A stretch of DNA of 62,200 nt, filler included. It is 5 parts of 5 records of this genome, joined end to end, with 100 filler letters (N's around TTAATTAATTAA, not from the genome) between each part and the next. Parts side by side here need not be neighbours in the genome. Positions count along the whole stretch, not along the records: positions 48,533 to 62,200 come from SRR7504441_7519; 4 more parts are not named here. One strand, 5' to 3'. Under the pieces are notes generated by a model. It saw nothing but the letters and a program-made list of their open reading frames with translations, did not search any database and was not told where the DNA came from. The first letter of the stretch is position 1. Every line of letters starts with the position of its first letter. This document shows positions 1 through 62,200 of the stretch, piece by piece. The translations under genes were made by a program, and so were the position numbers.

Positions 1-91
1 GTCCATTGCTCACCACCATTTGGTGTGATATTATAATATATATTTTCATGATTGCACTCGATCGACTAGGGTCGGAAACAAAGCCTCGGAC

Positions 92-1171
92 TCAGCCCGG
101 GCCGGTATCTCGAACGGGTTCATCATCAGTCTGCTCGCTCTCACTACCCTCCGCCGCCACGTCAACGACCGGCTCACTCTCCTGCTCCTCCCCGCCAAAC
201 TCCACCCCGACATGGTACTCGCTCACCTTCACACAATGATCTAGGAACACCTGCTCGCTGTGCTTGTACTTCATAACATTGCAGTCCCCGCAGCATGAGA
301 CCACTGTTTCCACCGAGTACACCCGGTCGTCGCTGTCGAGCCGATCAAGTCCGTTATAATGCGGTTTGCTTGGTTCGGCCCGCTTCCCACAGTAGTGGCA
401 CGGCCGCCCTGTGATTTCCCGGAACTGCTCGTTTGTCAGAGCGTGTGTCTTAGTATGGGTCGAGCTCTGTGTGATGTAGCTCGATCGCGACCGCTTGCTC
501 ACGTTATCCCGAAACCGATCCGGATACCGGCCATAGTCTCCCGCGCACCGGTGCGTCGCGATCGTCCTGGCGGCCTCCACGAACCCAGCCACTGTACGCG
601 CGCCCTTCATCAGGTTGCACCGGGCGCAGGCCGTCGCCAAGTTGGCCTCCACGAACGGGCCCATGAATGCTTTCACTGCCGCCGCCCGGGATGCTTCCAT
701 CTCGGCCGGCCAAACCCGCAGCCTGGTGAGCCCGTTCCCGTTCTGGTCGGCCGGGGCACCGCACAACGTGCATGGACGCCGCATCAGCTCAGTGGCCCGG
801 TGATCGGACAGCCCGAACGGCACGTTCTGCTCCTTGGCCACTCGCTTGTACCCCTTGAGCCGGGTGAGGTGCGGCAGCGCGGTCAGGCTGGCTGGGCTGC
901 TCTTGGGCTTGGCCTGGGTCATCGGCCGCCTGCAGCGGGAGCACACCACCTCGGACCGGACGGCTGGCGCCTCCGACGGCCGGCCGGCCGCAGAACAGGC
1001 AGGCCTGAAGAAGCTGGACAGCGCGGACTGCCGGCTGGCGCTTGGGGCCCGCCTACAGCTGAAGCAGAGCACCTCCACCGTCCCGTCCGGCTGCTGCTGG
1101 GCCTGCCGGTACTTGCCGGCCGGCCTGGCTCGCTTCGCCGGCGTCTGGACGGCTCCCCGCCCCCGAGGCAT
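92..1171 (-). CDS. Tandem His-Me-finger (HNH-like) zinc-binding domain protein of the giant-virus/phage type, with a PIP box
   Basis: Two repeats of CxxC...NGL[T/D]R...CxxCNxMK (PCTLCG..NGLTRL..CARCNLMK; PCHYCG..NGLDRLDS..CCGDCNVMK). QSALSSFF at 1030-1007. First ATG at 1171. Confidence 0.7.
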   Translation of the reverse strand: MPRGRGAVQTPAKRARPAGKYRQAQQQPDGTVEVLCFSCRRAPSASRQSALSSFFRPACSAAGRPSEAPAVRSEVVCSRCRRPMTQAKPKSSPASLTALPHLTRLKGYKRVAKEQNVPFGLSDHRATELMRRPCTLCGAPADQNGNGLTRLRVWPAEMEASRAAAVKAFMGPFVEANLATACARCNLMKGARTVAGFVEAARTIATHRCAGDYGRYPDRFRDNVSKRSRSSYITQSSTHTKTHALTNEQFREITGRPCHYCGKRAEPSKPHYNGLDRLDSDDRVYSVETVVSCCGDCNVMKYKHSEQVFLDHCVKVSEYHVGVEFGGEEQESEPVVDVAAEGSESEQTDDEPVRDTGPG

Positions 1172-1550
1172 GCAACGACTTATCGCGGCATAGGTGCTGA
1201 CCGGGTGCGTGGACCCGCCTGGACCGGACACAATCTCCTTGTGGACTGGCGGCCTGCGAACAGGTCTACTGTAGGAACACGTCTGGCGCTGCTCTGTCCA
1301 GCCTTGCCGTCGATACCGTAACCGGTCGCATGTCAGCTAGATGGACCCTACACAACGCTCCTCGCTGGGCCTCGCTCTAGAAGGCGAAAGCAATTAATTA
1401 GCTAGGCGAAAGGCTTAATGCGTGTGCTCCACCGGCTCCTCTGAGCGGAGCACTTGCAGATTCTAATGTTTTATTTTTAGTGAACTATTTGACTTGCTAA
1501 TGGAAATATTTACAGGTGTTGTCATTGTTTGCTGATGAAAGTGGACAGAG

Positions 1551-1841
1551 CTAGTGGATAGTACCGGCCAACAAGCTTTGCAGCGCCTCGGCCCACTGGT
1601 CCTTAGCACGCTCAGAAATAGCCTCAAATACGACTCTTTTATCTTCCCAGGTCTGAGGGCACTTCGAGTCAATGGCAAATGACAACTGACTTCGCGCCTC
1701 TGCAAAGCAGCAGACTCAGAGCTCTGCAGTTGTGGGATCGAGCAAGCATGCAGCCTGACCTCTTAAGACAGCTGTCTCGTCAATTTTAAATATGTTTGCG
1801 GGGCGGACGACGTCTCGATGTTCATCACCAACAACGTGTTG
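1551..1841 (-). CDS. Two terminal exons (1841-1760, 1699-1551) encoding the C-terminal half of a PH domain; upstream part not found
   Basis: Spliced read QHVVGDEHRDVVRPANIFKIDETAVLR/EARSQLSFAIDSKCPQTWEDKRVVFEAISERAKDQWAEALQSLLAGTIH*. The 60-nt GT-AG intron contains an in-frame stop. PH-type F-x-A-x-S...W helix. Confidence 0.65.
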
Positions 1842-1900
1842 CTACCGAGGCTGTAAAGGACGAAAGTTCAACAGGTCGAAGCTTGCTAGGATTTGCGCAG

Positions 1901-2050
1901 GCAGACGATCCAGAAGAGCTCCCATCGATTACTGCTGGTGTGCTTGGAGCCGTCTGCATGTGTATTTCAATCGCTGCACGGCACTACGGTATGCGAGAGG
2001 CAATGGTGGAAGACAATCTCATCACAAAGCTGTTGAATCTTCTGCAAAAG
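1901..2050 (+). CDS. Isolated 150-nt armadillo-repeat exon, antisense to its neighbours
   Basis: Acceptor tttgcgcag| and donor AAG|gttagt, phase 0-0. Encodes ADDPEELPSITAGVLGAVCMCISIAARHYGMREAMVEDNLITKLLNLLQK (ARM H3-H1-H2 pattern). Confidence 0.55.
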
Positions 2051-2125
2051 GTTAGTGACTATCGGACAGTCACGCTGCATGTGATGGATGCATTGGCTAC
2101 AGGATAGTGGAAAGGGGCTGCTCAC

Positions 2126-2920
2126 CGATTCGTCAAGGAGCAGATCCTGAACCTTGGAGCATGTCGCGAGCGTAGCAATGACTTCACTTGCAGCTGCATG
2201 AATGTTGGATCTGGACTTGTCCTTCAATAAAGCAAGCATTGCATGGTGTATCTGCTTATCGACAATCAAATCATGGAATTCAGGATTTTGACAGACGCCA
2301 TTGATGGTGTGGATTGACTCAATTTGACAAACCCCTATACCGTTTTGAATAGTGTCAATGACTGGTTTCAATGCATTCTCAACAATCGGGGTGTGAAAAA
2401 TTTCGTTCTGTGATAGGACTGCCATTGCTGTGCATGCAGCCGCCTGAATCTCAGTATCATCGTGGCAGATAAGAGAAAGCAGTGCAGCAAACCCTCCATC
2501 CTCAAGCATGCGTTCAAAGCTTATTTTGTATAAGCAGAAGTTTGCCAGGGCATGGACTGTATGAGACTGCACCTCAAGATCATCACAGAGAATGTACTGG
2601 GAAAAGAGCTGGATACCGCCAAATTGAATAATTTTCCCCATGAGAACCGGGTCTTGGCAGAGATTTCGCATTGCACGTACAGTTTCTCGAAGTATTGTAG
2701 TGTCTTCTGTTGAACTCAGCCCATCAAGCGCCTCCAGGCCACCATGCCGAGCAATTGACACGCGATACCTGTCTGTGGCTAGCTCCCGAGTGTGTAATGT
2801 TAGGCGTGTCCACAAGAACTGAAGACCATCCGTGCTTGGGCGCGGATGGCACGCATTGCCTGATGGTGCCAAAGAGTTCGATAAAGTCCATGTCACACAA
2901 AAAAGATAAAGTGCCACCAG
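2126..2920 (-). CDS. Armadillo-repeat protein fragment (Vac8-like); 5' end unresolved
   Basis: Repeats such as RVSIARHGGLEAL, KIIQFGGIQLF, RMLEDGGFAALLSLI, EIQAAACTAMAVLS. Ends at donor TCG|gtgagc (2125). Confidence 0.75.
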
Positions 2921-3036
2921 GATGCTCAGCTGGTGCATTCCGGCAGGCCTCACCACTGGCAATGCCTTGTTTCGCTGCAGCTCCAACAACAACAACAAGC
3001 ACACACAGCAGGCACAGCAGAGAGCGGCGTGGGGGG

Positions 3037-3942
3037 ATGAGGCATTCGCGGGGGCCTGTGCACGGGCGCCCGACCCGGAACGCCCCAGTGCACCGGTTCG
3101 AGTTGCACGCACTGGCGGGCCAGCTTCCGGTGCTGACCGACTACCTGGAGCTCCAAAAGCTGGTCGGCCGGGCCCTGTCCAGCGGGGAGGAGCTGGTTGG
3201 ATGCGTCGACCCGGTGCTCGGCGGGGTGGCTGTCACCCGTGCCCACGCGCTGCCCCCACGGCTGAGCTTTGGTGAGCACCAGCACCCGATCTTGAACGGC
3301 CCCGAGGAGCTGGGCCGGTTGGCCCGGCTAGCCCGGCCGCTGGTGGCCTGCGCTGACCCCGGACAGAACGGGCTGTGGATCTCGCCCCTGACCGACGTGA
3401 GCTCGGTCGAAGTGAGCACGCTCACCACGCTCGACCAGATGCTCGACTGCGCCGGCACGCTGCGCGGGGCTCGAGCCCTGACGGACGGCGAGACGCCGGT
3501 GCTGGGCCGGCTGGCCTATTTCATCAACTCTGAGCACGAGGAGGTGGCTTTCCGAACGGCCCAGGTGCTGGCCGCCTGCATCCAGCACTGCGACGAGATG
3601 GTCAATTCGGCGCTGCGGCTGTCGCAGCCGCTGGTCCAATCGCTCGAGATGGTGGCGAGGCCAGAGGATGCCAGCTCGGCCAGGGTGGCGGCGCTGGTCC
3701 TTCAGGTACTCAAGGCGATCCGGGCGGGTAGCGCACCGTCTGCGAGATTGGATCCGCGTACGGCGACGATGCCTGCTCTCGGAACGGTCCCGGCACACTC
3801 TCTGCTCTGGCCGACCCCGACTCATACTGTGCCCATACATGATTGCGAGTACGACAACGGCGTGCTGTGGCACGACAACAGTGTGTTGTGGTACGAGAAT
3901 CAGATGTTAAAGCGCAGACTCGGCATGACGACCGAAAGGTAG
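3037..3942 (+). CDS. Hypothetical protein with ARM/HEAT-like helical region
   Basis: GC-rich ORF from ATG 3037; LGRLAYFINSEHEEVAFRTAQVLAACIQH; followed by an AT-rich spacer. Confidence 0.55.
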   Translation: MRHSRGPVHGRPTRNAPVHRFELHALAGQLPVLTDYLELQKLVGRALSSGEELVGCVDPVLGGVAVTRAHALPPRLSFGEHQHPILNGPEELGRLARLARPLVACADPGQNGLWISPLTDVSSVEVSTLTTLDQMLDCAGTLRGARALTDGETPVLGRLAYFINSEHEEVAFRTAQVLAACIQHCDEMVNSALRLSQPLVQSLEMVARPEDASSARVAALVLQVLKAIRAGSAPSARLDPRTATMPALGTVPAHSLLWPTPTHTVPIHDCEYDNGVLWHDNSVLWYENQMLKRRLGMTTER

Positions 3943-4301
3943 AAAGAGCTAGGTCCGATTCCGCAATATCGCATATCGCTGAGCAGGCAAGTTTATGTAA
4001 TTGGGGTGGGCATTAGTACGACAAAGATATCACAATGAATGCAACCTTTATTACGATAAAAGCGATAAATGCGGTGCTCGACACACGGTGAACATGGTAA
4101 AACTCATACATCTACTCGTATAATACTTGTAAGTACATTTACAATACGATCGTGTAACCACTGCGCATCACTATACAGTACGAGTACCAGTACTCGTATA
4201 TGGATATCGATCCAGACCTCCAATTAATAAGCCTTGATAAAGCCTTGACGAAAGTATGTATCGAGTATAATCACAGCCATGTGTATTGACCTCATTCGTT
4301 A

Positions 4302-7300
4302 CTAGCTATCAGTTATGAGATGAAAGATTTCTTCATGCCGTGCTCGACTCAGCGCCCATACCAACGACTGACCCCGCATATCAGTGGTAAACACATTCGT
4401 GTCTCCTCTCGCAATCCGTACTATACCTACTGCCGCCTTATGTCCATCCATCCGCCGTTCCAATTTTAGCTGGAACGATGTTCTCTGGGCTCTAGACACA
4501 TATGGCAACCCTTGCATTCTCGTGCAGAGCCGGCGCCACCGGCCAGCGGATGGTTGCTCAGGACATACTAGTGCCAGGCGCCACGCTAGAAGCGCCCCGT
4601 CGCTGTGCCCTGTAATGATCATGTTGGACCGAAGCATCTCCCCTTGCTGAGTGGCCACCAGCGATCGGATCGGTGCATGTGACGAGAGCCGCAGCTCTGC
4701 CAATCTGGTTCCCGAGCAGTTCCACACCACAATTACATGCGCAGTCGCAGCAATAACCGCACCGCTTCCGGAACTGACTGCCACAGCCAGCACCTCGCCA
4801 CAGGCTGGCGCCACTGCGTCGCGCCACAGCATTGAGAGCGCAGACGCGCTCCATACAGCGACGCTGCCATCGGCACCACCTCCGACGATGACGGCATTGG
4901 TGCTACAGATGCAGAGGCTTGTCACCTGGGCAGTCTGTCCCGGCAAAGCGTTGGGCTCCTTGCTGAGTTCGCACCTAGGCTGCCGCCCACCCCATCGGAT
5001 TCGCCACAGCCATACGGAGTCATCCCGCCCTGCGGTCACAAAGCTCCGACCGTCATGTGCTACAGCGCAACAAGTGACGCGCTCGTGCGGCGATACTGAC
5101 CATGCGAGGACAGCACGACTGCTGTTGAGGGCTATGATCCTCAACGAGCGATCCAATTGACCATAGTCCACAAAGGTCTGAACAGCGCCAGAAGGCAGTG
5201 CAATACAGCCCCGCCCAAGAGCCATCACCGAATGGCCCTTGGCTTCAACGATGTCGCCTATTGCTAGGCCGTTCCCGAGCTGTGCGAGTTGCTGTGGCTC
5301 GTACGACGATGGATCGAACACCACCACGTCGGCAAACAGCTTGCCTTGCACCGGATGCTCTTGTCCAAAAAGCTGAGTTGGGGTTTGCCCGAAGTTGATG
5401 AGCTGGGACACGGTGGCTTGCTTTGCTACTGCATCAGTGATTGCGTCAATGTCGGTTGCTCCATTGTACGTCAGGTAATGGAACACATTCACTGCTTCAA
5501 CTGCTTCTGGTCCCTGCTGGCGAGCTCCAAATATCAGGTCAATCCAGCGATGTAGATGCTCCGATACAAACTTGCTCTCCAGCGCTTCGCGGTGTATCTC
5601 GACAAAAGCATGTGGCGAGCCAAATGACCAGGGCGGCAGATCAACTTCATCTGGCTTCTGGAGCTTGCCACATGAGTCATCCACTCCAAAGTCTTCTCTG
5701 TTGGCGTTGACAAGGATCTCTGGCAAGTAAAAGAACTCAGGGGTTAGCTCTTTAACGTCGGATATGTTTTCTAATGCACAAGAATTCCAAGTGTCAGACA
5801 TCGAGGAGAACATCCGTCGGGCATCAAACCGACCCCCTTGGAAGCTCAAAAAGTCGCTAGTGAATGGTTCCAGCCGAATCAGGTAGAAGAGCGTGGCTCC
5901 AACCGACGAGTAATGAGTACCGAAGTGGAATTGGTGAATCACCCCCCTCTCATCCTCCTGCTGAATCTCATCGAACCGCTCTCGGACCTTCTGTTCCATA
6001 TCTTGGTTCTGGCAGCCGATGGGCTTAGTGAGATCCCTAAAAGATAGGGGGCTGGAGAGGTCAAGAACATCCGAAGTCCAGTCCGCAACCACCCATGGCA
6101 TCACTGGGTACTGAGTCAAGTCATTGCTACTCCTCCCAGCCAGTGTGTTGAGGCGGAGCAAGTAGGCTAAGTTGCTCACTTCACCAGCTTGCCAACGCTG
6201 CGTCAATTCTGCCATGTATGTGATCAACCGTTGTCCTACTGTGGCGTCAGGCTCCATGTCCTCGACGTATGCATGCGAAGTGAGCTGAGGCAGGGGCAGT
6301 TGCCTAACAAGAGTCCACACTTCATCAAAAATTGCTCGTGGAAAAACAAACAAAGCAGTTTCGTGATCGGTGAAGCAGAATTCCAGACCCACAATTCTCT
6401 GTAGATAGCGTCTTCGGAAGAGCTGGGCCACAGATGTATAATGCCAGAGGAGCAGCGAGTGGTGCCGATCTTCCCTAGCAATTTCTTCGTCGAAATTCTC
6501 CACAACTTCACCATCTGGGTTTAAGAAGAACCCGGTAGCAAATGCAATCGCGTCGTCGCACAGAACAAAAACACCGTCAGATGTGCGCAAACCACATAGC
6601 TGCTGAGCGTTGAAGCACGATGAAATCTTGTGATCTCGGAAGAGGACGCCGAATATTTCATCGTGCGCTAGCTCATAACACTGCTCTGGCATCACGTCTT
6701 CGGCCTCAGCTCCAGGGTCGACATTCTTAAGCATCGATTCGAGAGCTGCTTGGGTGCACGGCGGCCGGTCCTCCCGGGACAGAGTGGGTGTGCTTCTTAT
6801 AGGTTGCATTGCTGCCATCCTCCGCATACGAAGAGGCCCCTCAAGTGTAAGCTGGGTATATTTACACTTGGAGGCTTCCGGTGCGGAGCCTGCAGAACTG
6901 AACTCTCTCCGCTTTGTCAACCTCCACTCCCATACCGCTTCTGACAGTTTAAAGGACCGCAATCCTGCTTGTCGTGCTAAAGAGGCTTCAATCTCATCAG
7001 CATGATCTCGCATCAGCTGATTGTACAGCTTGTCGCCCCATTGACTGGAGAGCTCCTTGCATACCTGCATTGTTCGTTTGCGTGAGCTCATCCGATTTGC
7101 ATTATTGGAGCCAAAATGCTTGCATTGCTCATGAAGACCCTCTTTCTCTCGGGCCATCGCCATCTGGACATATTCCCCGCATGTAACGTTGAAGACATCT
7201 TCCACCACTCCAATCTGGTCTGCCACCCAAAAATGGAACATGTTGGTATCTTTGTGATAGAGCTGATGGAAACCTTGTGTGAGCAGATCACAGTGTGTGC

Positions 7301-10300
7301 CATTTGGAAGGGTGCATATCAACAGCGACGAAAACTCTTGCTGGAATGTGAGAAGCATCAACTTTGCCAGCCCAGTGGCCCAGTCTCGCAGCATGGCATC
7401 ATCACTCACAATGAAGCGACGCACGGATCCCCAGAGCAAGCAAGCAAGGTACTCGATGTCGGTGCCTTCACAGGTTGCATGGTCACAGACGATCAGCGAA
7501 GCATTATCCATCAAAAATCGCAGGGGTTCCTTCACAGATTGCGGGTTCTGAGACTGCAATGTTATCATCAGCACTGCTCGCTTCAAGCACTGCCAAGTCA
7601 GCTTGTTCGCAACTGAGCGAGGCGACGCCGGGAGCGGCCCTCGCAGCTTTTGCATGGAAGAAACGACTCCAGACATGAACCCTGCGATTGTCCTAGGCGT
7701 CTCGGGTTTGTCTTGTACAGGCTTATGGGTCGTCTTGGCGCGCAGTGTCAATAGTCTGAGCACATGGACCTCACCAGAAATCAGGAGACCCTGTCTCATT
7801 CGGTCCATGGAGCATTCACAGAGCGTAATCACATCGAGTGCCGCATAGCCTTCAGACTTCGACTCCAAGCAAGCGGCGAGCTCTTCTAGCAAGCAAATCA
7901 AGAGGGCAGACTGCCATGCAGCAGCAGCTTCCAGGTTGATACCACCCCCAAAAGCATTTAGTGTGTAGTCCAGAACCTCTCTCACGCTTCCTCGAGCAGT
8001 CTGTGTCTGACCAAGTGCTCGGACCAGTGCAGTCACAATGAGTTTAAAGATCAGCTGCTTTCTGATACTCTGTCCCATTTCAGCCTGACGTTCCAAATCA
8101 ACAGCCTCGGGGCTTAAAGTGAGTGAATCCATGTCAAGAGCTGTATCGTCTGGAGATAAATCCTCAGTGACCTGTACTAGACCTGCTTGCGTTAGAATGA
8201 GCTCAATCAATCTAGTGCAAATGTCCTTCCTCAGAAAGTACCTCCAGAACTCGGGCCAGCCCCTGGCCCAACTGTCTATAAATGCAGTTACTCTTCCTAC
8301 CAGAAGCTGAGCCTCTGGCTTAGTATCTGCATGTAGTGAAGCAATTCGGAGCATCGCCAAGATGACAACCAGAGCTTCTGGTGCCTTGAGTGTGTGTCCA
8401 AGGATCTCACCTGATTGGTTCTCTGTTAGAGTGTCGAATATTGAAGTGTCACGAATCGCTTGTGATTCGCCGCACATCCAGACTAGCAGCACATTGTATG
8501 CGCCGTCGACATCCCAATTTTCTTGCATCAAAGATAGCAGAATGACGAAGCCATTGACTTCTGAACTTCTGAATTGCCTGCAGGCATGAACAACCTTAGT
8601 ACGCTTGCAATGCCAGTAGGAGAGCTTACCGTGCAAATTCAGCGTCCGCTACGAAAAACAGCGCTAGCAGAGCCAATGCCGCCAACTTTACTTGTGCAGG
8701 GAGGGAGGGCACAAGCAACGCAAGCAATTTGTTTTGGTCCAGAGTTTGCATGAGGTTTGATCGAGTGACAGCGTGGGTGTTGCCATTCGAGAACAGTCTG
8801 TGAAAGCTTCTTAACACTGCAGCGGCGAAAGTGCCATCTGGAGTTTGTTTTGGCGGAGTACTGAGCGATGCGAAAACTGCAGCCATAAGCCTGCTGTGCT
8901 CCTGTGCAGATCTTGATGTCAGAACTATCTGCACAATTACCTCCATGGCAGGATGCAGGAGGTTTGGACTAGCCCGAAGCACGAATTCGAGCGCAAAGTT
9001 AAGAATGGCATAACGTAAATGCTGTTCTGCTTTTGATTCATTCGAATTGCATAGAGGTCCAACGGCCACCTTTGAAAGGTGCGATAGTTGCATCATGTGA
9101 CAGTCAGGGGTTCTCGCACTTGGGTCTGTACACGGAATCAAGAGGTTGACAACTGTGCTGTGGTGTAAATTTGCCATCCGGCCAGCACAATCCGAGACTT
9201 CAGCAGTGAATAGACTTGGATGGCTGGACAAAAATGCCGCAAGGAGTATGTATCCACCTGAGTCGTTCATCCATGACTGATGCACCTCTGATTTCCGGAC
9301 TGACTGCTCAAGGGCTTGCATAACAAGCACTAGATCTTCTGAATTCTCGGCAGTGACAGCCAGCTCTAAAACCAGGTCAAGGGACATGGCACGCTGCAGA
9401 AGCGAATGGATGTTGAGAGGCTTGATGGCATAGATGTTTCCTGGTGCAAGCGGTGCCAAAGGTTGTCCATTTTTGGCTGCGATGTTCACACAGTGCACAT
9501 GTCCGTCTGCCATGCACCGGCTATCTGCATCTACTGCCACCACCAATGCGTTTCTGTATAACACACACTGCTCGTTGTCGCCGCTTCCCGAAGAGAGCGG
9601 ACTGAGGACACACAACCGCTCAGGGCCATTATTGAACAGAAACTTGACTTGTGCCGAGGAAACCATCTGATTGTATACCAAGCACGCGCCCAGCTGCCAG
9701 CTGAAGAGCTTGTTAGGCGAGACCTGGCTGCTCTCACTGCGGCCAGCAACCATGCCACCAAAACTGACTTCAACAGAACTGGCGGCTGTCGCAGGAAGGT
9801 AGTCGGCATTCACCTGACTGACACCAACGCCATCTACAAAAAGCTTCACTTGATTCTCTACTTCATGAATAACAACTAAATTGACCCACTGGTCTGCTGG
9901 TATAGAGGTGTTATCAAACTTGGCGACCACTGTTCCAGGGCGCCTTTCGCCGTTTGATTCTGAGAACTTGATAACTGCAGACAACATGCTGCCATCGAGC
10001 TGCAACAAAATCATTAGATGCGTGCTATGAAGGCATTTACCTGGATCTCGAAGCAAACCCCAGCTGAAGATACAGAGACGAGCTTCAACACCTGCGACGA
10101 GGCTGCACATATTTGGTCAGCAACATCTTTCTATACGGCCATTCACCTGAAGTGGAGCCGCTGGCTGGAGTTCTACACCAGCAAATGATACTTAATCCTT
10201 CATTCGACGGCCACAGGCAATCCGCAACAGCTGAGAATCGCATATATGCATCTGAGCCTTCAAATACAAGCGATGGGTAGCACGGTGTCCCTGAGGTCAT

Positions 10301-12900
10301 CAGGTCTCTCAGCAGAGGGGCAAAGATCCGCCTATTGGATCGTGCCGCTGCAAGTAATTCATACAGCTCGGGCTGTGACAGCCGATGTGAAGCAAGCATG
10401 CTCATGAGCTCAACAGCCTTGGACAACACCTCATCTGAGCAAGTGCCCTGACTTGCCCATTTCAACAGAGCACTAAACATGGGCACTGAAGTCAGAAGCT
10501 GCAGGTTGTAGAGCCCCTCATCAGCCCAGGAAATGAGCTGAGCTACAATTCCTGCAGCCAAAGTGAACACGGCAGCATGGCAGGTCATGGCACCTGTCTG
10601 TTCTTCTGCCCTCAGCAAACTCATGACATGCACCACAAACAGAGTAGAGTTGATCGCCTGATTGCTGGGCGGTCCCATCATGCAACTCACAAATACGTGT
10701 TGAAGTTCAGAGTCACAGCCATCGCCGAGTACTTTGGACGCCTTTAATGCCTCGACGATCTGCACATACTCTGGTCCCTCTGGATATAAGAGAGGGCTTG
10801 CTGGATTTTTGGAGATGAGAGCGGAGATCAACCCAAACATCATCTCAGCAGTTTCAGCAGACAAGCAGCTCTGCAATAGCTTGTGCAAGAGGAGGTCGCT
10901 GCGCCCAGTCCAAAAGGCAGCCTGGCTGCGGCTGTTTTGGTTCAAGAAACTAGTAGTGGAGCTGATCAGTTGCTGTGCGCACAAGTCATCTTGGCTGGCC
11001 AAAAGCCTGTGGAGTGCATTGCGGAGAGCAAATCTGATAGCACACTTCGTCCAAACAAGTGATGGCTCCCAGCTGCCATGAGAGGAGGCTGCAGCTACTG
11101 TGTGCAGTACAGACATGCTCTGGGTTGCGATTGCTGGTGGAAGTTCAGGGACATCCAACAGTCTCGAAAGGGTGAGCAGCAATTGACTCTCCATCAGCTG
11201 AGTGCAAGACGGTAGGTCCACCACAGCAATCACTTCGATGCACTTGAGAATGCTGCCATAAGCCCCGCTGGAATCGATTGGAGCGGGAAGCAGAAGCTGG
11301 AGTAGCGCCAGCAATCGGTCTGGTCCACCCACCTTTGCAATCTCTTGGCAGGCGACCAGTGAGCCGCTGTCCTCCACAAGAGAGGCCAGCGTAGCCATCA
11401 CCAGCACAGAGGCTCGGTCGTGCGGGGAGGCCTCCACCAGAGCCAGCATCTCCTCAAAGCAGCATATCGGCTGGTTATCAGTTCCAAACAATTGCGCAAA
11501 GTCAACCCAAATCGAGTGCACAACCCCTAGGAAAGTCGGGTAAAGCTCAGCCGGGAGCAGTCGCAGCCGCGGCATCAGCCGCCCGAGCCCCACGGAGCGG
11601 CAGCAGACCACCACCTGCGCGCCATAGAGCTTCACTAGCTGCTGGAGCGCTGCAGACTGCAGCCACGCATCCTCGGCCTCAAAACTTATGTCAATCAAGA
11701 GCTGCATCGCCCCAGGGTTGAGCAGCACCTCCTTGTCGCGCCCGGTGCTCGGGTCCAGCTCCCGCTTAGTCACTAGCGCAAACTCCCGCGTCATGTGCAG
11801 CAGAAACGTCACCTAGCCCCGCATTGGCCCGTGCCCGTGAATGGGCCGCACCTCTGCGCTCTCGGGCGTCTGGCTGCAGAGCCACTGGAGCGTGTTCTGG
11901 ATGCAAAGCAGTCCGTTGGCCGGCCCAATAAAGTCAGCCAGCAGCTGCGAGTTGACCCGGTCCATGATCGCCATCCCCGCGAGCACACACTTGATAGTCC
12001 CCACCATCAGCGCCGCCACCCACTCCGTTGAGGCCCCGGCCGCCCGGCACTCGCGCACCTGCGCCACCAGCGCCACCACCACCCGGTTCTGGTGCAACCA
12101 GTCGTCCACCGCTGGGTTCAGTTCGCATCGTTGAATCGCCAGCAGCAGCAAGTCTAGCGCGCCGCCGCTCTGCTGAGCCTCGGTGCTCGGACGCATCAGC
12201 AGCTCGGCCAGCGCGGGCAGGCAGTCGGAGAGCAGCATCTCGTACGCCGGGTCCTTCAGGCTCTGGCACAAATTGACCTGCCTCCGCCGTCAGCCTGGCC
12301 ACGGATGCTCGCACCAGCAGCTTGTGCAGCGCCGCACTGTCCGCCGCGCTATCTTGCGAGGGGCTGATCAGCTGGAAGAGCACCGGCAGCAGCCCGACCC
12401 GCCGGGCCACCGCCCCGAACGCCTCCCGCTCGGACACCACGTTTAGGGCCCGCAACAGCGGCCCGAATTGGTCCCGCCCGTCGGGCTGCCGGGAGAGCCG
12501 GTTGAACTCTTGGGCCAGATGGAACATCATCTCCACCCCGTTGTCCTCGAACCTGCCCCCCGGATCGCCCCCCGGTCGGCCCGGCCCTCGCACGCTAGCG
12601 TCCACGAGCCGTCGCCCAGCTGAAAGTTCTGGTCCAGCGCTTGGGCGAGTCCCCCTAGCGTCCCCCTGTGCCCCTGCCCGACCGCTGGCGCCCAGGTCGC
12701 CCCCGCCGGACCTCCGCCGAGTCGGCCGCCTGATGTACCCGCCAGCGCTCCCGAAGGTCCAGGACGGCCGGGCTCGGGCCCGCGGCGGAGTCCCCCGGGT
12801 GGGCCGGCGGCTCCTGCGGCCTCAGGATCCGGTCGAGCACCTGCGGCCGGGTCGGCGCGGGGATTGGGGCGACGGGCGCCTTGGGCACGTGGAACTCCAT
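4302..12900 (-). CDS. Large BEACH-domain protein (ARM-like region, ConA-like, PH-BEACH, WD40; WDFY3/Lvs class), multi-exon
   Basis: RWQAGEVSNLAYLLRLNTLAGRSSNDLTQYPVMPWV, FHFGTHYSS, DVKELTPEFFY, WIDLIFG, NFGQTPTQLF, then WD40 repeats. Successive ORFs are joined by short GT-AG introns near 12300, 11830, 10120, 10020 and 8600. Confidence 0.93.
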
Positions 12901-13002
12901 GGCCGCGCTCACCGCATAGCTGCCAGCAAGCCCGGGCCAGCCGTTCCTTCAACGCCGCTGAACGGCCGACAGGATCTCTCGTCGGAAGGGACGGCCAGAC
13001 GG

Positions 13003-14115
13003 ATGATGAGGCGGTTGATCTCGTGGGTGGCGGCGCACCACATCCCGCTGGCCACCGTGCTCAAACTTGCCGGGTCGGCGCTGGTGGCGCTCACCCTGGC
13101 CGTCGGACTCGCCCTGCGCAGCCTGGTCTCGGACGCGGCAGGATTGGGCTGGCTAGTCGCCTGCCTAGTCGTGGCGGGCTGGTTCATCGGGCCGCATTTG
13201 CACGGAGCGTTCGGACTCGGGCCGGACTGGTCGACAGTGCCGCTCAGTTCGCTGGCCGGCTGTTGGTCGGGCCCGGAGGACACGTCCGTCTGTCGGTTCG
13301 TAGTGATCTCGGACACGCACAACGAGCATGAGCAGCTCGAGCTGCCGGCGGGGGACGTCCTGCTGCACTGCGGCGATATGAGCTACCGTGGCACTCTGGA
13401 CGAGATACGCAGCTTCAACGGCTGGTTGGGCCGGCAGAGCCACCGAGTCAAACTAGTGGTGGCGGGTAATCACGACATAGGGCTGGACCGTGCGAGCTAC
13501 TCGAGGATCTGGCGGGAGTGGCACCAGACCGAGGAGGATCCAGCCGAGGTGAAGCGAGCGCTGAGCAACTGCCGGCTGCTGCATGATGAGCAGGTGACTG
13601 TCAAGGGCGGGCTGAAGGTATATGGCAGCCCGTATCAGCCGATGATCCCGGGGCGACGGATGGCGTTCAACCACAGCAGCCCGGCAGAGAGCGAGGCGTG
13701 CTGGGCCAAGATCCCGGACGATGCGGACATCGTTATGACCCACGGGCCCCCGCACGGGATCGGGGACCGGATATTTGCTGGCGGGCTGCGTGTGGGCGAC
13801 CGGGCACTTCGGAAGGAGCTGCTCGAGCGGGTGCGGCCTCGGTACCACTGCTGTGGGCATATCCACGAGGCGTTTGGGGCAGTGCGGGAACAAGGGGTCA
13901 CGTTCATCAATGCTGCGAGTTGTACTTTGTTGTATAAGGCTCGGCATGCGCCGATAATATTTGATGTGCCGATTACCGGTACTAGGCGTTTAGTAAAGAG
14001 TTGTGCTGCAGCCGAACTGACTGCGGCGATATCTTCTTTGGCTCCGACCGCTGCAAGAACGGGGGTATCAGCTTGTGCTGTGGGGACTTTTATTGCCACT
14101 TCCCATTCTGGATGA
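13003..14115 (+). CDS. Metallophosphoesterase (MPPED-like) with N-terminal transmembrane helices
   Basis: ISDTH, HCGD, AGNHD, MTHGPP and GHIHE motifs. Confidence 0.9.
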   Translation: MMRRLISWVAAHHIPLATVLKLAGSALVALTLAVGLALRSLVSDAAGLGWLVACLVVAGWFIGPHLHGAFGLGPDWSTVPLSSLAGCWSGPEDTSVCRFVVISDTHNEHEQLELPAGDVLLHCGDMSYRGTLDEIRSFNGWLGRQSHRVKLVVAGNHDIGLDRASYSRIWREWHQTEEDPAEVKRALSNCRLLHDEQVTVKGGLKVYGSPYQPMIPGRRMAFNHSSPAESEACWAKIPDDADIVMTHGPPHGIGDRIFAGGLRVGDRALRKELLERVRPRYHCCGHIHEAFGAVREQGVTFINAASCTLLYKARHAPIIFDVPITGTRRLVKSCAAAELTAAISSLAPTAARTGVSACAVGTFIATSHSG

Positions 14116-14518
14116 GTGCGCTCCCGCTGACCCGCTTCCCGGTCGAATCCTGGGAATACGTGGATGCCAAGTATGGCAAGGTTCCTACTCTGGTGGAACT
14201 GATTGCGGCCTCGTGCGCTCCACAACATCTATTTGCCAGCATTAATTCGGATGCTGAAGAGATCATTGTGACTGTCGAGATCTCTTGTGATGACGAGGAC
14301 ACGCAAAGCTTGCAAATCAGACCACTTTGAAAACTCACAGCGGTGATAGCTCAGTGCAGCGTCACCAGGTGGGATCATTTCAGATAGAGACAGAGGGTGA
14401 GTTTAGCCTTTTCCGCATTTATAACAAAGGTGATCCGACGCACCTATGCTGTAGTGGTATAGAGTTTTGGGGTCGTTTGGGGTACAAGACTGACCTCATA
14501 AATGATACTAGCGCCTAG
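14012..14518 (+). CDS. Probable exons ending in a discoidin/F5-8-type-C-like (HECTD1-type) domain C-terminus; attachment unclear
   Basis: 14321-14518 reads TTLKTHSGDSSV...FSLFRIYNKG..HLCCSGIEFWGRL. The upstream open frame 14001-14330 is out of phase with the phosphoesterase donor. Confidence 0.45.
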
Positions 14519-14573
14519 TAATTAGTTCATTGTTTGAGTGTAGTTCCGAAGGCACTGATCATGACTAAATCGT

Positions 14574-16277
14574 TTAATATTGTGATAATGTTGTATCAAT
14601 TGTATCATTAGACTTGGTTACATTGATGGGTCGCAGAGCCCACGCACTCACACTCGCCGTTGCTCTCCTTTCGTTATCGTTGCCGGCACAACTCATGAAC
14701 AACCCAAGCTGCGAAGACGCATTCAAGCTCGGGTAGATAAGTGTGGTGAGCACTTTGCCCGCAACATAGGTCTCCACCGCCCGGCCATCTAGGTACACTG
14801 TCAAGTTCCCGCCCAATTTGCCTTCGAAAGGAGCCGTCATGCGATCCTTAAACACGGGTGGTGTCGCATTCCGGAGCGTCGACCGCCTTTTATCCACAAA
14901 AAACTCGCCCGCAGACAGGTCCAGACCTATCTGAGTTGCCTCGACCGCACTGGCCAGCACCGTCACACCGAGGTGCACCCCATCCGGGCTTGCCCCGGCC
15001 TGCAGGCCGAGCACGGCACGGATCTCGACCGCGTGGCCCAGGCTGCCGAGTGGCACGGCGCTCCCGCATGTGAGTGTGAGGTTCTGTCTGCTTACCTCAC
15101 TCGCGGCTATCCGGAGTGCCTTCAACTCATCGACTGGCTTGAAGCTTATCGATGGGACCCCATCCGGACCCGAAAGCAGCGACACCTCACGGGGCAAGGC
15201 CTCCGGCTCAACCAGCTTTTGCCCGCAGCTCCATTCATTTGCCCCGTCAGAACGCCGGTTGACTGACGCCTCAATGTAGCCAAACAGGACTCTTCGGCCC
15301 GACTGGAGGTCAGAGCCAGCTGCGGTCTTCGATGCGTAGTACGCTCCATAGTCCACTGCCGTGTGCTCGGTCGGCCGGAGCACGCTGTCCACCGGATCGA
15401 TGGCCCCAATCCAAAGCTCCTCCCCGTGAGTGTTCCAGCTCCCTATCGGGTAAGGCTTGGGGCCGGGCTTCGGGTTGCAGGCTGGCGGCTCGCAAGTGTC
15501 GCTGCACATCGAGGCCTCAAACACCACCAGCTCCACTCCAGCTGGACTCGGCAACGGCCAGACGTCCGGACACTCAAACGTGTCGATCGAGACCCCGGCA
15601 CGGGTCTGGTTGCGGGTGTGCAAGTAGGAGACAAACTTCCAGGAGGCCAGTGAGTCATCATCGGCTACGAACATCATCCCAAAGGCGAGCGGCCCGGTCC
15701 TGGCCCCGGCTCAGCCCAGCCCGGCAACAGCCACTCACATCTGGTCAAACTTCTCGCCGTGTGTCAGCCCGGACCCGACCACCACGTACCACCGCCCATC
15801 AGACCGCTGAAACGGCCTGCTCGGGTCCCGGAAGTTGGAAGGATGCGACTGGGTGCCTGCGGCGGGCGCGACCGGGCTCCAGCGGGTGAGCGACCGGTCC
15901 AGCGCCACCCGTCGGCACAGCCCACCGCATCCAGGAATCAGCAGATAGACACCCGACGGCGTCACCGCCACCGAGCCGGTGTCGCCGCCCTGGCCGGTGA
16001 CAAGCAATGGATCCGCCCAGGCCCAGTCGACCAGCCCCTGCGAGACAATGTGCCGCCATCCACCGTCGCACCCGACAAACCAGTGCCAGGTACCGTCGAG
16101 CAGCACCACTGCGGCCGCGTCAGCGCAGTGAGTGGAGTTGATCTGGGCCGGGGTCAGGTGGTAGGTCGGCTCCAGCCACTCTCCCGTCGGCAGCTCGCAC
16201 CCGGGAGAGGCCCCCATCGCTTGCTGCAAGGACCAAAGCAGGGCCAGCTGCCAGCGCGCTCCGGTACGCCTCTTCAT
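14574..16277 (-). CDS. Secreted glycoside hydrolase family 32 (beta-fructofuranosidase/levanase-like)
   Basis: Signal peptide; PTYHL..CADAAAV (variant of NDPNG), FRDP, FECPD, YYASKT, ALPREV. GT-AG intron near 15700-15738. Confidence 0.9.
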
Positions 16278-16453
16278 TTTTAACGGAAGCCTACAGTAAA
16301 AACAGCTGTAGTCCTCGGGTGACGGGGTGATCCTGGGTGAAATGAAAAAGATTCCGAGTTTCAGAAATCAGGCTCAAGTCCGTTACCCCGAGGGCCCAGG
16401 CCACGACGTCTAAAATCACAGCTATTATGAAGTCATTATTACAAGTAGTTATT

Positions 16454-19026
16454 TCATTTATTTCTTTGAGATTTCCGCCAGGCGCCGTATCGGCGACCGA
16501 CAGCTCTCTTAATCTCAGCTTGTAATTGGACCATGAGCTGCTCACCGCACTCCACCCCGATGTGTTGCTCGATCAGCACCTGTTCTACCATTCTCTCTAC
16601 AATCTGCCGGCCGCCCGGCTCCTCAAAGGCCAGCTCCATTTGGGCGACAGCTAGCTCAGCCAGTGCAGAGTTGCAGAGCCGTTGGGCCTCCGCCTTGAGC
16701 GCAAGCTGCTCCTTGCTGGGTGGCGGCTTGGCTGATCTCTTCTTGCTGGGTGCCTCCCGCTGTTTGATTGCAATATTGTCTGGGAAGAAACTGCCCACAT
16801 ACGACCCCATTCGGCAGAAGCGGAGCTCATAGTGCTGGATCACTCCGCCTGGGTGGCAACATCTCATCGCCACTCGGCATGCCTCGCTTCGCGCCCAGAA
16901 TTCCTCTTGAGAGAGCCCCGACCTGGACTGCCAATTGGCGTTGTACGAGAGGTAGTAGAGGACTGTGCCCAGCGCAATCGGCACCTCCGGGCTCGGCCCC
17001 ACAAAGAAGCTGCTCGCATTCTTGACCAGCACCCGCTGGGCCACCCGATCCAGGCGGCGGCTGACCCGACTCAGATCGTGCTCCAGAGCCTCGCTCATAC
17101 TGGCAGCACAGAGCGGATCGGGCGACTCTTCGCTCTCGTCCGACTCGCCGTCGCCCTGGTCCGGAGCGAGCTGCCAGCCAAAGTACCTGTCCTGCTGGTC
17201 GTCATGGTAGGAGAAGCACACCTTAGCCGCATAAGGGTTCTCGCGGAGGCCCGTGGCCTTGCGCTTGAGGCTGTACTTGTGCCCAAGGAAGGTAGTGCGT
17301 TGGGCTCGCTCGTCGAGAAAGAACTTGATCCAGCTGTGGTAGCCCATCATGTATTCGCTTTCGTACAGCTTGGCCAGCTCTTCAGACGCTCGGGCGCTGA
17401 AGCATTCTCGGCACACGTCGAATCCGGCTAAGGTGTTGCTGTAGCTAGTGCCGGACTTGCTGCAGTTGTCGCAGATGCTGTGCTTGGACTCTCTCGGCTC
17501 AAGTTTGTGCCCCCAGATCCTCTCGCCCATGATCGCTTGGATGTGTGAGTCCAAATAAACGGCCTCGCCCACAAAGGTATGCTCGAATCCACAGCACTGA
17601 ATCAGTGTGCCGTCGATTGGGCTCACGGCCTCATGGATCTCGAACCATATTCGCCAGAGCTGCTGTTTTAGCTTGCCCAGCGTCATTGGGATCCCTGCAG
17701 CCCACTCAGTCCACACGCTGGAGCGGCCGTACCCAGCTCTTGCACAATGTAATCATGAGCCAGTCGCATCGGCTCGGTATCACACACCAGACCGATGAAT
17801 TTCTCGATCTCCTCTCGTTCGTCGACCGTGTAACGCTCCGGTTTGCCTTGCTTCATGGCATAGTTGTCCAGAAGTGCCACAAATGCCCGATAAGTGCCTT
17901 GCTGCATCTTCTTCTGGCACACTTTGCTGAACAGCGGGCGCTTCACCGCACCGGGAGCTTGCAGTTTGTCTAGCAGGATATCGGCCGACGGGTCCATCCA
18001 CGGCGCGGGCGGCTGGCCCTGCTGGTCGGGCGCCTGCCGGATGCTCACTGAGCAGCGGTTGGAGTCAGCCAGCAGGATCTGCTCAAAAACATTGGAAACT
18101 GGAAGGCTAGTCGCCCCGGGCAGCACATCTGCCCCCCCCCCCGCTTCGGCCCCAGGCCTTGCCATCGGCCGACCTCTGGACGGCCAGCCGGAGATGAGCG
18201 TCGCACCGGGCTGGTCGCAGGCTGGCATGCTGTACTGCGGGAAGGGTGGCGTTTCGACCGCCAGGCTCAGCTTCTCGGTGAGCTCGGCCAGCCGGGCCAG
18301 AGCAAAGCTCCGAGGCTGCGGCATTCTGGCCTCATCCAGCTCTCGGGCCACAGCCAGTAGCGCCTCTTGCACGGCGTGCACGGCGGTGCGATCGGAGGAG
18401 CATCCATCCTCCGTCGGTCGGTTCCAGCTCTGATCGTACAGCTGCACGGCTAGGGGCAGCACTCGTTGGATGAACCAGAGCACGCGATACTCAAGCGCCT
18501 GCAGTGCCTCGTGCCTGCTCCCATCCTGCACATGCTGGTTGCGTCCGGGCCCAGCCGCCTCGCCCTCGAGACCAACACTCTCGGCAGTCAGGGTGCACAC
18601 GCACTGATGACACCTGTTCGGGCGCAAATCCATGCTCCAGCGCACGCGGAACGGCGCACTGCCCATCGAGGAAGCGTAGCATTGGCCCGGCAGCTCGCTG
18701 TAGCTCTGCTCCGTCGGCTCCATCCAGGCTGAGTCACCAGAACCGGCCCCGAGCGGCCCAGCCCACCCGAGCCGCCCCACTGCAGCTCGCGCCGTGTCGA
18801 GAGGCGCCTGTAGCTCAGCCGCCGCCGCCGCTCGGACCTCGCCCCCCCGCTCGGCGTGCAGACCGAGCCAGACGTGTCCCTCCGCGGTCACCAGCTCCCG
18901 CTGCTCGGCCCGGCAGTCCATATCGAGCCGCACGTTGGTGTACGCCTCGGGCGGGTGCCGATCCCGTGGCACCGGCAGCACCGCGGGCTGAGCGACCGCC
19001 TCGTCGGCCTGCGTGTGGCGTTGCAT
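16454..19026 (-). CDS. EndoU/XendoU-family endoribonuclease with long N-terminal region and Cys-rich insert
   Basis: TYRAFVALLDNY, QLWRIWF, GFEHTFVGE, GYHSWIKFFLDER, SSFFVGPSPEV..ALGT, VGSFFP. 38-nt intron near 17698-17735. Confidence 0.88.
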
Positions 19027-19144
19027 GCTTGCGCGGCGGCTGTTCGGGATTAACGGAAGCCTCAGCTCGTGAAAGAATAAATAGGGCACTTTCATTGATT
19101 AAATCTGCACACGCGATGGCCAACCCGGACGAGCTCACTGAATA

Positions 19145-22100
19145 ATGGCCCACCGGCCTCAGCTTCTGCTGGTGTTGGTGCTGGGCTGGCTGTCGCGGCC
19201 GGCTGTGGCGCAGGCCGACAGCTGGAGCGAAGAGATCCCAGCCCGGGCGGCCGGGCGCGAGCCGGCCGAGTGCATGGGCAAGCTCCGCCGGGCCGACTGG
19301 TCGTGTATGGATGAGTGGACCCACCTGGCCTGCCCGCACAGCTGCCAGACCGGGGGGGGCGAACCGGGGCGTCCAGCGCTTATCCAGGCGATGGCCCGGC
19401 TCCACCCGGACGGGCTGGCCCGGGTGGGGAGCGGGCAGCGGGCTTGCACCTTCCCCGGGGTCGAGTGCGAGATCGAGGGCGAGTCCGGCGGCGGACTGGT
19501 GACCGGGATCGACTGGTCGCGGCTGGCCAACGGAACAGTTTACGCCCGAGCGCCAGGTGAGGGGCTGACGCTCGGCATGAACCGCACCTTCCGGCTTCGG
19601 GAGGATCGGCAAGTGCCGTGGGAGTCGCTGAGCCGGTTGGTCGGGCTGAGGCGAGTGGTGTTGGAGAACCAGCAGCTTACGGGGGACTTGTCGGGCCTGT
19701 CCCAGCTCCAGGGGCTCAGGGCGATCCAGCTGAGTGGGAATAGCATATCCGGCACGCTACCTCAAGTGTTTAACAGGAGCTTGCTGCTGCTCGACCTGTC
19801 AAACAACTTCATCTCGGGCACGCTGCCTCTGGCGATCAGCCAGCTCTCGTCACTGACCCTGGACCAAAACAGGGTCTCGGGTACTGTCCCATGGCCTCAG
19901 CTCGCATGCTTGCAAGAGCCGTGTGGCGCCGCTGCAGCTGCCCTATCCTGCAACAACGGAGGGGCCTGCAGACGGACCGCGGCGCTCAGTCTGAACAAGA
20001 ACAGCCTAACCGGCACGATGGCTGTCGAGATTGGAGCGATTGAAAATCTGCGCTCTCTCAAAATCTCAGAGAATAGGTTAACCGGAGGCATCCCGTGGGA
20101 CACTCTGAGCCGATTGTCTAATCTGCAGTCTTTGGACGTCTCGCATAATCCATTCCATGCTTGCCCGAGTGCACTGGGACTAGAATGCTATGACGTTTCA
20201 CATGCGCAGTGTGCTTTCGACCCTTGCTTCAGGCGGTTGGCTGACGTGCAAGCAATTAATACGTCAATGGCGCAGATCCCGAGAGCTGTAGAGTACATGC
20301 CCCGCATGTGGTACATGAATTTCATGAGCAATCAAATGTCCGGCAGCATCTCGACGGTGCTGCTCCGGCATCCGACACTCAAATGGCTCTTCCTTGGGCA
20401 AAACCATCTGGAACAAATGCCATCACTTGATGACCTTAAGTACTGGCAGCCACAGGAAGGCTTCAACCGAACGCTGGTTGGCCGCTCACTCCTGGCCGCG
20501 GACGCAGTCTGCGTGGATACTCCGGGCTTTATTGATAGCCGTGGTTTCACATGCGAGCACTGGAAAGGCCAGTATTGCGACTATTCTGCACCTAATTCAG
20601 GCGGAATTTATAGTGCGGCCGACTTGTTAGATGTGCAGTTGAATTGCAATGAGACGTGCGGCATCTGTACGGCTGAAGATGTTTCGCCTCTCCAGATGCT
20701 GCACCTCTCGGGCAATAGGCTAAGAGGAGATCTCCAGTTCCTTACTCGATATAAGAATCTCCACATTGCCTACACAAGTGACAACAGCTTCAGTGGCACA
20801 CTGCCATACCAGATCGGCCGGGTGACTGGTTTAACACAGTGGGAGAGCAACCACAACCGCCTTTCAGGTACAATACCACGGTGTGCAGCCTTTAAACTGG
20901 AGGTCCTTGATCTCAGCTATAATTCTTTATCTGGTACTGTCCCGGGCGAGTCTTTCGTTTTGCCAGCGCTGAGGCATGTTGTAATGAAGAACAACAGATT
21001 ATCTGGATCCATAAATGTGAATTCAACCATCTTGGAAACACTGGAGCTCTCCAACAACCACTTTGAAGGGGAATTTAGCGCTCCAGAGTGCCGCAGCCTG
21101 TCCAGTTTGTCGCTCAATAGGAACAAGATGACCGGAATCAGCGATTCAATAGGCAGTTGCACCAAATTAGAGCAGCTGGCAATGCTCGACAATGACATGC
21201 ACATGGTTGGCTTGCCCGAGACAATGAACAAATTACATGAATTGCAGACAGTATTTCTTGCAGGGAACGCACTCTCGTGCAAGTTGCCTTTGATGCCAAA
21301 CTCAACAAGGTTAGGAACAGGCATGTACACAGATCCGGTGTACAAGACCGCAGTAGCTGCAAGCGAGTCCATCAAGGGTGCAATTGTCGCGAATTGTGAA
21401 TCTCAAAGCGAGCGTACTCGTGCTTTTGGACTCTTGTCAGATCTCTCTTGTTTCACTCTGCAAAACGAGCTTGATCGCTTATTCAGTTTAGTACATCAAG
21501 AAACCAGCCTCGAAAATGTGGTACTGGTCACGCCTGGAAACTCTTTTATGCCAAATGAACAGAACAAAGCTGTCTTGTTTGGACGGGCAGAAGTTTCCAA
21601 ATTGGCTCAAACAGATGCATCAAAGCAGGGTCACAGCGATTGTTTTCCAGAAGATACTCAATTTTGGACGTTTGTGGTCATTCAAGTTCCCATTGCTGTT
21701 GTGCTTTACTTGATCATCCTGATTATCTGGTCATGTTCGTCTGCAAGGTGTAATATTGCTGGATGTGCTGGATGCGAACGTGAGACCCTAGAATCAGAAC
21801 CAGCGTTTGAGGATGTTGGACACATTGCAGATTTTCATGGAGACTCAGAGAGGGACAAGCTTGTCAAAGAAAGGTATGCACACAAAGAAGACAGCTCACG
21901 AGTGTTGTCCTTCTGCGCGCAATTCAAACACATGTTTAGCGACTGGCGACAGGAGAACCTGATGGAAGCCAGGTTGCTTCGGCGCCTGCTGGTTCCTTTC
22001 TCCCTTACCGCGCTCACTTCTGTTTCCCTGCTCATACCATTCTATTATTTTCAGCAGGGATGGCTGAAATGTCGATACGAATTCACTCAAATCACATCAG

Positions 22101-24060
22101 CTTATGTGACCAACAACGGGCTGGAGCTAAGTCTGAACTGGGAATCTACAGATTGGATTTATATCTCCTGGCTCTGTTTATTTCATTTGGTATGCATATC
22201 TATCGCCTACATTGCAATTACATTTGTGGTTGATGGAGAGACACACTCAATCAAAGCTGGGCACAATCTCGCTTTCACCAAGATGATGAGTGCCCTCAGA
22301 AACACTCCTCAGAGATGTGCTATTGAAGCTTGGCAATTCAATTCTCAAGCATACTTTATATTAATGAAAGCAGATCCAGCACCAGAAGCTGCCCAAAAGT
22401 TGCCAGATCTGCCAGATGCACATGCACCAGAGCAAGATGCACGCAAGCCGTCCACACCACCTCTTTATACCTCCGCTTCTGACCAAAGCGAGCAAAAGGA
22501 GCTGTCAATGCAGCACCCTAGCGGTGGCAAGCAATTGGACGACGCTACAGCGTCTTCGGGCATTGTCTGTCTATCATCCGCCTGTGTAGTTGCAGTGCTG
22601 AGATGGATATCAGCTCGAGTGGTCTTCTGGATAGGAGTGGCCGTGTTTTCTTTACCATCTGGCTTGTTTGTTCTGAGCAGAAACATCCCGTATGAGGGTA
22701 GTTCAGCATACTTTGATGCACCAATCTTCTGGCAGACGTTTGGTAATTCTACTTTTTTGGCACTTATCATGACATTGGTGGATGCTGTTGTTGTTCCTGA
22801 CTATGCACGACTTTTTGTTTGGATTGAAGGTGTGACTTGATCTTGCAGCCGGTGTCTGAGGCTTGTCATGCTGTAGGTATCTATTCTGACAAGCAGGAAG
22901 ATGATGTCAAGGTTCGCATCATGAAGTACAAGAGAGAGCTTTCCTACATGATACTGCTGGGTTTCATAATTGCGGTTGTTATGCCAGTGGTATGGGTTAC
23001 ATTTCTGGATCATTCTTGTTTTCGTGGTTATTTGCTCTTTGACCAATCGTTGCAGGATTTGCTTGAAAGCTGGGGGGCTTACGATGTTGGTTGGAACGCC
23101 TATCGGAGAGGCTATTGTACACGCCGACTGGTGGAACTCTACAGTTGTGTCTGGGCAGCTCGGTTGTTAATGATGGCTGTGTTTGGACCAGCTTTGAGAT
23201 ATGCAAAAGCCAGTCTTAATTTACAGAGTACAGTAGTATGGCTGTTAACAAAGCTTTCATGGATTCGTAAGCTGCTCTGTTGTTCAGAGGGCGAGCTTCC
23301 TGGGTTCTTTCTCAGAAGTGTTGAGAACATTCAAGAGGATATCAATATCACCTACCAGATGTTGGGGATTATCATTGTTTTTGGCTTCCATGTTCCAATC
23401 CTCTCCATCCTAGCTGTGATCTGCCTCATCGTCTGGCTTATAGCTGTGGTACACGTGGTCAGATATCGATCAGCAACTGGAGATACTGGCATATCTCTGA
23501 TCGCGGAGTCGGTGCTGGTGCGCTATCCGACTCTCCCTTTCCTCGTTTTCCTGGTGATTGCCTACCTCTTTGCCACCTGGTATGTTTGGGACCTCCGCAT
23601 CGAGTACCGGGAGGTCATTTACTGTTGGCCGTTGGTTCTACTTCTCATATGCGGTTTTCTGTTTTACAAGTTTAGAGAAAACTTGGGGAAGAAAACCGTC
23701 AGCATGCTGACAACAGGCACTCTAGTAATTGATGAGGTCGGCAGCTTTGAAGAGAGTCGCGACAAGGCTGGGACTGATAGTAGCAATGTCACGAGATCTA
23801 GTGGTGGAACCATCCAGAAATCTGACGCTTCCGCTTACCCCATCTATAGCGATGATGCTGGATCCACGGATTCGCGAGAGCCACTCCTTAGCCCTCGCCT
23901 AACAAGAGCTAGAACTGCTCCTCCTGCCGATCACGTAGCTTTCGTGGGCCAGCAGCCACACAGCATGAACGATGACATGCAAGTGCCTGGCCGTGGACCA
24001 GGCAATGATGTGTTAATCAACTATACGCATGTGCACAACGACCGTGACGACCAAATATAA
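19145..24060 (+). CDS. LRR receptor-like protein with ShK-like Cys modules and a multi-pass transmembrane C-terminal region
   Basis: Signal peptide; plant-type LRRs (LDLSNNFISGTLP, LDLSYNSLSGTVP); C...CPHSC and C...CNETCGIC modules; many hydrophobic helices. A 47-nt intron near 22830-22876 joins the two ORFs. Confidence 0.85.
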
Positions 24061-24275
24061 GAGACTCAATTTACTTCATTAGCAGTTTAGGCGTTGCCTA
24101 ATGTTATTTATTAAATGGGTGCCAGACTTAATAGTTAACGTATTCAGCGTTCGTGAATGATCACATCAGGTCGGAATGTATACAGTCGTAGACCACTTCC
24201 AGCGGGGCGCGGTCAGGCTTGAAGCTAATGACTTGTGGCACCGAGCACGTCTGGACTCGATTCTGTATCCGTGAT

Positions 24276-24375
24276 NNNNNNNNNNNNNNNNNNNNNNNNN
24301 NNNNNNNNNNNNNNNNNNNTTAATTAATTAANNNNNNNNNNNNNNNNNNNNNNNNNNNNNNNNNNNNNNNNNNNN
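24276..24375. other. Artificial contig linker (N44-TTAATTAATTAA-N44)
   Basis: Six-frame-stop spacer, identical to three others in the window. Confidence 0.98.
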
Positions 24376-24674
24376 GCCGCCGCAAGTCCGAAAGGCAGGC
24401 CGCGGTGCCGCCAGCCGATGGCTTGGCTGAGGCTCGGCTGCCAGCTCGACAAGAGCCGAGCGCTCGCGATGAACAAGCTAGCCTGCGCGGCCAAAGCCCG
24501 CCGGTGCCGATCCGTCTGGCCAAGAGCTCACTAAGGTATGTGCAGGGAATCGGACAAGCGTGCCATGTGGCTGATACTCCTGCTGACAGCTTCCGCCGTT
24601 GCCCAATGTGTGGTCGTGTGCAGCCAAGCAGCGCACTTCATCATCATTTTCATCATCGTCATTCTCATTCTTGA
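24376..24674 (+). CDS. 3' fragment of a hypothetical protein (CxxC plus His-rich tail)
   Basis: RRCPMCGRV..HHHFHHRHSHS* at the contig start. Confidence 0.35.
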
Positions 24675-24843
24675 GTTTACTCGAAGGACGATGTATGATA
24701 TAAGTAGATGCACATGGGGTATGAGAGTCCCATCCGGGTGAGGGACCAACCGCACATGTATACTTAGTCTATATGTCACTTATATGTCACTCAAGGAAAG
24801 AATACTAATCAAATACAAGACTTCAGTAGTACCCGTTTTAAAA

Positions 24844-27219
24844 TCAATCAATCGTTGAGCAAAGCAACGCCGAGTTGTGGGCGTATTTATCGCGCACGCG
24901 AGTGAGATGCCGAGCTACGCTGCCTTGCGCCCAGGTGTGCGCCACAGGGTCCATCGCCTCGCCCAGCTGCTGCCACTCCGCCTCGAACGAGCCCAACTGG
25001 TCAGCAAACACTTGGTCAGACACCTTGACAGCGCTCTCGCCAGACATTTCATCCACCGAGCCGCCATCAGCGCTCTCACTGCGCGACTGCATCCCCAGCC
25101 GCATCGCAATCTCCCAGCGCCGCTTGTAATAGCTTCGGATCAGCCCGGACCACAGCCGCGCGGAGTAGTCGGAAATCTCTCCGTTAGGACCCCATCTAGT
25201 GACCAGGTTCCTCGCGTTGAACGCATACAGCGCGCGCTCTTCCTTTCCGTTGGCCAAAGCTAGCGCGTCCTGCAGCCATCGCTCGAACGAGAAGTGGTCG
25301 GTGCGGGAGAGCAGCGCGTCAAGGTCGTCGAGCAGCTCGAGGAACTCGCGAGAGGCCCGGCCAGTGTCAGGGTGCCCGTGCTCCAGGTGGCGGATGAACT
25401 TGAGGTAGATCCCCGCGGCCAAGTTGGCAAGCACCTGCCGGCTCAAGTCGATCAGATCGAGCTCAAGCGCGCTGCCCGGCCGCAGATCACTGGCCGCTCC
25501 AAGCAGCGCCAGCCAGGCCCGATGCAGATCGCAGTTGTTGTAGTGCAGCTTGGAAGACTGGAAGCCGTCATGCAGCACAGCCTCTCTGTTGAAGCTCGGC
25601 CGCTTCTCGATCACTGACTTGGTTGTCCCCCAAAGGCCGTTGCCCTGCGCCGGATCGAACACGCTATACACCGAGTTGGCCAGCGTCTGCCAGGCTTGCT
25701 GCAGCGAGCGCAACGTGGCCTGCTCGGCCGGACTGGCCAGCGGAAGCACAAACCCGTAGCGGGCAGCGACCCAGCCTTCTAGCCACTGGGTGAGATCGCG
25801 CGGAGCTGGGTTCCATGCATGGTCGAGCACCAACTCGTACACAATCGGGTTTTGGTTGATTGCCTCCATCGTGAGCCCGATGCCTGCCATCGTGGACCCC
25901 TTATCGTGCAGCGCTTTGTACGGCCGGGACATCAGCGTCGGCAGGTTACCCCTCAGCCCATTCTGGCCTCCAAAGTTGTGGAGCAAATTCCACACCCACG
26001 GGCTGTCGTGGTACTGCCTGGTGGTCTCATACGCCGGAGTAGCCTCGCTGATCAGATCTAGCACGAGCAGCCCCGACCTGGGCACTTTGCTCAAGTAAGC
26101 CTGGATCTGCTCGGGCTGCCAAAACTGCTGATGGAAGACAAACAGCCAGCCCTGCACCACCCAGACCGCCCGGGAGTCGGCCTCCTGCAGCGCCTTGATC
26201 TGGGCCTCGCCGCACAATGCTAGATACTCGGGTCTATTCGAACGCGGATCATTCTCGTTGAACTGATCGACAGCGTAGAAGTGGTCGGTGCCAAACATCT
26301 CGGCTTGTATACGGATGAACATTGAGCCTATCTCTCTGTACAGGTCGGAGCTTGGCTCAACGAAGCTAAGCCCTGAATACTCAGCAGGAAACCCGCTCCA
26401 TCGCGGCAGCCGGCTGTACTCGCCGTCCGGTCTGAGCTGCCTGAGCTCCTCGGGCACCTGTCCAGCGAGCCCTGGGAGCACAGGCCGCATCCCGAGCTCG
26501 CGCGCCCTCCGGAGCACACGGTGGGCCAGTTGTGTCGAGTGATCTATGTAGCCTCTAGGCAGCGGTCCGCCAAAGCCCTTCAAGTTGCCCATTCTGTGCC
26601 ACGCCAGGAAGCCAGGCCCAGTGAAGAAGCCGAGCACAGCCTTCTCGGACATCCCGAGCCGAGTGAATACCTGGAGCATAACGGCCTCCCTGTGGATGCT
26701 GATAAGCGGGCTGGTGACCCCGTGCAGCGCCATCCAGTCCAGCTCCCGCTCCCACCGCTCCCAGCCCCACCAGGCCATCGTGTAGCTGTGTGTGCAGTAG
26801 TTGAGATAGTACACCAGCGGCACCGCCCTCCGCTGCACCGGCTGGATGACCTCGCCGAAGTTCAACGGCATCCGCCGCTCTGCCACTCCCCAGCTGGTTG
26901 TGCACCCTCCCTGCGCCAGACACCACCTGTGCACAGCCGACGCCGCCGAGAGCGGTCCGTCGGCCGTTATCTGCAGCCGCCCCCCAGATGCTGTCAGCTG
27001 ATACTCGGGGGCAGCGGCGCCCGTGTACGTGACGCTCACCCGGTCGGCCGCTGCCGGCCCAAACACCCGGCTCATCAGCCCAGGGACCGGGTCGACGCCA
27101 GCAGCAGCCGGGGCGCTGAGCCACCGGGCCACGCACCACAGCGCGCTCAGCAGCGCCCCACAGAGCACGGCTGGGCTGCGCGCGTGCCGGCGCACCCACC
27201 GGAGCGGGCGGCGTTGCAT
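24844..27219 (-). CDS. NAGLU: Alpha-N-acetylglucosaminidase (GH89)
   Basis: YYLNYCTHSYTMAWW, WERELDWMALHG, FLAWHRMGNL, DQFNE, LHNFGG, GLTMEAINQNPIVYEL, NARNLVTRWGP. Confidence 0.95.
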   Translation of the reverse strand: MQRRPLRWVRRHARSPAVLCGALLSALWCVARWLSAPAAAGVDPVPGLMSRVFGPAAADRVSVTYTGAAAPEYQLTASGGRLQITADGPLSAASAVHRWCLAQGGCTTSWGVAERRMPLNFGEVIQPVQRRAVPLVYYLNYCTHSYTMAWWGWERWERELDWMALHGVTSPLISIHREAVMLQVFTRLGMSEKAVLGFFTGPGFLAWHRMGNLKGFGGPLPRGYIDHSTQLAHRVLRRARELGMRPVLPGLAGQVPEELRQLRPDGEYSRLPRWSGFPAEYSGLSFVEPSSDLYREIGSMFIRIQAEMFGTDHFYAVDQFNENDPRSNRPEYLALCGEAQIKALQEADSRAVWVVQGWLFVFHQQFWQPEQIQAYLSKVPRSGLLVLDLISEATPAYETTRQYHDSPWVWNLLHNFGGQNGLRGNLPTLMSRPYKALHDKGSTMAGIGLTMEAINQNPIVYELVLDHAWNPAPRDLTQWLEGWVAARYGFVLPLASPAEQATLRSLQQAWQTLANSVYSVFDPAQGNGLWGTTKSVIEKRPSFNREAVLHDGFQSSKLHYNNCDLHRAWLALLGAASDLRPGSALELDLIDLSRQVLANLAAGIYLKFIRHLEHGHPDTGRASREFLELLDDLDALLSRTDHFSFERWLQDALALANGKEERALYAFNARNLVTRWGPNGEISDYSARLWSGLIRSYYKRRWEIAMRLGMQSRSESADGGSVDEMSGESAVKVSDQVFADQLGSFEAEWQQLGEAMDPVAHTWAQGSVARHLTRVRDKYAHNSALLCSTID

Positions 27220-27362
27220 TCTGCCGTCGGGCACGCCGCTACGCTCGACCCAGCCCGGCCGTTGATCAACGGCTTCGGAGCTCCTTGCAGGCAAAGTTTG
27301 ATCAGCAAGGGCCAGTGCTCAGGCCTGTGCTGCACTGCCGGCTGGCGCCGGCGGGCAACGGC

Positions 27363-28909
27363 ATGTCGCAGCAGGCGCGGGTCAGGCCGCTGACGCAGCT
27401 CCGGACCGACCTTGGCAAGGCTCTCCGGCACCGGAATGGCTCCTCCCAACCGGCGCCCAGGCCCAGCCGGGCTGTCCCCGCCGACTGGAGGCAGCGCGTG
27501 CCGCCGGCCAGCGCGCCCGGGTCACCTAGTGGCGGGCGGCCCGAGCCGCCCGAGCAGCGAGCGGTCAAGGCGAAGCTGCGGGAAGCCGAAACGAGGGCAG
27601 CTGAGGTGGGCGCGCTGGCCAGTACTGTGCTCTAGGGTCAGCGGCAGGCGGAGGAGGCGGCCAGGGCGGACCAGTTACGCGCAAGGGCCGCCCAGGACCA
27701 GGCTGCACAGGCATCCCTAGTACTTTGGTTGTGCTGACGATGCGCAGGCCTCGAAGGCGCAAGCGACGGAACGCCGGAGGGCAGAAGAAGCCGCCGAGAA
27801 GGCCATGGAGGTTGGCTCTGCGCAATGAAATGCGAGCGTAAATGTGCTGCAGGCGACTAGAGCACTCGCAGAAGAGCGCGCAAGGATGGACGCAGCTTGT
27901 GAGAATTCGACTGAAGCGCAAACCAAAGCAACCAACGCGGAGCGATGGGCCAACGAGGCACGTGCACATACCCCGTGATCTGAAGCGTTGCTGGGGCAGG
28001 CAACCACAGCGCTGGCAGCGGAGCGCAATCGCGCTGAAGTGGCAGAGGCGGCTGCTGCAGAGGTCTACCTGTGTGACATTTTGCGGTCCATAATCGGTGT
28101 TCAGGCGAGGGCGGCTGCAGCAGTGAATCTAACGAGGGCCGAGGCAGCCGAGCTGAAGGCTAGCAAGGCGAGTAATCTGCTGTTTCCGTCATAGTGAATG
28201 GGCTTCAGGCCGAGGGAGCCGTCGAGGCACTGAAGCAACGGGTAGAGATCGCAGAGCAAAGAGCATGTCAGGTAGATGAATGCCGTGCTAGCTGCACATG
28301 ATTGGCTACAGGCTTCCGAGGGGTTAGCTGCTGAGAAATGGGCATCAGAAACAGCTGAACAACGCGCGAATCAGGTCGGTACCTGAATGTCCATGCATTA
28401 CTGCTTAATCTTAGGTTGGTGAAGCACTTGCTGCTGAGCGTAAGCTGCTAGATGGAACAGTGACACAGGCCAAAGAGGCCTTGAGTGCAGAGAGGGAGCA
28501 TGCTGTGACTGCAGCGATGGAGGCAAAGAAATGTAAACGCGCAGTAGTACTGGCAGAGCAGATGCTCGAAGCAGAGAAAGAAAAGCTCAGAGAGGTCAAC
28601 TCTGAACTGCTTTGTGTCCAACAGCGCAATCGCTTTTTGGCTAGTCATGTTACTTCACTACAGGACAAGATGACATGGGCATCTGAATCTCTGGAGAACG
28701 TCCTGACCATTATGTGGTCTCAGGAGACAGGGCAAAATCCCCTCCATTTTTCCGTGACCTGGTTTGCGGTTGCAAGCGTGACAGAGTTGTCCTCTATAAC
28801 AACCATTGGGTCTGGCAGGGATTCTAAGTCGCCCGGCTCCAGCTGCAAAGACAGGCCTAGAATACAGCATATATTTTCAGTGCATAATGCCGAGTATTTC
28901 AATTATTAA
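27363..28909 (+). CDS. Ala/Glu-rich coiled-coil protein, 5' part, many tiny introns; ends at donor 28754 or stop 28909
   Basis: Exons such as AKLREAETRAAE, ASKAQATERRRAEEAAEKAME, QAKEALSAEREHAV..EKEKLREVNSEL. GC-AG intron 27711-27747. Confidence 0.7.
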
Positions 28910-29328
28910 GAGACACCTGGATGTCCACCTGGAGATACAGCTGCTACCATCTGTTGGGCACCTGCAACTGCTGCTGCTGCCTCTTGAAAGCTTGCAACCG
29001 CCTTGCATATTTCTTTATACTCCGCTACAGCATCTGTGACTCGCTGTTGCGCTTTCGCTATGGCGTCCTCATCTCCTGATGCTAAAATCTTAGCGAGCCT
29101 TTGTTTGGCCGCCTCTACTGCCGCTGACGCTTCCTGTTGCCGTGCATTTGCCTTGGCGCTACCGGCATTGCTCGAAGCACGATGCAATGCCTCCGCCACC
29201 GCCACCTCTGCCTGCTTCACGATAGCCTGGCTCTTTGGAGTTTTCAACGGGCGGCAACTCTTAGGTGTCTTGAACTCCTGAGTGTCCTGTTCAGTCGAGG
29301 ACGTTCGGGATACTTCAATTTGGTTCTG
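28759..29328 (-). CDS. Antisense, start-less exon(s) (29328 to ~28930/28906; possibly 28842-28759) encoding Ala-rich helical sequence
   Basis: Acceptor cttaattctgcag|; QAIVKQAEVAVAEALHRA..EAAKQRLAKILASGDEDAIAKAQQRV; no in-frame upstream ATG. A second candidate exon LEPGDLESLPDPMVVIEDNSVTLATANQ is flanked by tttgcag| and |gtcacg. Confidence 0.55.
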
Positions 29329-29369
29329 CTGCAGAATTAAGCCACAGGACAACTGTGCGCATGCTTCAG

Positions 29370-30390
29370 GCCGAACCGGCTTCGAAGGTAGATGTCAACT
29401 GTAATCGCAGGAAGGAAGCTGCGCAAGCTTCCAGGCAGCAGCTTGTAACCGCTCTGCAATCGCGCATCGGTGTTTTAGAAAAGGAGCTTGCTTTGCAACT
29501 TCGACACGCGGAAGGCCAGCAGCGCGCAATCGATTCACTCCAGCAAGAGTTGGCCAGTCATGTGCAGCTAGCAGAGAACATGATTGACTCCCAAAAGTCC
29601 AACTTCAAGAAAACGATTGGCTCTCTTCAGCAAGAACTGTCTATTACGCGTAAGTCTGGGGATCAGTCCTCGGCAGTGCACCATGCTGTGGAAGCAGAGT
29701 GGGCTGAAAAGCTTAACGCAGCAAATGAAGCGTCTGCGGCAAAGCAGACCAAGATCGAACGCCTCGAGGACGAAATTGGGTCGAATGAAAGGCTGTATAT
29801 TTCAAAAATCGAGCTTCTTGAGGCCGAGCTTGCTGATCAGCTTATGGAAGAGCAGCGGACTTCTCAATTGAAGGCTGTGGAAGAGCAGCGCATGCGAATA
29901 GTTGCACTCGAACGGGACCTGGACGCCACCATGAAGGTCAAAGAAGATACAGCAGCACTTCATCGCCTCGAGCAGGACAGCATGCAAGCGCGGCTGACTG
30001 CCCTGCAGGGAGAACTGGCGGCAAGTGACATCCGCAACAAGGAGGCTGAAGTCCAAAGGCGTACCCTGGAACGTGATCTGGCTGACTGTGCAAGGAGGGT
30101 GGATGTTGCTGAGTCAGCTCTCTGCTCGCGGGAGGCCCTGTTGGAGAGTAAGCTCACTCGTTCAGGAGCGGTTTATGACCGAAGCGTTTAGATCTCTGCA
30201 TGGTCAAGTGAAATCTCTCGAGCAAGACCTTGAAGAAGAGGAGCAGGTGCATGTAGCGTGTTGGCCGCAGGATTGACTGGTGTGTTGGTAGACTTCATCT
30301 CAGCTACTCTCGAAACTCAAGACCTGCCAAATGCAATCCAAGACTGTCTGTGCGAGTAGTGTCGTATCGGTGCCTGCGTATTTGAAATAA
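29370..30390 (+). CDS. Coiled-coil protein, 3' part (multi-exon)
   Basis: Acceptor gcttcag| at 29369 (alternative ATG at 29361); long heptad-rich ORF; final small exons run to TAA 30388-30390. Confidence 0.7.
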
Positions 30391-30502
30391 AGATTCGTTG
30401 TGTGCACAATCAACAATCATGCATGCGCCCAATGCACAATTATGTAGAAGTTCCGTGGGTGCTAGACTCTCAGCACATGGTGGTATCGACAGATACCGTT
30501 GG

Positions 30503-30602
30503 NNNNNNNNNNNNNNNNNNNNNNNNNNNNNNNNNNNNNNNNNNNNTTAATTAATTAANNNNNNNNNNNNNNNNNNNNNNNNNNNNNNNNNNNNNNNNNN
30601 NN
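30503..30602. other. Artificial contig linker
   Basis: N44-TTAATTAATTAA-N44. Confidence 0.98.
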
Positions 30603-30720
30603 TAGTTGTCAATAAAGCGATTTGAGTCTCTGCGAGTGCGACAACGCATCAGAATCATTTAATGAACGATTTGTCACACACAACAGCCCCTCCTGCTACC
30701 GCCCGGTTTCCTACACCCAG

Positions 30721-31461
30721 CTACCTGCCACACCACTCCTCGGTCTCTTGAAGGTGCGTGAGGAAATCTTGGTCGGTCGCTGTAATGCGAAAGGTGGCCT
30801 TGCTGTTCCACGAGCTCGGCTGAATGCCGAGAGGCGCCCAATCCTCCGGTCTAGCGGCGTCGAGACATTCGTACTCCACACTGACCCGCTCGATGGCGGC
30901 GAGGAAGCCGGCAAAGCATTCTCGCGGGTAATCAAAGCGACTCACACATGTGGGAGGGCGTACCTCCAACTTAAAATTTGCCTGTACCCCCGCCCAGCTG
31001 GCGCCCTCGTCTGCGGCGGCGCTGCACACGGCGGCCACCGCGTCGATGAAGCGCTGCGCGTGCTCCACTGAGTCCAGGTAGAACTCCATTGTGGCTCCAT
31101 CGGCGCGCATGCTGGTTCCTGACCCGCAGCGCAGCTGCGCAAGCGCCGGGTCTGCCACGCCCACCGCCGCAAGCAGGCGTGCCTTCTCGGTCTGCAGGTG
31201 GTCCATGTCCTGGATATCGGCAAACCCATGCACGAGCACGTGCCCGTTCTGGCGCCACGCCTCGTGCTGGGTCAGCGGGCATGCCGCCTGGCGGTCGACA
31301 AACGCGCTATTGCTCCCCGCGAGCTGGTCCACCCACCAGACCTCGTCGTCCGTCCCTTCAAGCCCGAGCGTCTGAGACGAGTAGAAATCGATCACCGCCG
31401 TCGCCCCCTCGATGCTCTGCACCACAAACTTGTACAGGTCGGTGCCACCGCCGCGCCCCAT
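30721..31461 (-). CDS. Hypothetical protein
   Basis: ORF from ATG 31461 (MGRGGGTDLYKFVVQS) with coding-like composition. Confidence 0.55.
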   Translation of the reverse strand: MGRGGGTDLYKFVVQSIEGATAVIDFYSSQTLGLEGTDDEVWWVDQLAGSNSAFVDRQAACPLTQHEAWRQNGHVLVHGFADIQDMDHLQTEKARLLAAVGVADPALAQLRCGSGTSMRADGATMEFYLDSVEHAQRFIDAVAAVCSAAADEGASWAGVQANFKLEVRPPTCVSRFDYPRECFAGFLAAIERVSVEYECLDAARPEDWAPLGIQPSSWNSKATFRITATDQDFLTHLQETEEWCGR

Positions 31462-31567
31462 CGCCGAGGCGGCAGTAACGGCAGTAACGGCAACCAGCCG
31501 GACCTCTCTGGTGCTTGTGGGCTGGCGGGGGAGCTCGGGAGGCCGCTCCGGCGCGTTGCTGCTGCAG

Positions 31568-32631
31568 ACGCTCCCGCCGAGCCGGCCCAACTAACACCGC
31601 CGAGGCCCGCCGCTGACACTGCCGAGGCCCGCCGGCTGACTGGGCCTGGCCGGTGGCGATGCGAGGCGCTCTCGACCAGGCTTCCCGGCCGGTCGGTGTT
31701 CCGCGTGAGCACCCCGCAGGCCAGCCTGATCCTAAAGCTCTGCGACCCAGGGGCCAGCTGCCCTCTCGCCGGCGCGTACCCCCTCCGTGAGCTCGCCTTC
31801 TACGGCGCTGCTCCGCTGGACGCCGGGGGAAGCCTGGCCGCGCCTCGGTGCCGGCTCATCCAGCCGCTGCCCGACGGCCGCACGGCGCTCTGGCTGGACG
31901 AAGCGCGCGAAAGCGGCCCAGCTGGCAGCCTGGACCGACTCAGGCTCACTGCTGGCTGCCTCGGCAACGGGCTCCAGCAGCTGGCGCCAGACCAGCGGTG
32001 GCCGCCGGAGCTGACCCAGCAGCTGCCGAGGGATGACTTCCGCCGGCGAGCCACCGAGCCCGGCGTGATCACTCGGGCAGTGGCGGCAGGGCTAGCGTTC
32101 TCCTGCTGGCTGGTCGGGTGGGCCAGCCCGCGGTGGCGGGTGCTGGCAAGGTTTTGGTGGTCGGGGGCTCGGTCGCGGAGAGTGCCGGCAGTTGGCGCGA
32201 TGATGATGCACGGCGATTTGCAGCCGCGTAATGTGCTGCTGAGAGGTTCAGCACAGGGCGAGTGGACTGCCACACTTGTGGACTGGGAGGGCTGCGCGCC
32301 GATGCCGGCCGGGGCGGACCTTGGGCTGATGCTCTACTACCATTTCAGGCCGCAGCTCCGCATGGCCGGGTTGATGCGACACCCGGGAGCGTGGGCTGAT
32401 ACAACAGAGCAGCTACTGCGGGACACGGGCCGACCGGCCGAGTTGCGGCCCGGGTGCGTATGGTTGTTGCACGGGTTGATATGGAGGGAGATTGTGAGCG
32501 TGCTGCTCGAGGCACTGCTCGGGTCAGCGCGGCAGCCGATGGTGGGCGGGCTGTGGGTACGGTTGTGGTCGGCAATCGATTGGCTGGTGGCCGCGGCCGG
32601 TTTATTCTTGCAGCTACCCGATCCGGGCTGA
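31568..32631 (+). CDS. Aminoglycoside-phosphotransferase/choline-kinase-like protein; start codon not evident
   Basis: SVFRV...LILKL, RELAFY, ALWLDE, HGDLQPRNVLL, LVDWE, DLGLML. Confidence 0.75.
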
Positions 32632-33021
32632 ACTTAGTGACGTCGGTGAAATAGATGCTATATAGAATGATAGATACGCGGATACGAGTATATACTCGTA
32701 TGAAGCGAGATTGCCTGTAATTCGAATATAATTCGAATGGAAAATATATAACCACATCCTAACCACATCCGAAACTACGTGCTGTGCGGATGCTCTCATC
32801 AGGATTCCAAGACGAACGTTCGATATTGACTGAGAAGTACGAGAAGTATCAAGTATACTTGTAAATAGCCAAGCTACTTACTGTACAAATACTGTACAAA
32901 TACTGTGCAATACATGTAGATTGAATTGTAGATCTACTGTACTAGGCAGGAGTAGGCAGGAGTCGCAGGACTGTCCGGCGGAGCTCGGTCAGTCGGTTTG
33001 ACGATTGAAGAAGGTCAACAC

Positions 33022-33351
33022 TCAACGGCTGGTTTCATGGTGTAACCAGCACCGCTGGCTCTGAAGTAGCTGGCAAGCGATGGGCGGGTGTCGTTCATCG
33101 GCGCGTTCGACCTCGGCAGAGGACCACCCAGTCACAATCGTCGCGCCCAAATCGTCGGCCAGCCGCTCCCGCCGATCGAGCAGCCGGGCCAAGCCGTCGG
33201 CGCTCAATCTGATTAAGAACCCAGCCTCAGGCTCTGCGGGCGAGTGCGACAAGTGCCCAGCCGCGGGGGCCGCGCCGCCAGCCTGGGCAGATGTGATGGA
33301 CCGCACCCCACGGACAGCTGTCCGTTCTTCCGCAAACCGCGCGAGAAGCAT
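33022..33351 (-). CDS. Hypothetical protein
   Basis: GFLIRLSADGLARLLDRRERLADDLGATIV; ends at the AT-rich convergent spacer. Confidence 0.35.
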   Translation of the reverse strand: MLLARFAEERTAVRGVRSITSAQAGGAAPAAGHLSHSPAEPEAGFLIRLSADGLARLLDRRERLADDLGATIVTGWSSAEVERADERHPPIACQLLQSQRCWLHHETSR

Positions 33352-33416
33352 CCGGTGCCCTGCCCAGCGCCGCCGCCGGTCCTCACCCCGCGCAGGACGC
33401 TCAACGCCGAAAGCCG

Positions 33417-34038
33417 ATGGACATGGGCGCCGGAGGTGGGCCGCCGAGGGTGGGCCGCGAGCAGTGGGTGCGGCAGGTGGCAATTTTGTCCTCCGGTCGG
33501 CCCGGGTGGTGCGCCAACCTGGCGACGGCTCCTGCCTATTTCATTCAATGGCCTACGGGCTGGTGCGCCGGCTGTCTGCGGGGCTGGAGCCGGGGATAGG
33601 GCTCCCGTGGCGCGAGCACCCTGCGCCGGGACATTGCGGGTTTTGTGCAACAGAATCCGAATCTAAAAATTGCAGATACTCCGTGCGTCCACTGCAGGCC
33701 ATTGCAGGAACCACTGAGCGGCTGCGGCAGGCTGAGGGATTGGGTTCGCTGGGACTCGGGCTGCGGCGTGGGCACGTACGCCTCGCGGATGAAGTACAGC
33801 GGTAGCGCCCTGCTGGCCGGTGGTTCAGTGCAGGGCAGGCTGGGGAGGCGGGATTGAGATGGCTGCCTGTGCGAGGCTGCTGAACATCAATGTGCACGTG
33901 TATGAGAGGAGGCGGAGCGGGGGCGGGTACCAGCGTATCTCCTGCTTTGACGCGCCCGGCCGGGCCGCGCGCTCCGCGAAGACTGTGCATGTGCTATATT
34001 GTGGAGGTTGTCACTACGATGCGTTGATGCCTAACTAG
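33417..34038 (+). CDS. OTU-family deubiquitinase (about 4 tiny introns)
   Basis: Spliced read contains PGDGSCLFHS, LRRDIAGFV, WGGGIEM and HYDAL. Confidence 0.9.
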
Positions 34039-34203
34039 TCTCGTGTTCAAACTTTTAGAATCTAAGTGTACATAGATAGTGTACAAACCTAAATCGCGGG
34101 TGTCCGATATTTTGACATACCCTGTCTCAACCAGTCGTTTTAATGCCGAGATGATACTTTAAACTAATGTTAGTTACATATTTGTGGATTCCGGCAGGCA
34201 AAA

Positions 34204-34581
34204 TCATAGCGTTGCTCCAGCTAGGGTCTGTTTCAGTGTGATCTTCTTCATCATGTTCTTATGCAAATGTACAGGCCGCTCAACAGGCGCATAGCATCGC
34301 TTTGCCGGCCGGTAGACCTGGTTCTCCGGATCCGGGGCCACATGCCGGTAGGTTTTGCCTACAGGCAGGATCCAGTGCTGGCCATAACACTTGTCAGTGT
34401 AGGCCAACTTATGTGTGGTGCGATACTTGTCGCGCATCCCGTTATTAACTGCCGACGTGTTCATGTACTTCCGCCATTCTAGCACGTTCTGCTGCTTGAG
34501 TACTCGGTTTGGCCACAGAGAAGCGCTGCCCACCTCGTGTGAATCGGCTGGCGACCTGGAGGCCCCCGCCTGGTCTGGTCT
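34204..34581 (-). CDS. Hypothetical protein, terminal exon (no clear head)
   Basis: Open from acceptor ggtag| at 34582 to stop 34204; LKQQNVLEWRKYMNT..YRTTHKLAY. Confidence 0.45.
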   Translation of the reverse strand, partial: RPDQAGASRSPADSHEVGSASLWPNRVLKQQNVLEWRKYMNTSAVNNGMRDKYRTTHKLAYTDKCYGQHWILPVGKTYRHVAPDPENQVYRPAKRCYAPVERPVHLHKNMMKKITLKQTLAGATL

Positions 34582-34634
34582 CTACCTTTATGCACGCAGC
34601 TGCAGTAATGCAAGCCTGATTGACTGTTGGCCAG

Positions 34635-34949
34635 GTTGATATCATGAGCCGCTATGCTGCTCTCAAGGAAGAGACTCTGAATGATGCCTCGGATAGCATC
34701 TGGGACTCCAAGGACAATCTTTCGAAAGCACCCGATGACGCTGGGGATGTACCTGCACCCAACGATAAAAGCAAAGGCAAAGCAACACCAGAGAAAGCAG
34801 CTTCAACGGCTAAAAAGGCAGTTGTCAATGGACCGGAAGGCATGTGCATTCAATTACTTCGAGAGGCAGATGCTCAAGCTAAGATGCTCCGATCAGTAGC
34901 GATCATGATTGACCCGCACCAGGACAGCGCACTGCCACGGATTCGTTAG
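34635..34949 (+). CDS. Hypothetical protein, terminal exon (or small gene from ATG 34644)
   Basis: Branch-point-like ctgattgac plus ccag| acceptor; VDIMSRYAALKEE..QLLREADAQAKMLRS. Confidence 0.45.
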   Translation, partial: VDIMSRYAALKEETLNDASDSIWDSKDNLSKAPDDAGDVPAPNDKSKGKATPEKAASTAKKAVVNGPEGMCIQLLREADAQAKMLRSVAIMIDPHQDSALPRIR

Positions 34950-35173
34950 CATGTACGTAGCATGTACGACGGCCCATGGCCATATGATACTACCGTACTT
35001 AAGCCTAACCAGTTACCTAAGCCATCATTAGACCAACAAATTTTACACGACTGTATCAATTTGCGCATCGATGGACAAGCATGCAGAAATCAATACTTTT
35101 GTATTTCTATAAAACCCTAACAAACCATAAGATGTGCGTACATACATGGCACATACATGGCAACAACTCAACA

Positions 35174-35240
35174 TCCTTGATCTCATGCACTGGCCTTATC
35201 GAGTCTCGACTTTTGGCCTCAGTGCTGTCATCCTCAAGGA
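35174..35240 (-). promoter_or_regulatory. Eukaryotic type II SECIS element in the 3' UTR of the P1B-ATPase
   Basis: RNA: UCCUUGA-GG-AUGAC-AGCACUGAGGCC-AAAA-GUCGAGACUCGAU-AA-GGCCAGUGCA-UGAG-A-UCAAGGA. Perfect 7-bp helix I, AUGA/GA core, helix II, unpaired AAAA 13 nt after AUGA, apical mini-helix. Confidence 0.85.
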
Positions 35241-35295
35241 GTCATGGTACGCCGATTGGTCGCTGGAAGCCTGCAGCATGCGTAGCAGGCTGCAA

Positions 35296-38200
35296 TTACC
35301 CTCATCCGCCCTTTGGCTTCGGGGGCGCCACAACAGGCTTGTCCTCAGTCGGCACCTGGCATGTCCAAGGTTATGGGTCAGCTCTAGAGTCTAATATCAC
35401 CGTATCCGGACTCTTCTCTGCCACAGGCGCGCAATTCCGCTCGTGTGTACGCAGCCCTGCCGGTCGAGAGAAACTCCGCGGACACTCGGCGCATTTGTAT
35501 AGCTTGTCAGGCAACGGCACAGCGTTCCATCGAATCGCCTGATCCAGCTCAGCTCAATTCTGCTAACAAGCCAACACACCTCGTCGGCTAGCTCTAACTC
35601 TGGCTCTAGTTCTGGCTCTAATGTTGGGTCTGGCGGCTCTTCGGACGTGTCCTGCTTTTGCAAGCTCTGGCGCGGCCGGTTGTGGTTTGTTAGGTCGGTT
35701 TTGGCCATCTCGACCCGAAGCATTCTCATGCCGTTGAACACAACGCCGAGCAACCCAGTCACGTCGCCCACTACTGCCATCCAGAGCCGGACGTAACCAG
35801 ATAGGGCGGCGATTGTGAGCCCGCCCTTGATGGTGACTGCGATAAACATGTTCTGGTAGATCAGTCGTTTAGCAGTCCGCCCCACATCGATTACAAACGG
35901 CACTGACAGCAGATTGTCCTCTGCAATGACAATGTCAGCGGCCTGGACAGCCAGAGCTGTCCCTCCTGCACCCATCGCAAACCCCAGATCGGCTGTTGCT
36001 AGAGCTGGTCCATCGTTGATGCCGTCACCGAGCATCCCGACCTTCTCGGGCTCGCCATCTGAGTGCTTGTGGGTGCCCTGCTGGCACGCCTTGATATAAG
36101 CCAGCTTGTCGTTAGGCTTCTGTCGAGCTAGGTGTTGCCGGATCCCTACTCGCGCGCACACCTCCTGAGCGACGTCCTCCGAGTCTCCTGTGCACATTGT
36201 GCACTTCTGGTTGAGTCTGCGGAGCTCGTCCAAGGCTGTGCTGGCCTCAGCCCGCACTGTGTCCGCCAGCGACATGATGAGCGCTGGCTCGCCATCCACA
36301 CTGACCACGATATTGGTGGCACCAGGATGACTGTCGACATACCTCGCGACAGGCTGCCTCTTGGGGTTCAACGAGGAGAGCGCCTGGAGCATGTGCTGTG
36401 CCGAGCCGATCAGCACCTTGTATCCGTCCACCACGGCTTGCACCCCGACTCCGTCCACTACCTTGAAATTCTTCACCTCAGCCAACTTGACCATCTCATC
36501 ATCCTCGGCTGCAAACTCTCCAGCACAGCCAGTCACGTGATTCACCACGGCGGTGGCCAGAGGGTGGCTGGATCTGGCCTCAATAGCAGCCGCGTACTCG
36601 AACAGCTGTTTGCGCGGCAGTGGGCGCTTCATCGGGAGCACGATGTCGTCACACACCTCAAACTTGCCCTCTGTGATTGTTCCTGTCTTGTCAAACACCT
36701 GCCGACAGCTCGACACGGGCGCACATGCAGCCGGCTCACCAGTCGCTGCACTGCAGCAAGCTTTTCAACCGCCTCGCCCGATTTGATTAGCACCCCATGC
36801 TTGGCCCCGATTGCAATCGCCCCGATCACGGGCACAGGCGTCGACATCACAATCGCACAAGGGCACGCAGTGAGCAGGAGCACCAGCCCTCTGTGGAACC
36901 ACTCCTCGATGTTGTCCTTCCAGCCGAGGATCGCCGGGACGATTAGCACCAGCAGCACAGTAAACACGATCACTGACGGCGTGTACCACTGCGCGAATCT
37001 GTCGACAGACCGCTGGAACTTGCTCGGTTGGGCCTGTGCGTCCTCGACCATCTGAGTGAGCTCCGCCAGCATGGACTCGGTCGGGCCAGAAGTAGCCTCC
37101 ACTTCCAGGTAGCCATTCTGGACCACTGTCCCCCCCAGGACCGGATCGGCCTCCTGCTTCTGTATCGGGATCGATTCCCCAGTGATAGAAGACTCGTCCA
37201 CCGAGCCTGAGCCGGTGACCACGATCCCGTCCACCGCGATCATGTCCCCCGCCCGGCAGGCCACCACGTCGCCGATCCGGAGCCTTGCCAGCTCGAGTGT
37301 CGTACCGTTTGATGTTTCCTGCCCGGAGGCCTGATCGTCGTGCCTCCCACGCGGCCCCCGAGAGACGAGCACGGCTTCTTGCGATGGTGGCGAGCCGAAC
37401 ACCTGGACCGCCCGGCGGAGCTGTTCCATGGCTAGATGCTGCAGGTGATTGGCCAGTGAGAAGAGAGCCACCACCGCAGCCGCCTCTATCCAGCCTTGCT
37501 GGGCCATCGCTCCAACAGCAGCCAACACCATAAGGAAGTCTATACCGACCATCGAGTACCTGAGCCCCATGAATGCCTTCCGGAGCAACGGCCATATCCC
37601 GATCCCGATCGAGGCCACCGCCACCCATTTCCATCCTGAGGCACCCTCGGTGGCTGCAGAGCCCATGGCGGCAACGCCGAACAGCCCGATCACCACGACC
37701 AGGTGCAGGATCACAAGCCGCTCTACAGTCCGGTCCTCGTCCTCGTCCTCCTGCTTGGTGCTCCTTGACTGTATGGAAGCGCCAAGCTTGTGCGAGTTGA
37801 GCTTTTCTAGCATCTCCGGAGCCGTCGGCTGGTCGCAGTGATGCTTAATGATCGCCACTCGCCCGACTGTGTTCACCCGGACTTCTACTACCCCCGGCTC
37901 CGGCTCGAGCAGCTTGTGGATCAGCCGGGCTTCCAGGTCGCAGCAGATGTTTTGGACCCGCAGCCGCGTGGTGATGATCTTGCCCGGCTGGCCACCGGCT
38001 CGCACCCAGCCCGCCCGGCCCGGCACACCTCCTCAGGGCCGACCGGCAGCGCCAGCTCGTCCGCGCCCTTTGACCCCGGGCTCAGCGGCAGGACCTGATA
38101 CTGGGCCTCCGAGCGGACCTGATCCCCGATCATAACGTCGTCTGTCCCCGCGGGTCGGGCCAGCCGGCCAGCAGCGCACTGTAGCTCGACTTTCGAGACC

Positions 38201-38410
38201 GGCGGCGCTCGGGCGCCAGGTTGAACCATCCGCCGCTGCGAGCCGGTGGCTCGGACTCGGCCGCGCCTGGGTGCGGTCAGCTCGGCCCGCGGGGGGCGGG
38301 GGACCATATCCAGCGGAGGGCTGTTTGGCGGTCAGCAGTGATTCGAGCTCGACCTTTGAGCCGCGCGGGGTCCCGGTAATCCCAGTGTATCCCTTCTTTT
38401 TCTTCGGCAT
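35296..38410 (-). CDS. P1B-type heavy-metal ATPase (HMA2/4-like, Zn/Cd class) with C2HC zinc finger and predicted C-terminal selenocysteine (GGUG*)
   Basis: N-terminal HMA domain (VQNICCDLE), DESSITGES, TACPCAIVMSTP, FDKTGT, SSHPLA, TGD, GDGINDGPAL. Last exons 35538-35401 (YKCAECPRSFSRPAGLRTHERNC) and 35355-35296 (VPTEDKPVVAPPKPKGG-TGA-G-TAA). Confidence 0.93.
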
Positions 38411-38539
38411 CCCCGGCCTCCGGCGCCGCCCCGAAGCCTCAGAAGCCCAGTGAGCGTACGCTCAGGCGCTCGTGCCAAGCCTTCTCGGGACGAGCTCGTG
38501 CATCCCTTGCACCTGAGCAAAATACCGTTGCGAGTGCAA

Positions 38540-39639
38540 ATGTCGCAGCACTTCAGCGGCGGTGCAAGCCAGCCGGCGGAGCTGGAGGTCGAGGCGGCGT
38601 TCGTCCCGACCAAGAAGCAGCACGCCACCGCGGTCTCCGAGCGCTGGAGCGTGCACGGCCGCGGCTGGGGCCCCAACCCGCACACGCCTAACGACGGCAA
38701 CCAGAACTTCCAGGGGGTGACCCGCCGGCCCGCTGCGCTGGTGCCAGCTGCGGGCAGGTGGGCCAGGATACCTGGGGCCGGGCGGCCGAGCGGGCGTACC
38801 GGCGCGAGGACGCCGAGCAGTGGCGGCGGCACCAGGACCAGCAGTATCGAGACGCGCTCAACAACGCGCGCGACCAGGACACGAACGAGCTCTGCGAGAA
38901 AGAGGCCGAGCGGGCCGTCCGAACCTTCTTCGACTCGTCCAAGGAGGTGCCCGGCCGGCCGTCGGGCGGGGCTGAGCCTAGGCGCAGGTCACTCGACGGG
39001 CCAATTACAAGGCGCAGTACGTGAGGGAGCTAGCCTGGCGGGAGGAGCAGCAGCAGCTGCACGTGGCGAAGGAGACCGACCTGGAGGTGGCCGACCGCAG
39101 CCCCGGGCGGCTGTCGAACTGGGCGGCAGCAACGGCTGGCGGGAGCCCACCTAGCGGAGGAGGAGAAGCGGCAGTGGCTGGAGGCTCTGCAGGACGCTGC
39201 AGCGCACAGGGCGAGCTACGCGAGGGAGCTGGCCGCTCGTGATGCCGAGCTGCGGCGGCAAGTCGAGGCGCAGGCCAGCGCGCACCTGAACGAGGTGGGC
39301 CGGCCGGTGGGCCACGGATCGAGCTGAGACAGGTGATCGAGGCGGAGGAAAAGAACAAGGCGCGCCGCGCAGCCGATAGGGAACAGGAACAACTGCAAAA
39401 GTTCAAGGACGATATCAACGCCCGGCGGGGGGCCGAGCTGCTCGAGCGCGACGTGCGTGGCCCGGGGTGCGGCCGTGCTGAGCCTGTGGGGGCAGCGGCA
39501 CAGGACGTATGTGGATGGATTTAGCTATTCGTCGCACAGACACGCGCTGCCTGAGCCGGACAAGCACAACCCTTGCACCAAGCCGCGAAACCTGGTCTAT
39601 CCAATCCGCGGCTGGCGGCACAAGTCGCACACGAACTGA
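38540..39639 (+). CDS. Hypothetical coiled-coil protein, multi-exon
   Basis: Exons joined by GT-AG introns of about 41 nt; R/E/Q-rich helices. Confidence 0.6.
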
Positions 39640-39710
39640 TTTTGAGTGCAATTGGGAGCTGCAATCAGGCGCAAGCGAAAGAATTTAATTCACGTATGAC
39701 TAAATAAAAT

Positions 39711-40614
39711 TTATTTGATGATTATTTGATCGCTGATTGCCGTGTCGTCGCACACTGGGCGGCTGTGGCTGTGTGCTCGTCGGTACGCCTTCATCATCCT
39801 CTCATCGGCCTCCGCCCGCTCGTCTGCCTGGGCTGCCTTATCGATCGGCTTCCTCACGCCCAACACAATCCTGTTCTGCGGGCTGATCTTGGGATCGATG
39901 CACTTGAGCAGCCCCCGATAGCCGGCCACCGCCTCGATGCGGCCGAGCAGCCGGCAGTCCATAACCACCCCGAGAGCCACCTACCCCGCCCTGCAGCAGC
40001 GCCCGACCGGCCCTTACCCCCAGGTCCTTGGCCGCCTCCTTGGCCGCCCCTACCCTGTCTTTGTGGCAGCAGGGCATGACCGCGAACGGCGCCCCTCGGG
40101 CCAGACAGAGGTCCACGATCTGGTCAGACAGATGCTGGCAGGCATGTACAGCCACTGCCGCCGCGTCCGGAGCTCGGTCCATCAAGCCAGGCAGCGCCTC
40201 CTGCAGGCCTTGCCGGCAGTACTCCACGGGGGTCGGCTGGGGCAGCTGCGGGGCCCAGGCCCGGAGCATGGTGCTGAAGCTCTCCGGCTGGTTTGGGTCC
40301 AGACAAACCACCCTGCTGGCCCTCCTAAAGGCCAGCAGCAGCAACCCGACCAGACCTGCGGGCCGGTGGATCGGCCGCGCCTGGGCGGAGCCACCGTGGC
40401 TGGCACAGACGTCCACGCACAGGCTCCGGGCGGCCCGGCCCGGGAAGAGCGGCTTGTCAATCCGGCGGACGAACTGGAGAGCCTCGTTCAGCTCCTTCAG
40501 GCTTGGCTTCGGGCGAGGCGCCGAACGCCAGAGCAAGTACAGCTTGCGCTCCACCGACTCACCACCCTCGGCTACGGCCCCGACCGCACTCACCGGCTCC
40601 GGTGCAGCGGCCAT
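39711..40614 (-). CDS. SAM-dependent methyltransferase-like protein
   Basis: CVDVCASHG/LVGLLL, VAVHACQHLSD, VMPCCH, ISPQNRIVLG. Confidence 0.75.
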
Positions 40615-40722
40615 CAGCGCGCGCCGTCCCCTGGAGCCTGCGCCTGCTGCAGCTGGGTGCCGCCGGCTGAAAAAAAAAAAATCCTGGCAGCGCCGGCCGG
40701 CTCGGCACCGCGCGCAAGAGGC

Positions 40723-42225
40723 ATGGCTGCTACGGACCCGGGGGAGCAGCCGCGGCCCAAGAAGAAGCGGAGCCGGCGGAAGCAGCTGCTCGGCTGGGCT
40801 GTGGTGCTGCCGGTTGGGGTGGCGGTGCTGACCATCGTCTGGCCGGCGATCGAGCCGCTGCTCTCCGGGACGGCCGGCGAGGGCGGGGCTGGCTGTCCCA
40901 TGATGAGCCGGCCGGCCAACCAGAGCAGCCCCGGGGGCAAGTGCCCGCTCGGGCTCAGCTCTGGGCCGCCGACGGAGCCGGAGGAGGAGCCGGCGCTGGA
41001 CCCTGGGCGGGTGTACACGGAGGACGAGCTGGAGGCGTTCGATGGCAGCGACCCAGGCCGGCCGCTGCTGCTGGCCTACCGCCGGGTGGTGTACGACGTG
41101 TCGAGCGCCCGGCAGGTTTACGGCCCGGGGATGGCGTACAGGTGCCAACTGGCTGGCCGGGGCTGAACCGGAGGACAGTAAGTTTGCGGGCCGAGCTTGC
41201 ACAAGGGGGGTGGCGCTGCCGTCGCTTGAAGAGGCGGACGTGTCTGACGACACCTCGGACTTTGGTCCCGAGCAACTCGGGTCGGTACGGCAATGGGAGG
41301 ATTTCTACCGCAACAAGTACCCGCAGGTGCTGGGTCTGGCCATGCTCAATCCGGATCTCAGGCAGGTGGGCGCTCTCAAGCTCGACACCGACCACCTCGG
41401 ACGCGTGGCCAGGCGGGCCGAGGCGGCCGCTGCTGAGCGGGTGGCCTCTCGCTCAATCCCGCCAGCCTGACTCGTGCGGGCAGCGGGCAGCTGAGCATGC
41501 GAGGGAGCAGGCAGCGGCCAAAGCGAAGCTGTCTTCCGGGCGGCTCTTCACTGCAGCGGAGCTTGCTCAGTTTGACGGGGCGGTCGCCGGCCAGCCAGTG
41601 TACCTGTCCATCGCGGGGCACGTGCTGGACGTTTCGGAGAGCCGTAATCTGTTCGGAAAGGGCCGGCCGCGTGGGTGCTGGGCCGGGCGGGATGCCACAA
41701 TTGCGATGGCCCAGAAGTCCTGCAGCCCCGCCCATCTAGCCCGAGTGATGGCCGACGCCACCCCTACCGAGAGCGCCCAGCTGGACGAAACGCTCACGTT
41801 TTTCCTTAGCAAGTACCCAAAGGTGGGTTCACTGGAGCTGGCTGCGGTGCCGGCTCCGATCCCGGAGGTTGTCGGTATTCGGGCGGAGTTGGGACAAGGA
41901 CAGAGCGTCGTGGTCTCGTGGCTGCCGCTCAACACGGTGCGCTCAGGCCGCACTGGCACTGATGGCCGCGCAGGACTCGGGCGCAGAGCAGTATCTGGTG
42001 CTTGGGGCGGTGGGAGACCAGCCAGCGATACCACTCAGCCAGCCGCTCGAGGCCCGGCACTTCCGGTCCAAACGGGCCGCCCACACGGTGCAACTGCCGG
42101 AGCTGCGCGCGCACTGCTCCGGCCCGACTGGGCTCTGGCGGTTCTATGTGGTCGCTGTCAAGGGCGGGGTGAAAGGTCCGAGCGGCCAGCCGAGCGCGGT
42201 GCTACAAATCGAGTGTGCGAACTGA
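40723..42225 (+). CDS. Membrane-anchored protein with two cytochrome b5-like heme/steroid-binding (MAPR) domains
   Basis: Transmembrane helix; YTEDELEAFDG..VYDVS..FAGRACT..WEDFYRNKYP; FTAAELAQFDG..VLDVS..WAGRDAT..KYPKVG. Confidence 0.85.
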
Positions 42226-42324
42226 AGGCGCCGGCGAGACTGGAGAGCTCTTGTTTTAGTATGTGTAGCTTTAGCGTGTTGCGGTCCTATACCCGCATGC
42301 TACCCGTATGCGTGTTTTCATGCT

Positions 42325-42601
42325 TTATATGGTAGAATTTTCATGATATATGTGTCGGCCCAGGTCCTCCATCTCTGCCTCAGTGACAAGCCCCTCCAAC
42401 CTCGTGCGGATCCTTGTATCAAGATGGCCCAGCATCAGGGCCATCACTCCCACCAGTACGTACTAGATCTACCGCTTCCAACGGAAGAACTACGGAAGAA
42501 CCAAGCCTGCCGTTCGCAAATCAGGTGCTGGTACAACGCCGCGCGCTGGTTGTTGCAACAAATGGTGTCCGCCGAACTGCGCGAGGCTCTGGTCCACAAC
42601 G
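42325..42601 (-). CDS. Possible 3' end of a gene truncated by the contig edge
   Basis: Minus-strand read LDTRIRTRLEGLVTEAEMEDLGRHIYHENSTI*, convergent with the MAPR gene. Confidence 0.3.
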
Positions 42602-42701
42602 NNNNNNNNNNNNNNNNNNNNNNNNNNNNNNNNNNNNNNNNNNNNTTAATTAATTAANNNNNNNNNNNNNNNNNNNNNNNNNNNNNNNNNNNNNNNNNNN
42701 N
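42602..42701. other. Artificial contig linker
   Basis: N44-TTAATTAATTAA-N44. Confidence 0.98.
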
Positions 42702-42738
42702 TTACCAGACAAGAAACCGATTTAAATGCCAATCCACG

Positions 42739-45700
42739 TCACGGTGCAGGCTTTGGCGGCTCAGGGATCGTCGGGAGACCTTGTGGCCGCCTCTCGCGCT
42801 TCTCGCCTAGACGCAACCAGCCGCTCACTACCGCTCCAGCAGCCCAACTTAAGCGTGGCACTGACCTGATTTAGCGCCCACCACGTGCGGCCGCTTGTTG
42901 GCTGTGATGTACTGCACAGTGGGCTCCTCCTCGGGCACCGACGCCAACTCGCCCGCCCCGCCAAAGCAGTACTTGGCCGGCATCGGCGCCCACATCATCG
43001 ACTGCTTACGCCGGTTCCATCGGTTCTGAGCCGCAGTTCCTAGCCAGAGCCGATCACGGCCAAGACAGGGCCGAGTGCTGGCACCTGCCGAGACAACACC
43101 GCCGCCGAGCTCCACCGGAGTCTGCTCAAACAACCCTTCCCATTGCACCTCTCCGAACACCGGGAACTGTTTGATCGCTGCCCAGCCGCCGGCCAGTCTG
43201 GCAGCCGGTTCAGGGCAGAGCAGCTGGCGGACAAGAGGCTGCAGTTCGGACGCAAATTGCTCAGGGAAGCGCAGGCCTTGGTCGGCCGTCTCGCTGAACT
43301 TGACAACACGCTGCAGCGTGTCTGCATTCGACTCGCCCTCCTCCGCAGTGATCGGCGTGTGTCCGGCCACCAGTTGGAACACCAGACATCCGAACGCCCA
43401 GGCGTCAGACGCGTACGAGATGGCCGCTGAGCCACAGGCCACCTCGGGCGCCACGTAGTCGGCCGTTCCCTCCACCCGGACCGCAGCGGCGGGCGGCTCG
43501 TTGGCGTAGACTGCCGAGCCAAAGTCAGACATTTTGAGATGGCCTGTGCTGTCGAGCAGCAGATTCTCTGGCTTGAGATCGCCGTAAACCACACCGAGTC
43601 CGTGCAGGTACTCAAGTGCCAGCGTTACCTGCCAAAAGATCACGCGCCCGGGCCTGTGCGCGCCTCAGACGAAACAAACACGGTGGCTCGGAGAGAAAGC
43701 GAGCCAAGCCGCTCGAGCAGCTGCTGCAGGTCGCCACCTGAGGCGTACTCAAGGACCAGCCTGCTCTCGAGCTCAGCCAGCGCGCGGGCCGGACGTGACC
43801 AGAGCGAGGAGTCGGTCTCGAACTGGCCTATGTACTGTATGATCCCGGGGTGCCGGGCCGATTGGAGTATCTTGGCTTCTCTGGCTACGTTGGCCGCGTA
43901 CCCTTGTGCTGCAAGCAGTTCCTTATCCATCACCTTGACCGCCACTTCCGGCCACTGCGACTGGGTCACTTTCTGCCCACATCTCAGCTCCACAAAGGCC
44001 GGCCGGCGCCTGCACGATCAGCTTGGCGTACTTGACCTTTGCGAACGCGCCCGATGCCAGCTCGTGCCCAACAGCCACAGAGTACCTGCTCTCCAGTCAC
44101 GCCGCACCCAGCCACACGCACAGGCTCAGCTTGGCCCGGTCCCGCGTCTGCTCGAGCAGCTCGCGCTTGCACTGCAGCTCGGCCGTCCGGTCAACTGGTG
44201 GGTTGAGCTGCTCAGCCACTGCTCGAAGAGCGTCTGGCTCCTGGCCGTTGGCGGTGCAGCAGCTCTGGAAGAACTCGGGGTCCATCTGATCCAGCACCTG
44301 CTCCGAGTCAGGCAGCCACACACAGCGCCCGGCCTGGAGCGCCGCCCCGCACATCTTCTTGGCCGAGGCGTTCCAGTGCTCGCCTGCCCTGCATCTCCAG
44401 GCCATCGGCGGGCCGGAGCGCACGGGATGCTGTCACGAGCGCAGGCAGCAGCGGGGGCACCACTTTGTGTCTGTGTTGCATCACCTGCCGCAGGCTCGCG
44501 CCGGCTCGGCGATGGCGTGGGCACAAAGTTGACAAACTTGTCTGATTTAAACATGGTGAGCGCCCTCTCTGCGACTCTGAAGTTCTTGTCGCCGCGTATG
44601 CACCGAGCCACGAGTTCGAAAGTGGCATCACATACCGACGAATCCTGCAGCGCCGACGGGTCGGCAGACTCGATCAGCATCTCGAGCCCGTGCAGCAGCA
44701 GCACCTGGGCCGCAAATCACACCGGTCGGCGTGTGGCTACCTCCACGCCCGAGTTCGAATTCCTTGATTCGGGCCAACAGCCGATTAAACGCTCAAACAC
44801 CGCAGTGGTCAGTCCAGGCGAGGCCTCCACCATCCCAGTGACACACCTGTGGCCTAGCTTAGTGCATGCATCGCACAGCGCGGGTGGCCTGAGCAGCGAC
44901 TGGTGGTACAGAGAGAGCACTGTGTTGACATCATCTACCATCGCAGTGTTGCCGTGCAGCGGCATCAAGCAGTGCCACAGCATAGGCTCGTGCCGCGCAT
45001 CCATTGGACGACGGAACCCGCGAATCGCGGCGGAAAGAACCTGCCGCTCTCATCGCCCCGGAATCTGGCCGAGCGTACCTCTAGGATCTTGCCTACACCA
45101 GTGAGTGTGAGCTCTGCGTGCCTCTTGCCCCCGTCCAGAGCCCCGAGCATCACCCCCATCATCTGCGGGGCCACAAACTGGGCCCGCTGCACCGCCGTCA
45201 CGATCGCCTGCCCGCCGCCTCGCCGCAATCGGGTGGGCTACGCACCTTGCACATGGCTTCACGCAGCAGCAGTCTGGTGGCGGGGAAGACCCGATAGACA
45301 GCGTAGATCGCCGCCTGCAGGCAGCCGGCCGCAGACTCGCCCGGGCCGCCAGTCTGCTCGTTGTTCCCCCCCACTCCGGACAGCTGCTTAATTAAGGTCT
45401 CGGCCACACCGGCCAGCCGCGCCACAGTAGGGCCAGGGAGCTCTGTACCGAGCAGCTCCGGCGCTTCCAGAGCCGCCCGCAGCACCCCGGTGGCTGCCAC
45501 CGCCCGGTCCGTCCCCTCGTCCACCGCGGCACCGAGCGCAGCTGCCGCGGGCGGGGCCGGCTTGCTCGCGTTGGCCGCCCATGGGGCTACTGTGGCCGGC
45601 ATTTTGCTCCCACCGGCCGCCCAGGGCGCCACAGTGCCAGGCATCCGGCCACGCCCCCCGCGCCCACGCCCGACGGGGCCGCGCGAGCCCCGCGCCGCTC

Positions 45701-45926
45701 GGACTATCGGGGACTGCCGAGCGGCGGCGTCCTGCCAGCAGCGGGCCAGCCAGCCGCAGAGGGCCTCGAACAATTCCGGGGAGAACTCGAGGTCCCGGAG
45801 CAGCCCCTTGCGGCTGAGCACCTCGAGCCGCTGGACAGCCGAGGCTGGCGCGAGCGGGGCGGCCATCGGGCCCGGCCCGGCCACGCTCTGGGCCCATAAT
45901 TCGTCAAACTCGGCTTCCTCTTCCAT
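42739..45926 (-). CDS. PP2A B56-like regulatory domain fused to a PDK1-like AGC kinase, multi-exon
   Basis: B56-like: CLMPLH..LSLYHQSL, LIGCWP, VARCIRGDKNFRVAERAL. Kinase: ASGAFAKVKYA, VAVKVMDK, YGDLKPENLLL, DFGSA, GTADYVAPE. Confidence 0.85.
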
Positions 45927-45951
45927 TGACGGCGCTCCCTCCTCTTCTCAA

Positions 45952-48432
45952 ATGCCTCCCGAGGACGTGTGTCCGTTACCTCTCGCCCGACACACGTCTG
46001 GTCCCAACATGCGCGCCGACCGAGGAGGACGGCGCATGCGGCGGCAGAGCAACGACCGCGACGGCGGGTCTGCCCCCGCAGCCCGGGAAGTGCCTCACCG
46101 CGACCCGCCGCCCTCGCGCGCCGACCCGGAGCTCCTGGCGCGGCTCCGGCGGCTCGAGGCCGAGAACGCAAACCTCCGGGCGGCGGTTGGCAGCCACAAG
46201 GCCGCCGCCCGGGCCGCCCGGGCCGCCGTTGAGCCACCGCAGGCTGGGGCGGGCTGGTTTCGTCACTCGGAGCCAGCCGTCGAGCCTCCGTCTGGGCCGG
46301 CGCGCCGGCGGGCGTGGCTGAGCCTCACCCTGTGGAAGGCGGGACTGACGTGGGCCGGACTGCTCGGGCTGCTCTGGCTGTCCGAGCACCAACTCAACGG
46401 ACGGCAGCTGCTCGAGCGGAGCTGTCCGGCCGAGATCTGCCCGGCCACCACCCTGTCGGCGCACGGACGGGCGATCAACGTGACGTTCGAGCAGCTCGGT
46501 GTGGTCAGGTCGGACGGTCGTTACAACCTGCGGCCGACCAGCGGAAGCTTCCTCTCCGGGCAGCTGACAGCGATCATGGGCGGGTCGGGCGCGGGCAAAT
46601 CGACCTTGTTTAATGTAATCACGGAGCGTGTGCCACGGGGCTGGGTGCCCGAAGGCGCTGTGTTCATATCCGGACATGATATCCCTCTAAGTTCGGTGCG
46701 TAATCTGATCGGAGTGGTGCCGCAAGACGATATTGTGTATGAGGAGCTCAGTGTACTGGAGAATCTGATCTATTCAAGTGAGTGGCGGCTTGAGCATGGC
46801 ACTTTCCCCGCTTTCAGCAGGCGCGAGCTAGTGAACGACGTGCTTGAGCGGCTGGCGATGCGTGAACACGCGCCCAAGCGGGTGGGCAACAACAAGGACT
46901 TCAAGCGCGGCGGGATCTCTGGCGGGCAGAAGAAGCGCGTCAACATTGGACTCGAGCTCGGTCTCGCCCTGCCTAGTGTCATGACAGAATACTGACTAGT
47001 TTGTGGGTGCAGTAGCCGACCCGAACGTGCTGTTTCTTGACGAGCCCACCTCCGGGCTGGATTCGACTACCACTGCTTCGGTGATGAGCTCGTTAAAGGC
47101 CACCGCCGTTGACTCGAGTATCGCGGTGGCTGCTGTCATCCACCAGCCGAATGCCAAGGTGTTTCACGGGTTTGATTCTCTAATGCTGATCGCTGGCTCC
47201 CAACGGGGAGGGTGCACCATCTTCATGGGCCCCACGCGGCTGGCCGTGGGCTACTTTGAGTCCCGCGGGTTCGAATACGACCAGGCCGAGTACGGGAATC
47301 CGGCTGACTTCCTGATGGACATTGTGGGCAGCGTGCTGCAGCCTCGGAACGGCTCAGTGGACGCTTTCATGCTGGAGGAGATGTGGCAGTCCGAGTGTGC
47401 CGCAGCTGACGGGCTCATCCAGGCTGATACAGCTACTGCTGATGCGCCTGGCTGGTTTTGTCTGCCCATGCGACAGTGGCACATCGAGAATCAGCAAGCG
47501 GCAGCCAGGCATCCGGATGGCCCAGCGCGGATTGTCGAGGCTGCAATGCACCATAACGAAGACGCGTTCCAGTTGCCACTATTCTTCCATCGGTCGGCCA
47601 AGCTCGCCTTTCGTGCGATCCAGACAAAGGACATTTTGATCGTTCTTGCAATGGCGGTGATGATGGGCTGGATTCGTGCCATGCTCATCTCAACTCTCGG
47701 GGATAATCTGATCACCGGTAACGTTGTCAATACCGTGATTGCTGTGGTCTGCTCACTTTTCTGCTGCACCAATGCCCTCTCACTGTTGCAGACCGAGCGG
47801 TACAATATTCAGAGGGAAATCAACTCTTCTGTTGGTCTACACTGGTATTTTATTGCCAAAATGCTGGTAGCTCTGGCAATATCGGGAGCATATGCACTTA
47901 TCTTCACTGTGAGCTATGTCGGCAGCTGCAATCTTTTGCTAAGGTCGCGCGGCTGGCTCGAGTACAACGGCGTCGTTTGGAAGTGGAAGGACGAGAACGG
48001 CGTCTTCGTCAACCTCATGAGACAGTGGGTAGGCCACCGCGACCGTGACCTGCTCAAGCTTTATTATATATTCTGGCTCTTGTTTTATGCTGCCCATGTC
48101 TCTGGGCTGTTGCTGGCCTCTTTCGACAGATATGCTGGGCTTGGTGAGTCGACTACCATGCTGCTCGCTATTGTGGCGATTCTGGTCCTAGCATCCGTCG
48201 GGACTGTTTCATCGTTGGTTGCTCAGTGGTTTTCTTTTATTTATGTCTTTAAGGAGCTTGTTCTGTTGCTGGAGGTCGGGCTGGAGACGACATGCCCGGA
48301 GAATCCAATGTCGGCTAGGTTTGAACACCTTTATGCTGTAGTCGAAGGGATGCGTTTGAGGAAAGAGGAGCGAATAAACAAATTGTGGAAAGAGATCACT
48401 GGTGGTAAAAACAAGCTAACCAATTCGGAGGC
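45952..48432 (+). CDS. ABCG (White-family) transporter with N-terminal TM extension, 3'-truncated by the gap
   Basis: GGSGAGKST, VPQDD, ISGGQKKRVNIGLEL/VADPNVLFLDEPTSGLD, IHQP, C-terminal TM domain. Confidence 0.92.
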
Positions 48433-48532
48433 NNNNNNNNNNNNNNNNNNNNNNNNNNNNNNNNNNNNNNNNNNNNTTAATTAATTAANNNNNNNNNNNN
48501 NNNNNNNNNNNNNNNNNNNNNNNNNNNNNNNN
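48433..48532. other. Artificial contig linker
   Basis: N44-TTAATTAATTAA-N44. Confidence 0.98.
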
Positions 48533-48748
48533 TGACACGCCAGTTGTGCTCTCTGTCCCCGCCTGTCGTTGAGTCAGAACTGGCGGGGAACCGAGCTCTA
48601 CCGTTGCTCCGGCGGGGACACGCAGAAAAGAAAAATACAGCTGGGAGCTGTCGACCTCATCGACAAGCAACGGCATCGTTGGGTGGCGCATCGCGAGGGC
48701 CTCATCGCGCGGGACAGTCAAGCGGATTAGTGTGCACAGTCGGGCGCG

Positions 48749-50723
48749 ATGCCTCTTGACATGGTGCGCCTTGCCGCCCCTACCCTGTGCAGGATCCAAG
48801 CCGCTTGTGCCTGCAGTCATACGAGTCTAGCGACGAGGAGGGCGCGCCCCCCAACCCAGGGGCCAAAGCCTCCTCTGGCAACAAAGCCCCGAACATGAAC
48901 GACACCGAGGCGTTCCCAGCGGCGTTGGGTACGGGGGCTGCTCCGCATGCGAGCCAGGTCCCGAACGGGGTCAACTTTGCTAGCCTGGCCGGCAAGTTCA
49001 CCCCGCCGCAGCAAGGTGCCGCCCGGTGCAGCCCCGCCGCTCAGCCCGCCGCAGAGGAGTTCGATCTAACTAAGCCGATCAAGATGGTGCGAAAGCCTAT
49101 CAGCAGAATATCCCGCGTGCGTGACATCTATAAGTCCCGCGACATCGTGAACGTGCCGCTGGCTCACGGCTGGGCGCTTTACACCGACAACGGCATGATA
49201 GGTACGGCGCTCCTTCCGCCCGCCCCCCGCGAGTTGTCGGCTGCCAACTGTGATTAGACCAGCAGCTCGCTAGCGGCCGCCTCCGTCGCTCAGCCAGTGA
49301 CCGGGTGTCGTGGTGCAGGCCCGGAGAAGCAAGCTGAGTGCGTCAGCAATAAGTGTGGGGAAGTGCAATGCATGCGCGAGTTCTTCCCGGTGTGGAACCG
49401 TAGTGAGCGCGCGGGCGCGGTGTCGAGTGGCTCGCACATCCGGCTCTTCAAGAGTGATGTGCACAGCTCGCCCAGTGTGCTCGACGGCATGCTCGAGAAG
49501 GTCCGCTGCCCATGTCGACAGCCGTGTGTGTGGCATCCGGCCGCAGTCCGCCCGTCTGATTGGCCTGCGCTGATCGGCTAGGGTCTGACTGGCGCTGCTC
49601 AGGGAGGCAAGTGGGCGATCCCAGTCTCTAAGCAGATCTCAAAGGACATGTTTGAAGAGCTCTCGCTGTACATACTGGACGAGCGCCTCGGCGACGCCGT
49701 CGTCGGTGCCTCCCCCCGCCCTCTGCCCGTGCGAGCTGCTGTCTGGCAGGCGGCGTGTACGCGATTCGCGAGCACGTGGACGTACTGCAGGTCTGGACAC
49801 GGACGGCTCCGAGCCCCGAGCACGTACAGCAGATGGCAGCTGAGATCATCGCAGTCCTGGGTGCGTCCAGCTTGAATGCTTGCATCCATCTCATTCGGGC
49901 CTGAGCTAATCGGATTTGGGCAGGGCTCGACGCCAGGTTTCCTGTCGAATTCCAGCTCCACGAGCACGCGTTTAAGAAAGCCAGCAAGGTAGGCCTGTTG
50001 AGTGTCCTGATGGTCTGATCGGTTGGGTGCAGGCCAGGAAGTATTTCTTAGTGGAGCCCACACCCCCGGGCCACCCAGTGGAGGCACAGGTGGCTGCCTC
50101 TAGGGCTCGGCTTGACCGGCCAGCTTCAGGCAAGTGCGCTCAAGCCAAGGTCTAAAAATGACACCACCTCTCAGAAGCCAGCGAAAAAGAAAGCGTCGGT
50201 GGGCGCAGCTGCTGTCGCGGCAGGAACTGACAGCTTGCTCAGGGCAAGAAGGCCGATGACTTCACTGAGGTGTCTGTTCGGAGTAAGCCCAAGCGGGGTG
50301 AGTGCCATGCCAGCAGCAGCATGGCCTGAGCTGCTCTGGTGCCAGGCAATGGAGAGCGTTCCGATGGGAATGAGCCTGGGGACGAGGGCACAGCTGGTGG
50401 GCCCTCGACATCCAATCCGTTTGGCAATCTGACAGTCGAGGCCGAAGAGCGGGAGGAGAAGGACGACAACCTTGTGTTTCACAAGCGGAAGGTAGCCTTT
50501 TCATCCTATCCCAAGCATTTAGTCCTGCGTTGCGCAGGTGAAGCCGAATTCACGCAAAGGCAGCAAGAAAGAAAAGAAGAAGGATGACTTCGAGGGTCTG
50601 CCACAGCAGCAAGGATCGATCGTTCCGTTCCCTGCGTTTCTCATTGTCGTGGCCGGCCTCGTTCTGCTTGTGGCCATCATGCTCTGGCAGTACACACAAG
50701 GCAGTCACTCGTCTGACAGCTAA
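48749..50723 (+). CDS. Divergent eIF4E-family protein with C-terminal transmembrane anchor (more than 10 tiny introns)
   Basis: Spliced read: VPLAHGWALY, EFFPVWN, IRLFKSDV..P, GGKWAI, FEELSL, AIREHVDVLQVWT, LGLDARFPVEFQLH; Lys-rich linker; FLIVVAGLVLLVAIMLW-QYTQGSHSSDS*. Confidence 0.75.
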
Positions 50724-51124
50724 GGGCTGGCGTTGCGGGCGTTCATCAGTCATGTGGCGTTGGACACAGTGTATCACATCCATGTCGACCATGACTGGCA
50801 CCAATGTGAACAAAAGCCTCTGAATGGGCTGGCTCGGGCGACTCGAATTTATTTAACCGTGTGCACAAAGGTCGGTGTTGATTTAGCTGGATAAATCTTG
50901 TGGGACCCTTTAATTTCTTTTATATTATAGTGTATGAAAACATATTAAGTGTAATGGGTTCCGCAAGAAGCACCAATGCACCTAATAATGGTAACTTCAT
51001 TCATGCAATTCTCACGCACCCGCTCAAGCCTGCGCTCAAGGTTCAGTTCCCACAAGTGCATCAGGGTCAGCACGCAGGTCTTCCACAATTGGAACAAAAC
51101 TCGACTTTCGAAGATCCGGGAGAC

Positions 51125-51585
51125 ATGACAGCGCCTAGCTACGGTGGGCTGCTGCGGCTAGGCTTGCTCAGCAGAAGGGCTGACCGCAGCGTGGGCTGGC
51201 AGAGGGCCGCGTTCGGATCCAACTGACTGGGGGTGAAGACATCGCCGACCTCGACACCGGCAAGGGTGAGTCCGAGAGGCCCCCCTGTGGCCCCCTGTGG
51301 CTCACTGCGTTGTGCTGCAGACGGATCCGACCCGTACTGCGTGTTCGTTCTGGGAGACGAGGAGGTCAAGAGCAAGGTGCCCCGGCCTCCGGCCAGCGCG
51401 GGCGGCGGTCCAGCCCGAGTCGGCAGGTGGTGCCGAACACGGCCAACCCCAAGTGGGACGACGATTTCACAATGGGAGTGGTCGACCAGGCGCGCCGGCC
51501 GAACCAGCCCAGCCGCTGAGCCGGTCTGCCACAGCGCTACATCCTGCGGGTGCTGCTCTACGATAAAGACGAGGAAGCGGACTGA
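51125..51585 (+). CDS. N-terminal, incomplete C2 domain (multi-exon)
   Basis: RVRIQLTGGEDIADLD, GSDPYCVF, NTANPKWDDDF, LRVLLYDKDE, then an in-frame TGA. Confidence 0.7.
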
Positions 51586-51597
51586 GTCTGATTGCAG

Positions 51598-53422
51598 GCC
51601 ACCAATTCGCAGCGGTTCTATCAGGGACACGATAACGACATTCTGTGCATGGCGATCAATCGAGCTGACGGTACCACAATTGCCACAGGACAGTGGACGG
51701 GCAACAAGTCTCAAGGGCAGACCTACGACCCCAAAATTATGGTCTGGAACTCAGAGAACTGTGAGACACTCTACGAGCTTACTGGGGAGCACCAGCGGGG
51801 TATCTCATGCCTGGCATTCTCGCCATCGGGCAATAAGCTGGTTTCTGTCGGAATGGACGACAACAATAGCGTTGTTATGTGGGACTGGAAGCGCCAGAAG
51901 GCGGTTGGCCCCGCAATGAAGGGCGGGCAGAACAAGCTGTTGATGGTCGCGTTTGATGGGAGCAATGACAATTCCTTCCTTACTGTTGGGGCCAAGACCA
52001 GCCAATTCTGGACTGCTTCGGCTGGTGGTAAGTTGTCAAAGAAGAGTGCAGCATTTGGCAAAAAGTTCAAGCAGCAAACTCAACTGGTGTGTGCTTCACA
52101 CAGGAACGGATTCCTGTCTGGAGCGTACCAGGGTCAGCTGTATGGTTGGACTGGCAATGGAGCCTCTTCCATGACACCTGCACACGATGGACCCATCTAT
52201 GCCATGTGCACATCAGGTGAGCTTGTTGTGACTGGGGGCAAAGATGGCAAGGTATCAGTCCGAGACATTTCGCTCAAGCCACTGGAGGAATTCAACTTGG
52301 GCCAGAACATCCGCTCTGTAGATGTGCACAACGACAGCATTCTTGTCGGCACATATGAGGGCAACATTTACGAAGTTGACATGAAATCAAAGAAGACCGA
52401 GGTGATCATGATGGGCCATGGTGGCATGGTTGAGCCAAACAACGCCTATGCGGGAGAGACCTGGGGGCTCGACGTGCACCCTGACGGCCACCACTATGCC
52501 ACAGTTGGCGATGATCGTGTTGTTCGAGTGTTCAACATTGAGTCACACCGGTGTGTTGGGAGCTTTGAAAATCTCGAACATCGCGCCCGCGCATGCTCGT
52601 GGCACAAGGATGGTGGCATGTTGGCCGTGGCTCTGAAGACTGGCACGATCGTGATTCTACAATGGAGCAGCGGGACTCTGTCGGAGCTCAAGTCATTTAA
52701 GAAGCGCGACTTCAAGAAGCTCAGCCAATTCCCGGAGCAGGGAGGGATTGATGCGATTCGATTCTCTCCAGATGGCTCAATGCTCGCCACTGGATCTCAC
52801 TCTGAAGGTATTGATGATGCCTTTACAATGCATAAACCTAGGGTGGGGGTCATTGTGACTCTGATTTAGTCTTGTTTGTGTCTCAGGTAAGGGGGGTTCT
52901 GGCGGGAAAGTTGATGTTTTCAGTACTGAAGGGTGGACCTTCCTTGGCGAATGCAAGGGCCACACCTCTTTTGTGCGCAACTTGGACTGGACTTCAGATT
53001 CTCAGCACATTAAATCAACAGATGCCAACCCTGAGTTGTTATTCTGGGACGCCAAGAACACTTCACAGCTGAAGAGCGGCGCATCTACCCTGAAGGACGC
53101 TGACTGGTACACCTTCTCTACTGAAGTTGGATGGCCAGTTCAAGGCGTCTATCGAAAGCTTCCAAACCACACAAAGCAGATGGATGGATCTGATGTCAAC
53201 ATGTGCGATGTGAACCCAGATAAGACGCTGCTTGTTGTCGGTGATGACTTCTCAAATGTCACCCTCTACAACTATCCTTGTACAAACAAGAAGGACGGCG
53301 CCTCATACTTTGGAGGACACTCTTCCTTTGTGATGAACGTCAAGTTTTCCAAAGATGGTAGCCGTGTGTTTTCTGTAGGCGGGCACGATCACACAGTGTG
53401 TCAATGGAAACTCATCAATTGA
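51598..53422 (+). CDS. EML/EMAP-like tandem WD40 (TAPE) protein lacking its HELP-motif N-terminus
   Basis: QRFYQGHDNDILCMAI, GETWGLDVHP, CKGHTSFVRNLDWT, GWPVQGVY, VGDDFSNVTLYNYPC, GHSSFVMNVKF, GGHDHTVCQW. Confidence 0.9.
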
Positions 53423-53824
53423 TCATTGAACCAAACCAAAGTCAAACGATATGACATTGTCAACTGATCGAGATAGGCTATCAGTCATTGACTGCTGATC
53501 ATGACCACTACTAGACGACTACATGTACGAGTAGACTAGAGTAGATCGATCATAATTATCACCGCACATCTACGTACGGCAACATAGTCGCATGCTAGTC
53601 GCATGCATGAAGTGGTATTGTACCGCTTCCATTAAAATTACTCCGTTACTCTTAGAAAAAACACGTATGCGTACGAGATGTAGGACTACTCGTACTGAGT
53701 AGGCACGAGAGAGGTAGCTGTATGTCTTGTAAGTGTGTAAGCCCTCATTCAGGGTGCAATGCAGACTATTGATTTGTACTAGTATTGATTTGCGCGTTAC
53801 GTATTAGCCCTGAACTTTCTCAAT

Positions 53825-55782
53825 CTAGAGGATAAAGGCACAGCCATCAGCTCGCGGATCGGAACCTGCTAGCAAAATACGCTTGGGACCTGCAGCAGTT
53901 TGATGCACTTGCTGAACAATGATTTGGCCACGACCAAACAGGCTTCGGTCATAGCCAGTCACTGGCCCCTTCACTGTGTGGCCCTTGAGCCGGAGCTGCT
54001 CAATGACCTCATCCGAGATGCCTTCCTCGATGGCCACCTGCGACAGCTTCATAACTATGGACCAGCAGCCGCTTGGCACACCTGTGACTCTACGGCCTCG
54101 TTCATGACATGTGCCCCACCTCCCTGTGAGATGCAGAATCGAGGTGTGTCCAGCGCCTCTTGTGGGTCCATCCCAAAGTCGCGCATGTTCCGAATCACCT
54201 GCACTGCACTCAGCTGGCGCCCGGACCGGCGGCGGCCTGCAGGTGGCCTTGCGGCTGCATGAACCCGCCCATCACGCCAAACACCGAGTGCAGCTCGCCA
54301 CTCCCCGCCCAGGTGCTCAGTCCCGGGATGATGGTGTGGTAAGGCCGCTTTGCCCCGGCCACCGCGTTCGGGTGCCCAGGCTTGAGCGAGAAGTTATGGC
54401 CTGCCGCCGGCCTGAGCCGTGCCCGGGCGGCCAGTTTGCCTCGGTTCTGTAGCGTGAATCCTGCACCCTTTGGCACGATCCCAGTCCCAAACCCCATGTA
54501 GTTGGAGTTGATCATCGAGCACCCGTTCCCGTCTCGGTCTATCGCCACAAACTGAACCCACCGCTCAGCCCGGACTGCGCCCGATCACCTGGACGGTGTC
54601 GCAGCCACTCGGCGGCTGCCCAGCCACAACGTCGGCCTGAGCTGCCTCGGGCTGGATCTGGGCCTTGCGGGCGGCCAAGTACTCCGCCGACAGCAGCCCG
54701 GCCGTTGGCACGTCCACCAGCTGCTCGTCTGCTATGTATGCCCGTGCGTCCGCAAAGCTCAGCCGCATCGCTTCAACCAGCCCATGCAGATAGAGTGCAG
54801 AGTTGTGGCTCTCGCCCGGATACAGCCCTTCGGAGATCTTGAGCGCGAGCAAGGCGGCCAGCCCCTGGGTGGGCGGGGGCACCTCGTACACCCGCAGCTG
54901 GTTGTATTCGACGCTGATCGGCTCCCGGAACTCTGAGCTCCGGTGCGCCTCCAGGTCGGCCTCGGTGAGCACCCCGCCACTCTGCTGCACCACCTGCGCT
55001 ATGCCAGCCGCCAGCTCGCCGGTGTAGAACCCCTTGTGCGCCCCATCGGCAGCTACCCGCCGCATGGTGGCCGCCAGCCCCGGTCGGGTCATCACTTCGC
55101 CAGCGGCCGGGGCCCGCCACCCGCCTGCTCCACCCTCAGCCGGCCCCACGGACAGCGCACCCGGCGCGCTCGGGTCTTGCACCAGCAGCTCGGTGCCGTT
55201 GGCGGCCCCGGCCAGCAGCTGGGCGGCCTTCTCCCAGGCGTGCGCGGCCACCGGCTCCACCACGAACCCTTGCTCGGCCAGCTCGATCGCCGGGGCCAGC
55301 ACGTCGGCCAGGCTCAGCTTGCCCGACCCGTGCCGGCGCACCGCGTCCTCCCAAGCCATCGGGGCCCCAGGCACGGTCACGCACAGCGCCGACAGCGGGT
55401 CGAGCGGCGCGGCATCCACCCCGAATCCAGCCTGGGCCAACCGGTCGAGCGAGAGCCCGCTGGGGCTCCGGCCGTTCCCGAGCATCGCCTCGACCGCCCC
55501 GGTGTCCGCCTTGAAGAACAGCCCGAAGCAGTCGCCCCCAATCCCGGTGCTGCACGGCTCGGTCACGCCGAGCGCGGCAGCGATCGCCACTGCGGCGTCG
55601 GTCGCGTTGCCGCCGGCGGCCAAGATCTTGATCCCAGCCGCGGTCGCCGCCGGCTGGGAGGAGGCGCAGCCGCCGCCCGAGCCCATCACAGCTGAGCGGC
55701 GGCTGGAGAACGGCAGGCGCTTGGCAGCCCATCCCCCGCCCCGCGCGCCGCCTGACGGATCCTGTGTGAACGTGCGCTTCAT
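53825..55782 (-). CDS. Gamma-glutamyltransferase
   Basis: [29 protein letters not shown] (Thr nucleophile), [37 protein letters not shown]. Confidence 0.95.
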
Positions 55783-55929
55783 AGGTGCCGGACTGCCGGT
55801 GTGCCGTGCGTTCAGGGTTTGAGCTGGGTACCAGCCAAGCCAAGCCAGCCTTCTTGCGCGGGGGACGCCGGGGACTTCGGAGGGCATACTGCGTGTTCGC
55901 TCAGTCTTCTCGGAGCCGGTCCTTCGGCC

Positions 55930-56725
55930 ATGCGCTCCATGCTCGGGCTGCTCGGGCCGCTCGGGCTGATGGTCACCGCGGGCGCGGCGCGCATAAACCA
56001 GGACTTGATAATTAGGGGGACGCTGCCCGATACCCGCAATTGCGTCCAGGCGACTGATCCGCCGAACGCCCGACTTACCCTGACCCATTGCGTGCAGGCA
56101 CGACTCAGCCGAAGCATGTCAGCCGTCAGCTCTCCCTTCCACGGAGGGGCGTTCCTGTCTGCGATCCCGTTCTCGGCCGACAGGGTCTGCTTATCTGTAG
56201 CAGTCGAAGCTCCAGGGACCAAGCTTTCGTACTGCCCACGAGCTGCCCTGTGCATTGTACCATCGGTCTTTGCGAAGACTCCCCTGGTGCGATTGGATCT
56301 CCGCGTCTTCTTGCAAGTGCCAGACTGCACCAGACTCGCCGATGCTGAGCAGCTCGATTACGCAACAAGCTGCAGCTACGTGGCCTACTTATCTGCTGTC
56401 ATTTGTCTTCTTGTGGTGGCAGCTAAGTTCCGAAGCTCCAGGCCTGGCAGCAGGGAGCGTCAGCCTCGCATTTATAAGTGTCAGCATCACCGTGGCAGCA
56501 GCTCAAAGGGAAACCTTGGCTACAATCTAAGGAGCGACTGTCCAGAATGCGCAGCGGCGCTGATCAGCAGTGCTTGAATGGTGTGCATTGGCCCTCGAGG
56601 GAGCTAGCTATTACGCCAGTACTGTAGCTGACAAATCAACATGTACAGCTCCCGACCCGTCTTCAACGATCCCAGCAGAGCGTTTCTGCAATGGACCGAA
56701 TGGCCTGAATTTCACTTGGGTTTGA
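55930..56725 (+). CDS. Hypothetical signal-peptide, single-TM protein; 3' exon structure uncertain
   Basis: MRSMLGLLGPLGLMVTAGAA signal; TM YVAYLSAVICLLVVAA. Confidence 0.5.
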
Positions 56726-57144
56726 AGCAGTCTGTATTTTGAGTGCAGATTCGTCGAGACGCACTCAGACGTGACTCTGGTTGATCTTGTGCTCATAGCA
56801 GCTGATTAGCAGATATTACGTAACGAGTTCGTAGAGTCGTTGAATCATTGATCATTGTGCCTTAGATGCTAAAGGCACTAGTTAGGACTACGTCTCCATA
56901 CATCGTGTTCTATAGTGTCTACGTGATTAATTTTAATCATTTGATGATCGAACTCTAATGAATTTTACCCCGCAAGTCAGGCTCTGGCTCTACTTTTTAT
57001 GGCAGCGACCCAGCTAGCGCATGGTGCCGTCGGTTGCTCTTGGTGCCGTCCGGTGTGGAAGCCGCATCGATGAGTCTGGGCGCTGCAGCTGCAGCTAAGG
57101 TTTCCCGGTGGCAGAAAGACTTGGCCCTGGACACATGACGATGG

Positions 57145-59076
57145 TTAGGAATGGGGCAAAAGGGCGATGGTTAGGCAGCATGACCTGTCCCGCCTCTGAT
57201 TGTACATCCAACCGGATCCGGCAGTGCTGCGCACAGGGGCGCGATAAAGATCGGTGTCCAGCAGCGAGACATCGAGCAAGGATGACGGATCGTCGGATTG
57301 CTCGAGCAGGGCAAATTGAGCCGACTTGCTGTTGTGGAACCCGTACAACATGTACGAGGCGACGGCAGCGCCAATCCAGCCAAGGATCAAGAGCAGGCCC
57401 GTGGTGCTCAGCTGCGCAAGCAGCGCCCAGTTGAAAAATATTGCGAGCCCAGGCAGCACGGGTACGTATGGGGCTCGGAACACCGTGCCTGGGGCCACAG
57501 ACTGGGGACACTTGCACCATATGGCGCCGAGCAGCCCAAACGCTATCGCAGTGCTGACTCCGGCGCAGGCAAGCATCACGACCTGCTGAGCTGACGAGCT
57601 AATTACCTGCTGCCACAAAAAGGCGGCGACTCCCTGCGAGATCGAATCAGCAGCAGCGGCTGGGGCTATAGGCACCGAGCAGGCTACAAACGGCCACATG
57701 AGCGCTGGAAAGAGGCCGGGTGAGAGCTCGTGGTAGCGGAGCATGAGCAAGCAGCAGTTGCACAACGAGAACGAGACCAACACGCCGGCCGACACCATAT
57801 CGTCCAGGTGATTGAACGGCACGCAGAGCGCAACGGCCGTGAGCACCACCCCAGAGATCAGAGTGCCAAAGAAGATGTTGCCGTGCTGGTCCAGCCAGCC
57901 GAGCACCTGCGGCGCGAGCCCGTCGTTGGCCATCGCAAACAGCAAGCGCGGCTGAGCCAGGAACGCGATGAAAACCACAATCGGCAGCGTCAACACCTCA
58001 CCAGCTTGCGCAATGTGAGCCACTGCCGACCACCCGAGATGCCGGAAGCCCGAGGCAAACCCGGCGTCCGAGTCGATTTGGGTGTAACTCAGCATGCCAA
58101 CCAGCCCGAGCGAGGCCACGATTGAGAGCACCTGGACCCCGTGAGCCCCGGCCCGAGCCGTGCGCACCGCGGTGCCGGCGATGGTGCCGACCACGGCCCG
58201 GGGCATCACCTTGGTCGGGTTCTTGGCCTCGCCCGCCATGCAGCACACCTTGAGCTCCGGGTCAGCTCAGTTGCAGCTCAAGCACCTCGTCAAAACCGAT
58301 GAAACCGAAGAACGCGGCCGTCCCGCCCTTGAGCACCCCGCCCGCCCCCAGCTCGGGCGGCACGAAAGGCTTCAAGTTCTGAGCGTCGAAGGCCGTGAGC
58401 GCGGCGACCGTCATGAACACAATCAGCACGATCTTCGCTACGGTCATCACATTCACCAGGTGCTTCCCTAGAGAAAGCCCACACATGAGCAGCCCCACGC
58501 AGAGCGCCTGCAGCCCGGCCGCGGTGAGCGACCAGTGCTCTTGGTCGAGCCAGTCGGCGGCGTTCGGGTCGTGCCGGATATCCTGGATCCAGTAGACGAG
58601 CTTGGTCCCCCAGGCCCGGGCCACCGCCGCCCCGCTCACACCGTACTCGAGAGTCAGGCACCAGGCCGCCACCACCGCGAACACCTCGCCCAGCGCGTGG
58701 TAGCTGTAGGCGTACACGCTCCCCGAGGACGGCACCACCGACGAGAGCTCCATGTACGCGAAGCCGTTCACTGTGCAGCCCACCGCCGCCACCGCCCACG
58801 AGAGCATGACCGCCGGGCCCGCGTACTCGTGCGCGATCAGACCGGCCAGCGCGAACACGCCAGTGCCCACCGTGCCCCCGATCCCGATCATGAGGAGATC
58901 GAACAGCCCGAGCTGCCGAGTGAGTCCGACCGACGATCCGGCCAGCTCCTCGTCCTCCTCGAGCAGGATGTACTCGCGCTGCACAACCGGCTCAGCCAGC
59001 TCCTCTGAGCGCGTACCGGCTTGCGCGACAGCATCCGCTGCACCATAGACCTCTTGGCCGGGACCTCGTCGCACAT
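57145..59076 (-). CDS. Cationic amino-acid transporter (APC/SLC7 CAT type)
   Basis: LSRKP, IGIGGTVGTGVF, AGPAV, ELSSVVPSSGSVY, FFGFIGFDE/VCCMAGEAKNP, QPRLLFAMANDGL, FRAPYVP. Confidence 0.93.
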
Positions 59077-59158
59077 TATCACGCCGGGACCACCGTCCGG
59101 CGTCGAGCAGTACAAGTAACGGATTTTTGCCGTCTGCACCTCAGTCCGGACTCAGCTC

Positions 59159-59711
59159 ATGCACCTCGCAGCGCTGCTCGCAGGGCTTGGGGTTGCGGTC
59201 GGGCTCCGGCCGACGCCGCACCCGCTGCACCTGCTGCCGTGACCCCGCCGCTCCGACCCGGCCCGACGGTGGGCAGGTGCGACAGCTGGGTCGGGCAGCC
59301 GGCGCACGCTAGCCTGCTGAACGCCAGCGCGGATCCGCTGTGGCAGAAGCCACAGTTCTTCAACAAGACCGGAGTCGACTTCCGGGTGCAGCTCGAGCGG
59401 CAGACCCAGCGGCCTCTCTACTTGGCTGTCAATATCTCCGGGGACGCCGGGCCGCTCGCGCTCTACAACTATAGCGTATGCAGCCTGGCCCCGGCCCAGT
59501 GCGCCCGGCCGGCACCCAGCAACATCACGGTGCCAGTGGCTGGGCTGGTGGCGCCGGCACCGGCAGCAGAGCTGTGCCGATCGGCTGGCTGACTGCAGAT
59601 GTGGCGGTGCGAACGAGGGGCGGTGCCCGGCTGAGCCGCCGGGGCAGGTGGGAGGTGTACGCTGACCGGGCGCTGCAGCAGCTGCTCGGCTGCTCGGTTT
59701 ACACGCTCTAA
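59159..59711 (+). CDS. Small secreted protein, probably ML (NPC2/MD-2-like) lipid-binding domain
   Basis: Signal peptide; Cys spacing PC..YSVC..QC..LLGC; two tiny introns. Confidence 0.5.
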
Positions 59712-59953
59712 CCGCACAGCATGATTACGGCTCAACGTCGCGTTTCGGATGACGCCGTGTGCGGCAAAGGCTCGCCCTCGCACAAGGTAGAGAGAACACG
59801 CGCTCAGTAGTTGGGTACTCACTCGTACTTGAATCATAGTCGACACAGATCGATGCCACACCTAATGTCCAGCGGTACTGCCAGTGGACCATTGTATATA
59901 ACACTAAGGCATTCTATGTACATTCTAGATGTAAGTACGCTGTGACCCTTATT

Positions 59954-61780
59954 TTAAGACTCTAACTTGAGCAAATCTATAGTCGATCCTAGCTTGATTC
60001 CGCATTCTTTCAGACCCTCAGCCGCTGATTGATCGGCTAGTATCGTGATGCGCGGGTGCACGCGCACGAGGTGCAGAGTGCTCTTGCTGGAGGCTACTGC
60101 GCCTAGTACGCATTGCCTGGCCACGCCGCTGTCCGGCCGGCCGCTGAACACTAGCACCAGCTGGCTGCTTTCCATGAGAGTCCCAAACCCAACAGTCACC
60201 GTCCCTTCCACCCGAGCAGTCCTGGATACCAGCTGTGCGTCCGGTAGATTCTGCGCCAGATGCCCGTGCCGGCCGACGGTGCCCACTGCCAGCTGGATCC
60301 CCCCGAGTGCTGCGATCATCCGTTCAAACTCGACGGGGTCCGCCGCCCAGCCGACTCGACCCCCGACCGCCGCCTCCAGCCCCAACGGATCCGCCGGCAC
60401 GCTGTCGGCCACAAACACCACCGGCAGATCTCGGACCGCCGCCGCAAACTCGGCCAGCCAACCCCTCCAGCGCTGGGCCGCCGGCACCAGCACCACACAC
60501 TGCGCACGCTCATCCAGCTCGCACTCGATCAGCTGGCGCAGCTTCTGGCAGCCCTGTCGGGCGAGCTGGCACACGCACAGCCAGGCCTGCCGGTGGAAGT
60601 CAGCTTTGATCTTGCGCCAGTACTCCTGCTCGACCAGCCAGCTCCTCTGCTCGAGCATCCGGTAAAAGTATTCCAGCTCAGACCGGCCGGGCAGCCCGTG
60701 CTCGTACACCAGAGTCTGCCCAGCAGCCAGCGCCAGCCGGGCCTCCAGGCCGGGCCGCCCGTGGCCCCGAATCAGCCGCGGCTCGAAGCCCGGCGCTCCA
60801 AGCACGAACGCGAACGAAACCCTCGCGGCGCTCCCCGGCCCGGCGCAGCTGCCCCAGTGCAGCAGCCGGTGCGTGAACAGGATGGCCTCCCCGGGAGCCG
60901 CCGGCACCGCCCGGATGTGCTGCATGGCCGCGTCGTCCTCCCCGAGGGCTCTCCGGACAGCCCCGCCCGTGCCGCCGGGCTGGGGCCCCAGGTACTCAGG
61001 ATCGGCCGGCCTGGGCAGCACGTACAGGCAAGACCCGCTGGCCGGTGCCTCGGTGCACGGCAGCCAACAAGTCACCGCCTGCCCCCGACTGGTCAGCCCA
61101 GCCCCGGGATGCCAGCGCCTTGGCGCCCGTGCCCCCTTCGCCCCGGAACGATGAGCCCACGTCGGCCAGCGCATCTCGATCCCGGTGCGGCCCAAACCCA
61201 AGAGCTGCCCCCCAGGTGACCGCAGCCAGTCAGCCAGCCACCTTGCGCTTCGATCCGCCACGCGAACAGCTCGGTGGTCGGCTGGTTGCCTGTGATCGCA
61301 GCCAGCGCTGGGCTGAGCTGCTCGATCAGCTGCCCCAGGCCTCAGCCCGCCCCGGCCGGCACGAGCCTGCCACAGCTCGTCGTACACAGCCAGGAACACT
61401 GGCGGCCAGCCATTTCGCCCGAGCACCTCCGCGGCGGCCGCCAGCTTGCGCAGCAGCCTAGGCTCGGGCAGTGCGGCCAGCTGGCAGTAGCCCTCTGCGT
61501 CCAGCGCTGCGGCGGCGGCCCGCACAGTCTGAGCTGACACACCAGCGCCCGGGCAGGCCGGCCGACGAGACACGTGCAGAGCCGGGCACAACCGCCGCCA
61601 GTAGCCCGGGTCGCTGGCCTGCTCGGGCGCCGGGCGCGGGGGCGCCGACGGCAAGGGCCGGGCGGGCGGACCACGGGGCTTGAGCCGGACCACCCGGGCC
61701 CGGCGAGGCCTCTTGGTCGCCAGCATGGCCGCCAGACGCCGCTCGAGCCTGGTCGAGCCACGTGCGCGCTTGTGTCGCAT
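59954..61780 (-). CDS. PhyH-like 2OG-Fe(II) dioxygenase fused to a degenerate glucosamine-6-phosphate-deaminase (NagB-like) domain
   Basis: After removing three tiny introns: FAWRI..FGPHRD..TCWLP..GSCLYVLP..PGEAILFTHRLLHWG. C-terminal GGIQLAVGTVGRHGHLAQNLP, TVGFGTLM, HPRITILADQSAA. Confidence 0.8.
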   Translation of the reverse strand: MRHKRARGSTRLERRLAAMLATKRPRRARVVRLKPRGPPARPLPSAPPRPAPEQASDPGYWRRLCPALHVSRRPACPGAGVSAQTVRAAAAALDAEGYCQLAALPEPRLLRKLAAAAEVLGRNGWPPVFLAVYDELWQARAGRGGLRPGAADRAAQPSAGCDHRQPADHRAVRVADRSARWLADWLRSPGGQLLGLGRTGIEMRWPTWAHRSGAKGARAPRRWHPGAGLTSRGQAVTCWLPCTEAPASGSCLYVLPRPADPEYLGPQPGGTGGAVRRALGEDDAAMQHIRAVPAAPGEAILFTHRLLHWGSCAGPGSAARVSFAFVLGAPGFEPRLIRGHGRPGLEARLALAAGQTLVYEHGLPGRSELEYFYRMLEQRSWLVEQEYWRKIKADFHRQAWLCVCQLARQGCQKLRQLIECELDERAQCVVLVPAAQRWRGWLAEFAAAVRDLPVVFVADSVPADPLGLEAAVGGRVGWAADPVEFERMIAALGGIQLAVGTVGRHGHLAQNLPDAQLVSRTARVEGTVTVGFGTLMESSQLVLVFSGRPDSGVARQCVLGAVASSKSTLHLVRVHPRITILADQSAAEGLKECGIKLGSTIDLLKLES

Positions 61781-62200
61781 GGCAGTCACTCCAGAAGCAG
61801 TGCCTTTCAGTTGCGGATTGCGTTCACGGCATCTCGCAACCCGCTTCATCACCAACAAGGTGTGCCTCCCGCCTCGCCCCCGTGTCGGCTCGGAGAGTGG
61901 CCAGCGCCTGTCACTAGCTAGACGCGTGCCCCGCCCTCTCCTAGACTGCTCCCCTCGTCCCCCGGACCTCCCGCTTGTGCCCATCCACCCGGCCAGCATC
62001 CCCCTCCCGCTAGTCCACCATCCCTGCCCCCTGCGGATCCACAGCCTTGAACCCGCGTGCATCGCTGCTCCGCGTTGTTCGCAACACCCATCCATCCTCG
62101 ATCACACTCATGCCTATGCTGCGTGGTGGTCTTGATGGAGCGTGGTCTGTGCAGCCATGGTCTTCGCACACACCAAGCTCACCGCCACCACCACCAAGCT

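What the first reader, a model, noticed from the sequence alone, without database searches (positions are those of the whole stretch)
35174..38410. Candidate new eukaryotic selenoprotein: heavy-metal P1B-ATPase ending in Gly-Gly-Sec-Gly with its own SECIS
Seen: removing introns 35579-35539 (41 nt) and 35400-35356 (45 nt, in-frame stop inside) extends the ATPase to ...PPKPK-GGC-GGA-TGA-GGG-TAA (TGA 35304-35302, TAA 35298-35296). About 60 nt downstream of the TGA is a hairpin with all type II SECIS hallmarks (35240-35174). Established: penultimate Sec in a GGUG context occurs in SELENOS and SELENOK, and plant HMA2/HMA4 use Cys/His-rich C-terminal tails to bind metal. Inference: this Zn/Cd-class pump carries a terminal selenol that could act as a high-affinity soft-metal ligand or redox switch. 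I do not recall a eukaryotic P-type ATPase with C-terminal Sec. The ORF track misses it entirely.
Basis: partly seen in the sequence, partly recalled or inferred. Interest (0 to 1): 0.92.

Follow-up and report, generated by a model that had tools for sequence, protein, structure and literature searches.

The report
Metal pump probably ending in selenocysteine
A marine protist's zinc/cadmium-type metal pump gene most likely does not stop at its UGA but adds selenocysteine and glycine to a floppy, zinc-finger-bearing tail, which would make it the first selenium-containing membrane transporter described in a eukaryote.

Summary
On the minus strand lies a five-exon P1B (Zn/Cd-class) ATPase gene with four tiny GTG..CAG introns (41, 41, 41 and 45 nt). 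Public RNA contigs show both 3' introns spliced. One spliced contig runs through TGA, GGG, TAA and the whole hairpin.

The spliced protein is collinear to its last residue with three relatives at 43-61% identity. All three predicted ORFs stop directly after the same Gly-Gly, although the tails have otherwise diverged. In a relative it lies between two disordered stretches.

The hairpin is the minimum-energy fold and carries AUGA, AAAA and GA at SECIS distances. However, Rfam's SECIS model gives no hit, and one core position is off consensus in either register.

I could not obtain the relatives' DNA. No genome is held, so the Sec machinery could not be checked.

Verdict: about 0.78 that this is a real Sec-terminated pump, a new variant of known kinds (C-terminal GGUG tails; bacterial UxxC Sec-ATPases). 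The main rival is a true stop plus a chance hairpin. The role of the selenol is inferred only.

The parts
38029..38133 (-). Provisional first coding exon, taken from ATG 38133-38131. The true 5' end is unresolved.
Evidence: It is in frame with exon 2 after removal of a 41-nt GTG..CAG intron. The N-terminal 37 residues do not align with P0122.
37988..38028 (-). Intron 1, 41 nt, GTG..CAG
   Evidence: Sequence. It restores collinearity with the P0122 stretch '..TTRLRVQNICC..'. No RNA contig covers it.
36740..37987 (-). Exon 2: N-terminal metal-binding-type domain with a Cys-Cys motif (NICCDLE), transmembrane helices, actuator domain and the CPC motif
   Evidence: Pfam E1-E2_ATPase 150 bits. HMA is weak only (13.2 bits, below the 24.8 cut-off). 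TIGR01525 226 bits and TIGR01512 195 bits.
36699..36739 (-). Intron 2, 41 nt, GTG..CAG
   Evidence: Sequence. Its removal joins ..AVQRL to VFDKTGTITEG, as in P0122 and P0121.
35580..36698 (-). Exon 3: DKTGT phosphorylation site, nucleotide-binding and P domains, last transmembrane helices, acidic linker
   Evidence: Pfam Hydrolase. TIGR01525 258 bits. 63-71% identical to P0122 and P0001.
35539..35579 (-). Intron 3, 41 nt, GTG..CAG
   Evidence: An X4 RNA contig ends at 35540. Its 8 further letters equal + strand 35582-35589, which fits a 35538|35580 joint. This is a short loose end and so weak on its own. The joint agrees with collinearity to P0122 and P0121.
35401..35538 (-). Exon 4: single C2H2-type (here C2HC) zinc finger, YKCAECPRSFSRPAGLRTHERNC
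   Evidence: Pfam zf-C2H2 25.7 bits against a cut-off of 25.2. The C..C...F.R..GL..H pattern is conserved in all 4 family members. It folds as beta-beta-alpha in the AF2 model of P0122.
35356..35400 (-). Intron 4, 45 nt, GTG..CAG, with an in-frame TAA inside
   Evidence: An X2 metatranscriptome contig joins 35352|35398. It skips 45 nt, the cut is ambiguous by 3 nt, and 136 nt lie on the shorter side.
35296..35355 (-). Coding part of exon 5: VPTEDKPVVAPPKPKGG, then TGA, then G, then TAA
   Evidence: RNA contigs from X2, X4 and X10 cover it without further joints.
35302..35304 (-). TGA, the proposed selenocysteine codon, in the penultimate position
   Evidence: It is followed by GGG TAA. Relatives' ORFs end at the homologous GG.
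35116..35295 (-). 3' UTR, minimum extent seen in RNA contigs
   Evidence: The X2 spliced contig reaches 35164. The X10 poly(A)-library contig covers 35116-35317.
35170..35243 (-). SECIS-like hairpin of type II shape. AUGA 35231-35228; AAAA 35214-35211; 3' GA 35184-35183 (register 1) or 35182-35181 (register 2).
   Evidence: Minimum-energy and centroid fold, -27.1 kcal/mol, z -3.04. Own pattern scan. No Rfam SECIS hit.

Best explanation
This is the gene of a eukaryotic (marine protist) P1B-2-type heavy-metal (Zn/Cd-class) export ATPase.

Its cytosolic C-terminal tail has four parts in order:
- a disordered acidic linker;
- one C2H2-type zinc finger;
- a disordered Pro/Lys-rich stretch;
- the ending Gly-Gly-Sec-Gly.

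The UGA at 35304-35302 is read as selenocysteine. A SECIS-like kink-turn hairpin in the 3' UTR, about 60-70 nt downstream, directs this. Because the UGA sits in the last exon, two codons before TAA, failure to insert Sec costs only two residues. This is the usual route by which C-terminal Sec tails arise.

Shown: the gene model, splicing of the two 3' introns, presence of the hairpin in spliced mRNA, the zinc finger, and the conserved Gly-Gly end in relatives.

Inferred: Sec insertion itself. Also inferred is its role. I take the selenolate on the flexible basic arm to be a high-affinity soft-metal (Zn/Cd-type) capture and hand-off or sensing ligand that works with the neighbouring zinc finger (about 45% given Sec). 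A selenenylsulfide redox switch with the finger's cysteines is the second option (about 30% given Sec).
For: 1. Sequence. The frame reads GGC GGA TGA GGG TAA. Of 1862 TGA triplets in the window, 4 are followed by GGN plus a stop, and only this one also follows GGN GGN.

2. RNA. An X2 metatranscriptome contig, at least 99% identical, has intron 4 removed. It continues unbroken through TGA, TAA and the entire hairpin to 35164. An X10 poly(A)-library contig covers 35116-35317. An X4 contig supports removal of intron 3.

3. Relatives. The spliced model aligns end to end with P0122 (61% over 881 columns, ending at the final GG) and P0121 (61%). It aligns with the ATPase core of P0137 (43%). All three ORFs end ..K-rich-GG then stop: KKKKKKGG, KKKSGG, ARKKGG. 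The GG is invariant while the lysines shift position.

4. Hairpin. The SECIS-shaped structure is the minimum-energy and centroid fold (z -3.04). It has AUGA, 13 nt to an unpaired AAAA, a 5-bp mini-stem and a 3' GA. The expected chance rate of such a pattern is about 0.5 per 124 kb.

5. The standard genetic code is in use. TGA ends 10 of 18 long ORFs in the window, and the large exons hold no in-frame TGA.

6. Tail shape. In the AF2 model of P0122, residues 814-850 and 880-899 have pLDDT below 50, while the finger at 851-879 is at about 80. The Sec would therefore sit on a disordered arm, as described for SELENOK (abstract of 10.1101/2021.05.15.444318, seen in the search listing).
Against: - Rfam's eukaryotic SECIS model gives no match at E <= 10 in 601 nt or in 96 nt, and none at gathering score in the window.
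- The core departs from UGAN/KGAW at one position in either register. The pairs next to it are two mismatches (register 1) or a bulged A (register 2). SECISearch3 marks such features down (PMC3753652, passages read).
- No Cys-form (..GGCG) homologue turned up in three protein searches. The classic Sec/Cys pairing is therefore missing.
- The identity of the relatives' terminators is unknown, because I could not fetch their DNA.
- No genome is held. tRNA-Sec, EFSec and SBP2 are unchecked, and the window has no tRNA gene and no known selenoprotein family among 51 ORFs scanned.
- My pattern was written after seeing the hairpin.
Confidence: 0.78

Rival explanations
1. The TGA is the genuine stop codon and the pump ends ..PKPKGG. 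The conserved basic-Gly-Gly C-terminus has a role of its own, for example a dilysine-type (KKxx / KxKxx) sorting signal on a cytosolic tail. The 3' UTR hairpin is a chance or unrelated structure.
For: - No Rfam SECIS hit, and the core is off consensus (against PMC3753652).
- TGA is a common ORF terminator here, ending 10 of 18.
- Read as true ends, 3 of 4 tails fit the dilysine rule as I recall it: KKGG in P0121 and P0137, KPKGG in the window.
- No Cys-form homologue was found.
- Sec machinery is unverified.
Against: - P0122 ends KKSGG, which breaks the dilysine spacing yet keeps GG. In a KKxx signal the lysines, not the xx, should be fixed.
- TGA followed by Gly then a stop is rare (4 of 1862).
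- The hairpin puts AUGA, AAAA and GA at SECIS distances in its minimum-energy fold.
- The hairpin is retained in spliced mRNA.
Confidence: 0.17
2. The last two small exons do not belong to the ATPase. On this reading they are a separate small gene or a mis-join, and the pump ends earlier.
For: The unspliced ORF 35397-36716 reads on into intron 3 and closes at a stop of its own, so the ORF track alone does not show the tail.
Against: - Transcript-derived P0121 and the single-contig P0122 carry the same order on one ORF: pump, acidic linker, zinc finger, K-rich GG.
- RNA contigs join exon 5 to exon 4 and exon 4 to exon 3.
Confidence: 0.02
3. The organism reads UGA as a standard amino acid (a variant genetic code), or uses SECIS-independent read-through. 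In that case the extension is not selenocysteine.
For: Nothing specific. It would also give a two-residue extension.
Against: - The long exons of this gene and the other Pfam-supported ORFs in the window have no in-frame TGA under the standard code.
- TGA closes 10 of 18 long ORFs.
Confidence: 0.02

Closest known systems
SELENOS / SELENOK-type C-terminal Sec tails (and the GCUG end of thioredoxin reductase)
   Same: Sec lies at or next to the penultimate position after Gly-Gly, on a disordered Gly/Pro/basic cytosolic tail of a membrane protein, and is served by a 3' UTR SECIS. For SELENOS, Sec188 of 189 and its pairing with Cys174 are stated in the abstract of PMC3628699 (seen in listings). 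SELENOK's disordered Sec segment is stated in the abstract of 10.1101/2021.05.15.444318. The exact GGUG and GGUGR strings are recalled, not checked.
   Different: Those are small single-pass ER proteins or soluble flavoenzymes. Here the tail is fused to an eight-helix metal pump and is preceded by a zinc finger. No sequence similarity to SELENOK or SELENOS was tested or claimed.
[quoted passage not shown]
   Same: It is a P-type metal ATPase (pfam00122) that carries selenocysteine. It is listed in the GOS selenoproteome table with 1 Sec form against 882 Cys forms (PMC2398784, table passage read), and it appears in the table of PMC1976440 (passage read).
   Different: There the Sec replaces the first Cys of the N-terminal CxxC metal site and is decoded by a bacterial in-frame SECIS. 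Here the N-terminal site keeps Cys-Cys, the Sec is C-terminal in GGUG, and the signal is a eukaryote-type 3' UTR hairpin.
Plant HMA2/HMA4 and cnidarian 'HMA2-like' Zn/Cd P1B-2 ATPases
   Same: Same pump class (TIGR01512). The nearest named relatives are coral and anemone HMA2/HMA3-like proteins at about 37-42%. There is an N-terminal Cys-Cys motif and a metal-binding cytosolic C-terminal extension. The plant 'ICC..E' motif and the Cys/His-rich tails are recalled knowledge.
   Different: No Cys-pair or His-run tail. Instead there is a single C2H2 finger plus a probable Sec. None of the 150 best representatives other than this small clade has that tail.

Membership tests
Eukaryotic SECIS-dependent selenoprotein gene | In-frame UGA followed by a continued reading frame | tested here: met
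   TGA 35304-35302, then GGG, then TAA. The extension is only one codon, so coding potential beyond the UGA cannot be assessed.
Eukaryotic SECIS-dependent selenoprotein gene | SECIS element (AUGA..AA..GA kink-turn hairpin) in the 3' UTR of the mature mRNA | tested here: inconclusive
   The hairpin has the right shape and spacing and lies inside spliced RNA. Against this, Rfam gives no SECIS hit at E <= 10, and one core position is off the UGAN/KGAW consensus (PMC3753652). SECISearch3 was not available.
Eukaryotic SECIS-dependent selenoprotein gene | UGA (or Cys codon) conserved at the same position in orthologues | not testable with these tools
   The three relatives' ORFs end at the homologous GG, which fits UGA. 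Their DNA could not be fetched. No Cys form was found.
Eukaryotic SECIS-dependent selenoprotein gene | Sec machinery (tRNA-Sec, EFSec, SBP2, PSTK, SepSecS, SPS) in the same genome | not testable with these tools
   No genome is held for the window. The window itself has no tRNA gene.
P1B-2 (Zn/Cd/Pb-type) heavy-metal P-type ATPase | P-type core motifs (DKTGT, GDGINDGPALA) and the CPC motif of the membrane metal site | tested here: met
   The motifs are read. Pfam E1-E2_ATPase and Hydrolase match.
P1B-2 (Zn/Cd/Pb-type) heavy-metal P-type ATPase | Score above the curated cut-off of TIGR01525 / TIGR01512 | tested here: met
   Relative P0122 scores 486.7 (cut-off 346.25) and 394.8 (cut-off 313.5). 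The window's two large exons, scanned separately, score 226+258 and 195+192. These are rough sums above the cut-offs. The copper subfamily TIGR01511 scores lower.
P1B-2 (Zn/Cd/Pb-type) heavy-metal P-type ATPase | N-terminal heavy-metal-associated (ferredoxin-like) domain | tested here: inconclusive
   Pfam HMA scores only 13.2 bits against a cut-off of 24.8. The AF2 model of P0122 shows a beta-alpha-beta-beta-alpha-beta unit at residues 48-120.
SELENOK / SELENOS family | Small single-pass ER membrane protein with a disordered Sec tail | tested here: not met
   The protein is an 889-codon multi-pass pump. Only the tail resembles them, with disorder at 880-899 in the P0122 model. It works like these proteins but is not a member.
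Bacterial Sec-containing cation-transporting ATPase (UxxC) | Sec at the N-terminal CxxC metal site | tested here: not met
   The N-terminal motif is encoded by Cys codons (NICC), and no TGA lies within exons 1-4.
C2H2 zinc finger | C-x2-4-C-x12-H-x3-5-H/C pattern with a Pfam zf-C2H2 match | tested here: met
   Exon 4 scores 25.7 bits against a cut-off of 25.2. P0122 scores 25.2 and P0121 17.6 (below the cut-off). P0137 has the pattern but no Pfam hit. In the window the last ligand is Cys, giving a C2HC finger.

The most novel reading that the evidence does not exclude
This is a new eukaryotic selenoprotein family in which a metal pump uses a terminal selenolate as a metal-handling ligand, and in which selenium supply also sets the pump's fate. 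When UGA terminates, the product ends in a free dilysine-type signal (KKGG / KPKGG) that would hold it in the early secretory pathway. When Sec is inserted, the added Sec-Gly buries that signal and arms the tail. Selenium status would thereby gate where and how the cell exports toxic soft metals.
Probability: 0.1. Interest if true: 0.88.

Novelty: new variant of a known kind. Interest (0 to 1): 0.68.

Why it matters
Known eukaryotic selenoproteins are almost all redox enzymes or small ER proteins. My searches found no eukaryotic transporter among them.

A pump that ends in selenocysteine would tie selenium use directly to Zn/Cd-type metal handling in marine protists. It would also be a natural test case for selenolate as a metal ligand rather than as a redox centre.

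It would also show once more that gene callers cut such proteins short. All three relatives in the public protein sets end at the Gly-Gly. The family is small and sits in a poorly sampled lineage, so it would have escaped homology-based selenoproteome surveys, which need Cys forms.

Tried and rejected
1. Rfam. Evalue scans of 34900-35500 and 35160-35255, and a gathering scan of the whole window, gave no SECIS. The only matches were weak chance ones (mir-254 at 22.7 bits against 70, sR3, snoU85, PK-repZ).

2. Whole-genome search for tRNA-Sec. No genome is held.

3. Relatives' DNA.
It returned 80 bacterial-type ATPase loci at 30-41% identity and none of the clade.
- Tail-only scans of genome contigs and viral contigs gave only short chance matches or nothing.

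4. Search for Cys forms or further members.
- One search listed 120 proteins.
- One search listed the best 150 of 96,469.
- The script looked over the 390 stored proteins. Six end in GG. Four of these (P0001 and P0121 of one Trinity gene, P0122, P0137) have the finger. Two (P0119, P0363) are unrelated endings. None ends GGCG.
- The tail profile gave 23 hits: 3 ATPases already known, and the other 20 carrying C2H2 zinc-finger Pfam domains.

5. A second SECIS-pattern hit at 15238-15187 lies inside the coding sequence of a GH32 glycosidase. I take it as chance.

6. A Pfam scan of 51 long ORFs found no known selenoprotein family in the window. I listed 204 TGA-read-through ORFs but did not scan them.

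7. The 5' end.

8. RNA cover. No contig of the four laid runs covers 35585-36056 or 36307-38500. This says nothing either way.

9. Earlier findings. There were none for this genome or by sequence.

10. I did not use complex prediction, fold search or the protein atlas. They would not bear on the Sec question.
Full report
**What is there.** Read on the minus strand, the region holds one gene of a eukaryote with very short introns. I built the model by coordinates.
- The exons are 38133-38029 (start provisional), 37987-36740, 36698-35580, 35538-35401 and 35355-35296.
- The four introns are 41, 41, 41 and 45 nt, and all are GTG..CAG.
- The ORF has 887 residues, then TGA (35304-35302), then GGG, then TAA (35298-35296), with no other stop.
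Nineteen GT..AG options could link it and none has support, so the 5' end stays open.

**What the protein is.**
- The two large exons match Pfam E1-E2_ATPase and Hydrolase.
- They also match the NCBIfam heavy-metal models. TIGR01525 scores 226 and 258 bits for the two halves, and the Cd/Zn subfamily TIGR01512 scores 195 and 192. The copper subfamily scores lower.
- CPC, DKTGT, HP and GDGINDGPALA are all present.
- The N-terminus carries a Cys-Cys motif in a unit that is only a weak Pfam HMA match (13.2 bits). In the AF2 model of relative P0122 this unit folds as beta-alpha-beta-beta-alpha-beta.
- The nearest named relatives are coral and anemone 'HMA2/HMA3-like' pumps at 37-42%.
It encodes a single C2H2-type zinc finger (C2HC in the window) that scores 25.7 bits against Pfam's cut-off of 25.2.

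**RNA evidence.** I laid four marine or seawater metatranscriptome runs from four studies. All four hold contigs at least 99% identical to the stretch.
- One X2 contig of 325 nt joins 35352 to 35398. It skips 45 nt, with 136 nt on the shorter side, so it comes from spliced RNA. It continues without a break through TGA, TAA and the whole hairpin to 35164.
- An X4 contig ends at 35540 and carries 8 further letters that equal + strand 35582-35589. This is what removal of 35579-35539 predicts. It is a short loose end and is weak on its own.
- An X10 poly(A)-library contig covers 35116-35317.
- No contig covers the upstream two introns.

**Relatives.** Only three relatives share the tail.
- They are P0121/P0001 (two isoforms of one EukProt Trinity gene), P0122 (899 aa on a 2948-nt Logan contig) and P0137 (737 aa on a 9417-nt JGI contig).
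- The spliced window protein aligns with P0122 at 61% over 881 columns and with P0121 at 61%, in both cases up to the last residue. It aligns with the core of P0137 at 43%.
- All share the same order: pump, acidic linker, zinc finger, Lys/Pro-rich stretch, Gly-Gly, terminator.
- The endings are KKKKKKGG, KKKSGG, ARKKGG and, in the window, PKPKGG. The Gly-Gly is fixed while everything before it drifts.
- This is what a gene caller produces from GG-UGA-G-stop.
- The weakness is that I could not see the relatives' DNA. The one metagenome scan was swamped by bacterial ATPases through a DKTGT pattern. Tail-only scans of the other collections found nothing relevant.
- No ..GGCG Cys form turned up; on the best 150 of 96,469 representatives, a tail profile with 23 hits, 20 of them ordinary C2H2 proteins.

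**The hairpin.**
- The minimum-energy and centroid fold of 35250-35165 is SECIS-shaped.
- Helix I has 7+3 bp. The internal loop is GGAUGA facing AGA. Helix II has 11 bp with small bulges. Unpaired AAAA begins 13 nt after the AUGA, followed by a 5-bp mini-stem with a 3-nt loop and AA. This is a type II outline.
- Energy is -27.1 kcal/mol, z -3.04, and 1 of 200 shuffles folds as well.
- 70 nt lie between the UGA and the AUGA. From memory, the reported minimum UGA-SECIS spacing is roughly 50-110 nt.
- The core can be read in two registers, UGAC/UGAG or UGAC/AGAU with a bulged A. Each misses the UGAN/KGAW consensus at one position. Irregular pairs next to the core lower a SECISearch3 grade (PMC3753652, passages read).
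- Rfam's models give no SECIS match at E <= 10 in 601 nt or 96 nt, and none at gathering score in the window. PMC3753652 also states that non-metazoan SECIS elements were the hardest to predict. So this is a real negative, but not a decisive one.
- My own pattern (AUGA, 10-14 nt, AA, at least 8 bp of helix II with at most 2 mismatches and 1 bulge, GA, at least 6 bp of helix I) was written after seeing the candidate. It hits 2 places in 124.4 kb. The other, at 15238-15187, lies inside a GH32 coding exon and is taken as chance.
- Forty dinucleotide shuffles give a mean of 0.5 hits, and 6 of the 40 reach 2. The count for the whole window is therefore unremarkable. What matters is the position, with a chance of about 0.001 for a 200-nt stretch of one strand.
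- Separately, 4 of 1862 TGA triplets in the window are followed by GGN plus a stop, and only this one also follows two GGN codons.

**Other readings.**
- A variant genetic code is unlikely. TGA closes 10 of 18 long ORFs, and the long exons have no in-frame TGA.
- A separate small gene or a mis-join is contradicted by the RNA joints and by the single ORFs of P0121 and P0122.
- The serious rival is a true stop with a functional basic-GG end. Read as true ends, KKGG (P0121, P0137) and KPKGG (window) fit the dilysine sorting rule as I recall it. P0122's KKSGG does not fit, and in such signals the lysines rather than the last two residues are the fixed part.

**Weighing.** The evidence for Sec:
- the new evidence, namely spliced mRNA carrying the hairpin and the invariant GG ends in relatives.

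The evidence against Sec:
- the Rfam negative;
- the missing Cys form;
- the unverified Sec machinery.

I put Sec insertion at about 0.78 and the true-stop reading at about 0.17.

**How it probably works.**
- In the AF2 model of P0122 (mean pLDDT 83, pTM 0.74) the pump core is confident.
- Residues 814-850 are disordered. The finger at 851-879 folds as beta-beta-alpha at a pLDDT of about 80. The last 20 residues are disordered.
- The Sec would thus sit at the end of a flexible, basic arm next to a zinc site on the cytosolic face.
- I infer that it acts as a soft-metal capture, hand-off or sensing ligand for the pump. A selenenylsulfide switch with the finger's cysteines is the second option. 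Neither was tested.
- The UGA is in the last exon, two codons before TAA. Both a Sec form and a form two residues shorter may therefore be made. This leads to the bolder idea that selenium supply toggles a dilysine signal (see the novel case).

**Comparison and novelty.**
- The tail works like the C-terminal Sec tails of SELENOS (Sec188 of 189, pairing with Cys174; abstract of PMC3628699) and SELENOK (Sec in a disordered segment; abstract of 10.1101/2021.05.15.444318). The protein is not a member of those families.
- A Sec-containing P-type metal ATPase is already known in bacteria. There the Sec sits in the N-terminal UxxC metal site (table passages of PMC2398784 and PMC1976440).
- For eukaryotes I found nothing. 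'The algal selenoproteomes' (PMC7539508), covering 137 species and 42 families, has 0 occurrences of ATPase, heavy metal, transporter or zinc in its main text (supplements not seen). Searches gave no such report.
- I therefore file it as a new variant of known kinds, of clear interest to selenoprotein and metal-transport specialists, pending the nucleotide check of the three relatives.

Noticed in passing
window 38028-37988, 36739-36699, 35579-35539, 35400-35356: All four introns of the gene are tiny and near-uniform (41, 41, 41, 45 nt), and each starts GTG and ends CAG. This points to a lineage with strongly size-constrained introns. The organism was not identified.
   Followed up: partly
window 35305-35319 and the ends of P0121, P0122, P0137: If the TGA terminates, the tails end KPKGG, KKGG, KKSGG and KKGG. 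Three of the four fit a C-terminal dilysine (KKxx / KxKxx) sorting signal as I recall the rule. Adding Sec-Gly would shift it out of register.
   Followed up: no
window 15187-15238 (-): A second match to my SECIS-type pattern lies inside the coding sequence of a glycosyl-hydrolase family 32 gene (exons about 14577-15710 and 15738-16367). I take it as a chance match.
   Followed up: partly
window 35247: One metatranscriptome contig (X2) reads A where the window has G on the + strand. The site is just 5' of the hairpin in the 3' UTR. This looks like strain variation and does not bear on the pairing.
   Followed up: no
window 38140-38400 (-): The GC-rich 5' region holds two similar stretches, ..GSKVELESLL.. 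and ..VSKVELQCAA.., in different frames. Several ATGs are possible starts, so the true start and any further 5' intron are unresolved.
   Followed up: partly
window about 48489 onward: A run of N (an assembly gap) follows the ABC-transporter ORF that ends at 48481.
   Followed up: no
window 4305-8648, 16457-19098, 24847-27318, 51592-53419, 54568-56118: The neighbouring genes are ordinary eukaryotic ones: a BEACH/WD40 protein, two XendoU-type ORFs, alpha-N-acetylglucosaminidase, an EML-type double beta-propeller and gamma-glutamyltranspeptidase. None is a known selenoprotein family.
   Followed up: partly
window 35044-35103 (-): A weak Rfam match to the mir-254 precursor (22.7 bits against a gathering score of 70, E 0.035) lies in the AT-richer stretch beyond the 3' UTR. 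It is most likely chance.
   Followed up: no
P0242-P0265 (relatives): Many of the closest eukaryotic pumps outside this clade end in a short hydrophobic ..S-Y-V..E-E-V or ..L-P-V type C-terminus. This suggests a different conserved C-terminal signal in the wider family.
   Followed up: no

Follow-up and report, generated by a model that had tools for sequence, protein, structure and literature searches.

Can a protein built on the fold of the cap-binding translation factor eIF4E be held in a membrane, and what could it do there once the residues that clamp the cap are gone? eIF4E is regarded as soluble, and it is an open question how mRNAs and ribosomes are recruited to membranes other than by the signal-peptide route. 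Both points are touched by a gene from a marine protist, which lies at 48749-50723 of the window, by which we mean the whole stretch of DNA that was analysed (62,200 nucleotides, filler included). This gene and all the features described below are on the + strand. An earlier note, made from the sequence, had read it as a tail-anchored eIF4E homologue lacking canonical cap-binding residues.

Gene structure and expression

The gene comprises 12 exons and runs from an ATG at 48749 to a TAA at 50721-50723, the same start and stop as in the earlier note, with an in-frame TAG upstream of the start (48728-48730). The exon model of that note, as rebuilt by us, had 11 exons and a product of 457 aa. RNA contigs showed that all 10 of its introns are spliced, and they revealed one extra intron that it had missed, an in-frame GT..AG intron of 39 nt at 49016..49054, which is removed in both contigs that cross it (X1 and X5) and which brings the gene to 12 exons and its product to 444 aa. 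The intron is also missing from P0001, a 444-aa protein of an RNA assembly that is the same as the spliced gene product except for one S/T difference, and we use P0001 for the protein in the following.

A single RNA contig of 1580 nt (X1) spans all 11 GT..AG introns, joins the eIF4E domain to the exon encoding the transmembrane (TM) helix, and ends, at the poly(A) site of a 3′ UTR spanning 50724..50910, in 23 A that are absent from the DNA. Two other contigs also bridge into the TM exon, X2 (975 nt) from a second run of the same study as X1 and X5 (575 nt) from another study. At the 5′ end, X6 begins at 48709 and lacks intron 1 (RNA joint 48763/48817, GT..AG), giving a 5′ UTR of at least 48709..48748. 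This support consists of assembled contigs rather than single long reads, with three bridging contigs from two studies, and where RNA coverage is missing in runs X5 and X6, this carries no information. The earlier note had set a separate transcript for the TM exon as a refuting test; this possibility was not borne out, as the contigs link the IF4E and TM exons. The data show that the gene is real and expressed, and that it codes for a tail-anchored protein of 444 aa.

It is extremely improbable that the assembly is chimeric, that the gene model is wrongly joined or that the gene is a pseudogene in decay. The gene does lie 216 nt from the start of its contig, in a window stitched from short contigs, and its transcripts are known from assembled contigs only. 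Against this, the reading frame is open across the 12 exons, conserved motifs are found along the entire length, the TM exon is bridged by three contigs of two studies, and the same architecture recurs in 20 full-length relatives of 33-55% identity, including one from a culture transcriptome of Telonema subtile. Together, the RNA and the relatives effectively refute an artefact.

An eIF4E fold shared by a family

P0001 matches the Pfam IF4E profile (PF01652) with 65.2 bits (cut-off 28.7) and an E-value of 7.8e-18 over profile positions 1-153 of 158; the match covers aa 106-257, encoded at 49156..49937, introns included. Single exons match weakly: exons 3, 4 and 5 in the numbering of the 11-exon model gave E-values of 0.06, 0.14 and 0.012, collinear along the profile (25-63, 74-104 and 114-147), and exons 2 and 6 of that model, each searched alone against Pfam, gave nothing. 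For the TM exon, Pfam returned DUF4519 and PGPGW at sub-threshold level only, and these were disregarded.

The AF2 model places strands and three long helices in the order of eIF4E, i.e., in its 'cupped hand' fold, with pLDDT mostly 80-91 in the core and 58-78 in three loop blocks. Foldseek against the PDB reported 183 matches at E <= 1e-3, which were eIF4E or 4EHP throughout among the matches listed. The best of these was 4EHP in complex with GIGYF1 (5nvk_C, E 5.5e-13, TMt 0.81), and the best PDB match by sequence was also 4EHP (5nvk_A, E 7.3e-10). The ESM Atlas gave only generic IF4E clusters for the whole protein, with scores of 0.76-0.79 that are below the level that counts, and no usable match for the N-terminal 99 aa. 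The homology to IF4E, for which the earlier note had preset a check, is thus clear from both the Pfam match and the fold. P0001 belongs to a conserved family, in which 20 of 20 full-length members match IF4E and have one helix at the C-terminal end; the only named species among them is Telonema subtile (51% identity).

In fold, in motif order and in the equivalents of R157, W166 and W113, P0001 resembles 4EHP (eIF4E2). However, 4EHP is a cap binder with Tyr at the W56 position and with W102 and E103 in place, whereas P0001 has Ala, Val and Leu at these positions. 4EHP is also soluble, unlike P0001 with its 130-aa linker and C-terminal membrane helix.

Loss of the cap-clamping residues

Residues were read from HMMER alignments of P0001 to 4EHP and to Drosophila eIF4E, and the numbering of human eIF4E follows excerpts of PMC1260017 and PMC4330643. 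In exon 4 (49319..49500) the PMWED motif reads PSVLD (49471-49485), with V174 in place of W102 and L175 in place of E103, and F143 stands at the dorsal W73 position; the alignments agree in this with the earlier note, as they do for four residues that it considered kept. These are W43 (W111) in exon 3 (49055..49201), which also encodes a basic pre-core helix and the first IF4E core strand, W113 (W185, in the GGKW that also holds K184) in exon 5 (49603..49705), and R157 (R222) and W166 (W231) in exon 6 (49750..49860). Two changes had been overlooked, A126 at W56 (49333-49335, exon 4) and V227 at K162 (exon 6). The earlier list of lost cap residues was therefore right in W102 and E103 and incomplete in omitting W56, and with W56 lost too, the whole m7G sandwich is gone from P0001. 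Exon 7 (49924..49988) completes the core with its last strand and a helix (..HEHAFKKASK).

The loss is common to the family. Among 56 family rows, none has an aromatic residue at W56, none has W at W102 and one has E at E103, while the corresponding counts among 95 non-anchored IF4E rows are 94, 94 and 95. Positions 174 (V/P/A/M/H) and 175 (L/D/S/E) vary within the family, as expected of a former ligand site that is no longer constrained. Where a functional cap binder has an aromatic residue or Cys at position 56, W102 and E103, P0001 has A126, V174 and L175; at Trp-166, which contacts the N7-methyl, and Arg-157, which contacts the phosphate, it retains W231 and R222. The pair W111 and A126 matches none of the Joshi classes I-III, defined at Trp-43/Trp-56, in excerpts of PMC1260017, by W/W (I), Y, F or L with Y or F (II) and W with C or Y (III). 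A substitution of W102 (W to R) is described for dinoflagellate eIF4E-3b, likewise of the eIF4E family, in excerpts of PMC4330643. Yet this protein and other cap-divergent eIF4Es keep E103, whereas P0001 has lost the sandwich and the Glu; they are also assumed to be soluble, whereas P0001 carries a membrane anchor.

The conservation of other residues of the site, namely R222 (56/56 rows) and K184 (R112), D176 (D104) and W231 (53/56 each), might instead indicate remodelling of the ligand pocket. In that case the domain would still bind a nucleotide, or a cap-like or phosphate ligand, at the membrane without the Trp sandwich. In place of PMW there is an SPS motif, its P172 invariant and its S173 almost invariant, which fits such remodelling, and for eIF4E3 a single Trp suffices to bind the cap. 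Still, we find this quite unlikely: both stacking positions and the Glu were lost together, the variability of positions 174 and 175 speaks against a specific replacement contact, and the kept residues may be structural. We return to the reading that the cap site has been given up. Since all three m7G-clamping residues are lost (to Ala, Val and Leu), a canonical hold on the cap should be impossible, and by its residues the eIF4E domain of P0001 is predicted to be unable to bind the cap in that way.

The dorsal surface differs as well. P0001 reads CMREFF, ending in F143, with no S/TVxxFW motif and no Trp-73, which according to excerpts of PMC4330643 are key to the binding of canonical partners (eIF4G or 4E-BP). 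The W73 position is not conserved in the family (F in 38 of the 56 rows, E in 9, D in 4, R in 3 and N in 2), which makes canonical partners of the 4E-BP or eIF4G type doubtful. In helix alpha-2, encoded by exon 5 (FEEL..Y, aa 198-204), F198, E199, E200, L201 and Y204 are invariant in 20/20 members.

An N-terminal motif resembling the SERBP1 C-terminus

Exon 1 (48749..48763) encodes aa 1-5, MPLDM, the beginning of an MP(L/V)DMSYES start that is common to family members, and exon 2 (48817..49015) encodes an acidic Ser-rich N-terminus with an NFASLA motif and the segment NKAPNMNDTEAFPAALG (aa 27-43, 48880..48930). This segment holds the most conserved N-terminal element of the 20 members, NKAPxΦxDxEAFPxxΦG, in which F38 and P39 are invariant (20/20) and P30, D34, A37 and G43 reach 90% conservation or more. 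Of 239 fetched proteins, 52 have it, all of them recognised as family members or fragments, and AF2 gives residues 36-59, which take in most of it, a pLDDT below 50.

The best PDB match of the motif, in a search of 177,635 sequences, was the C-terminus of SERBP1 (9pbe_CD, NKAPDVDDPEAFPA), with E 1.5 for the single sequence and 0.078 for the family profile; the next match had E 8.7. The match to SERBP1 extends over just 14 residues and, at E 0.078, does not reach significance by itself. The segment NKAPNMNDTEAFPA of P0001 is identical to that of SERBP1 in 11 of 14 positions, P30 and F38 are 8 residues apart as are P396 and F404 of SERBP1, and M32 (L/F/V in relatives) stands opposite V398. Excerpts of PMC12663405 place the C-terminal segment of SERBP1 on RACK1 in situ, and excerpts of PMC12823453 describe an FPxL RACK1-binding motif in SERBP1, ZAK and LARP4, with contacts through P396, V398, F404 and L407. 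The equivalents of P396, V398, F404 and P405 are equally spaced in the two proteins and lie in disordered termini in both, but at the N-terminus of P0001 and the C-terminus of SERBP1, and outside the motif P0001 is unrelated to SERBP1. Nor is the FPxL core itself matched. The family reads F-P-x-x-[L/F/W] (FPAAL, FPETL, FPETF, FPAQW), and the hydrophobic residue expected in the RACK1 pocket sits one position later. A literature search for an N-terminal FPAL-type motif as a string returned only unrelated papers. The likeness to FPAL motifs of ribosome-associated proteins that the earlier note had pointed out is better founded than expected, given the conservation of the motif and its best PDB match, and we regard the resemblance to the RACK1-binding segment of SERBP1 as suggestive only.

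The departure of FPxxΦ from the FPxL spacing (excerpts of PMC12823453) also suits a protein that does not dock ribosomes, in which the EAFP motif binds something other than RACK1 and the pseudo-eIF4E, through a retained protein-binding surface, serves as a membrane scaffold for putative eIF4E-partner-type proteins (4E-BP, 4E-T or GIGYF-like) or mRNPs. The invariant alpha-2 residues (20/20) and the best sequence and structure matches to 4EHP, a repressor that acts through bound partners, are in line with such a scaffold. We consider it unlikely, though it deserves attention, as the W73 position, key to canonical partners (PMC4330643, in excerpts), is F, E, D, R or N in the family, and as such a scaffold would not account for the extended similarity to the part of SERBP1 that binds RACK1.

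A basic linker and a C-terminal membrane helix

Exon 8 (50033..50089) encodes ARKYFLVE, the final conserved segment before the linker, and the start of the linker, which continues through exon 9 (50130..50198, Lys-rich), exon 10 (50243..50297) and exon 11 (50346..50491, with conserved NPFG and LVFxK(R/K)K motifs) into exon 12 (50538..50723), where KGSKKEKK and DDFEGLP precede the TM helix, an 11-aa tail and the stop. Of the 130 aa of the linker (aa 284-413), 20 are K and 7 are R, and its pI is 9.5; its length ranges from 130 to 147 aa across the 20 full-length members. The hydrophobic segment FPAFLIVVAGLVLLVAIMLW (aa 414-433, 50628-50687) has a KD value of 2.93 (aa 414-432), compared with 1.19 for the next-best 19-residue window of P0001 (start before residue 380), and AF2 draws a helix at 414-438. 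The Lys-rich linker and the hydrophobic helix 11 aa before the stop that the earlier note had described are thereby confirmed, on exons joined in RNA. By KD windows and AF2, P0001 has a single C-terminal hydrophobic helix and neither a signal peptide nor another TM segment, as in a tail-anchored protein. All 20 full-length members likewise have one C-terminal hydrophobic window (KD 1.99-2.93; second-best at most 1.39), followed by a nearly uncharged tail of at most 12 aa. Because the helix is highly hydrophobic and the tail uncharged, the predicted destination is the ER, into which the helix would most likely insert post-translationally, leaving the remainder of the protein in the cytosol.

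The linker could also be taken to speak for a trafficking or organelle adaptor outside translation, with the IF4E fold as a generic interaction module and linker motifs recruiting trafficking proteins. An N[PIN][F/Y] motif (NPF/NPY-type) is present in the linkers of 18 of 20 members, NPF binds EH domains, and acidic Ser clusters and a D(D/E)FxxLP motif adjoin the membrane. We hold such an adaptor to be very unlikely, since short motifs of this kind easily arise in disordered Lys/Asp-rich sequence, and the sole motif with an external match, that to the SERBP1 C-terminus, points to the ribosome.

A putative role at the membrane

Our preferred reading, which we put forward tentatively and at somewhat below even confidence, is that P0001 may be a membrane-tethered docker or regulator of ribosomes or mRNPs rather than a cap-binding initiation factor. 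The protein consists of a disordered N-terminus, a divergent domain of the eIF4E fold, a flexible linker of about 130 aa that is rich in Lys, and one C-terminal TM helix; the helix would be inserted into the membrane and the other parts would face the cytosol. The N-terminal motif, built like the C-terminus by which SERBP1 binds RACK1 at the 40S head, could dock ribosomes, and close to where the mRNA exits, the pseudo-eIF4E domain (alpha-2 FEEL..Y) and the basic linker might contact RNA or a protein partner. In this manner the protein would tether or regulate ribosomes or mRNPs at the membrane. What weighs against docking is that the SERBP1 match is short (E 0.078) and that the family has FPxxΦ, not FPxL.

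The layout recalls that of LRRC59 and p180/RRBP1, ER receptors for ribosomes or mRNA with a Lys-rich region adjoining the membrane anchor. They too have an interaction domain in the cytosol, a flexible basic stretch and one membrane helix, a topology fit for keeping ribosomes or mRNA at a membrane. However, they have no kinship with P0001 in sequence or fold, and their interaction domains are not eIF4E folds.

Other tail-anchored eIF4Es

A second set of tail-anchored eIF4Es has an IF4E domain, a long disordered linker and a C-terminal hydrophobic helix, with the cap residues present. It includes proteins of Amoebozoa (Paramoeba atlantica, Sappinia pedata, Stenamoeba stenopodia and Mastigella eilhardi), Heterolobosea (Pharyngomonas kirbyi, Naegleria fowleri and Naegleria lovaniensis) and a ciliate (Muranothrix gubernata), and in the tree a 99/99* branch leaves it together with the P0001 family on one side. 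In the Naegleria proteins, with KD 1.87, the hydrophobic window is weak. In the 14 rows of this set, unlike in the P0001 family, W56 is Y or F in all 14, W102 is W in 12 and Y in 2, E103 is kept in 13 and W73 in 14. Also unlike the P0001 family, the set mostly lacks the EAFP motif, so that ribosome docking, if real, would be specific to that family. The literature searched, including surveys of eIF4E and mRNA metabolism, yielded no membrane-anchored eIF4E. The statement of the earlier note that no characterised one was known holds for the literature searched, but other protists do have tail-anchored IF4Es, and the cap-keeping set is apparently undescribed.

The two sets might together form an old, unrecognised branch of tail-anchored eIF4Es, with the P0001 family as its derived tip and as a membrane receptor for 40S/80S by way of a RACK1 motif; this wider proposal is rather doubtful. 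If it were true, the cap-competent members (Naegleria, Amoebozoa, ciliate) would recruit mRNA cap-dependently on the membrane itself, and the Telonema-type family would have given up the cap pocket and gained a SERBP1-like RACK1-binding motif. Ribosomes would then be held at the membrane by the head of the small subunit, bypassing the contact of the 60S with the translocon. A protein of eIF4E fold that is conserved, expressed, fixed to a membrane and without cap binding, and that bears a candidate RACK1-docking motif, would offer a new and directly testable mechanism for membrane-localised control of translation or for ribosome storage. The cap-keeping proteins, which include those of culturable amoebae and Naegleria, would be the first membrane-anchored cap-binding proteins. 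Even if its function is mundane, the P0001 family is a clean natural example of the eIF4E fold being reused after loss of its ligand site.

One protein, P0031, was joined to the P0001 family with 77 SH-aLRT in a quick tree of 105 rows; this placement may be a long-branch artefact and was not relied on. P0031 and a tail-anchored fragment, P0135, have family-like features, yet keep PSWEH.

Gene structure and expression

The gene at 48749-50723 (+ strand) encodes an expressed, conserved, tail-anchored protein of the eIF4E fold that lacks the m7G clamp. Reading 48400-51100 together with its stop-to-stop frames gave a GT..AG exon chain from an ATG at 48749, with an in-frame TAG 18 nt upstream, to a TAA at 50721-50723, and the 11-exon model built from DNA alone translated without a break into 457 aa. 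Part of the stretch was found in 20 public runs (16 of RNA), and RNA contigs from four metatranscriptome runs in three studies were placed on 48533-51000. All ten DNA-inferred introns were borne out by these contigs, and an eleventh, in-frame intron of 39 nt (49016-49054) was spliced from both contigs spanning that site. This brings the gene to 12 exons and its product to 444 aa; apart from one S/T difference, that product is the database protein P0001, derived from an RNA assembly. The introns (window 48764-50537) are GT..AG in 11 of 11 cases and measure 39-117 nt, seven of them 39-48 nt; as the 39-nt intron is in frame, its retention would leave the reading frame intact.

That one transcript joins the IF4E exons to the exon of the hydrophobic helix, as the earlier note supposed, was borne out by the X1 contig (1580 nt), which spans every intron and is polyadenylated, stopping at 50910 and continuing into 23 A absent from the DNA. 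X2 (975 nt) runs from the PSVLD exon into the 3′ UTR, X5 (575 nt, a different study) joins the last four exons, and X6 has its 5′ end at 48709 with intron 1 spliced. This evidence consists of assembled contigs, not single molecules; a chimeric transcript is nevertheless very unlikely, because the open frame is continuous over eleven junctions in three contigs, and that the whole construction is an artefact is hardly credible.

A shorter form is recorded in the Telonema subtile transcriptome, where the 279-aa P0189 is identical to the 432-aa P0193 over 271 aa and then ends in 8 divergent residues and a stop. The point of divergence is the position of the window's 44-nt intron 49989-50032, between coding exons 7 and 8. 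Retention of this intron would add nine residues (VGLLSVLMV) and a stop, and so yield a soluble protein with neither linker nor anchor; no retained copy was seen in the RNA contigs placed on 48533-51000.

An eIF4E fold without the m7G clamp

Three consecutive exons each gave, alone, weak and collinear Pfam IF4E matches. The full P0001 scored 65.2 bits, far above the gathering score of 28.7 (E 7.8e-18, profile 1-153 of 158), which secured the IF4E identity read earlier from motif order. Among PDB sequences, phmmer matched 29 distinct chains of the eIF4E family at E <= 0.01, with 4EHP in first place (7.3e-10). AlphaFold2, given the family alignment of 20 sequences, modelled the core (about aa 90-270) at pLDDT mostly 80-91, with three loop blocks at 58-78; values for residues 1-87 and 295-413 are largely below 50, and a helix occupies 414-438. 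Foldseek found 183 PDB matches to the model at E <= 1e-3, all among the matches listed being eIF4E or 4EHP, with the 4EHP-GIGYF1 complex the best (E 5.5e-13, target TM 0.81).

HMMER alignments of P0001 to 4EHP and Drosophila eIF4E upheld the residue losses first read from the DNA: V174 and L175 stand in place of W102 and E103 (PSVLD for PMWED) and F143 in place of W73, while W43, W113, R157 and W166 are kept as W111, W185, R222 and W231. Two further losses, W56 (A126) and K162 (V227), add to those in the earlier note, and the loop that bears W56 has no aromatic residue in P0001. Numbering and roles follow PMC1260017 for W56, W102 and W166 and PMC4330643 for E103, K162 and the W73 motif. With W at 43 and Ala at 56, P0001 lies outside all of classes I-III as defined in PMC1260017.

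The same pattern was evident among 165 IF4E domains covering at least 80% of a local model. The 56 rows of the family, many of them near-identical, have no aromatic residue at W56, no W at W102 and one E at E103; in the 95 rows without a C-terminal hydrophobic segment the corresponding counts are 94, 94 and 95. Within the 56 family rows several residues occur at positions 174 (V/P/A/M/H) and 175 (L/D/S/E), and P172, S173, D176, K184, R222 and W231 are nearly fixed. Set beside these variable and fixed positions, a remodelled ligand pocket seems an improbable account of the domain.

Membrane anchor and linker

P0001 has a single strongly hydrophobic 19-residue window, at 414-432 (hydrophobicity score, KD, 2.93); the runner-up among windows starting N-terminal to residue 380 reaches 1.19. 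Eleven polar residues, none basic, come after the stretch FPAFLIVVAGLVLLVAIMLW, in agreement with the helix 11 aa from the stop described earlier. By its sequence P0001 has the anatomy of a tail-anchored protein whose bulk is predicted to be cytosolic, and the high hydrophobicity and uncharged tail point to the ER as the probable target membrane.

The Lys-rich linker noted between domain and helix could be delimited to aa 284-413 (20 K and 7 R vs 21 D+E, pI 9.5). All 20 members keep it within 130-147 aa, although its sequence is poorly conserved. An NPF/NPY-like tripeptide, which we take to be of the EH-domain-binding type, occurs in the linker of 18 of the 20; a role of the protein as a trafficking adaptor, which this tripeptide would favour, is nonetheless very improbable.

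A conserved family and its anchored relatives

HMMER, run exhaustively over 1.84 billion representatives, reported 211 proteins at E <= 1e-3, nine of them at E <= 1e-30, and a profile search brought further relatives. Twenty full-length members, at 33-55% identity, have the whole architecture in common, including the combination of IF4E domain and C-terminal helix for which a database search had been suggested. They start with MP(L/V)DMSYES and an acidic Ser patch, followed by NKAPSLxDxEAFPETxG and NFAxLA; the core, matched by Pfam IF4E in 20 of 20, carries SPSxxD and an invariant FEEL..Y helix, with ARKYFLVE after it. The linker holds NPF/NPY, KGSKKEKK and D(D/E)FxxLP, and the C-terminus one helix (KD 1.99-2.93; second-best windows <=1.39; tails <=12 aa). 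The helix is present in 52 of the 56 family rows whose domain is near-complete, the others being the shorter entries P0154, P0163 and P0178 and the short isoform P0189. Nearly all members come from marine metatranscriptomes. As Telonema subtile (EukProt, P0193, 432 aa) is the only source named, the window's organism is probably a telonemid or a relative. The source label of one member, P0194 (JGI), is 'ribosomal protein L37AE/L43A', and 1 of the 20 aligned members has a marginal Ribosomal_L37ae match (E 0.0098); the label is probably an annotation accident.

Among the distant matches were eight non-family IF4E proteins with a terminal hydrophobic helix, and a profile search from these gave nine more proteins, eight with the helix. 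This anchored set (P0024, P0030, P0032, P0048, P0055, P0072, P0090, P0135, P0218-P0225) retains P-x-W-E-D, Y/F at the W56 position and W73, and a long disordered linker precedes the helix. Its members come from Amoebozoa (Paramoeba atlantica, Sappinia pedata, Stenamoeba stenopodia, Mastigella eilhardi), Heterolobosea (Pharyngomonas kirbyi, Naegleria fowleri, N. lovaniensis) and the ciliate Muranothrix gubernata; the Naegleria segment is weakly hydrophobic (KD 1.87). We found no published description of this set. Nor did the titles listed by full-text searches, whose coverage mostly excludes subscription journals, include a paper on a transmembrane or tail-anchored eIF4E. Five phrases for a membrane-anchored eIF4E gave 0 occurrences in that literature, and so did 'transmembrane' in three surveys, two of them on protist eIF4Es and the third on mRNA metabolism in eukaryotes.

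For phylogeny, 156 domains were reduced to 105 rows at 80% identity. In a quick tree of these the family (support 99) adjoins the anchored set, and a branch with SH-aLRT 93 cuts off 83 other IF4Es. A more careful tree of 54 rows comprised 12 family members, 12 other tail-anchored proteins, 4 unanchored close relatives, and every third of the remaining rows (26), leaving out seven long-branch rows, P0186 and P0189. Here the family received 100/100 on a very long stem, which is a caution, and 26 of 26 unanchored IF4Es fell on the same side of a 99/99 branch, with a bootstrap still short of full convergence. Were the root to lie among ordinary eIF4Es, the anchor would have arisen once, and the window's family would be a derived offshoot whose cap residues were lost afterwards. 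Two proteins, P0031 and the tail-anchored P0135, read PSWEH where PMWED is expected, and both have family-like traits (HxKKAxKxxKxF after the core, no LIGEQF); they may be intermediates from the cap-competent anchored set to the window's family.

The N-terminal motif and a possible ribosome contact

The N-terminal EAFPAALG had been likened to the FPAL motif of ribosome-associated proteins. Searching aa 25-65 against all PDB sequences with phmmer gave exactly one match (E 1.5), a 50-aa chain in entry 9PBE that represents human SERBP1 isoform 2; NKAPDVDDPEAFPA aligns there with NKAPNMNDTEAFPA, at residues 35-48 of the chain. When the query was a profile built on 13 family N-termini, this chain reached E 0.078 and the runner-up 8.7, a short match that is not significant by E-value. 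According to PMC12663405, 9PBE is an in-situ human 80S in which SERBP1 aa 389-402 were fitted to density, and a prediction with RACK1 agreed. PMC12823453 describes an FPxL motif, common to the ZAK RIM, the SERBP1 C-terminus (393-408) and LARP4, through which RACK1 is bound at blades 2-3, with SERBP1 contacts at F404 and L407 and further ones at P396 and V398. P30, M32, F38 and P39 of P0001 have the spacing of their SERBP1 counterparts; however, the family reads FPxx[L/F/W], unlike the FPxL of these proteins. Every one of the 20 members has F38 and P39, conservation of P30, D34, A37 and G43 is 90% or more, and of 239 fetched proteins 52 contain the motif, all 52 recognised as family members or fragments.

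We tentatively propose membrane-tethered ribosome docking, the likeliest of the functions considered but short of a probable one. Anchored in a membrane, probably that of the ER, the protein would face the cytosol and reach out on a spacer of conserved length; the SERBP1-like motif would hold ribosomes through RACK1, and the pseudo-eIF4E domain and basic linker would touch a partner or RNA near the 40S mRNA exit side. A scaffold for a partner or an mRNP would act without ribosome docking, and we consider it doubtful.

Genomic context

The contig carrying the eIF4E-like gene begins at 48533 and holds an EML-type tandem (double) beta-propeller gene (51592-53422, +), a gamma-glutamyltranspeptidase (54565-56118, -) and an amino-acid permease (57145-59140, -), none with an evident link to it, and a 715-aa open frame (59954-62101, -) with no Pfam match. 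The upstream ABC-transporter ORF lies on a different contig. Four filler linkers of the form N44-TTAATTAATTAA-N44 (24276-24375, 30503-30602, 42602-42701, 48433-48532) join the contigs; genes flanking a linker are not neighbours. As a chain of contigs that are short, at about 6-24 kb, the window resembles a binned environmental eukaryote assembly. RNA contigs differ from the DNA by C>T at 50801, C>G at 49410, T>C at 49653 and, in the 3′ UTR, 11 inserted nt following 50879; these differences suggest strain-level variation between populations in the environment.
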